A stretch of DNA of 40,168 bases, taken from assembly GCA_050298595.1 (NCBI GenBank), contig JBNKUM010000117.1, forward strand, positions 1-40,168, given 5' to 3'. How positions within the stretch are numbered: the stretch's first letter is position 1; each line of letters begins with the position of its first letter. Positions 1 through 40,168 of this stretch are shown one piece after another. Position numbers and translations under genes: made by a program. The notes beneath the pieces are model-generated. The model made no database searches and was not told the DNA's origin. It saw nothing but the letters and a program-made list of their open reading frames with translations. This stretch comes from Gammaproteobacteria bacterium. GTDB lineage: Bacteria; Pseudomonadota; Gammaproteobacteria; GCA-001735895.

Positions 1-2109
1 GTCAATGACGATGGCGCTTTGGCCCCAATACAGCTACCCGACAGTGATAACAACGCTATCCCTGATATACGAGATTCAGCTGCAAGTGAAAATACTGGGC
101 CGATTGACATAGGCCTGAATGGTGTAGGTGAATTTAATCCTGACTTACTTGCCCTGTTAGTAGCAGTGGCTGGTTTACGTCGTGTGAAGCTGTTAATCAG
201 TAGCATGCTCTCAATCCTGATGTTGTTTATGTTGCAAGGTGAAGCCCAGGCGCAAAACACAAAGCTGTTGCAACAGGTTGATTATCAGCGGCATTTCTAT
301 ATCGGTGGCGGGATAGGACCTTCAACCTTACAGCCATCCACAGCGCATTCAAAATATACACTTGATAATGGCTCTGATATGGGCTCCCGATTGTATGGTG
401 GCCTGGATCTGAGTGAAAGTGTGAGTGTTGAACTAAGCCTGTCCAATTTAGGAGCGGCCACTTTCCAGCCTTCAGGGAAAGTCGATTACTCGGTCAATGT
501 CGTGAATGTTCTGTATTACCTGTCTAACGAAGGTGAGATAGAGCATGCGGGCATAGTTGCATATATCAAAGCAGGGCTGGGGAAAATGGATATCACGTCA
601 GATATTCCCTATGAAGTGAATAACAACACCCAGATTACCCTGGGTGCTGGTGTGGAATATGCGTGGGCAAATGGCTTTGCGCTACGCGCTGACGCCGAGA
701 GTTTTGATGAAGATGCATCGTTGTTAACGGTTGGTTTACTGTATCGGTTCGGTAAGCAGGGTAAGTCAGCAGCAAAGGATAGCGACAAGGATGGTATCTT
801 TGACTCCAATGACCAATGCCCGCAGACACCTTTTCTGGTAACAGTAGATCACAGAGGGTGTGAGCTTGATAGCGATAAAGATGGTGTTATCGATGATCAG
901 GATTACTGTCCTGGAACTTTAAAAGGAGTCAGAGTAGATGCTAATGGTTGTGCGCTGGATACCGACGAGGATGGCGTAATAGACATCGAAGACCAATGCC
1001 CTGCAACCCCTACTTATACTAAAGTGGATAAAAAAGGCTGCGGTCTCGATACCGATGGCGACGGTGTTTTGAACACACTGGATAAATGTCCTGAAACTAT
1101 AAAAGGGGCTGATGTCAGTGCTGTGGGATGTGCCATTTTTGAAAGCAAAATTGAAGGTGTTAATTTCATACAGGCTTCAGCTGAACTGACGGATGAATCT
1201 AAATCGATTCTGGATAAAACGGCGAATGCATTAATTAAATATCCTTTGGTTCGCGTTGAAGTTCAGGCTCATACCGATAGCTATGGAACTCAAGAAAATA
1301 ATCAGAGATTATCTGACCGACGAGCTAAGAGCGTAGTGAATTATCTTGTATCAAGAGGTGTACCTAAACACAGGCTTGTCGCGAAGGGTTATGGTGAAAC
1401 CAGTCCTATAGTTAGTAACCGTACAGTTGAAGGGAGAGCGCAGAACAGGCGTGTTGAGTTGCGTCTACTTTCAGCAGAAGAAGGTATTGATGCCTTAATC
1501 AAGAACGATATGGTTAATAATCAGGATGCTAAGGATAAGGCTAAGGCTAAGGCTAAGGCCAGATCAGAGGCTAAGGCCAGGGCAGAGGCTAAGGCCAGGG
1601 CAGAGGCTAAGGCCAGGGCAGAGGCTAAGGCCAAGGCAGAGGCTAAGGCCAGAGCAGAGGCTAAGGTCAGGGCAGAGGCTAAGGCCAGGGCAGAGGCTAA
1701 GGCCAGGGCAGAGGCCAGGGCAGAGGCTAAGGCCAGGGCAGAGGCTAAGGCCAGGGCAGAGGCTAAGGCCAGAGCAGAGGCTAAGGTCAGGGCAGAGGCT
1801 AAGGCCAGGGCAGAGGCTAAGGTCAGGGCAGAGGCTAAGGCCAGGGCAGAGGCTAAGGCCAGGGCAGAGGCTAAGGCCAGGGCAGAGGCTAAGGCCAGAG
1901 CAGAGGCTAAGGTCAGGGCAGAGGCTAAGGTCAGGGCAGAGGCTAAGGCCAGAGCAGAGGCTAAGGCCAGGGTCAGGGCAGAGGCCAGGGCCAGGGCCAG
2001 GGCAGAGGCTAAGTCAGAGGCTGAGGTTAATGAAGGGATACAAAAGGTGTGGGAAGAGATTGTCTTGAAAAAGCAACATGGTTTGATGTCTCAAAACCCT
2101 GGCGAATAA
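1..2109 (+). CDS. 5'-partial large surface protein: TSP3-type repeat end, GlyGly-CTERM-like TM, internal signal-peptide-like segment, OmpA-type beta-barrel, TSP3 repeats, OmpA C-terminal PG-binding domain, AEAKAR tail
   Basis: Frame 1 is open from base 1 ([22 protein letters not shown]), so the true start lies upstream. The barrel-like region ends in VGLLYRFG. Cys-containing repeats DSDKDG..D..DQCP follow, then OmpA-C motifs [23 protein letters not shown] and NRRVE. Confidence 0.85.
1537..2025 (+). repeat. 18-bp coding tandem repeat (GCAGAGGCTAAGGCCAGG; AEAKAR), about 25 units, preceded by AAGGCT hexamers
   Basis: Directly visible, with minor variants (GTC for GCC, AGA for AGG). Confidence 0.97.
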
Positions 2110-2191
2110 TCGAAGGTCGCGCGAAAAATTACCGGGTTGAATATAACGTTTTTACATTGATTTTCTTGGCTGAAATATTGGCCTCTACTTT

Positions 2192-2219
2192 GGCTGTGCA
2201 TTTATGCACAGCCTTTTTT
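2192..2219 (+). terminator. Rho-independent terminator
   Basis: GGCTGTGCAT-TT-ATGCACAGCC followed by T6. The paralogous copy at 12011 has a compensatory base-pair change. Confidence 0.85.
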
Positions 2220-2280
2220 ATGTCTGACAGGAACTGTAATCGGTGGATTGCTACACAATAAGGAAAAACCCGGTTCTATT

Positions 2281-2331
2281 TAAAACCAGCAATGAGCTGG
2301 CAGCCAGCCAGGATCTTATCACTTTGATGAT
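2281..2331 (-). pseudogene. Relic of a HupE/UreJ 3' end
   Basis: The minus strand reads IIKVIRSWLAASSLLVL, matching IIRVMGSWLAASSFLVL at the C-terminus of the 12095..12685 gene. Confidence 0.7.
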
Positions 2332-2582
2332 ATCGTCCGATGTATGGTTTTCCATGGAAGGTACGCTGCCGGTTGCTCAGTACCTGTCGCAGAGATTTTC
2401 ATTGGCACATATTGTCGATGCTGTGCGCAGGATTATGATCTATGGGGTCTGAGTGATGGATGTTGAATTTGAGTTTGGCTGTATCACAAACGAATAATCC
2501 ATGTTCCGATATTTAGTGAGTATGAAACAAATGTTAAGCCTCTACAAAAGATTCCCTTCATGTGATAGCGGCAATCAATAAG

Positions 2583-4331
2583 CTAATGAGTTTTGTCTAA
2601 AACAGGTATGGTGATTTTGAAAGTTGCGCCAGTTTCTGTTGTCGTTGCGCTGAGGTGACCCTGATAATTTTCTTCAATGATGTTTTTGGCGATATACAAT
2701 CCAAACCCTGAGTCAGCAGCTATTTTATTACTGTAGCCAGGTTTGAATATGTCATTCACAGGTTTTATTTTGATACCACCGCCATTATCCGAAATGTCGA
2801 TATGTAAGGAATCATTTAGTTTGTATAGATGTATGTGGATGAATGGTGATTGTGTTTTCCTTTCTTCGAATATCTCGCGCGAATTATTTAAAATGCTCAA
2901 CAATACGTGCGTCATTTCATATTTACTACCTGACAGGGTAACGTCATCGTCCAGCTGTGTAGTGATTTTAATATTGTGAATTTTGAAGTTCTTTTCAATC
3001 AGCTGAAGAAGATAATTTATGCTTTTACTGGGCTGGAAGGAGGTGGTTGAATGATTAGTACTTAACAGGTTGCCGAACAAATCCACTTTTCTGGCCATAT
3101 TCTCCATAATGTCATGACATTTGTTAGTGATTTGATCGATTTCTTTTTTCTCTTCACTGCTCATCTGGATGCTATGCGCATTTTTTTCGATTAACATGAT
3201 TTGCAGGCTCAACTCATTAAGGGGCTGTTTCCATTGGTGGGTTATATGGTTAATCGATTCTCCAATGTTGTCGAACTGAGTTTTAATTTTTAGTAAGCGT
3301 AAAAGTTTTTTGTTCAGGTTGGAAAATAAAATGTAAACCACCAATGCGATAATGACGATAATTAACGTGACGCCTGAGCATAAAAATATCCAGAAATAAT
3401 CTCGTTGGTTTTCAGTTTGATAAATGAATCCATCCAGTGAAAAATCGTCGGGCAACATCCCAAGCTCAGCATAGGTTTGTGCAATATGTTTCCAGCGTCC
3501 TTCAAACATATAACCCGGACTGATTATTTCGGGTTGCATCAGGCGCTTCATTTTTTCCGCTTCGTAAAGTAAATGATTACGTCCTTTATGACTGGGGTAT
3601 TTTTCCAGTATCATGTCAATGACCTGTTGCGGGTGCTGCATAGCGTATGTCCAGCCGCGTAAACTGGCGGCTCTAAAATCACGCACTCGATCGGGCTGCT
3701 GTTTGATTTGCTGTTCAGAAGTGAACAGGTTGTCACCATAAAAGTCGATCCCTGCCGAGCGGGGCGTTAAGGCGGAATATTCAATATTAAGCTGATTGAG
3801 CAGGTAGGTTTCGTCAGTGTCATAAGCTGAAATGGCTGCTACCTTTCCATCAATAAAATCCTGAATGTTGTGCCTGTCGCGGATGAATTCGATAGCGTCC
3901 AGAGGTATCTGTTCGTGATTGAGATAGGCGATCAATTCATCAGCCAACGGTTCGATCATGACTTTTTTATGTGTCAGATCCTGAACGTTTTGCAGGTCAT
4001 CGGTATGCTGCATTAACAGGAGGTAAGGTGAGTGTTGCATGATGACCGCTAATACAACCACTGGTTTACCTTGATGGCGCTGTAAAAGCAGGCTATTGTT
4101 GCCAACCCCAAACTCTGCATCGCCGCGTAAAACAACTTCTACAGGGTCAGCATCTGGCCTGGCTTGGAGTAGTTCCACATCAAGGCCAATATCTTTATAG
4201 TACCCGAGTTCTTTGGCGGCATAATAGCCTGCAAATTGAAACTGGTGGGTCCATTTTAATTGCAGACGAACTCTTTCTTCAGCCTGGGAAAGTCCACAGA
4301 AAAGCAGTAAAAAGAGGAAAAGGTATTTCAT
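2583..4331 (-). CDS. Sensor histidine kinase with N-terminal NMT1/THI5-like periplasmic binding domain
   Basis: Signal peptide; LQLKWTHQFQFAGYYAA motif; one TM; H-box HQWKQPLN; N-box; DNGGGI; GFGLYIAK. Confidence 0.92.
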   Translation of the reverse strand: MKYLFLFLLLFCGLSQAEERVRLQLKWTHQFQFAGYYAAKELGYYKDIGLDVELLQARPDADPVEVVLRGDAEFGVGNNSLLLQRHQGKPVVVLAVIMQHSPYLLLMQHTDDLQNVQDLTHKKVMIEPLADELIAYLNHEQIPLDAIEFIRDRHNIQDFIDGKVAAISAYDTDETYLLNQLNIEYSALTPRSAGIDFYGDNLFTSEQQIKQQPDRVRDFRAASLRGWTYAMQHPQQVIDMILEKYPSHKGRNHLLYEAEKMKRLMQPEIISPGYMFEGRWKHIAQTYAELGMLPDDFSLDGFIYQTENQRDYFWIFLCSGVTLIIVIIALVVYILFSNLNKKLLRLLKIKTQFDNIGESINHITHQWKQPLNELSLQIMLIEKNAHSIQMSSEEKKEIDQITNKCHDIMENMARKVDLFGNLLSTNHSTTSFQPSKSINYLLQLIEKNFKIHNIKITTQLDDDVTLSGSKYEMTHVLLSILNNSREIFEERKTQSPFIHIHLYKLNDSLHIDISDNGGGIKIKPVNDIFKPGYSNKIAADSGFGLYIAKNIIEENYQGHLSATTTETGATFKITIPVLDKTH

Positions 4332-5033
4332 TCAAGCACAATCTTTAACATCCAGAGCATTTAGAATCCAGCCGCGAGAGGGTTGATTCTTGATCAGGTC
4401 GTATTTGAGTTTTTTACGTAGCTCGCTGATCAGATTTTTAAGTGCGGATTCGGTCATGTCGCCATCGGCCCAGATGGCTTCGAAAAGTTCTGACTTTCCC
4501 ACGATTCGGTTATTTTTATTGAGTAATAATTCAAGCAGCAAGCACTCTTTTTGACCCAGACTGACTTCACGATTATCGACATGCAGCATCTTTTGTAGCG
4601 GGTGGTAAGTGACTTGTTCACACAGCTTGACCGGCCTGACTTTATGTTCCAGCCGTCTGGCTGCGCGAGCTAAAGCTTTATCCAGTTTTTTAAAGCTAAG
4701 CGGCTTGGTGATATAACCATCTATACGTAAATTAGCTGCACGCATCAGGTAGTGATTTTGGCTGTACGCACTCAGTATAATGACTGGAATTTCTGGATCT
4801 AACTGCCGTAAAGAGTCTATGAGAGAAAAGCCATCTTCGCCCGGCATTTCAATATCTGTAATCACAATATCAATAGGTTTTTCTTTAAAAAAAGCTAAAG
4901 CCGCGCAGGTGCTCTCTGCCAGCGTGATGCTTTTAAACACGGAAGAAAATATGCTATAGATTTCGGCGCAGATACGATGGTTATCGTCAACAAATAGCAA
5001 ATTCAGGTTTTTCAGAATCAGTCTGGTATTCAT
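4332..5033 (-). CDS. OmpR/PhoB-family response regulator (REC plus winged helix)
   Basis: LFVDD, ITDIEMP (phospho-Asp), ILSAY, YITKP; C-terminal LKNLISELRKKL..IKNQPSRGW. Abuts the kinase gene. Confidence 0.93.
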   Translation of the reverse strand: MNTRLILKNLNLLFVDDNHRICAEIYSIFSSVFKSITLAESTCAALAFFKEKPIDIVITDIEMPGEDGFSLIDSLRQLDPEIPVIILSAYSQNHYLMRAANLRIDGYITKPLSFKKLDKALARAARRLEHKVRPVKLCEQVTYHPLQKMLHVDNREVSLGQKECLLLELLLNKNNRIVGKSELFEAIWADGDMTESALKNLISELRKKLKYDLIKNQPSRGWILNALDVKDCA

Positions 5034-5164
5034 TCTCTATGTTTTCAGATAAAAGCGTTGTATTAGCTTTAATACACCCTTTGTTAATAAGGTTAGTATA
5101 ATATTGTTAACCTCGGCACGTTTTAAAGATCTCAATCACAGATTCATCAATTTTTTATAAAAAT

Positions 5165-5197
5165 CAGACTTAATTGAGACTTTGTTTAAGTTATAAA
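5165..5197 (+). promoter_or_regulatory. Putative activator-dependent promoter: CAGACT-N5-GAGACT direct repeat, then 10 bp, then TATAAA
   Basis: 11-bp-period repeat ending 10 bp before a -10 hexamer. Same motif and spacing recur at 11916..11948. Confidence 0.55.
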
Positions 5198-5362
5198 AAA
5201 AATCTGAAATAATTTTAGGACGGTTTTTGTATCTTCAAACAGGGCATCGGTGTGAGGCATAGAAGTGTACCTGGATCATTTTGACAAAAGTAATTGTGCA
5301 TTTTTTGAGCGTCACTGACCAGTTTTTAGTTTTTCAGCCAAAAAAATCTCACTTGAATTTAT

Positions 5363-6403
5363 ACCTCGCCAGAAAAATTTGTGGGTAGTTTCTGGTACAG
5401 GTAAACCTCCAAGTGCATGGTACAGCGCGATTTTTAGCGGCAAAAACGTTCTAAATCAATAGGTTTTTCTGGTAGTCAGTTTTGCTTTGTTATTATAACC
5501 TTCAACAATACCACTGGAGAACTGGCCTTTTGCTTTAAACCAGTTCATTAATAAAGTTCTGTGTCTTCTGAGTATCATTGCTACCTTTTTCATTGGCCCT
5601 ATCTATGATTGCATGTTTTTTGTACACCATATATCCAGAAACTCCCCTGCCAATAGGGTGATATGTACTCCCAAAATAACTGGAACTCTTCTTTCAATAA
5701 ATGGTATCGCATCGTTTTCAAATTGTATTGCACTAAATCAGCTAGCTTACTTTCCTCACTCTCATTTAAGTTTTCCGGTCGCTTGAGTAACAGCCAGCGT
5801 GATTTTATTAATACCGGTTCCAGACCTTTTTTCTTAAGTACTTTAGTTACTTGTGCTCGTACTTCATCAATCGCTTTACTCAAATAAGCCATAATGTGAA
5901 AACGATCCAGTATGTACAGGGCATTAACCGCTTTCTTTTTGATGACCTTCAAATAGGGTTTCCACATGTCACTGCAAACATACTCCAGTTGGCTACTACG
6001 CTCCTTTGGCGCTTGCCTTTTGACCAGGGCATCTTTTCGACATGAATACTACAACGCGGACAGTCCACTCGTCTGGGCGCATAGTGTAAAAAGACTTTAA
6101 TACTCCACATGGGGGGCAATCATTTCTGGGCCAGGGCGTATTGTGTCGATACTGTAGGGGTAGATGCCGAAATGATCCGTAAATATCTGAAATACCGGGA
6201 AAAGTTAGAGAGAAATCTTGAGTTAGATTTCGACTGATATTGACTAACAGCGATGACATAGCGAGCCTTCGAGGAGGGCTCGCTAAATACGCCCTTCCAG
6301 GGCGAAACCAAAACCATGTTCTTAGAATGTGGATTCTTTACTTTTTTCCATACGTAAATTCCTTGAGAATATAACATTTACCCAATAATTTTTCTGAAGA
6401 CCC
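5363..6403 (-). mobile_element. Degenerate ISL3-family insertion sequence
   Basis: Imperfect 25-bp terminal inverted repeats at 5363..5387 and 6379..6403 (core CAGAAAAATT..TGGGTA). Transposase fragments YAPRRVDCPRC (Zn finger), CSDMWKPY, ILDRFH and ALYHALGGLPVPETTHKF, with frameshifts and an internal deletion. Confidence 0.85.
6115..6340 (+). mobile_element. tnpA: 3' fragment of an IS200/IS605-family tnpA with right-end hairpins, nested in the ISL3 relic
   Basis: 6121..6237 translates HFWARAYCVDTVGVDAEMIRKYLKYRE, typical of the Y1 transposase C-terminus. Hairpins GAGCCTTC-GAG-GAGGGCTC and CGCCCT-TCC-AGGGCG follow. Confidence 0.8.
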
Positions 6404-6459
6404 TGTTTTATAAGAAATAGCAACCCTGTTGCTGAATATTAACGATGTAAAGGTGATCT

Positions 6460-9400
6460 GTGAAACTGCCCCATTTTTTTCTTATCATGCTCTGGGGCCT
6501 GGCGCTACCTGCCTGGGCTGTTGATATAGCTGGAACCGTCAATACCTATGTGAAAGGGAGCGGGGATGTCGCCGAAGGCGCAACCACGATTAACTATGCG
6601 GGTTCACTGCGCGGTGCTACTACCTCGATCAACTCTGGTGACCAGCTACTGCTTATTCAATCACAGGGCGCGGTCATCGATTCTACCAATACCGATGCCT
6701 ACGGTGATGGGGTCGGTTCGGGTGCCGATATAAGTACTATACCGACCAGTTTGCATGGCACCCCCGGCTATGCAGGAGGCGTGATATCACAAACAGCGGG
6801 AACCTTCGAATACGCGACCGTAGCTTCGGTTGCAGGCTCTCAGATTACCTTAAGTGAAGGACTCAGGCACGCCTACTCAGATACGGGTGAAGCCAACTGG
6901 CAGATTATTGTCGTGCCTGATTACGGGAGTGCAGGTGCTCGTCTGACGGCAAATATTATTCCTGAATCTTGGGATGGTGATACAGGTGGAGTGGTTGCCT
7001 TTAATGCCACTGGTGGGACGATTGACTTCAATGGATTTACCGTTAATGCGGCCGGTGCAGGTTTCCGAGGTGGTGTCGATGGTGATATCAACAAAACGAC
7101 CGATAATATCGCCAATATGGCGTATACGACCGGTGATGCTGATGGTTTTGGTGGCAAAGGTGAAGGTATCGCCGGTACGCCAAGACACGTCTATGATGGT
7201 TCCGCTGTCATTGATGAAACTGTATCGACTTTAGCCGGGGGAGATTATGGCCGTGGTGCTCCGGGTAATGCAGGTGGTGGTGCAGGTCCCCACAACTCCG
7301 GTGGTGGCGGCGGCTCCAATGCCGGTCCTGGTGGTTCTGGTGCACAGGGCTGGGTAGGCGGCACAGCTTTACATTATGCGGGGTATGGCGGCCAATCCAT
7401 CTTTGCCGGTGCCAATATGGGGGGCGGCGGCGGTTCCGGTGATGCCAACGATGGCGGAGTGATCTATGGTGGATTAGGCGGGGGAGTAATTATTTTACGC
7501 GCTGATACCGGCATTGGATCAGGAACACTGAATGTTAGTGGGGCTGATGCACCCGACACACAATTGACTAGCTCATCAGGCAGTGGTGACGGAGCTGGTG
7601 GCGGCGGAGCTGGTGGTACGGTGATCGTATACTTCTCTACAAGCTGTAGTTTGTCAGGTTTGAGTATTGATGCTTCAGGTGGTACGGGGGGGGACGCTTC
7701 TCCTGAGCACGGCGGTGGTGGCGGCGGCGGTGCTGGTCTGGTCGTTGTAAAGAACGCGACGGTAGGGGTTGTTGATGTCAGCGGTGGCTTGAAAGGAGCA
7801 AACGTGGGTGTTAACGGAGTATCAGGTGAACCGGGTGGAGCAGGCATTGTCGATACTGGTGCTGGTGCTTTTATGCGCTTAAATACCGACTATGGGGATG
7901 CCCCCGATACCTATGGAACTATTTCTGGTGCTCTGGGCGCATACCATTATTTTGCTGATTACGATTTAAATGGCGTTCTAGGTACTATGGAACAACTGCG
8001 TCTTGGCGTAAATCTGGACGGTGAGGGCGGTGGTATCCCTGGCAGCAATGCGGATTCGGATGACAGCAACGGTCTTGATGACGAAGATGGTGTTACCGGG
8101 CTTGCTCAGGTCGATCAGCAGGGATCTACTTATACGATTAGTGCTTCCAATATTAGTGTGACCAATACACTGGGCAGTGATGCCACGCTACATGCCTGGA
8201 TAGATTTTGACCAGAATGGAACCTTCGATAGTGATGAATATAGCTCGATTTCCATTGCTAGCGGCCTGACTGAGCAGAATCCCGCCAGCGACTTGATCTG
8301 GACTGCGATGCCGGGTATCGATACGGTTTCACTGGGATCAACTACCTATCTGCGTCTACGTCTGTCTACGGACAGTAGCCTTGACGCATCAAGTGCGACT
8401 GGCGAAGCAGCCAATGGTGAAGTGGAAGATTATGCCATCACGGTATACGACGCGCTTCCAGCTCCGCTAAATGTGACTCGTTCCAATCCAACGTCTAACT
8501 TCACCAATGCGAATCAGTTGGTGTTTGCGGTGACTTTCAGTGAAAACGTGCAAAATGTCGATATTGCTGATTTTTCGGTGTCTGGTGCTGGTGCGACGGC
8601 TGCCAGTGTCAGTGCTGTAAGCGGTAGTGGCAGCAGCTATATGGTGACCGTGGATGTGGCGGATACAGATGGCCAGGTGAATCTGCATATTGCTGCTACC
8701 ACGGGTATACAGGATTTAAGCGGTAATGATCTGGGTACGATTACTCCCAGTGGTAGCGTGGAAACCTATACGCTAGATAACACCGCACCGACTATTAGCC
8801 TGCAGGGAGCTAGTTTGATAGATGTTACTCTTGGCGATAGCTATAGCGATGAGGGAGCGACTGCGCTCGATAATGTGGATGGAAATCTCACCAGTTCTAT
8901 CGTTACCTCAGGGGCGGTGAATACCGCAGCGCCTGGTACCTATACGATTAGCTACAATGTGAGCGATGCTGTAGGTAATGCAGCTACACAAGTGACTAGA
9001 ACGGTTACTGTCACTATAGGACCGGCCGCAGCGAGTACCAGTTTAATAACAGCAAGCCCAACAGCGATTACAGCCGATGGTAGCAGTACCTCTACCATTA
9101 CTGTTCAATTGAAGGACTCCAATGGGAATAATCTTTCAGCTGGTGGAGATGCGGTTGTATTGACAACAAGCGCTGGTAGCCTCAGTGCTGTAACCGATAA
9201 TGGTAACGGATCTTATACCTCTACCTTAACCAGTAGCACCAGTGTGGCAACCGCAAATATCACGGGTAGTGTTAATTCCGCTTCAATTACCGATACAGAA
9301 AGTGTCAGCTTTACTCCTGCCCCTTCAGCAGCCGCAGCGAGTACCAGTTTAATAACAGCAAACCCCACAGCGATTAAAGCCGATGGTAGCAGTACCTCTA

Positions 9401-11628
9401 CCATTACTGTTCAATTGAAGGACTCCAATGGGAATAATCTTTCAGCTGGTGGAGATGAGGTTGTATTGACAACAAGCGCTGGTAGCCTCAGTGCTGTAAC
9501 TGATAATGGTGACGGATCTTATACCTCTACCTTAACCAGTAGTACCAGTGTGGCAACCGCAAGTATCACGGGTAGCGTTAATTCCGCTTCAATTACCGAT
9601 ACAGAAAGTGTCAGCTTTACTCCTGAACCTTCAGCAGATGAAGACGGAGATGGTATTTCAAACGGAGACGAAGGCTCGGGTGATTTCGATGCAGACGGCA
9701 TACTCGACCTGTTTGATCTGGATAGTGACAACGATGGTATTCCTGACAAGATAGAAGGCAGTGCTGACAGCGATGCAGATGGCATCCCCGATTATCTGGA
9801 TCTGGATTCAGATAACGACGGTCTGTACGATCTGGTAGAGTCCGGTGCCGATTATGCTGCGCTGGATACGTTACATGACGGAACCATTGATGTCAGCAAT
9901 GCGTTCGGTAGCAACGGCCTGGCCGATGCGGTAGAAACTACAGCTGACAGTGGCACGCTCAGTTATAACGGTGGCTCACCACTGGATAGCGATGCAGATG
10001 GTGTAGAAGACTACGTCGATCTGGACTCAGACAACGATGCGCTCACCGATGTGTACGAAGCCGGTGGTGTCGACCCCGATGGCGACGGCATAGTTGGAAG
10101 CGGTGCCCCCACCGTTGATGCCTATGGCGTGGCGACAACTGGAGCGGCCCTGACTCCAATCGATTACGATGGAGATGGCGAGAATGATCAGATCGATCTG
10201 GACAGCGACAACGACGGTATTTTGGATGTCATCGAATTCGCTGGAAAAGATCCGGATGGTGATGGTCAGATAGGTTCAGCACCCGCACAGGTCGATAGTA
10301 AAGGTCTGTTTAAGAATGGAAGTTTGCCAGCCATAGATACCGATGGTGATGGCGTACCAAACCAGCACGATCTGGATAGTGACAACGATGGTATCCCCGA
10401 TGTGACTGAAGCCGGTGGCAGCGACCCGGATGGTGATGGTACCGCAGGTAGCGGAACACCAACAGTCAATGAGCAGGGTATTGGCACTATGCTGAATCCA
10501 GGTAATATTGATGGCGATTCAATTCTTGATCCCTATGACCTCGATAGTGATGGCGACGGCAAATTTGACCTGGTCGAAGCAGGTGGTCCTGATACCAATA
10601 ATGATGGTCTGGTGGATGGTTTTACTGATACCAACGGCGATGGTTTTGATGATGCAATTGCAGCGCAGGCTTTACCCTTACCAGACAGTGACGCAGATGG
10701 TGTTCCTGACTACAGGGACAATGATGACAGCGACAATGATGGTGTGCCCGATAGCGTTGACGTAGATGACGATAACGATGGTATTCCTGACGCGCTAGAA
10801 GGTGATGGAAATATTGACACTGATGCAGATGGTGTTCCTGACAGTCAGGATCTGGATTCAGATAATGATGGGCTGTATGACCTGTATGAATCGGGTTTCC
10901 AGAATCCATCCGCAATCGATGCCGATAATGACGGTCGACTCGATAGCACTTTGAGTGTCGGTGTCAATGGGTTTGCAGACAACCTGGAAACCAGCGTTGA
11001 TAGTGGCTTGATCAACTACAATGGTGGCGCGCTGCTAGATACTGATGCTGATGGAGTGAAAGACTTCCGTGATCTGGACAGTGATAACGACAGTATTCCC
11101 GACGTGATTGAAAGTGGCGGTGTCGATGATGATGGGGATGGAGTACTCGGCAGTGGAACACCCATGGTCAATAGCGGTGGTCAGGCGTCAGGCGCTGGCT
11201 CCGGTCCATTGGATACGGATAACGATGGCATCCCCGATCAACAGGATCTGGATACCGATAACGATGGTATTCCTGACCTGCAGGAGGTCGGTGGCACTGA
11301 TAGCGACAACAACGGTGAAGTAGATACATTTGTGGACAGCAATGGTGATGGTTTCGACGATACCATTGCAACCTCTCCCAGGGTCTTACCCGACAGTGAT
11401 GGTGATGGCACACCCGATCTGCGTGATTCAGCCGTAGGTAATGGCGTAGTAATTGCCGGGCTGAGTGGTATTGGCAGTTTTAATCTGTGGATGCTGGCAG
11501 TGCTGGGCATGCTGGCAGGCTTATGTCGGGTACAACGACTATTTGCAGCTTACCTTTCACTATTGCTGTTGTTTGTTGGGTGGCCCATCAGGCCGAACAG
11601 ACACAACAGGATGAGTACCCACAGCTGA
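6460..11628 (+). CDS. Giant secreted adhesin-like protein (Gly-rich N-terminus, GEVED domain, Ig-like/DUF5011, two invasin-type Ig domains, many Ca-binding DxDxDG repeats, GlyGly-CTERM-like TM); probably 3'-truncated
   Basis: Signal peptide; DYGDAPDTYG and GEVEDY; VTFSENV; DNTAPTISLQG..DEGATALDNVDG; ADGSSTSTITVQLKD twice; DLDSDNDG repeats; hydrophobic C-terminus. Confidence 0.88.
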   Translation: MKLPHFFLIMLWGLALPAWAVDIAGTVNTYVKGSGDVAEGATTINYAGSLRGATTSINSGDQLLLIQSQGAVIDSTNTDAYGDGVGSGADISTIPTSLHGTPGYAGGVISQTAGTFEYATVASVAGSQITLSEGLRHAYSDTGEANWQIIVVPDYGSAGARLTANIIPESWDGDTGGVVAFNATGGTIDFNGFTVNAAGAGFRGGVDGDINKTTDNIANMAYTTGDADGFGGKGEGIAGTPRHVYDGSAVIDETVSTLAGGDYGRGAPGNAGGGAGPHNSGGGGGSNAGPGGSGAQGWVGGTALHYAGYGGQSIFAGANMGGGGGSGDANDGGVIYGGLGGGVIILRADTGIGSGTLNVSGADAPDTQLTSSSGSGDGAGGGGAGGTVIVYFSTSCSLSGLSIDASGGTGGDASPEHGGGGGGGAGLVVVKNATVGVVDVSGGLKGANVGVNGVSGEPGGAGIVDTGAGAFMRLNTDYGDAPDTYGTISGALGAYHYFADYDLNGVLGTMEQLRLGVNLDGEGGGIPGSNADSDDSNGLDDEDGVTGLAQVDQQGSTYTISASNISVTNTLGSDATLHAWIDFDQNGTFDSDEYSSISIASGLTEQNPASDLIWTAMPGIDTVSLGSTTYLRLRLSTDSSLDASSATGEAANGEVEDYAITVYDALPAPLNVTRSNPTSNFTNANQLVFAVTFSENVQNVDIADFSVSGAGATAASVSAVSGSGSSYMVTVDVADTDGQVNLHIAATTGIQDLSGNDLGTITPSGSVETYTLDNTAPTISLQGASLIDVTLGDSYSDEGATALDNVDGNLTSSIVTSGAVNTAAPGTYTISYNVSDAVGNAATQVTRTVTVTIGPAAASTSLITASPTAITADGSSTSTITVQLKDSNGNNLSAGGDAVVLTTSAGSLSAVTDNGNGSYTSTLTSSTSVATANITGSVNSASITDTESVSFTPAPSAAAASTSLITANPTAIKADGSSTSTITVQLKDSNGNNLSAGGDEVVLTTSAGSLSAVTDNGDGSYTSTLTSSTSVATASITGSVNSASITDTESVSFTPEPSADEDGDGISNGDEGSGDFDADGILDLFDLDSDNDGIPDKIEGSADSDADGIPDYLDLDSDNDGLYDLVESGADYAALDTLHDGTIDVSNAFGSNGLADAVETTADSGTLSYNGGSPLDSDADGVEDYVDLDSDNDALTDVYEAGGVDPDGDGIVGSGAPTVDAYGVATTGAALTPIDYDGDGENDQIDLDSDNDGILDVIEFAGKDPDGDGQIGSAPAQVDSKGLFKNGSLPAIDTDGDGVPNQHDLDSDNDGIPDVTEAGGSDPDGDGTAGSGTPTVNEQGIGTMLNPGNIDGDSILDPYDLDSDGDGKFDLVEAGGPDTNNDGLVDGFTDTNGDGFDDAIAAQALPLPDSDADGVPDYRDNDDSDNDGVPDSVDVDDDNDGIPDALEGDGNIDTDADGVPDSQDLDSDNDGLYDLYESGFQNPSAIDADNDGRLDSTLSVGVNGFADNLETSVDSGLINYNGGALLDTDADGVKDFRDLDSDNDSIPDVIESGGVDDDGDGVLGSGTPMVNSGGQASGAGSGPLDTDNDGIPDQQDLDTDNDGIPDLQEVGGTDSDNNGEVDTFVDSNGDGFDDTIATSPRVLPDSDGDGTPDLRDSAVGNGVVIAGLSGIGSFNLWMLAVLGMLAGLCRVQRLFAAYLSLLLLFVGWPIRPNRHNRMSTHS
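9025..9636 (+). repeat. 306-bp near-identical tandem duplication encoding two invasin-type Ig domains
   Basis: GCCGCAGCGAGTACCAGTTTAATAAC begins at both 9025 and 9331, with only scattered substitutions. Confidence 0.95.
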
Positions 11629-11640
11629 AGTGGTGTAGAT

Positions 11641-11740
11641 CAAGGCGTGACGACGCGGAATAGCGAGCTATTCCAGGGAGTTACAAGGCTACCGCGTCCT
11701 GCTCACGCCCCTTACCTATATCCCTATAGGCAACGCAGAG
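11641..11740. repeat. Palindromic intergenic repeat (GGAATAGC-GA-GCTATTCC core) with a nested 44-bp mini-element
   Basis: Hairpin visible. Segment 11687..11730 is flanked by CAA on both sides and resembles 20487..20521. Confidence 0.55.
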
Positions 11741-11915
11741 ATACGCCGCCTCAAACCTGCAATTCAGCTCGTAGCAGAATTCATCTCTTTGGTGAAAATA
11801 CAAACCGACTATGATCGTTTACGAAATAGAGGGTTACTCTCTAATACGAGCGATCAACTGTGGAATCCATGTTTAAGGGGCTCAATCATAGATTTTATTA
11901 ATTATATTAAAAAAT

Positions 11916-11948
11916 CAGACTAATTTGAGACTCAAGTCGAGTTATAAA
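11916..11948 (+). promoter_or_regulatory. Second copy of the CAGACT-N5-GAGACT / TATAAA promoter motif
   Basis: 11881..11948 aligns with 5131..5197. Confidence 0.55.
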
Positions 11949-12010
11949 CTCTGTATTAGCTTTTTAAGTGTTTACTGTGGCTTTCTTGACCAATACTTGG
12001 TCTCTACTTT

Positions 12011-12038
12011 GGCCGTGCATTTATGCACGGCCTTTTTT
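12011..12038 (+). terminator. Rho-independent terminator
   Basis: GGCCGTGCAT-TT-ATGCACGGCC followed by T6. Confidence 0.85.
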
Positions 12039-12094
12039 AAGTCTGATAAGAACCAGAATTGGTTGATAGTAAAATCAATCAGAAAAAAACTGCA

Positions 12095-12685
12095 CTATTT
12101 CAAAGCTAAAGCCAGCACCAGAAAAGAACTGGCAGCGAGCCAGGACCCCATTACTCTGATGATGACTTTTTTCCAGAGGGCTTTATTAAAAAAGTCAGCG
12201 AATGCCATCGGGTAAAGTAAAAAGAAGTAGATACCCACGCCACTGCCAAACAACGCAACAAATTTGGCTTCACCAGTCAGTGTTTCCTGGGTTGAATCCA
12301 CTCCCAGTAGCAAGCCACAAATAGCGCCAATAATGCAACACCAGAGTAAAACCAGATTGGGTGATAGCGCGATCAGCAAGCCCATCACTGCCGAGCAACT
12401 GAGCATGACCAGTTCAAGCGGAGCACCCGGTGAAAACCAGGCGCCCACCAGTCCCAGCAGCGTAGCAGCCAGAAACACCATAATCGCGATCTGTTTGTCC
12501 TTCATGCCCTGCTGGCCCAAAAAAAGACCGATAGCAATTAAAAGTAACAGATGCGAGGGCACGAGCAGCGGATGTAATACGCCATTGTAAAAATTGTTAA
12601 TGCCTTTGATCGGGGTATGCGCGAAGGCCGACCCTGGTGCGAGCATCAGCATTAGCCATAAAAATGAACGAAGCCTGTAGGTCAT
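12095..12685 (-). CDS. HupE/UreJ-family membrane protein (Ni/Co transporter-like)
   Basis: AFAH after a signal peptide, GVLHPLLVPSHLL motif, multiple TMs. The start at 12685 overlaps the upstream stop (ATGA). Confidence 0.85.
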   Translation of the reverse strand: MTYRLRSFLWLMLMLAPGSAFAHTPIKGINNFYNGVLHPLLVPSHLLLLIAIGLFLGQQGMKDKQIAIMVFLAATLLGLVGAWFSPGAPLELVMLSCSAVMGLLIALSPNLVLLWCCIIGAICGLLLGVDSTQETLTGEAKFVALFGSGVGIYFFLLYPMAFADFFNKALWKKVIIRVMGSWLAASSFLVLALALK

Positions 12686-13266
12686 ACCACTCCAGTCAGA
12701 AAGCCAACACCAAGCACTGCGATGACACCGCCACCAGCCTGAACCGCTATTTTTCCAAGCGGCCAACGTACCAGTAAACCGAAAGCTATACCTAGCAGAT
12801 GCAGCAGTCCTGTGGCTATCACAAACCCCAGGCTATAGGTAATCGGGTTCGCCGCACCTGGCAACTCGGTGCCATGAGCATGGCCATGAAAGATGGCGAA
12901 GGCGGCAACGATTACCGCAGCAATCCAGATCGGGGGACGAACTGCAAAAGCGACCATAAGCCCGAGCACAATAGAAGAAACAGCAATCCCGGTTTCAATC
13001 GATGGAACAGGAATACCCAATACACCCAACGCGCCACCAAAGGCCATCACCAGTGGGAAAACTACCGGCAGCACCCAGATCGCAGGCATCCCCAGAAAAG
13101 CACCCCATAAACCGACCGCTACCATAGCGATGACATGGTCCCAACCCAGAATCGGGTGGGTAAAACCACTGGTAAATCCACCAATCACACCACCCTGATG
13201 GGCCAGAGCAATTTCTGAAAACAGTGTAAAAGCCACGGTTATGGCAAAGGTGTTGAATAACTTCAT
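12682..13266 (-). CDS. hupE: HupE/UreJ-family nickel transporter / accessory protein
   Basis: GFTHPILGWDHVIAMVAVGLW, FHGHAHGTE and GFVIATGLLH motifs. Confidence 0.93.
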   Translation of the reverse strand: MKLFNTFAITVAFTLFSEIALAHQGGVIGGFTSGFTHPILGWDHVIAMVAVGLWGAFLGMPAIWVLPVVFPLVMAFGGALGVLGIPVPSIETGIAVSSIVLGLMVAFAVRPPIWIAAVIVAAFAIFHGHAHGTELPGAANPITYSLGFVIATGLLHLLGIAFGLLVRWPLGKIAVQAGGGVIAVLGVGFLTGVV

Positions 13267-13401
13267 TAATGCAGACTCCTTAAAATATTGAGTTTTGAGG
13301 CCTTCTTAAGCGCGTAATAATAACTGAGTTGGGTCAGGGATGTAATATGGTTTTCGGCGCAGCAGGGTCGCTGAGACAGGCTGTAGCCGAACTATCTGAA
13401 A

Positions 13402-15165
13402 TTAAAAACTGTAAGCCTTTTCTACCATGTTTCTGCTTAACACGCCGAAGATATGATGTTCACCCTTGCGCATACAGCGTTCCACAAAAAGCGCTTCATA
13501 AGTGCCGGATTGCAGCATCTCGTAAGCTTCCTGCAGGTTGGCCTGCAGATGAATACTGCCTACCTGCCAGCGTAGCGCGGGTATTTCCAGCAGGTCGATA
13601 GAGTCTGGGGCATCTTCTTTGGGTCGGGCTTCAATATACTTGGCTAACTCGACCGCAGGCATCAGTGTGACGGGGATATTGTCTTTATCAATGAGTATAA
13701 AGTTGGGCTTGTTCTGTAGAATTTCGAGCGCAAGATTATTAGAGACAACATTATCGACATGGATGAAATTCTGCTCCATTACGCTGCCAACCCCGACCCG
13801 GCGCAGGCTTTGCAAAATAGGGTTGGTGTTGTAATCCGCCCCGGAAGCTTTCAGCATGGAAAGAAACAGAGATTGCTTTCTAAACAATTCACTGGCTGTG
13901 ACTCCAGAGACCACCACCGCCAGCATACCAGGCAGAATCACAGAGGGGTTATCGGTCAGTTCCAGCATAGCAACTAGTGCAGCAAGTGGTGCCTGCAGGC
14001 TGGCCGACATCATGGCGCCCATGCCCAGTAGCGCAAAGAATCCGGCTTCGGTATTCAGATCAAATGGCAGCAGCAAAAATATTTTGGCGGTAGCCGCACC
14101 CAGCATAGCGCCGATGAACAGGGTTGGGCCAATCATGCCTCCGGGTACCCCTAATCCAACCACTATAGAAGTCGCTAAAAGTTTAGTGACGACAAGAAGC
14201 ATTAACAGGCCAATAGCCAGATGACCATTCAGGGCCAGCTCTACGGTGTCGTATCCAATCCCCATCAGTTGCGGAATAAACATAGCGCTGAGCCCCATTA
14301 AAACACCCGCCAGCAGCAGTCGCCACCAGATGGGTATGTTTTTACTACTGCGCGTGAAGTGTTGCAGTAAATGTATAAAAAGGGCTGAAACCGATCCCGC
14401 CACTACCCCCAGAATAATGACCAGCACCAGATCACTCAAAGAACCCATTTCCATCACCGGTACGGTAAATGCAGCAGCACTGCCCAGTACTACATTGGAA
14501 ACTGTAGTAGCGACAACTGCCGCCAGAATGACGGGAATAAAGCTGGCGACGGTGTATTCCATCAATACCACTTCTAGCGCAAAAATCACCCCGGCCAGGG
14601 GCGTATTGAACGACGCGGCAATACCCGCGGCGGTGCCACAGCCTACAAAGGTTCGAATGGTATTATTAGGCAGGGAAAAATATTGCCCCATCAGGCTTCC
14701 CGCAGCGGCACCCAGAAATACATGTGGGCCTTCGCGTCCAACCGATTGACCACTGATCAGGGCAATTGCCGCCCCCACAAACTGCAGTACAAATCCACGC
14801 AGGGTGAAGTGCCCCTGATGGTAGGTCATGCGTTCCATCACCCGAGGCACACCTAAAGCATGCAGCCCTTTGCCAGCAAAACGGAACAGCAGGGCAAGCA
14901 AGATTGCGCCAACGATAGGTAGTGCGAAGCTAGCCCATTCGGGCAAGGCTTCGTAGTTATCCGAGCCCTGACCGGGCAGGATAAAATCCTGACTGGTTTC
15001 CACCAGCATGCGAAACAGCACGATCACAGAGCCTGCCAGCAAACCGGTGAGCAGGCCGAGCAGGGACAGCGGCAACAAGGCATCAGGACGAGCCAGCTGA
15101 ATGCGCATGGCATCCAGACGGTCTATACGTTGGTAAGTTAAGTTACTGCCGAGTTTTTTTTTCAA
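13402..15165 (-). CDS. ClC-family chloride channel / H+:Cl- antiporter with degenerate CBS-like tail
   Basis: GREGP, GIAASFNTPLAG, GVPGGMIGPTLFIG and MGIGY motifs. Start codon uncertain. Confidence 0.92.
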   Translation of the reverse strand: MKKKLGSNLTYQRIDRLDAMRIQLARPDALLPLSLLGLLTGLLAGSVIVLFRMLVETSQDFILPGQGSDNYEALPEWASFALPIVGAILLALLFRFAGKGLHALGVPRVMERMTYHQGHFTLRGFVLQFVGAAIALISGQSVGREGPHVFLGAAAGSLMGQYFSLPNNTIRTFVGCGTAAGIAASFNTPLAGVIFALEVVLMEYTVASFIPVILAAVVATTVSNVVLGSAAAFTVPVMEMGSLSDLVLVIILGVVAGSVSALFIHLLQHFTRSSKNIPIWWRLLLAGVLMGLSAMFIPQLMGIGYDTVELALNGHLAIGLLMLLVVTKLLATSIVVGLGVPGGMIGPTLFIGAMLGAATAKIFLLLPFDLNTEAGFFALLGMGAMMSASLQAPLAALVAMLELTDNPSVILPGMLAVVVSGVTASELFRKQSLFLSMLKASGADYNTNPILQSLRRVGVGSVMEQNFIHVDNVVSNNLALEILQNKPNFILIDKDNIPVTLMPAVELAKYIEARPKEDAPDSIDLLEIPALRWQVGSIHLQANLQEAYEMLQSGTYEALFVERCMRKGEHHIFGVLSRNMVEKAYSF

Positions 15166-15300
15166 GATAAAGTCCTACTGCAATCTTTTAAGTGTATTAC
15201 TTATAGGCTGGAATTGGCAGATTTCGTATTTTTGTTTGAAATCCGAATAGTCACTCAGAGTGATTCTGCTATCATGCGCGCCTTATTATCAGGTAGCTCT

Positions 15301-16704
15301 ATGACCCAACTGCTGGACGAAACTCATCAACCGCAAGCCCACGAATCCGACACACTAAGCCAGCGCGTCAAATTCGAGTGGCTCACCCTTGCACGCCTGG
15401 GTACACCCATCCTGATTGCGCAGTTAGCCCAGATGGCAAACGGTGTGATCGATACCCTGATGGCCGGACGCGCCGGTGCTGATGACCTGACTGGGGTCGC
15501 TATTGGATATAGTCTATGGATGCCTATCTTTCTGTTTGTACTGGGCATACTCAACGCCCAGCAACCGATGATCTCAGGCTTTAACGGTGCCAGACAATAT
15601 GAGCGAGTCTTGCCGGTGGCCTGGCATGGTATTTACTTTGCCATATTGGCAGCTATCGCAGCGGCGACAGGTTTGAATCAGGTTGACCCCGTTTTACAGT
15701 TGTTAAAGATGGAGCCCAACCCCGCAGCGGTCACCAGTGGTTATCTATTTGCATTTTCCATGGGCATACCGGCCATCCTGTTGATCATTGCATTACGTGG
15801 GCTCACCGATGGGTTGGGGCATACGCGCATTATCATGGTGTTTACGCTCATCTCAACCGCCATCAATACGCCACTCAATTACATCCTCATCTTCGGTAAG
15901 CTGGGTATGCCAGCATTGGGTGGCGTTGGCTGCGGCTGGGCAACCGCCATAGCAAACTGGATCGCTCTGATTGCACTATGGATTTATATACATCGAGCAG
16001 CAGCCTTTAGGCATTATCATCTATGGTCGCAGCGCATGTGGCCGCAGCTGCAACAGTTTAAGGATCTACTCCGCCTCGGCATCCCTATCGGCTTTACCAT
16101 CTTTGTAGAAGCCACCATGTTTTCGGTGATCGCTCTACTGCTGGCACCACTGGGTTCTATTGTTGTCGCAGGGCATCAGATTGCGCTGAATATCGTCAGT
16201 GTTTTGTTTATGGTGCCGTTAAGTCTGGGCATGGCGCTCACCTTGCGCATCAGCTTTCTAATCGGCGCACAACAGCAAGATAGCGTTCGCCTGGTGGCAC
16301 GTAGTTCAATCGTGCTGGCACTGATCATAGCACTGAGTTTCGCAATATTTTTATTGTTCAATAGAGCGATGTTAGCAGGCTGGTATACCACCGATAATGC
16401 AGTGCTGGTGATGGCCATACAGCTATTGTTTTTTGGCGCGATATTTCAGATGGCCGATGTGATACAGGTAAGCTGCATCAGTGCATTACGTGGATTTAAG
16501 GATACCCGTATCCCGATGTTTATCATGCTGTTTTCATTCTGGGTAATCGGCATTCCACTTGGCTATAGCCTGACCTTTAACGACTGGATCACTGAACCGA
16601 TGGGTGCCGCAGGATTCTGGGTGGGACTCACCGCCGGGCTTGCGCATGCCGCCGCGTGGTTGATATTTCGCCTGATGTGGATCAGCCGAAAAGGAAACGG
16701 TTAA
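15301..16704 (+). CDS. norM: MATE-family efflux transporter (NorM-like)
   Basis: VIDTLMAGR, PALGGVGCGWAT, AGHQIALN, QMADVIQ and ALRGFKDT motifs. ATG at 15301 preferred as start. Confidence 0.9.
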   Translation: MTQLLDETHQPQAHESDTLSQRVKFEWLTLARLGTPILIAQLAQMANGVIDTLMAGRAGADDLTGVAIGYSLWMPIFLFVLGILNAQQPMISGFNGARQYERVLPVAWHGIYFAILAAIAAATGLNQVDPVLQLLKMEPNPAAVTSGYLFAFSMGIPAILLIIALRGLTDGLGHTRIIMVFTLISTAINTPLNYILIFGKLGMPALGGVGCGWATAIANWIALIALWIYIHRAAAFRHYHLWSQRMWPQLQQFKDLLRLGIPIGFTIFVEATMFSVIALLLAPLGSIVVAGHQIALNIVSVLFMVPLSLGMALTLRISFLIGAQQQDSVRLVARSSIVLALIIALSFAIFLLFNRAMLAGWYTTDNAVLVMAIQLLFFGAIFQMADVIQVSCISALRGFKDTRIPMFIMLFSFWVIGIPLGYSLTFNDWITEPMGAAGFWVGLTAGLAHAAAWLIFRLMWISRKGNG

Positions 16705-16706
16705 TT

Positions 16707-17600
16707 CTAAATACGGGCATTGTGTCCCGCTCTAAAACGGGTCAAAGCAATGCCAAGCAGGATAATGGCCAGTGCCAGCAGACTGCTCCAGCTTAAAGGT
16801 TCAGCAAGAATCCACACCCCTGACAGAAAAGCAACCACAGGAATCATGTAATTCATCGTCGAAACAAAAGTGGGGCCAGCACGTTCAATCACGGCAAACA
16901 GAATAATAGTCGCCACACCGGTCGGACCTATACCCAGCCAGATCACCGACCACAGAGATTCAGAACTGATCTTAGCCAGCATGATATGTTGCTGTGCTAA
17001 CCACAGTGGCAACAGACACAGGCTAGAGGCTAGTAACACGCCAGTTGCCGCGACCACAGGGCTGAACGCAGGCAGACGTCGAACCAGAATTGTATTCAAT
17101 GCATAGCTGCATGCAGCAATAAAAACGGCAAGGGCGCTTAGAATCTCACGTGACTCACCTTTAAACACAGGGCCGAGCAAAAGTGTGACCCCGCTTATAC
17201 CCAGCATAAAACCAAAAATCTTGAAACGGTTCAGCGATTCATTAGGAATAAAGTAATGCGCCAGGATCATTGTCGCCAATGGCATGATCGCCATAATCAT
17301 ACCCGCCAGACCCGAGTCCAGAGTTTGCTGACCCCAGGCGATGAGAAAAAAAGGCAGCAGGTAGCCGACAAATCCAAACAGGCTAAAGATAAGCCAGCTT
17401 TTTAGATCTAAGGGGAGCCGATTATTACGCGCATACAGATAGATGGTGAGGATGACTGCACCGATTACGATGCGGAAGAAAACCAGAGACAGAGGGTCAA
17501 CGGTTCTGACCGCGATAGCGGTGAACATGAATGAGGTGCCCCAGAGCAGCACGAGGCTCATCAGGAGGATCCAGTTGATTAGGGGGGTGTTTGATTTCAT
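16707..17600 (-). CDS. DMT/EamA-family transporter
   Basis: About ten TMs; LLWGTSF and WGQQTLDSGLAG motifs. Confidence 0.9.
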   Translation of the reverse strand: MKSNTPLINWILLMSLVLLWGTSFMFTAIAVRTVDPLSLVFFRIVIGAVILTIYLYARNNRLPLDLKSWLIFSLFGFVGYLLPFFLIAWGQQTLDSGLAGMIMAIMPLATMILAHYFIPNESLNRFKIFGFMLGISGVTLLLGPVFKGESREILSALAVFIAACSYALNTILVRRLPAFSPVVAATGVLLASSLCLLPLWLAQQHIMLAKISSESLWSVIWLGIGPTGVATIILFAVIERAGPTFVSTMNYMIPVVAFLSGVWILAEPLSWSSLLALAIILLGIALTRFRAGHNARI

Positions 17601-17753
17601 GGGGGGGATTTTAACTGGTGGATTGAGTTTTGGAAGGGTTTAATTGATAGCTAGGTTTTTGTTTCACACGCCTTAGTTGCACATGGAAGTGCTGTTTATG
17701 GAATCAAGGGATATAATCTATCCACTAAAGATACAAATGGAAAATATCGAAAT

Positions 17754-18047
17754 ATGGAATTCAAAAGCTACTATGTTTACATCCTCACCAATCAATCCAA
17801 TAGAGTGTTATATACGGGTGTCACCAACAACCTCGAAAGAAGAGTTTACGAGCATAAAAATAAGCTACTAGAAGGGTTCACCAGAAAATATAACTGCAAT
17901 AAATTAGTCTGGTATGAGACGACAGGTAGTATCGAGTCGGCTATTACGCGAGAAAAGCAGATCAAAGCAGGATCGCGTGCTAAAAAGATCCAGCTTGTTG
18001 AGATGATAAATCCGACCTGGAAAGACCTGTCGTTGGACTGGAATTAG
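17754..18047 (+). CDS. Stand-alone GIY-YIG nuclease (UPF0213-like)
   Basis: YYVYIL..LYTGVT..LERRVYEH..AITREKQIK, with the conserved Tyr, Arg and Glu present. Confidence 0.93.
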   Translation: MEFKSYYVYILTNQSNRVLYTGVTNNLERRVYEHKNKLLEGFTRKYNCNKLVWYETTGSIESAITREKQIKAGSRAKKIQLVEMINPTWKDLSLDWN

Positions 18048-18063
18048 GTGGCTATCTAAAAAC

Positions 18064-19144
18064 GGCAGAAGTAGCACAGGGATGCGCTGTTTGCGGAACC
18101 CTGGAATGAAATCCAACAGATGTCAATCCGTAAATTGTCATTGCGAGCGACAGCGTGGCAATCTAGCGGTGGTAATCGAAGCCATATACTTATCAAAGTC
18201 TGAAACCTGCAAAAAGGGACCCTGATCAAAAAATGACACCATTTTTAAGGACATAGAGATCGCCGCGCTAACGCTCGCGATGACACCGTTTTGTTCATTG
18301 CGAGCACGCAAAGAATATATATATGCTGTTTGCGGACCTGGAGTGTGAAATCCAACAGACGTCAATCCGTAAATTGTCATTGCGAGCGACAGCGTGGCAA
18401 TCTAGCGGTGGTAATCTAAGCCACATACTTATCAAAGTCTGAAACCTGCAAAAAGGGACCCTGATCAAAAAATGACACCATGTTTAAGGACGTAGAGATC
18501 GCCGCGCTAACGCTCGCGATGACACCGCTTTGTCATTACGAGCACGCAAAGAATATATATATGCTGTTTGCGGACCTGGAGCGTGAAATCCAACAGACGT
18601 CAATCTGTAAATTGTCATTGCGAGCGACAGCGTGGCAATCTAGCGGTGGTAATCTAAGCCATATACTTATCAAAGTCTGAAACCTGCAAAAAGGACCCTG
18701 ATCAAAAAATGACACCATGTTTAAGGACGTAGAGATCGCCGCGCTAACGCTCGCGATGACACCGCTTTGTCATTGCGAGCACGCAAAGAACATATATGTG
18801 CTGTTTGCGGACCTAGAGTGTGAAATCCAACAGACGTCAATCCGTAAATTGTCATTGCGAGCGACAGCGTGGCAATCTAGCGGTGGTAAACGAAGCCAAA
18901 TACCCATCAAAGTCTGAAACCTACAAAAAGGGATCCTGATCAAAAAATGACGCTATCTTTAAGGGCGTAGAGATCACCGCGCTGCTCTCGTGATGACACC
19001 GCTTTGTCATTGCGAGTACCCAAAGGGCATAAACTCCGCGCGGCAGGAGTGCTACAAGGATGTAGCGTTTACGGAGCCAAGGGATGCAATCTAAAAACAG
19101 TAGATGAGCCTCTGTAAGATCACCGCGCTGCACTCGTGATGACA
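18064..19144. repeat. Array of about four 237-239-bp tandem units built from TGTCATTGCGAG-tagged REP-like palindromes
   Basis: TGTCATTGCGAGCGACAGCGTGGCAATCT starts at 18136, 18375, 18613 and 18850. Each pairs with a downstream AGATCGCCGCGCT..CTCGCGATGACA-type copy; a final divergent pair lies at 19005..19144. Confidence 0.95.
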
Positions 19145-19152
19145 GAGACGAC

Positions 19153-20334
19153 CTACATCCTCTCCAAAATAACAGCGATCCCCTGACCCCCGCCAATACA
19201 CATAGTCACCAGCGCATAGCGCCCACTAACCCGTTGCAATTCATAAATTGCCTTAGTCGCAATAAAGGCGCCAGAGCAACCCACCGGATGACCCAATGCA
19301 ATCGCACCACCATTCGGGTTAGTTTTTTCCATATCCAGCCCCAGCCCTTTGGCGACAGCAATTGCCTGTGAAGCAAAGGCCTCGTTAGATTCAATCACAT
19401 CCATCTGATCCAGTGACAGGCCGGCTTTTTTCAACGCTAGTTTAGTCGCAGGGATCGGGCCTTCACCCATAAGCTCATTGGCTACACCGGCAACCGCATA
19501 AGATACCAGTCGTGCCAGAGGTTTCTGTCCAGCCTTGTCAGCTACTTCAGCCGAGGCCAGTACCATAAATGCGGCACCATCATTCAAACCAGAGGCATTG
19601 CCCGCTGTAACCGTACCATCTTTCTTAAATGCCGGACGCATACCAGCCAGTGATTCCACAGTCGTGCCGGGGCGGATGTGTTCATCGGTATCAAAAATTG
19701 TTTCGCCTTTTCTGGATTTGATGGTAATCGGTACGATCTGGTCTTTAAAACGGCCTTCCTGCTGGGCGTGTGCAGCTCGACGATGCGACTCTACCGCTAA
19801 GGCATCCTGCGCTTCACGTGAGATATCCCATTTCTCCGCCAGATTTTCAGCAGTAATCCCCATATGCCCAACCCCGAAAGGATCGTTCAATGCGGCTACC
19901 ATCATATCGATCATCTGGCTATCGCCCAGGCGAGTACCTGAACGTAACTGGGTCGATAGATAGCCCGAGCGCGACATCACTTCAACACCACCACCGATGC
20001 CGTATTCATAATCACCCAGCATAATGTTTTGCGCGGTAGTCACAATCGCCTGTAAGCCAGAGCTACACAAACGGTTGACTGCCATGGCAACTGACTCTAC
20101 CGGCAGGCCTGCATTAATGGACGCAACCCTTGCCACATAGGCATAACGTGAATCGGTGGGGATACAGTTACCAACCGTTACATAATTGATTTTTTCTGCA
20201 TCAACCTGAGAGCGAGCGATTGACTCACGCATGACGTCAGTGGCCAGTTCACAGGGTTCCAGAGAGCTTAGGCCCCCTCCAAAACTACCGATGGCAGAAC
20301 GTACCGCGCTTAGAATGACGACATCTTGACTCAT
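19153..20334 (-). CDS. bktB: Acetyl-CoA C-acyltransferase (beta-ketothiolase, BktB-like)
   Basis: VNRLCSSG, NEAFA, GHPVG and MCIGGGQG catalytic motifs. Start at MSQDVVIL gives 393 aa. Confidence 0.9.
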   Translation of the reverse strand: MSQDVVILSAVRSAIGSFGGGLSSLEPCELATDVMRESIARSQVDAEKINYVTVGNCIPTDSRYAYVARVASINAGLPVESVAMAVNRLCSSGLQAIVTTAQNIMLGDYEYGIGGGVEVMSRSGYLSTQLRSGTRLGDSQMIDMMVAALNDPFGVGHMGITAENLAEKWDISREAQDALAVESHRRAAHAQQEGRFKDQIVPITIKSRKGETIFDTDEHIRPGTTVESLAGMRPAFKKDGTVTAGNASGLNDGAAFMVLASAEVADKAGQKPLARLVSYAVAGVANELMGEGPIPATKLALKKAGLSLDQMDVIESNEAFASQAIAVAKGLGLDMEKTNPNGGAIALGHPVGCSGAFIATKAIYELQRVSGRYALVTMCIGGGQGIAVILERM

Positions 20335-20486
20335 TATCTTTTCCTGTTTGTATGGTTTATAAAGCTGTATCAAATCTTGGTACGGCACTATAAGCCAGCT
20401 ACCTGAATCAGGGAAACAATGTGTACAGCATTTGCATTTGATTTATCAATGCTGACTGTATCGAATATTGATAATCTCCGCTGTCT

Positions 20487-20580
20487 TCCTGCTTCGCCCT
20501 ATCACATAAATCCCTTTAGGCGTCCTGCATTGTTCTACCTTCGACCATCCATAGTCTTGTACTTACGACAATCCATGGTC
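20487..20580. repeat. Cluster of degenerate TCCTGC...ATCC mini-repeats
   Basis: TCCTGCTTCGCCCTATCACATAAATCCCTTTAGGC resembles TCCTGCTCACGCCCCTTACCTATATCCCTATAGGC at 11697..11731. Confidence 0.5.
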
Positions 20581-20705
20581 TCCAACCTTCTTTATTAAAA
20601 GTTTGAGAATGATCTTAAGCGTGATGATTTTCTTTTAAACTATGTTATAGAAAACAAAACAGGCGTAACCTTTACGCCAGATCAACACACAGGAGGACGT
20701 GGAAA

Positions 20706-21818
20706 ATGAAATCAGGTAATAATCTATTTAATTGCATGATCTTCAGCTTACTGCTTATTGCTCCGGCAGCAAGTTTTGCCAACAGCGATGCCGCTGAGAC
20801 CATCATCAAACAGGGCAGTATCGACGATGATTATTACGCGGCGGGTGGCAGCGTCATTATCGATGCAGAAGTCAATGGCGATCTCGTCGTTGCTGGGGGT
20901 GAACTCACCATAGGGCATCATATTGAGGCCGACCTGATGGCGGTAGGTGGTTCTATTATCATCCGTGGCATAATCCAGGATGACGTACGAACTGCAGGTG
21001 GAAAAATCAACATCGATGCAAAAATCGGTGACGACCTGATGGCCAGTGGAGGAGATATAGAGATCTCACCGGGAAGCAGTATTGGCGGCACAGCCCGCCT
21101 CGCGGGTGGTGATCTACTGATGGCCGGCACGGTAGGCAAAGATCTGCAAATCGCAGCAGGCAAAGTGAAAATATCAGGAGTCGTAGGCGGTAATGTCGAG
21201 ATCAAGGCCGGTGAGGTCGAGTTGCTTGAAGGCGCAAGGATTGAAGGTAATCTCCATTACACAAGCCCAAAGGAAGCGACCATACATTCTGGCGCGACCG
21301 TTTCTGGTGATATCCGTTTTGATCAAGCCGAGTGGGACGAGTCATCCGGCGGCGAAAGCTTCTTTATTGCGCTAACCCTGATAGTGGCCGCTATCATCTT
21401 CTTTCTCGCCTTCCCAGATTATTCACTGGCCTCGGTAGAACGACTTCGCACTGACCCCTTAGCTAGCCTGGGTTATGGATTCCTGACATTCATCGTCACT
21501 CCGATTATTGTTGTGGTCATGGTGAGTATCATCATAGGTATCTGGTTAGGCCTTGCGCTGATGGCGATTTATATGCTGGCATTGTTAGCGGGGATGTTAA
21601 TCAGCTGCGTGTTCGTTGGAGACTGGGGCGGCAGGGTGTTAAATAAAAACCTGTCAGGCAAACGAAACAGACTCATATCCATCGTGCTGGCAATCGTGGT
21701 TCTCACGCTGCTGGGTCAAATCCCTTTCATAGGTGGATTAATGTTTTTTGTGTTGCTGCTATCAGGGTTGGGAGCAGGAATACTTCAGTTGCGTTCGGTT
21801 TATAGAGTGGCTGGCTGA
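20706..21818 (+). CDS. Membrane protein with N-terminal bactofilin-like beta-helix repeats and C-terminal TMs
   Basis: Signal peptide, repeated GDLxxAGGxxxI units, hydrophobic C-terminal half; GGAGG RBS upstream. Confidence 0.8.
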   Translation: MKSGNNLFNCMIFSLLLIAPAASFANSDAAETIIKQGSIDDDYYAAGGSVIIDAEVNGDLVVAGGELTIGHHIEADLMAVGGSIIIRGIIQDDVRTAGGKINIDAKIGDDLMASGGDIEISPGSSIGGTARLAGGDLLMAGTVGKDLQIAAGKVKISGVVGGNVEIKAGEVELLEGARIEGNLHYTSPKEATIHSGATVSGDIRFDQAEWDESSGGESFFIALTLIVAAIIFFLAFPDYSLASVERLRTDPLASLGYGFLTFIVTPIIVVVMVSIIIGIWLGLALMAIYMLALLAGMLISCVFVGDWGGRVLNKNLSGKRNRLISIVLAIVVLTLLGQIPFIGGLMFFVLLLSGLGAGILQLRSVYRVAG

Positions 21819-21840
21819 ATGGGCGAACTTGAATGACTAT

Positions 21841-21873
21841 GGTCCGCCAGTATGCAACAGAATCTGGCGGACC
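21841..21873. terminator. Stem-loop downstream of the bactofilin-like gene
   Basis: GGTCCGCCAG-N13-CTGGCGGACC; no clear U-tract. Confidence 0.4.
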
Positions 21874-22022
21874 TGTAGTATTGATAGAAGCCGTTTTTTT
21901 AGAATCCTAAACTCGTAAACAGAATACCTGTGGTTAGATGCAGAATAAATTTTAATATGCATTTGATCCTGATAAAGCCATTTTACTTTTCCGCTGATCA
22001 ACTAAAATAAGGATGTACTAAT

Positions 22023-23081
22023 ATGCAAATCCACAATCTATTATTCATCTTCGTAGTTTCTCTTTCCATTGTCTCCTGTGATGCCAATCATGTTGATACG
22101 GGTAACAAACAAATGTATGCAAAAGCGCAACTTATAACAGATCAATATTCTGGTCAGGGAGAAAAGTTAAACGAAGTCTACAGAATATTTAAAGCGATCG
22201 AGGAATCAGGAGAAGATCTAGACCTGGCCTATATTGGATATGGAAGGTTAAGTTACAAGGCTGGATATATTAATTATGGGAATTATTCTGAAAAAGCTTT
22301 AGATCAATCCAGACATTTCTTTGATTTGGCAATATCCCTCTCTCCAAAGTCTTTCGATGCCTATTTCTATGGAGCCTATCCATATATCTTCAGTAAAGAT
22401 TTTAACAAAGCGCGAGTAATGGCTGAAAAGGCCCAATCGCTATTACCAGGATCGGGTAAGGTGGATTTGTTGTTTGCGGAAATTGCAAAAAAGGAAGGAG
22501 ATTTAGATACGGTCATCGAAAAAGCAAAGAGAGCCTTACAGAAAGATCCTGGCAGGAAAATTACAAGAGATGCCTATGCATTATTGTCGAGTGCGTATAA
22601 ACGACAAAAGAAATTCAAGCTGGCAGAGAAATCTTATCTTAAAGTAATTGAACTTGATCCAGAGTCACCCTGGGCGAAAATCAACTATAGTAACTTTCTT
22701 TGGAAATACATTAAAAATTATGATCAAGCGATTGAACAAGGAGAAAAAGCTTTAGCGTTAATGGATTTTGGTATGGGTCATAAAGTATTAAGTGATGCTT
22801 ATTATGCAAAAGCTGCTCAGCTACACTGGGATGAAAAGAAATACCAGGACTCAAAGGAATACTTTCAGAAATCGATAGAACACAACCCTGAAAATGCAAA
22901 TGCTTACTATGGTTTAGGTAGCTCCTATTATCATGTTGGTCATCAAAACAAAGATATTGAACAAATAAAAAAAGCAAAAGCTCTGTTTGAAAAAGCTCTA
23001 GAAATAGAATTAGATCATAAGCAGGCAAAAAGGGACCTTAAATCGGTGGTTAAATTAATAAAATCTATCGAAGTGAAGTAA
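22023..23081 (+). CDS. TPR-repeat lipoprotein
   Basis: Lipobox IVSC; repeated A..Y.KA.ELDP-type TPR units. Confidence 0.85.
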   Translation: MQIHNLLFIFVVSLSIVSCDANHVDTGNKQMYAKAQLITDQYSGQGEKLNEVYRIFKAIEESGEDLDLAYIGYGRLSYKAGYINYGNYSEKALDQSRHFFDLAISLSPKSFDAYFYGAYPYIFSKDFNKARVMAEKAQSLLPGSGKVDLLFAEIAKKEGDLDTVIEKAKRALQKDPGRKITRDAYALLSSAYKRQKKFKLAEKSYLKVIELDPESPWAKINYSNFLWKYIKNYDQAIEQGEKALALMDFGMGHKVLSDAYYAKAAQLHWDEKKYQDSKEYFQKSIEHNPENANAYYGLGSSYYHVGHQNKDIEQIKKAKALFEKALEIELDHKQAKRDLKSVVKLIKSIEVK

Positions 23082-23286
23082 ATATTTTCAACTAACGTTT
23101 TCATTTTCATGCAAACCAGGGCCATGCGCGCGGAAATTAAATTTGTATCTAACCATAGTTATTTGTCAATAAAGATTAAATACAGTGCAAGAAATCGATG
23201 GCATAAATGAAAGAAGTCAGAAATGAGTGGTATTTCATTATAAGAAAGAAAAAAGCAGCTACCCTGAAGTCTGGACGCAGGAGTGG

Positions 23287-24420
23287 TTACTCAAACAAAA
23301 ATACTTTGACGATGGATTCACCTGGTAGCGACTCAACCAAAGCCAGATACTTGCCGTCAGGTGAAGCCTTTAAATGAGAAATTTTGTTTTTGGTCATGTA
23401 TTCATGTGATAGCGTCATTTTGCTAAGATCAAGTTTATACACACCTGAGCTTTTGCTGCCTAACCAATAATCGCTATTATCACCTTGCGAACATGCTTCC
23501 ATATTATCTTTAATATGCCATTTTTGAGTAATCTCGAATTTATCGTTAAGCAATATAATATCGCCATTTAATAAACCGACCACAAGGCCGTGCTGAGGGA
23601 TGTTGCACCAACTGGTTATACTGTAAGGGGGATTAAAGCTATTAATAACTTCATTTGTCTTTATATTGAATAACCCGAGTTTGCGAGCAAGATAGCTATA
23701 ATAAGCTTCAGAGAAGTCAGTATCGTAACTGGCGTAAAAATTATCATCACTTCGAAAACGGATTTTGTTGACAGCATTAATGCGATTTTTAATTTCCAGA
23801 TTGGCTCTGTTTTCCAGGTCGATAGTATCCGTTCCCCATATGAGGCCTGAAGTAATCAGGTATTTATCATCCTTCGAAAAGGCGAATCCACTGGGAGCGC
23901 GGTACCGCGGGGAATCCATAATTTTTTCGGCCTGTTCGAGTAACCAGACCGCGTCACCTGAATAGAAATATTTAAAACCGGGTGAAAAGCCGCTGATCTT
24001 GTCAGCAGCCATAGAGTCTAGTTGCCTGTCTAACTTCCAGTCAGAAGTTCTCCATGCCTGTAGATAGTTCCAGGTTGAAACATAGTATTCTTTTCCAGTT
24101 TCAGATAATTCAGCGTGTGTAATCCCTGTGTCCGTAACTTTAATATGTTTAATGGGTATACCATTGTCGACATTTATTATTAAAACATTTCCAATGTTGC
24201 TAATGATCAACGAGCTTGATTCAGGCAGGAACTCAATGTGCTGATATGAATAATCCTGATGCGTGTAGACTAACTTGTATTGTGCCTCCGCAGTCTGAAC
24301 GGGACTGATTTTGAAAAATAAACTATCAGTGAAAGAGCAGCCAGTGAGCGCTATAAAGTAAAACCCAAGCGACACAATATAAACGACACGGCGTAACTGA
24401 TTGGATTTGATATGCGACAT
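23287..24420 (-). CDS. WD40-like beta-propeller lipoprotein
   Basis: Lipobox LTGC; FSKDDKYL, FSPGFKY and ASPDGKYL blade motifs. Confidence 0.75.
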   Translation of the reverse strand: MSHIKSNQLRRVVYIVSLGFYFIALTGCSFTDSLFFKISPVQTAEAQYKLVYTHQDYSYQHIEFLPESSSLIISNIGNVLIINVDNGIPIKHIKVTDTGITHAELSETGKEYYVSTWNYLQAWRTSDWKLDRQLDSMAADKISGFSPGFKYFYSGDAVWLLEQAEKIMDSPRYRAPSGFAFSKDDKYLITSGLIWGTDTIDLENRANLEIKNRINAVNKIRFRSDDNFYASYDTDFSEAYYSYLARKLGLFNIKTNEVINSFNPPYSITSWCNIPQHGLVVGLLNGDIILLNDKFEITQKWHIKDNMEACSQGDNSDYWLGSKSSGVYKLDLSKMTLSHEYMTKNKISHLKASPDGKYLALVESLPGESIVKVFLFE

Positions 24421-24623
24421 AGCTGTTTTCTCGAGTTGTTATTTCTATTTTACATTTATGTGGCCATAAAACTGGTTCGAACAGAAAGAGGGCAAGGTAA
24501 AAAAGAAAACCTGATAAGACCCTATATAGGGTCTATAGTCCCCAACAAGTTTTGTTCGACGAACCATGATTCAAATATCTATAATCGATACACTTTATAC
24601 AAAATTACAGCAATCCCCGAGCA

Positions 24624-24845
24624 CTGATCGAACAAGAACAGGCTATAAAGATAGCACGAGAGCGGGCCGCTACAAATGGCTGGGCCTTTGCCGAGCCTTT
24701 GGAAGTCGTCATACGCCGGGGTTGGCTTGGTGGCATCAATCGTTATGAGATTGAAACCAATGCTGGGAAACGAGGAACCAAAGCTCGCTTTGTGATAGAT
24801 GCAAAGACTGGAAGAATCACTTCTGAGGGGTATGTTTCTCGCTAA
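24624..24845 (+). CDS. Small PepSY-like hypothetical protein absent from the ORF track (CTG start or decayed start)
   Basis: 73-codon frame LIEQEQAIKIARERAATNGW...FVIDAKTGRITSEGYVSR; the EQAI.IA and IDAKTG pattern is PepSY-like. Confidence 0.55.
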   Translation: MIEQEQAIKIARERAATNGWAFAEPLEVVIRRGWLGGINRYEIETNAGKRGTKARFVIDAKTGRITSEGYVSR

Positions 24846-24928
24846 TCCATGGTATCAAATCGTTAAATATCTAGTTGAGGGAAGATTAATCAGGGCGATA
24901 TACAAGTGGTGATTGCTATAGTGCTGTG

Positions 24929-24983
24929 TTTCTTACACAATCCAGTCAGGGCAAAAGATAAACAAGGGCCTGTAGTTGATTGA
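24929..24983 (+). repeat. About 55-bp direct repeat, copy 1 (copy 2 at 25681..25736 contains the hsdR start)
   Basis: TTTCTTACACAATCCAGTCAGG...CAAGGGCCTGTAGTTGATTGA occurs twice. Confidence 0.9.
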
Positions 24984-25059
24984 ATCTATAACAGAGGTTC
25001 AGATCATCAACCGCCTAAGGCCAGAGATGGATTAAAAGGAACACAGGAGAATTTCTTAA

Positions 25060-25551
25060 ATGTTTTACCGTAATTATCTATATTTGGTGGGTGCCTTTAT
25101 GGTTATCTCACTCACTGCATGTACATCCAATGACCAGGCACAGATAACAGATGCGGCAATGGTACCATTCAACGACTTGAATCTGGTTAACGCCGAAATA
25201 CCTCCAGTACTTATCGGCGCATTGAAACACCCTTATGGCTTACCCTCTGATTCAGGCTGTGAAGCCCTGAGCGGAGAAATTAACGAGCTAGACTCAGTTC
25301 TAGGGGCTGATCTCGATACACCAGATAACGATGCCCATCCCAGTCTCATCGAAAGAGGCGTCGATAGAGTGAAAAGCTCAGCGGTAGGATCTATACGCGA
25401 CACTACAGAGAGTGTCATCCCATTTCGAGACTGGGTTAGAAAGCTATCAGGCGCAGAACGCTACTCAAGAAAAGTTGCTGCAGCCATAGCCGCTGGAAGC
25501 ATCAGGCGTGCATTTTTGAAAGGGGTACTGGTGTCGAAAGACTGTCGTTGA
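25060..25551 (+). CDS. Hypothetical lipoprotein
   Basis: Lipobox LTAC; GGAG RBS; 163-aa intact ORF. Confidence 0.75.
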   Translation: MFYRNYLYLVGAFMVISLTACTSNDQAQITDAAMVPFNDLNLVNAEIPPVLIGALKHPYGLPSDSGCEALSGEINELDSVLGADLDTPDNDAHPSLIERGVDRVKSSAVGSIRDTTESVIPFRDWVRKLSGAERYSRKVAAAIAAGSIRRAFLKGVLVSKDCR

Positions 25552-25728
25552 ACCATTTAACTGAAACTCAGGTGAGGAAGGCCCTGTGGTGATTGTTTAA
25601 GAGGGTGTAATGTTCCCTGGTTGGGGATCATTGCTTGTTCTGGAGTGTTTCTATAACCCTAAGTTTGCAATGAAAGGCTCTTTCTTACACAATCCAGTCA
25701 GGACAGAAAAACAACCAAGGGCCTGTAG

Positions 25729-27663
25729 TTGATTGACACCACACTTTTAGAATCCGAAACCCGAAAACAGATCGATGCCAAGCTCGAATCGGCAGGTTGG
25801 GTTATTCAGGATAAAAGTCGTCTCAATCTATTTGAGTCATTGGGTGTCGCAGTTCGCGAAATGGACACCGATACCGGCCCAGCGGATTATCTGTTATTCA
25901 TCGATGGTAAAGCCTGCGGCGTTATCGAGGCAAAGCGCGAAGGCACAGACCTAGGTGGAGTATCCGAACAATCTGCCCGTTATGCCACATCTACTGTAAA
26001 GTTTATCGAGCGCTGGGTACCTGAAGACCAGGCGCTACCTTTTCTGTATGAAGCCACCAATCACGAAATCCGCTTTCGGGATGAACGAGATCCCCATCCA
26101 CGATCACGCAATGTATTTCACTTTCACAAACCAGAAACCCTGAAAGAATGGCTGGAAGAAATTCGCACCCTGAGAACACGATTGGCACAAGATCTACCGG
26201 AGCTGAATATTGAAAACCTACGCTCGTGTCAGATAGATGCCGTCCAGGGCATTGAACACAGTCTCAAACAAGCCAAACCTCGTGCGTTACTACAAATGGC
26301 CACAGGTTCCGGCAAAACCTATACCGCCGTTACCGAAGTCTATCGTCTGGCCAAGTTCGCAAAGGTCAAACGCGTCCTGTTCCTAGTCGACCGTGGCAAC
26401 CTCGCCACCAATGCCAAGGATGAATTTGAACAATTCGTCATCCCCCATGATGGACGCAAATTCACGCAGCACTACAACGTCAATATTCTCGGTCGAGCGG
26501 GTATTCCCGATGCCACCAAGGTCACTATCTCTACCATCCAGCGCCTGTATTCCCAGCTCTCCAATCAGGAGCTGGATGACGAGGCCGACGAGCGTTCGGG
26601 TTTCGAGATGGAAAGTAACACCATGACCAAAGAGCAGAGGCCAGTGACTTACAATGCCAATACCCCCATCGAAGCATTCGATGTCATCATCATCGACGAG
26701 TGCCACCGCTCTATCTACAACCTATGGCGTCAGGTACTCGAATACTTCGATGCCTTTCTCATTGGCCTCACTGCTACACCCACCAAAAAGACCATTGGCT
26801 TTTTTGGGCAGAACCTGGTTAGTGAATACACTCACGAAGACGCCGTGGTCGACAAGGTCAATGTGGGCTACGACATCTACCGCATCAAAACCGAACTCAC
26901 CGAACAGGGCAACAAAATCGAAGCTGGCACCGCCGTCGAAATCCGCGACCGCCTCACCAAACAAAAACGCCTTGAAGTACTCGACCAGGAAGAAGAATGG
27001 CTCGCCAGACAACTCGACCGCAGCGTACTGGCCCCCAACCAGATTCGTACCGTCATCCAGGCCTATAAAGATCGCTGTCTAAAAGAGTGCTTCCCCGAAC
27101 GAAACTGGATACACAGCTCCCTCTCCCTTGAGGTAGAGGGCAGGGGTGAGGGTGAAAGCCGCATGGAATGGGTCCCCAAAACCCTCGTCTTCGCCAAAGA
27201 CGACGACCACTGCGACCGCATCGTCGATGCAGTGCGCGTAGTCTTCGATGAAGGCAATGCCTTCTGCAAAAAAATCACCTACAAAGTCGGCAAAAAAACC
27301 GCAGAAGAATCCATCAAAGCCTTCCGCACCGATCCGCAATACCGCATTGCCGTCACCGTCGATATGATCGCCACCGGTACCGACATCCGGCCCCTGGAAT
27401 GCGTCATGTTCATGCGCGATGTCAAAAGCCAGTCCTACTATGAACAAATGAAAGGTCGCGGCACCCGCATCATCAGCCGCGATGAACTGCACACAAATTC
27501 GTTGGGAACGAATTTGGTCGCACTTCAGTGCGCCTCGAAGGAGCGAGCGCGAGGGATGGCGCGAGACAAAGTCACCTATTACAATTCTGCGAAGGTCTGC
27601 TTACTGACCTCATTAAATTATCGAAATATGGGAAACTCAGATGCACGAATTAGAATCGATTAA
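25729..27663 (+). pseudogene. hsdR: Type I restriction subunit R (EcoEI/EcoAI-like), C-terminally truncated, with two in-frame repeat insertions
   Basis: PADY..IEAK nuclease motif, MATGSGKT, IIDECHRS, GLTATP and QMKGRGTR. HsdR-like sequence stops at about 27576 (KVT), far shorter than a full R subunit. Confidence 0.85.
27493..27567 (+). mobile_element. 75-bp multi-hairpin mini-element inserted in frame in hsdR
   Basis: Homologous to 32871..32945; hairpins CAAATTCGTT-GGG-AACGAATTTG and GCAC-TTCA-GTGC. Confidence 0.75.
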
Positions 27664-27988
27664 GTTGAAGCTCCGTAAATTTGCAAATGAGCGCGATTGG
27701 GATCAGTTTCACTCACCAAAGAATCTTTCAATGGCTCTAATAGCTGAAGCAGCTGAACTCATTGAGCATTTTCAGTGGCTGACAGAAGAACAGTCTCATA
27801 ATTTAAAAGACGATAAATTGAAAGAAGTAGAAGAGGAGATAGCAGATATACAAATTTATCTCATTCGTATTGCCGACAAATTAGGGATTGATCTTATTGA
27901 TGCTGCAAAGAGAAAAATTGATATCAATGAGAAAAAATATCCGGCGTTAAAAGTAAAAGGAAATGCAAAGAAATATACTGAATACTAA
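27641..27988 (+). CDS. MazG-like nucleotide pyrophosphohydrolase (dCTPase/RS21-C6-like)
   Basis: FANERDWDQFHSPKNL..EAAEL.EHFQW..EEIAD..KKYP. Confidence 0.92.
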   Translation: MHELESIKLKLRKFANERDWDQFHSPKNLSMALIAEAAELIEHFQWLTEEQSHNLKDDKLKEVEEEIADIQIYLIRIADKLGIDLIDAAKRKIDINEKKYPALKVKGNAKKYTEY

Positions 27989-28006
27989 TTAAGGAGAGCT
28001 AGTAAA

Positions 28007-30025
28007 TTGCCTAGACAAATATTTATATTCACTGCAGGAAACACTGATGCCCGTGAGAATCTTCATAAAACAATTGAAAATCCCATAGACATAAATAATG
28101 CTCTCGATTTATTTCCCGCAGAAAATCATGACGAAATTAGAAAAATTCATGAGAATCATGGACTCTACGCTTGGGGCGCAGTGCCAGGTTCACAAAATAT
28201 ACCGAGGTGGAATAGAATTCAATCTGACGACTGGATGCTATGCGCATATGAGAATACGTATCATTGGGTTTCACAGATTGTGGCGAAGTATGACAATGAA
28301 AAATTTGCAAGAGCAATTTGGGGTGAGGATGGAAATAATAACACTTGGCAATACATGTACTTTCTAACCAAGCCAAAAAAAGTAGAAATACCAGTTCAAC
28401 GACTTGCGGATGTTCTAAATGCACAATATCAGGGCTTTACCCGAATTGGTGATGAACGAATAGGAAACATAGAGTCTCGCTATGGTACAGTTGATGAATT
28501 TATAAAAAATGCTTTTATTGAACGCATAGAAGAATCTGGTATGACAAACACTTATGGGATTATCCGATCCAATGAGGGTTCAGAATGGGGTGATGAAGAG
28601 GGTGATGTATATAAATTTGGAAGTACGGTGCCAAATTATACTCAACTATTGGAAGGTGCTCATGTAGTTGTTGATCGACGCATAAATGGAGAAGTTAAAA
28701 TAATTGGATATGGAGAGCTAGAGAAAGCAGAAAAGTCCGGAGAATATCAAACCGCTAACAGAACGGCGACAAATTATGAAGCAAAGTTTAAAATTTGGAG
28801 AAAATTAGATTCTCCTTTATTAATTCCGCAAGATATATTGAGAAAAATCCAGTCGCTCCCTAGCTACAATATCCAACATGCGATTCGCATAGTAAATGAA
28901 GAAATATATATGTCTTTAATTAACAGTGATGGTGGTGTCGAACCAGAGGCTAGCGATATGGAAGAACTCGTAAGGCACTGTTCGAATTACCTGTTATCAA
29001 AAGGATTTCATTTTGAGAGAGACGATATTGCCAATTTGTTTTTATCCTTAAAATCTAAACCATTTGTAATACTCGCGGGTATTTCAGGTACAGGGAAATC
29101 TAAAATCATTCAATTGATTGGCGACGCTATAGGAGCAAAAGTCATTCTTATACCAGTAAAGCCAGACTGGAGTGACAATACTGACCTGATGGGTTATGAA
29201 GATTTTCAACAACAGTTCCGGCCTGCGCGGCTTACTAGAGCGCTTGTCCAGGCACATGAAAACCCGGATGTGCCGTATTTTATTCTTCTAGATGAAATGA
29301 ATTTGGCGAGAGTAGAGCATTATTTCAGTGATTTCCTTAGCGTGATGGAAACCCGCGATTGGGGAGAAAATAATAAAATAATCTCGAAAAATATTTGTGA
29401 AGATGGTGGCTCGAATGTTATTCCGTGCGAGGAAAAAGCGCTCATCGAAAGCTATTTGAAAAAAGGGCTAACTATTCCGCAGAATGTATATATTTTCGGA
29501 ACGGTAAATATGGATGAAACTACACACCCATTCAGCAGAAAAGTCTTGGACAGAGCGAATACCATAGAATTTAATCGGATAGACTTAAGGTTTGATCCAT
29601 TACAGATTGGTGAAGAACCAAGTGGGGAATTGAATACGCTACGCAATGAGGCTTTAGTGTCTCCTTTCTTAACGTTAAGTGATGCCTATGAAGAAGATCC
29701 TAAATTATTTAATGAGGTAATTGATGAACTTGTTGTCATCAATAGCATTTTAGAAAAACGAGGATTTCATGTAGGCTATCGGCTTCGCGATGAGGTTTGT
29801 TTTTACATGTATTTGAACAAAAAAAGCGAACTATTGGATCGAAATATTGCGTTGGATTACCAAATACACCAAAAGGTACTACCAAGAATATTTGGTGGCG
29901 AAGAAGTACGTGATGTATTAACAGAATTGCGTACTCATTGTAATTCTGTCTATCCAATGTCATCAAGTAAAATCGACTTTATGATAAATAGGCTAGATCA
30001 TGGCTTTACCAGCTTCTGGCTATAG
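28007..30025 (+). CDS. mcrB: McrB-family AAA+ GTPase with a long N-terminal region (probably two EVE/PUA-like reader domains)
   Basis: Walker A GISGTGKS, Walker B LLDEMNLARVEHYFSDFLS, GTVNMDETT, KVLDRAN, C-terminal GFTSFW. Confidence 0.9.
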   Translation: MPRQIFIFTAGNTDARENLHKTIENPIDINNALDLFPAENHDEIRKIHENHGLYAWGAVPGSQNIPRWNRIQSDDWMLCAYENTYHWVSQIVAKYDNEKFARAIWGEDGNNNTWQYMYFLTKPKKVEIPVQRLADVLNAQYQGFTRIGDERIGNIESRYGTVDEFIKNAFIERIEESGMTNTYGIIRSNEGSEWGDEEGDVYKFGSTVPNYTQLLEGAHVVVDRRINGEVKIIGYGELEKAEKSGEYQTANRTATNYEAKFKIWRKLDSPLLIPQDILRKIQSLPSYNIQHAIRIVNEEIYMSLINSDGGVEPEASDMEELVRHCSNYLLSKGFHFERDDIANLFLSLKSKPFVILAGISGTGKSKIIQLIGDAIGAKVILIPVKPDWSDNTDLMGYEDFQQQFRPARLTRALVQAHENPDVPYFILLDEMNLARVEHYFSDFLSVMETRDWGENNKIISKNICEDGGSNVIPCEEKALIESYLKKGLTIPQNVYIFGTVNMDETTHPFSRKVLDRANTIEFNRIDLRFDPLQIGEEPSGELNTLRNEALVSPFLTLSDAYEEDPKLFNEVIDELVVINSILEKRGFHVGYRLRDEVCFYMYLNKKSELLDRNIALDYQIHQKVLPRIFGGEEVRDVLTELRTHCNSVYPMSSSKIDFMINRLDHGFTSFWL

Positions 30026-32441
30026 TAAATCTCGTTCAGAGCTATTATTTGCCCGATGCGATGGTTTCACCATTTCATTGAAAGGGCCAAAAGTTCATGC
30101 AAAAGTAGGTAGGCTAGAATTACACAGCAACGTCACTAGTAAAATACGTATCGAAGGCCCTGATTTCCATTCTCTGTCTACCCCGGGCATTGAAACTGAC
30201 GAATCAAACGTAGAAATTCCTGCCCCGTTATTTTTTGAGGAAACCGACTACGAACTTATTGTAGAAAAACTTGATTTAGGTGACTCGGTAGATTTTTATC
30301 ATCGAACCCAATCGCTAAGAAATGCATATGGCAAGGTTGGCCGTTCGGGTAATGTTTCTTCAGCAATACTGAATTTTGGAAGTCAGGTAGGATATTCTGA
30401 ACTCGTGTTTTCTCGGGCGGGAAGAAAAGCTGTTTCAATTATTATTGAAATATTTCCAACAAAAATCGACTATCAAAAAGACTGGAAAGAACTCCTTGAA
30501 CGTATTTCAAGTTCGTTATTTAGTCTGGCATATGGATTTCTTACTAGTACATTCCAGACTGGCAAAGTAGCGCCAGAGCCTACCAAGACACTAGGTCAGT
30601 GGTATTCATTATTGGAACCTAGGTTTGAGGAATTGCTGCAGTCTGTGGATTACATCGCAAGAAATCCGAACTGTACTATTGTTAAACATTATACAGTACG
30701 ACCACTTGCTCAAGTTAGGCACCCAGACAGGTCCGTTCGCCGTTGGTTGCAAAGGCATCCTCACGCAATGGATAAAGTACCGACTAATACTCCAGGAAGT
30801 ATACAAACCATTTTAGGATCGTATTTGCCGAGAAGACTACCAGAGTCAAAGGCAAAGCTGACGTTTGATACACGTGAAAATAGATTTCTGAAAAAACTAC
30901 TAGAAAATGTGATTATGAAACTTAGTAGGTTAGAACAGGTATATAGACAAAATTGTGAGGGTTTCAATGGTAGGACGTTAGATGAAGAATTCATAACTAA
31001 AGTGAAAAACCAGCAGGGGCAACTTCGTAGGCGTCTTCTGTATGACTTTTTGGCAGAAGTAGAATCAAGGCCATACGAAGGACAATTAAGCACCGTTTTA
31101 CAATTTTCGCCAGGTTACAGGAACGTATTTGAAGTTGGTTTGGTATTGCAGCTTGGATTAGTTCTGTCTGAGGGTATTGAGCGAATTGAGTTGAAAAACG
31201 TTCACGAATTGTACGAAATCTGGTGTTTTCTTGAGCTTGATAAAATTTTGAGCGAATTAACTGTGGCAAAAACTAATTCAGTAGCTCCTTTTGAGAATAA
31301 AGAGTTGTATTGGGCGCTAGTACGAAATAAAGAAGGTGGCGCAAAATATAAAAATATTTTAGGGGATGAAATTCTTCTCCAATACAACACTTCAGAATCC
31401 ACACCCACAGGATCACACCGCCCTGACAACTTGCTGAGTATTAAAAAAGCTGGTTCGGAACACCCATTTCGATTTGTTCTAGATGCAAAGTACCGAATCT
31501 TCGCTGACGGTTACCGTACTGGTCCAATGGTTGATGATATTAATGCAATGCATAGATATCGTGATGCTTTGGTGACGGTGAAAGGAACAGCTAAAAGATC
31601 CGTGACAGAGGCGATTGTTTTATTTCCCGCTGGTGATGAAGAGTCTCACTTATCTAACCAATACTATAAAAGTATAGAAAAAGTTGGGGTTGGAGCATTG
31701 CCGTTTTTACCTGGGAGTAAATTACTAGTCGAGAATCTGCTTAAACGCTGGTTAACAGAACCAACTACAGAGATTGATGAACATAGTGTAGGTGTGGAAA
31801 AACATAGTCGTGATGGTTTAGTTTTGCTTGGTCCGATTAGTCCCAAATTGAAGTTAGAAGATGTTGAAAGGTTGGGGTTTTATCACGTACCTAAAAGACA
31901 GTTGGCACTCGAAAATCGCCCAATTACACATGTCGCTTTATATGAGCCTAAGAGTAACGATCACGGCGGCATAATTCGTAGACTTTATCCGACTATAGGG
32001 TGGGATCTAGTCCCAAGAAATACATTAAATACCCCAGGAAGTGATTATAAAAATAGCGAAATGTACTATCGGATAGATTTAAACATAGAAGAAATAGAAG
32101 AACTAGTTGTTCCTAAGGAGCGTAGGGCATCGCCAGGAATTCGTAACCATAGATATATTCCGTTAAGTGTCTTTGACTCAACAAATATCATTGATGTTAT
32201 GGCCGCAGATGAAGAGGTATCAAAAATGCGCCTTAGAGTTTATCGATATCTGGAATTTATGCGTAACGTAAAAACCTCTGATACCGACGATTGGCAACTA
32301 GAGGTTAGAGGAAGGAGCACAAAAGTGTTAAAAGTAAAAGATAATAATCTTGTTCTTGAGTCTGGTGATCAATCAATAATTCTTGGGATTCTCGATTCTA
32401 ATATCTCCGTAGTACAAATTGTAGATAAGATGATAGTTTGA
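30000..32441 (+). CDS. mcrC: McrC-like nuclease (DUF2357 plus PD-(D/E)xK) with a C-terminal extension
   Basis: FDTRENRFLK, LYEIWCFL, RPDN..LDAKYR and INAMHRYRDAL; overlaps mcrB by 26 bp. Confidence 0.87.
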   Translation: MALPASGYSKSRSELLFARCDGFTISLKGPKVHAKVGRLELHSNVTSKIRIEGPDFHSLSTPGIETDESNVEIPAPLFFEETDYELIVEKLDLGDSVDFYHRTQSLRNAYGKVGRSGNVSSAILNFGSQVGYSELVFSRAGRKAVSIIIEIFPTKIDYQKDWKELLERISSSLFSLAYGFLTSTFQTGKVAPEPTKTLGQWYSLLEPRFEELLQSVDYIARNPNCTIVKHYTVRPLAQVRHPDRSVRRWLQRHPHAMDKVPTNTPGSIQTILGSYLPRRLPESKAKLTFDTRENRFLKKLLENVIMKLSRLEQVYRQNCEGFNGRTLDEEFITKVKNQQGQLRRRLLYDFLAEVESRPYEGQLSTVLQFSPGYRNVFEVGLVLQLGLVLSEGIERIELKNVHELYEIWCFLELDKILSELTVAKTNSVAPFENKELYWALVRNKEGGAKYKNILGDEILLQYNTSESTPTGSHRPDNLLSIKKAGSEHPFRFVLDAKYRIFADGYRTGPMVDDINAMHRYRDALVTVKGTAKRSVTEAIVLFPAGDEESHLSNQYYKSIEKVGVGALPFLPGSKLLVENLLKRWLTEPTTEIDEHSVGVEKHSRDGLVLLGPISPKLKLEDVERLGFYHVPKRQLALENRPITHVALYEPKSNDHGGIIRRLYPTIGWDLVPRNTLNTPGSDYKNSEMYYRIDLNIEEIEELVVPKERRASPGIRNHRYIPLSVFDSTNIIDVMAADEEVSKMRLRVYRYLEFMRNVKTSDTDDWQLEVRGRSTKVLKVKDNNLVLESGDQSIILGILDSNISVVQIVDKMIV

Positions 32442-32507
32442 AAAATTAGGCGATAAAATTTGGAAAGATAAGTATCCGTAGATAATAATTATTGTAAATA
32501 AATTTAC

Positions 32508-33734
32508 ATGTTTAATACATTCTATAATGAGAAAAAAAGTAACTACAAAGGTTTGTTGGAAGCAGCTCCCGCCATCCCCGGCTCCCGCGGCACTCGAACC
32601 TCCATGTTCATCGCGCATGCACAGGACGTGAAAGGCGGTGCCGGGCAATACTTTACCCCGCGCCCGCTAATTCAGGCGATGGTGGAAGTAATGCAACCCA
32701 AACCCACCGACATCGTGGCCGATCCTGCTTGTGGAACCGGCGGCTTTTTATTGGCCGAGCATGATTACATGGCGACACAGGCCACCTCCAAAAAAGAACA
32801 ACGTCATCTCAAAGAACACGCCTTACACGGTAACGATATAGTTGATAGCGTGGTGAGGCTTTGTGCCATGACAAATCGGCAGGATAGCCGATTTGGTCGC
32901 ACGCAGTGCGCCCGAAGGGCGGAGGTGCAGAGATGTCCCGACTACAACTTATACCTGCATGGTATAGGTGGTGATGAGTGTCCAGTCACTTCAAATGATG
33001 CCCTGGCCAAAGAAGTTGGGGATGACCGTGTCGATATGGTCCTGGCCAATCCGCCCTTTGGTAAAAAGAGCTCCATTACCGTCATCAACGAAAAGAGCGG
33101 TAAAAAAGAACAGGAAAAGCTGGTCTATGAGCGAGAAGACTTTTGGGCCACCACCTCCAACATGCTCAAGATCAACGGTAAAGCCGCCGTAGTGGTGCCG
33201 GATAACGTATTGTTTGAAGGCGGTGCAGGGGAAAACGTTAGAAAGAATTTGTTAGAACGAACAGACTTACACACTCTGCTACGTCTACCGACAGGGATAT
33301 TCTATGCACAAGGCGTTAAAGCTAATGTGATTTTCTTCGATGCCAAACCTGCATCAAAAACCGCCTGGACCAAAAAGCTCTGGATCTATGATTTTCGCAC
33401 CAATGTGCATATGACCCTCAAAACCAAGAAGCTGGTAAAGAATGATTTTGATGAGTTCATTAAGTGCTTTAAAGCAGATGACCGGAGTAAGCGCCGAGAA
33501 TCAAATAAGATAGATCGCTGGAAATCTTTTACCTACGATGAAATCATCGCCCGCGACAAAACCAACCTGGATATCTTTTGGCTCAGAGGTGAATCATTGG
33601 AAGATACGGATAACCTGCCTGCACCAGAAATACTGGCTGCAGAGATTGTGGAGCAACTAGAAGCTGCTTTGACAGAATTTAGGAGTGTTGAAGACGTGTT
33701 GGCTATAAATAATGTAACCGGTGAGGTTGACTAA
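32508..33734 (+). pseudogene. hsdM: Type I methyltransferase subunit M, N-terminally truncated, with two in-frame insertions and an internal deletion
   Basis: GQYFTPR, DPACGTGGF, NPPF and LRLPTGIFYAQGV present. HsdM-like sequence begins only at YKGLLE, and the usual KQLNF.QH segment after WATTSN is missing. Confidence 0.82.
32871..32945 (+). mobile_element. 75-bp multi-hairpin mini-element inserted in frame in hsdM
   Basis: Splits the conserved LCAM/NLYLHG motif; homologous to 27493..27567. Confidence 0.8.
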
Positions 33735-34669
33735 TGGCTATTCCAAAGTTTAATGAAATTATGCCGGCTGTATTGGCTGAGCTCGCGAAAGATAATGTAG
33801 GAACAATTGAATGGAAGCAGCTTGAATCGCCTTTGGCTAGGATTTTTCAGTTAACAGAAGAAGAGCAAGCAACCGAATATGAGTCGGGAAATGGCCGGAT
33901 CTTTTTGGATAGAATAAGTTGGGCATTGAGCTATTTGTCCATAGTTAAACTGATCGAGCGGCCTAAAAGAGGGTACTGCAAAATATCGGATTTGGGGAGA
34001 TCTTTTGCTGGCAATGAATCGGAAATAAAGAAGTACGTAAAAGAAAAAATTGCTGAACATGAGGCACAAAAGAAAGCATCGAAAGCAGAAGCTGGTAATG
34101 GGGAAAAAAGCGAGGGGTTAAATTCAGAAGTTACTCCTGATGAAGCGCTCGACCATGCTGCACAAGATATTCGTGAAAAAGTCTATGAAGATATACTCGA
34201 TACGATTCTCACTAAAACACCTTATGAATTTGAAAAATTGGTGGTTAAGTTGTTGGATAAGATGGGATATGGAGGTCAGGTTAAAGATGCAGCTGAAGTG
34301 ACTCAAGCATCAAATGATGGTGGTATAGACGGTATTATAAAAGAAGATGTTCTAGGTCTTGGTAAAATTCATATACAGGCAAAGCGCTATGCTAGGGAAA
34401 ATACAGTAGGTAGAGAAGAGATTCAGAAATTTGTAGGGGCGTTGGCAGTAGCTCAATCTAATAAGGGTGTTTTTATTACCACTTCATCATATACAAAAGG
34501 AGCTAGGGATTATGCTCAAAGCTTGAACGGTACAACGAATGTTGTACTCATTGATGGTGTGAAATTAGCTGAGTATATCTACACCTATAGTTTGGGTATG
34601 CAGACAGAACAAGTTATAGAAATAAAAAAGTTAGATGCTGATTTTTGGGATGCAATGCAAGAAGATTAA
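33734..34669 (+). CDS. mrr: Mrr restriction endonuclease (Mrr_N plus Mrr_cat)
   Basis: DRISWALSYL..RPKRG; FEKLVVKLL..MGY; DGGIDG..IQAKRY; GVFITTS. Confidence 0.93.
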   Translation: MAIPKFNEIMPAVLAELAKDNVGTIEWKQLESPLARIFQLTEEEQATEYESGNGRIFLDRISWALSYLSIVKLIERPKRGYCKISDLGRSFAGNESEIKKYVKEKIAEHEAQKKASKAEAGNGEKSEGLNSEVTPDEALDHAAQDIREKVYEDILDTILTKTPYEFEKLVVKLLDKMGYGGQVKDAAEVTQASNDGGIDGIIKEDVLGLGKIHIQAKRYARENTVGREEIQKFVGALAVAQSNKGVFITTSSYTKGARDYAQSLNGTTNVVLIDGVKLAEYIYTYSLGMQTEQVIEIKKLDADFWDAMQED

Positions 34670-34715
34670 TACTTTTAATCAAATAAAAAATCAAACATGA
34701 TGGTTCTCTAAAAAA

Positions 34716-35546
34716 ATGGCAAGAAGAAAGGATTCAATTTTAAAAGACGTATTCGATTTGACAGCCCTGTTTCCCTGGTGGGTTGGCGTTGTTCTAGCTG
34801 CGGTGTCATATTTTCTTATTCACTACATTTCAACCATTCAAGTTGAACAGGTTAGTGGGTTAGATGCATTAGGCCCATATGTTTTTAAACAGCTAGCCGT
34901 AAACCTTTCAAAATACCTTCAATTTATTATGCCTTTAATATTTCTATTAGGGGCTTTGTATTCCTTAATACTGGGGCAGCGTAAAAATAAGCTTTACTCA
35001 AGTGTGAAAAATAATCCAAAACGTCAAGCATTGCTTGAGATGGATTGGCAAGAATTTGAATTACTTGTAGGTAAATACTTCGAGACAAAGGGATATACGG
35101 TAAAGCAATTACCTTCATCTGGTCCAGATGGTGGTGTTGATCTGGTAGCAATCAAAGACGGTGAGCGGTATCTTGTTCAATGCAAGCAATGGCGATCAAC
35201 AAGCGTTGGAGTAAAGATAGTCAGAGAGTTACTTGGTGTAATCTCAGCAACTGGAGCTGTTGGAGGTTTTGTTGTTTCTTCTGGAAAGTTCACACGGGAT
35301 GCCGAAGCTTTTGCCAGAGGAAGAAATATAGAGTTGATTGATGGAGAAAAGATGGTTTGTACAATTGGCTCTGATGTATCGAGTAATTCTTTCGAAGTTG
35401 CTGATGAGTCTGAGACTCATATACCCACTTGCCCTAAATGTGGTTCTGCTATGGTTATCCGATTGGCGAAAAAAGGAGTCAATGCTGGTAATGAGTTTTG
35501 GGGGTGTAGTACCTATCCAAAATGTAAGGGTACGGTCAACATATGA
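34716..35546 (+). CDS. Membrane-anchored Mrr_cat nuclease with C-terminal topoisomerase-type C4 zinc ribbon
   Basis: Two N-terminal TMs; WQEFE..DGGVDL..VQCKQW; CPKCG..FWGCSTYPKC. Confidence 0.9.
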   Translation: MARRKDSILKDVFDLTALFPWWVGVVLAAVSYFLIHYISTIQVEQVSGLDALGPYVFKQLAVNLSKYLQFIMPLIFLLGALYSLILGQRKNKLYSSVKNNPKRQALLEMDWQEFELLVGKYFETKGYTVKQLPSSGPDGGVDLVAIKDGERYLVQCKQWRSTSVGVKIVRELLGVISATGAVGGFVVSSGKFTRDAEAFARGRNIELIDGEKMVCTIGSDVSSNSFEVADESETHIPTCPKCGSAMVIRLAKKGVNAGNEFWGCSTYPKCKGTVNI

Positions 35547-36391
35547 ATTATAAATCTGCATTCAGCCAGTACATACATGCCACCAACATTACAGGCAGTA
35601 ATAAAGCAGCATCTTATATTCAAGCACTCAACTGGCTAAGCAAAATACTAACTACAGAGCCCTTAGGTTTTAAAGACTGTATAGATATATGGTCTGTTGA
35701 TTCAGTAGATCGATTACATGAGTTGTATCTGTTTGTGTTGCAAGAAGCCAGAAAAGGGAATGATAGCGTGTGGAATATTGAAGGCATTCCAACAAGCTAC
35801 TTACAGAAAGGTTATTGTTCGGCTGCACTTAAAAGTTACCAAGAATTCCATGTTGAATATGCTTATCAACAGGAGCTTTTAAAAGCTTTCGATGAGTATA
35901 AAGGTGATGAATCAGGTGTTGCCGAAAAACTAGATAGAGAAATGAAATATCCCAAGTTCTTACTAGAAGGTCTGGATAAGAAGCAAGGAAAGGACGTTCA
36001 TCGACTGGTGAAGACCAGGGTGAATCAGGAGGTTTTTAGAAAAATCATCTTGGGTCTGTATAACGAGACTTGCTGTATTACAGGATTGAATATCCCAACT
36101 GTAAATCGAGCAAGTCATATTGTGCGTTGGGCTGGGAATGAAAAGGAGCGTTTAGATCCCTGCAACGGTCTTTGCTTATCTGCCACCTATGATGCCGCAT
36201 TTGATAAACACTTGATCAGCTTGGATGATGATTATCGGATCATTATTTCAAAAGAGATTTCTGATTATTATACGAACGATAGTGTTAAAGAGTATTTTCT
36301 AAAAAAAGAAGGCGATAAGATCGCACTGCCTTCTTCATATCTCCCCAGTAAAGAGTATCTGCAAAAGCACAGGGAAAAGTGTAAATTTTAA
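35543..36391 (+). CDS. HNH endonuclease (HNH_2-type) with uncharacterised N-terminal domain
   Basis: RVNQ..FRK..CCITG..ASHI..W..NGLCL..DAAFD; ATGA-coupled to the upstream gene. Confidence 0.88.
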   Translation: MNYKSAFSQYIHATNITGSNKAASYIQALNWLSKILTTEPLGFKDCIDIWSVDSVDRLHELYLFVLQEARKGNDSVWNIEGIPTSYLQKGYCSAALKSYQEFHVEYAYQQELLKAFDEYKGDESGVAEKLDREMKYPKFLLEGLDKKQGKDVHRLVKTRVNQEVFRKIILGLYNETCCITGLNIPTVNRASHIVRWAGNEKERLDPCNGLCLSATYDAAFDKHLISLDDDYRIIISKEISDYYTNDSVKEYFLKKEGDKIALPSSYLPSKEYLQKHREKCKF

Positions 36392-36541
36392 GCTGGTGTA
36401 TCCTACGATTTTCGCTTTAGTCTGAGGCATACAGGTCTTTGTGGTTATTAAGGTTGTAATAACCTGGAAGTTGATGACCGAAAAACCTGGTAATGCCTTC
36501 GATTGGGTAAGGGGCAAATTTAAGCTGGGAATAGTTGCTTC

Positions 36542-36595
36542 TTGACTTTACTCTCCCAATTGCTATTCTTTATTCGCAATTCGCGAATAAAGAAT
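36542..36595 (+). promoter_or_regulatory. Sigma70-like promoter overlapped by a perfect 13-bp inverted repeat (putative operator)
   Basis: TTGACT-N16-TATTCT with TG extension; ATTCTTTATTCGC-N5-GCGAATAAAGAAT at 36565..36595. Confidence 0.65.
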
Positions 36596-36601
36596 GATGA
36601 G

Positions 36602-37123
36602 ATGAATTTAAAGCCCCAGGATGTTCTATTTTTACTGAAACTGGTTTCTATCGGAAAAAAGCCCTGGACCTTTAATCAGTTGGCTCTGGAACTCAGCATG
36701 AGCCCTTCTGAAGTGCATGCAGCAGCAAAAAGAACCCAGGCGGCACGGTTAATGATAAAGGGTAATGAGAGCATTTACGCTAATATAACTAATCTGTCTG
36801 AGTTTTTATTGCGTGGGTTGCAATATGTTTTTATCCCAGAGAGGGGCGAGCTGAACCGGGGTATGCCGACTGCTTATGCCGCGCCGCCCCTGAATTCAAA
36901 GATTGTTTCAAATGATGAGCCGCCTCCTGTATGGCCTGATCCAGAAGGAGAGGTTAGGGGTGAGTCGTTTTCACCTTTGTATAAGTCGGCACCTGTAGCA
37001 GCAAAAAATGATGCAAAGCTCTACGAATTACTTTCGCTAGTGGATTCTATTCGGGGTGGTCGAGCAAGGGAGCGTGAGTTAGCAAAAAAGGAATTACTTA
37101 AGAGACTTGATCAATATGACTAG
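36602..37123 (+). CDS. HTH-containing protein, putative antitoxin / regulator
   Basis: MNLKPQDV..TFNQLALELSMSPSEVH helix-turn-helix; overlaps the next gene. Confidence 0.7.
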   Translation: MNLKPQDVLFLLKLVSIGKKPWTFNQLALELSMSPSEVHAAAKRTQAARLMIKGNESIYANITNLSEFLLRGLQYVFIPERGELNRGMPTAYAAPPLNSKIVSNDEPPPVWPDPEGEVRGESFSPLYKSAPVAAKNDAKLYELLSLVDSIRGGRARERELAKKELLKRLDQYD

Positions 37124-37820
37124 AGCTCAAAACCCTAATCTTGAAATATTGATATTTGCCATTAATCAGTTGGGTGAGTTGGCTGATGAAATGGTGTTTT
37201 TAGGCGGATGCGCAACAGGTTTATTGATAACCGATCCAGCAGCTCCTCCTATACGCATTACTCGGGATGTGGACGCTATTGTGCAGGTGTCTTCACGAGC
37301 TGGTTATTATCAACTCTCAGATAAGTTACGTGCGAAAGGATTCTCAGAAGATAGGAGTGATGGAGCTCCGGTATGTCGGTGGGTTGCTAATAATGTGGTT
37401 CTTGATGTAATGCCGCTTGACTCAGAAATATTGGGATTTGGGAATAAGTGGTATGCGCCAGCGGCTGAAAATGCTGAAATAATAAAACTATCTGATGGCA
37501 AAAAGATTCGTATGGTTTCGGCACCTTATTTTCTGCTGACCAAGCTTGAAGCATTTGATGGACGAGGTGCTGGTGATTATGTTTTAAGCCACGATATGGA
37601 AGATATCATTGCTGTATTGGATGGCAGGCCTGAGATAGTTGATGAGATTAAACTATCTGTTCCAGAGATTAAAAGAGCTTTATCAGAGCGCTTTGAAAGC
37701 TTGCTAAAAGACAGAAGTTTTGTAGAGGCTGTTTCTGGTCATATGCCTACAGATGCTACTAGTCAGGCACGTGTATCAATCATTCTCAAAGCTATAAGCC
37801 AAATAATTGAAATCGCATGA
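37116..37820 (+). CDS. Pol-beta-like nucleotidyltransferase (AbiEii/DUF1814-like), putative toxin
   Basis: FLGGCA..R.TRDVD motif, VLDVMP, KLEAF..R..D.EDI. Confidence 0.72.
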   Translation: MTRAQNPNLEILIFAINQLGELADEMVFLGGCATGLLITDPAAPPIRITRDVDAIVQVSSRAGYYQLSDKLRAKGFSEDRSDGAPVCRWVANNVVLDVMPLDSEILGFGNKWYAPAAENAEIIKLSDGKKIRMVSAPYFLLTKLEAFDGRGAGDYVLSHDMEDIIAVLDGRPEIVDEIKLSVPEIKRALSERFESLLKDRSFVEAVSGHMPTDATSQARVSIILKAISQIIEIA

Positions 37821-37961
37821 ACGCCTCAGGGATCATAAACACTCTCTGGAACTTAGTCTGTAGATTGTGCTTGGTGATTTCAAATTCTATTCTATGATAA
37901 ATGATCAAATCATCTGGCAATTACTAAATCGTAAGTGTCGGTCACCTGCAAGGAATAAACT

Positions 37962-38822
37962 GTGATTAATGCTTTATTAGAGAAGAGCCTTTTAGTTTTT
38001 TTATTACTATTAGCGTTTTACGGCGATGCTTTTGCGAGTGCTACACAGCAGAGAATAGATCGGGATATCGCCCAGGATAAACCCATAGTCATCCATGTGT
38101 CTGTAGCCTTAGCTGATAATAAGCATCAGTGGATAGCATCGGTTCCTGATGCTATCGGTAACGGTCAGGATCCACGTAACAATCTGTACTGGGGAGCTCG
38201 GTATGGATTGAAAACTTTTTTTGTAAAGGATGCTGGCTGGAAAATAATAGAAAAAATTCCCGTTCAGGACATAAAGGTATTAGAAAGATTGGTGTTTTAT
38301 AAACTGATAAAGCGACATGGGCGACCTGTAAAAACTTACCTGATAGCTGATGCCTGGGATGGGCGTTATATCTCCGAAGCCATTCAACAGTTTTTAAGTT
38401 ATAGCGCCGGGGCGGATGTAATAACCATAGATGTCCAGGGCCAGCTTAATCTGCAAGCAGGTGGCGCAGCACATTTAAATGTCTATATCGGACACGATGC
38501 CTTGATGGATTATTTCGGCTTGAAAGACAAAACCATTCAGAATCCAGAAAAGGTTGTTGTAGCGTTACAAAGTGATAGCATTGTGCTGGCCTGTAAAAGC
38601 AAACCTTATTTTGAATCCCGTCTGAAAGCTATCGGTTCTCACCCTCTGGTGTTAACAACCGGGTTGATGGCTCCTGAAGCTTATACTCTGGATGCAGCTA
38701 TTATGCAGTGGGCTATGGGTAAAGATGATAATCAGATCCGTAAATCAGCAGCTGCAGCCTATGCGAAATATCAGAAAATTAATTTAACTGCAGCAAAGCG
38801 CTTGTTTGCTGTTGCTCCATAA
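37962..38822 (+). CDS. Secreted hypothetical protein
   Basis: Signal peptide ending AFA; AAGGA RBS before GTG; 286-aa intact ORF. Confidence 0.7.
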   Translation: MINALLEKSLLVFLLLLAFYGDAFASATQQRIDRDIAQDKPIVIHVSVALADNKHQWIASVPDAIGNGQDPRNNLYWGARYGLKTFFVKDAGWKIIEKIPVQDIKVLERLVFYKLIKRHGRPVKTYLIADAWDGRYISEAIQQFLSYSAGADVITIDVQGQLNLQAGGAAHLNVYIGHDALMDYFGLKDKTIQNPEKVVVALQSDSIVLACKSKPYFESRLKAIGSHPLVLTTGLMAPEAYTLDAAIMQWAMGKDDNQIRKSAAAAYAKYQKINLTAAKRLFAVAP

Positions 38823-38852
38823 TTGAATATTGCTTTATTAATTTTGAACTCC

Positions 38853-39372
38853 ATGAAACTCTTTTTAATCACACTGCTCATTTTTTCAGCCAATACCTAT
38901 TCCGCATAAAGCACTTGAGGCTGCACAACCCGATAAGGTTTTTAAATACGCTGAGACAGGTTTTAAAGAGTGTGGTAAGTTCTGGCCGCATAAAACACAT
39001 CAAAATGGTTTGTCGGTTGATTTTATGACGCCGGTAAAAAACGCGGATGGTGTATCAGTACTTTTACACACCTCACCATTAAACAAATTCGGCTATAACA
39101 TCGAGTTCAATAAAGCGGGTGTGTATGAAGACCTGAGTATTGATTACGAGGCGATGGCCGCGCATGTCGTGGCACTACATAAAGCTGCAAAATCTCAGGG
39201 CTATGATTTATGGCGGGTTATCTTTGATCCACAATTACAAGCGGGTCTTTTTTTTAGACACAGTATTCAGACTACTTGAAAGCACATATTCAATTCTCTA
39301 AAAAAAAGATACTGGATCAGGCATGATGAGCATTACCATGTATATTTTCTGATACCTTGTGAGAAGTTGTAG
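38853..39372 (+). pseudogene. MepA-like (penicillin-insensitive murein endopeptidase-type) peptidase, disrupted
   Basis: A signal peptide at 38853 ends in a stop. PHKTHQNGLSVDF follows, and WIRHDEHYHV lies in another frame after the poly-T at about 39250. Confidence 0.65.
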
Positions 39373-39488
39373 TAATCAAGCGTTTAAGTGGCGAAGGTCA
39401 TCCTGAGTTGAAAAAACAATTCGTTTCAGTATCTAATGACCTGATTTTAGGGTACTACACTTGAATTCGTAAATACACAGTGAATAAC

Positions 39489-40168
39489 ATGAAAATCCAG
39501 ATACTCAGTGACCTACACAATGAATTTCTCAGAAGTGGTATATCCCACCTGCAGCATAAGTGGTCTGGTTCGATTCCTCAAACAGATGCCGATCTGATTA
39601 TTCTAGCCGGTGATATCGACACTGGAACAAAGGGCGTCGAGTGGGCGATCTCTGAGTCGGATCGTTTAAAGAAAAGCATTGTGTATGTTCCTGGAAATCA
39701 TGAGTTTTACGGGCATGAGTATTTTAGTATGAGTGCTGATATTTCTAGCCTGTGTAAGGGTAGTGCTGTGCATTGCCTGAATCCAGGTGTGTATATTCAG
39801 GATGATCTACGTATTATTGGCGCGACTTTGTGGACGGATTATAAGGCTGATATTTCAGTGCCACAGGACCTGGCTATGTACTACGTAAAAAAAGCTCTGG
39901 CTGATCATCGGAAGATTACTTTTAAATCGAAAAATAATTTCAGGAAGTTTCTACCTGATGATGCATGGGCGTTACATATAAAAGAGTTGAGCTTTATCGA
40001 ACAGCAACTTGAAATTCCTTTTTCAGGAAAAACGGTTGTTGTGAGTCATCATGGGCCACATCCGATCTGTCAGCACCCATGCTATCCGGTAACTGAGATC
40101 AGTAGTGCCTTTCATTCAGATCTAAGTCGGGTGATTGAGCAATATGCTGTGGATGTCTGGGTCTATGG
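39489..40168 (+). CDS. Calcineurin-like metallophosphoesterase, 3'-partial
   Basis: MKIQILSDLH, LAGDI, VPGNHE, GATLWTD and VVSHHGP; runs off the window end. Confidence 0.9.
   Translation, partial: MKIQILSDLHNEFLRSGISHLQHKWSGSIPQTDADLIILAGDIDTGTKGVEWAISESDRLKKSIVYVPGNHEFYGHEYFSMSADISSLCKGSAVHCLNPGVYIQDDLRIIGATLWTDYKADISVPQDLAMYYVKKALADHRKITFKSKNNFRKFLPDDAWALHIKELSFIEQQLEIPFSGKTVVVSHHGPHPICQHPCYPVTEISSAFHSDLSRVIEQYAVDVWVY

Follow-up and report, generated by a model that had tools for sequence, protein, structure and literature searches.

A gammaproteobacterial adhesin-OmpA fusion gene with an internal sorting tag and a predicted internal signal peptide

Why would a single reading frame carry, one directly behind the other, the tail of a surface adhesin and the beginning of an outer-membrane protein? 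The question is raised by the first gene of the window, the whole stretch of 40,168 nucleotides from a gammaproteobacterial genome that we analyzed. The first-pass annotation, made from the sequence, had proposed that the translation product of this gene forms an inner-membrane hairpin and is cut into a surface passenger and a separate OmpA-family protein, as a possible one-gene display or secretion system. Here, we examine the junction in the window, in related genomes and in more distant homologs, and we weigh the readings that it allows.

Anatomy of the window gene and its paralog

From nucleotide 1 to the stop codon, frame 1 remains open and encodes 702 amino acids. Its translation, read over stretches of 12 and 56 residues, and the Pfam matches bear out the order given earlier, an adhesin tail, a hydrophobic segment, arginines, a second hydrophobic segment ending in AQA-Q and an OmpA part, all within one ORF. 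Indeed, nucleotides 112-255 run from a Gly-rich motif through a hydrophobic stretch and Arg-Arg into a signal-peptide-like stretch, and an OmpA-type barrel, TSP3 repeats and a peptidoglycan-binding domain follow downstream in this order (Table 1). The junction in the window ORF is thereby confirmed.

Table 1. Features of the window gene and of its paralog, with their positions in the window
Feature	Position (nt)	Strand	Basis
Passenger tail: one Asp-rich Ca-binding-type repeat (12 residues) and linker	1..111	+	Translation; ORF truncated by contig start
Sorting-tag signature, including position 43	112..138	+	Alignment A1
TM1 (11 residues), hydrophobic part of sorting tag	145..177	+	Translation; anatomy of relatives
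Basic loop R-R-V-K, putatively cytoplasmic	178..189	+	Translation
TM2, predicted internal signal peptide: h-region (15 residues), c-region QGEAQA	190..252	+	
OmpA-type outer-membrane beta-barrel, eight strands	295..750	+	Pfam OMP_b-brl and OmpA_membrane; AlphaFold2; Foldseek
Cys-containing thrombospondin type 3 (TSP_3) repeats, linker from barrel to OmpA domain	784..1125	+	Pfam; coordinates from translation
OmpA C-terminal peptidoglycan-binding domain	1165..1449	+	PF00691, 79.1 bits, aa 389-483
Lys/Ala/Glu/Arg-rich tail (AEAKAR repeats), short end, stop 2107-2109	1532..2109	+	Tandem-repeat analysis
Paralogous 1722-aa adhesin, OmpA part deleted	6460..11628	+	NCBIfam/Pfam; comparison with C92 copy

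The downstream part belongs to the OmpA family, with the peptidoglycan-binding domain (PF00691, cut-off 27.2 bits) and the barrel domain OMP_b-brl (aa 72-250, 49.2 bits, cut-off 28.7) both above their gathering scores, together with matches to OmpA_membrane (21.4 bits, cut-off 21) and, in four stretches, to TSP_3 (49.1 bits); the NCBIfam OmpA-type models all scored under their cut-offs on the window ORF. An AlphaFold2 model of the junction and barrel shows eight long strands at high confidence (aa 99-250), which Foldseek matched to the transmembrane domains of OmpA and OprF (9fzc_A, TMt 0.69; 4rlc, 0.70). In the same model, TM1 and TM2 form one continuous helix and not a hairpin (aa 47-77), with a pLDDT of ∼33 to 59, a confidence so low that the model is uninformative on the hairpin. 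The C-terminal AEAKAR tail is encoded by an 18-bp tandem repeat present in 25.9 copies (nucleotides 1532-1991).

Within the tag signature, the 12 relatives of alignment A1 all agree at position 43 and nearly all at G41. TM1, which may act as a stop-transfer segment, consists in the window copy of 11 uncharged residues (L49-L59) behind D48 and is short for a membrane helix. TM2 has the layout of a Sec signal peptide, a basic RRVK, a hydrophobic region of 15 residues and AQA-Q, and signal peptidase I is predicted to cut between nucleotides 252 and 253 (A84-Q85).

Contig C117 begins with the first base of the window, which therefore holds only one Ca-binding-type repeat, the Asp-rich one, where the earlier description had repeats in the plural. 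Nucleotides 1-141 match the end of contig C41 with 100% identity, and into this contig the frame stays open for 59 more codons, up to an ATG and a signal-peptide-like start. If the two contigs join, as this identical overlap of 141 nucleotides alone indicates, the window copy would be a 761-aa protein with its passenger reduced to a stub. It is a derived, atypical member, in which residues ∼67-327 of the 908-aa ortholog of genome G001 are missing, so that hardly anything remains of the surface passenger attributed to it earlier. Contig C41 carries broken partial copies just upstream, and an ISL3 transposase fragment lies near the window copy. The source assembly is fragmented into 119 contigs, and the region is repetitive.

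The paralog displays, in order, an N-terminal signal peptide, an AgmC_N-like domain, GEVED, Ig-like domains, Ca-binding repeats and then, from about nucleotide 11458, the tag, TM1 and a remnant of TM2. It was said to keep the same junction; the tag, TM1, a basic residue and the second hydrophobic stretch are indeed kept, but the AxA site and the OmpA part are missing, and the frame stops 17 codons further on. Over nucleotides 9635-11527 the paralog is 84% identical to the intact copy on contig C92 of the same genome, and the DNA homology ends at nucleotide 11527.

Fused and split relatives

The junction is not confined to this locus. A match was found in 11 of the 41 related genomes. Eight of the genomes (G001, G002, G004, G008, G010, G011, G012 and G014), as well as contig C92 of the source genome, contain open frames of 910 to 2953 aa that cross the junction without a stop. 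One full-length relative (2089 aa) starts with a signal-peptide-like N terminus and goes on with adhesin domains, then the junction and the barrel, and finally the OmpA domain. A profile search retrieved 2571 proteins at an E value of ≤0.001 and 247 at ≤1e-30. The homolog survey proposed in the first-pass annotation, which we carried out on 151 sequences (the best 150 profile matches plus P0001), classified 97 as fused, 43 as stand-alone, some of which are probably database fragments of fused genes (P0045 beside P0016, for example), and 11 as other. When junction anatomy was scored by a crude rule of our own, 76 of the 97 fused relatives were analyzable; two uncharged hydrophobic runs were present in 73 of these, with a net-basic loop between the runs in all 73 (median, 6 aa), and small residues at positions -3 and -1 past the second run were found in 76 out of 76. 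This layout exceeds what chance would produce. Furthermore, 62 of the 88 fused relatives that start with Met passed a crude test for an N-terminal signal peptide.

A further point is where translation of the window gene begins. A GTG at nucleotides 184-186, inside the basic loop and just ahead of the signal-peptide-like stretch, is a possible internal start (M-KLLISS...), from which the OmpA-like protein could be made alone, the upstream stub then being untranslated or irrelevant, a remnant of an adhesin gene in decay. The shortened passenger, the broken copies on C41 and the nearby transposase fragment are all in keeping with such decay. Nevertheless, we consider this explanation unlikely, as no Shine-Dalgarno-like sequence precedes the GTG, the corresponding residue varies among close relatives (V, A, V, I, T, V or L), which makes the start unconserved, and the frame continues into C41 as far as the ATG with its signal-peptide-like start.

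The stand-alone relatives clarify what the two hydrophobic segments are. At 8 of the 16 stand-alone loci examined, an upstream ORF in another frame abuts the OmpA-like gene, and these eight upstream ORFs end in ...TGLxGxGG[C/S]...helix...RRR-stop. The OmpA-like proteins, for their part, carry an N-terminal signal peptide at the profile position of TM2, and 30 of the 33 analyzable ones have a single N-terminal hydrophobic run there. Since the split upstream genes end in the same tag, the junction corresponds to a C-terminal tag welded to the N-terminal signal peptide of the partner, in agreement with the earlier view that the first helix is a normally C-terminal tag and the second a signal peptide. 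The first-pass annotation had held that adhesin and OmpA encoded as separate genes in homologs would speak against its proposal; some relatives do have such genes, yet this arrangement favors the two-protein reading. On a tree built from the barrel only, fused and split forms are interleaved and require 28 changes, where shuffled labels give a mean of 37.0.

These data also weigh on the idea that the precursor remains uncut, its hairpin in the inner membrane, its passenger in the periplasm and its barrel and OmpA domain in the outer membrane and cell wall, so that it would tether the layers of the envelope. The fusion is kept in many lineages, the covalent link itself could matter, and the 170-residue KA-rich tail and the TSP3 linker are suggestive of long spacers. 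However, the interleaving on the tree, the split forms, in which the tag truly ends one protein and the signal peptide truly begins another, and the small -3/-1 residues kept in every analyzable fused relative all argue against it; moreover, with ∼14 residues between A84 and the first strand at aa 99, the barrel could hardly reach the outer membrane. We therefore regard an uncut tether as improbable. Lastly, the 119-contig assembly, the contig edge and the repeats might suggest that the single frame is artefactual, with two ordinary genes whose separating stop or frameshift has been hidden by an error of sequencing or assembly. We reject this notion because the open frames of relatives in independent assemblies carry the same in-frame junction in different genera and families, at identities as low as 25-26%, because 97 of the 151 classified relatives are fused, and because the genome itself has two further instances of the junction, on C92 and in the paralog.

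The sorting tag and its link to rhombosortase

The window tag has the tripartite layout of GlyGly-CTERM, a Gly-rich motif, a helix and a basic cluster; canonical GlyGly-CTERM tails in the same genome read ...SGGGAMS.... We ran the GlyGly-CTERM model (TIGR03501), as had been advised, on the 40-mers of 11 junctions, and none reached its cut-off of 15.5 bits; the best score, 12.7 bits, came from relative L012, and the model gave no score for either the window copy or the paralog. Because every junction scored under the cut-off, membership in TIGR03501 is rejected and the tag is not assigned to this family. A genome-wide scan with the same model lists seven matches, none of them on C117. The extreme C-terminal location typical of such tags is found in the split relatives only, and 641 residues follow R61 in the window ORF. 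In an NCBIfam scan of 55 fused relatives, the tag match among those listed is to JDVT-CTERM, in P0087 (27.6 bits, cut-off 27).

The genome encodes a rhombosortase (C62:89647-90099; 146.7 bits, cut-off 84) at ∼3 kb from the gene for the type II secretin GspD (587.5 bits). Co-occurrence with rhombosortase and type II secretion, suggested earlier as a check, was borne out for the enzyme, which is present in 16 of the 16 sampled genomes with the fused form versus 94 of 299 overall (Fisher one-sided p = 3.5e-9, a value calculated on genomes that include non-independent kin). Genome G010, which is 99% complete and carries a 2089-aa fused gene, yielded no rhombosortase with either the family model or the rhombosortase protein of the present genome, and a search with this protein found nothing in G010, G012 or G008. 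The neighborhood search found no gene for rhombosortase, type II secretion or dedicated processing in the window.

Proposed processing, known counterparts and significance

The fusion and its conservation are shown by our comparisons, as are the split forms and the co-occurrence with rhombosortase. For the reading as a whole, with the mechanism outlined below, we consider it probable that the gene represents a widespread family formed by the in-frame joining of two adjacent envelope genes, for a tagged adhesin and an OmpA-like partner, and that the product is processed into two proteins. The precursor would consist of a Sec-exported adhesin with a tripartite tag and of an OmpA-like partner with its signal peptide, eight-stranded barrel, TSP3 repeats and peptidoglycan-binding domain. 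We infer each of the processing steps, including the cleavage into two proteins. The N-terminal signal peptide would initiate export of the passenger, TM1 would halt the transfer, leaving the Arg loop in the cytoplasm, and TM2 would restart export, whereupon signal peptidase I would cut past AQA. The freed OmpA-like protein would then enter the outer membrane and bind the cell wall, and the passenger would stay on the membrane hairpin until its tag is processed, with rhombosortase as the most likely enzyme, and would be carried to the surface by type II secretion. The outcome would be two partner proteins in 1:1 amounts, like TraA/TraB of Myxococcus. The eight-stranded OmpA barrel provides no ground for the label of a one-gene secretion system, and the passenger more likely leaves by the type II system.

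In Myxococcus xanthus, TraA and TraB function in outer-membrane exchange as a tagged surface receptor and an OmpA-domain partner, encoded by overlapping genes and both needed for one function (PMC3325183). The present family is alike in that an OmpA-domain partner follows an adhesin whose end bears a tripartite tag, and the eight split relatives share the two-gene layout; the present family differs in having one reading frame and a GlyGly-like tag (G-[IV]-G) that lacks the invariant Cys of MYXO-CTERM. The passenger domains also differ, no PA14 domain having been found in the present family, and the NCBIfam TraB model (NF033763) scored 132 bits on the TSP3 and OmpA part of the window protein, far under its cut-off of 700.

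Another counterpart is MXAN_5598 of M. xanthus, in which an internal MYXO-CTERM precedes a barrel and an OmpA domain and for which a fusion of two genes with processing of the N-terminal part has been suggested (PMC11980579). Like the present family, it combines in a single ORF a large adhesin at the N terminus and a sorting tag in the interior with an outer-membrane barrel and an OmpA domain. The relatives show this entire layout, Sec-exported adhesin included, and the window ORF shows it from the tag to the OmpA domain, with a stub as its adhesin. The NCBIfam model AgmC_N (NF047640) gave 110.2 bits on the window paralog, under its cut-off of 275, and relatives also match it. MXAN_5598 differs in belonging to Myxococcota, with a MYXO-CTERM tag that myxosortase processes, as against Gammaproteobacteria, a GlyGly-like tag and co-occurrence with rhombosortase, and the discussion of that paper mentions neither an internal signal peptide nor the breadth of the family. 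GlyGly-CTERM/rhombosortase sorting (TIGR03501, TIGR03902) is exemplified by VesB of Vibrio cholerae, as summarized there (PMC11980579). The present tag resembles this system in its Gly motif, helix and Arg cluster, in the adjacency of rhombosortase and type II secretin in this genome and in the class-wide co-occurrence; it differs in being internal, in having G-V-G or G-I-G instead of the canonical G-G, in scoring under the model cut-off, and in having a second helix and an entire additional protein behind it.

Cleavage at an internal signal peptide has a precedent in FbcH, the cytochrome b/c1 precursor of Bradyrhizobium, whose internal signal sequence is cut by signal peptidase to yield two membrane-associated partners. 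The proposed split of the present family at its internal signal peptide, also into two membrane-associated partners, would be alike; FbcH differs in being an unrelated protein of a respiratory complex, without a sorting tag and without an outer-membrane part. To our knowledge, few bacterial polyproteins are split at an internal signal peptide, and little is understood of how giant C-terminally tagged adhesins of Gram-negative bacteria are retained at the surface or of the role of TraB-like partners. The literature that we searched notes the layout for one Myxococcus protein and contains neither the gammaproteobacterial, rhombosortase-linked form nor the breadth of the family.

The conserved covalent link between adhesin and OmpA-like protein implies that the two proteins work together. 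The link also makes a simple and testable prediction, namely, two products with defined new ends. In annotation, fused ORFs of this kind should not be "corrected" into two genes. The strong association with rhombosortase makes internal tags, too, likely substrates of this enzyme. More tentatively, we suggest that the fused gene may be a self-contained display cassette, whose hairpin would be cut twice, once by signal peptidase I and once by rhombosortase, to give a lipid-anchored adhesin and a dedicated OmpA-like protein holding the adhesin to outer membrane and cell wall, in 1:1 amounts at the same spot, and which would have been fused and split many times, with GlyGly-like as well as Cys-containing tags. 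As part of this same tentative proposal, a division of labor may exist in the present genome between an adhesin without OmpA (6460-11628) and an OmpA with almost no adhesin (1-2109). If true, the display cassette would reveal a general, undescribed rule for the mounting of giant adhesins in Gram-negative bacteria.

A conserved adhesin-OmpA fusion

The window ORF is open from base 1 and encodes 702 aa; since the window covers the initial 40 kb of contig C117, the missing 5' end reflects the contig end and not the biology. The junction runs through a hydrophobic segment of 11 residues, RR, VK, a second hydrophobic segment of 15 residues, QGEAQA and QNTKLL, and Pfam places a barrel domain, TSP_3 stretches and an OmpA peptidoglycan-binding domain downstream (see the table). 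When aa 1-255 were modelled with AlphaFold2 from an alignment of 12 sequences, eight long strands came out at high confidence; in Foldseek, this model matched the membrane-spanning domains of OmpA (9fzc_A, E 7e-8, TMt 0.69) and OprF (4rlc, TMt 0.70). Because translation, Pfam domains, predicted strands and Foldseek matches agree, the first-pass annotation described the sequence correctly: repeats, a transmembrane (TM) segment, an internal signal-peptide-like stretch and an OmpA-type barrel. Past the OmpA domain, about 170 residues are rich in Lys, Ala, Glu and Arg, and this AEAKAR-type tail may be a long helical spacer. The 18-bp repeat that encodes it also lies at both ends of C92, another contig of the same genome, and in the related genome G001, and it probably broke the assembly.

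A protein search matched 11 of 41 related genomes, and no stop interrupts the junction in the open frames (910 to 2953 aa) of G001, G002, G004, G008, G010, G011, G012, G014 and contig C92; the single frame through the junction is real. Across twelve aligned segments spanning junction and barrel, identity to the window copy ranges from 66 to 25%, and G43 of the G-x-G motif is invariant. The full-length relative from G010 (2089 aa) starts with a signal-peptide-like N-terminus, followed by a Gly-rich AgmC_N-like region and by GEVED and Ig-like domains; next come a long Asp-rich run of Ca-binding-type repeats and the junction, and after these the barrel, the TSP_3 stretch and the OmpA domain, in this order. 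A profile made from the alignment and searched against 1.84 billion representative proteins returned 2571 proteins at E<=0.001, of which 247 reached E<=1e-30. Among 151 classified proteins (the best 150 of the profile matches plus the relative P0001), 97 are fused and long (median 1147 aa), with the match deep inside; 43 are stand-alone and short (median 365 aa, Met start in 41), and 11 are fragments or odd cases. In the stand-alone proteins, the match lies within a few residues of the N-terminus, and the profile position at which it starts is that of the second helix.

The following counts rest on the 76 fused proteins (of 97) whose first barrel strand could be located. Two separate uncharged hydrophobic runs occur within the 85 residues before that strand in 73 of 76, the loop between them is net-basic in all 73 (median, 6 residues), and the last run ends with small residues at -3/-1 in 76 of 76. 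A single hydrophobic run is found in 30 of 33 analysable stand-alone proteins, with small -3/-1 residues in 30. The first helix is preceded in most members by [E/R/K]-T-[A/G]-x-x-G-x-G-[S/G/A], and in about 15 of the 97 fused proteins by a Cys, as in Cys-containing tags. According to the positive-inside rule of membrane topology, this layout predicts a passenger outside, an Arg loop in the cytoplasm and a barrel part outside again.

Split gene pairs and described counterparts

Of 300 genomes sampled across the class, 31 contain a family match at E<=1e-10, often with fused and stand-alone forms in the same genome. Half of the 16 stand-alone genes inspected (loci L037, L042, L044, L048, L050, L051, L052 and L055) follow a long ORF in another frame that stops right where the OmpA-like gene starts, or runs into it, and whose C-terminus reads ...TGLxGxGG[C/S]..., hydrophobic helix, Arg/Lys cluster, stop; no abutting tagged ORF was seen upstream of the other eight. 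Because the split relatives place tag and signal peptide on two abutting genes, the first helix is a sorting tag, truly C-terminal in relatives, and the second is the signal peptide with which a separate protein begins; on the same comparison, the window arrangement is very probably an in-frame fusion of an adhesin/OmpA-like gene pair. On a tree built from the barrels alone of 140 representatives, fused and split forms are interleaved: the label needs 28 changes (mean of 37.0 and range of 28-42 in 200 shuffles), an upper bound because some "stand-alone" entries are probably fragments.

In the split relatives at L037, L042, L044, L048 and L051, all in other genomes, the adhesin tags contain both a Cys and a D-P motif (...GGC...DP...helix...RRR), a class different from GlyGly with a partner of the same OmpA-like family. 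The fused relative P0087 scores above the JDVT-CTERM cut-off (27.6 bits versus 27).

Among described systems, TraA/TraB of Myxococcus xanthus comes closest; PMC3325183 presents it as a MYXO-CTERM-tagged surface receptor and an OmpA-domain partner that are encoded by overlapping genes and act jointly. A fused layout is mentioned for MXAN_5598 in one Discussion paragraph of PMC11980579 that reports no experiment on this protein: a large adhesin region is followed by an internal MYXO-CTERM and then by an outer-membrane barrel and an OmpA domain. Its authors suggest that two genes fused and that the N-terminal portion is processed. Compared with MXAN_5598 as that paragraph presents it, the present family belongs to another phylum (among titled records, Gammaproteobacteria MAGs and Candidatus Thiodiazotropha sp. 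are nearest) and differs in tag class, in its rhombosortase link and in the breadth demonstrated here. A full-text literature search, with subscription journals outside its coverage, found no further papers on such fusions.

The window copy and its surroundings

Contig C41 ends with the same 141 bases that open the window (1-141). If the contigs join, the passenger is only a stub: the ORF would start at an ATG 59 codons upstream (761 aa), leaving roughly 75-100 residues from the signal-like start to the tag, and passenger residues of about 67-327 are absent relative to the 908-aa G001 ortholog. TM1 has 11 uncharged residues behind D48 (about 15 in relatives), which may reflect tag decay in a copy deprived of its passenger. 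This window copy is degraded.

The paralog is the converse of the window ORF, and the claim that it keeps the same junction held for the two helices and failed for the AxA site and the OmpA part. At the DNA level, homology between the paralog and the intact C92 copy (2127+ aa) ends at nt 11527 and resumes at 11968-12275, the flank normally 3' of the OmpA gene. Matches of a permease fragment and of a second segment to locus L008 (on C41) show that the surroundings as a whole, with ABC transporter, response regulator and adhesin-OmpA genes, were duplicated in pieces. With its stub ORF, OmpA-less paralog, ISL3 fragment and the two broken copies immediately upstream on C41, the locus is a patchwork of copies formed by duplication, deletion and decay. 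The histidine kinase/response regulator pair, a homologous regulator of which precedes the C41 adhesin copy, may regulate the adhesin genes.

Features of the window and of contigs C41 (locus L008) and C62 of the same genome
Feature	Position	Strand	Details
Window ORF, frame 1	1-2109		stop at 2107-2109
TM1 of window ORF	145-177
OMP_b-brl barrel domain	aa 72-250		Pfam, 49.2 bits; OmpA_membrane also called
Eight long strands	aa 99-250		AlphaFold2
TSP_3 stretches (4)	after barrel		Pfam
OmpA peptidoglycan-binding domain	aa 389-483		Pfam, 79.1 bits
18-bp tandem repeat	1532-1991 (to about 2068)	+	25.9 copies; AEAKAR-type tail
ABC-2-type permease gene, 3'-end fragment	2243-2479		DNA 84% identical to L008:10459-10613
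Histidine kinase and OmpR-type response regulator	2583-5033	-	kinase with periplasmic NMT1/THI5-like binding domain; divergent from adhesin genes
Duplicated segment	4332-5198		82% to L008:10686-11551
ISL3-family transposase fragment	5599-5967	-	122 aa; between response-regulator and 1722-aa adhesin genes
Paralog, complete adhesin	6460-11628	+	1722 aa; tag, TM1, Cys-Arg, second hydrophobic stretch; no AxA, no OmpA part
Two adjacent HupE/UreJ-family membrane protein ORFs	12095-13266	-	overlapping (12095-12766, 12682-13266)
Defence-type cluster	25729-36391	+	ResIII/SNF2 helicase with HSDR_N end, MazG-like protein, N6 DNA methylase, AAA_5 ATPase and DUF2357/PD-(D/E)XK protein (McrBC-like), two Mrr-type endonucleases, HNH protein
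Broken copy	L008 11527-13316		passenger in two frames, junction, truncated barrel
Broken copy	L008 about 13485-13777 and 13777-14064		junction fragment abutting OmpA C-terminal fragment
Start of ORF seemingly continuing into window	L008 14409-14726
Rhombosortase gene	C62:89647-90099		146.7 bits (cut-off 84)
GspD and rhombosortase genes	C62:84998-90099		GspD, 587.5 bits

Rhombosortase and a proposed export route

The window's own genome encodes a rhombosortase, at least three canonical GlyGly-CTERM proteins (one tail reads ...SGGGAMSIYGLLCLLTLYGFRRRIYS) and, about 3 kb from the rhombosortase gene, a GspD type II secretin; in G004, G011 and G014 as well, one contig carries both rhombosortase and GspD. 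In the survey of homologs proposed in the first-pass annotation, relatives kept the junction, and rhombosortase scored above the cut-off in 16 of 16 fused-form genomes sampled (the window's genome excluded) versus 94 of 299 overall; the Fisher one-sided p of 3.5e-9 overstates this association because the sample, with one or two genomes per family, is not independent. The 299-genome baseline includes G319, flagged unpublished, which has no family match and on which the result does not depend. For any family match, rhombosortase is present in 27 of 30 genomes (exceptions, G132, G176 and G317). Two results count against the link. The GlyGly-CTERM model, which the first-pass annotation had suggested applying, reached its cut-off in 0 of 11 junctions, and rhombosortase was not detected in G010 (99% complete), which has a fused gene. 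G010 also lacks the GspD type that accompanies rhombosortase elsewhere and keeps a second GspD type.

Our working model builds on what was observed: the fusion and its conservation, its counterparts as split gene pairs, both helices with their features, an OmpA fold and co-occurrence with rhombosortase. The passenger would be exported via Sec, with TM1 acting as a stop-transfer and TM2 re-initiating export; signal peptidase I would cut after AQA, between nt 252 and 253, so that the freed barrel could insert into the outer membrane and its OmpA domain bind the peptidoglycan. The tag would be processed by rhombosortase, the passenger would reach the surface through the type II system, and the two products would associate in a TraA/TraB-like manner. 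We regard this chain as a whole as reasonably likely. The first-pass interpretation, in which one translation product is cut into a surface passenger and a separate OmpA-family protein, is largely right as a hypothesis, and its idea of a one-gene secretion system is without support. The adhesin-OmpA fusion itself is real; it is a fairly widespread variant of a layout that has been noted in print on one occasion.
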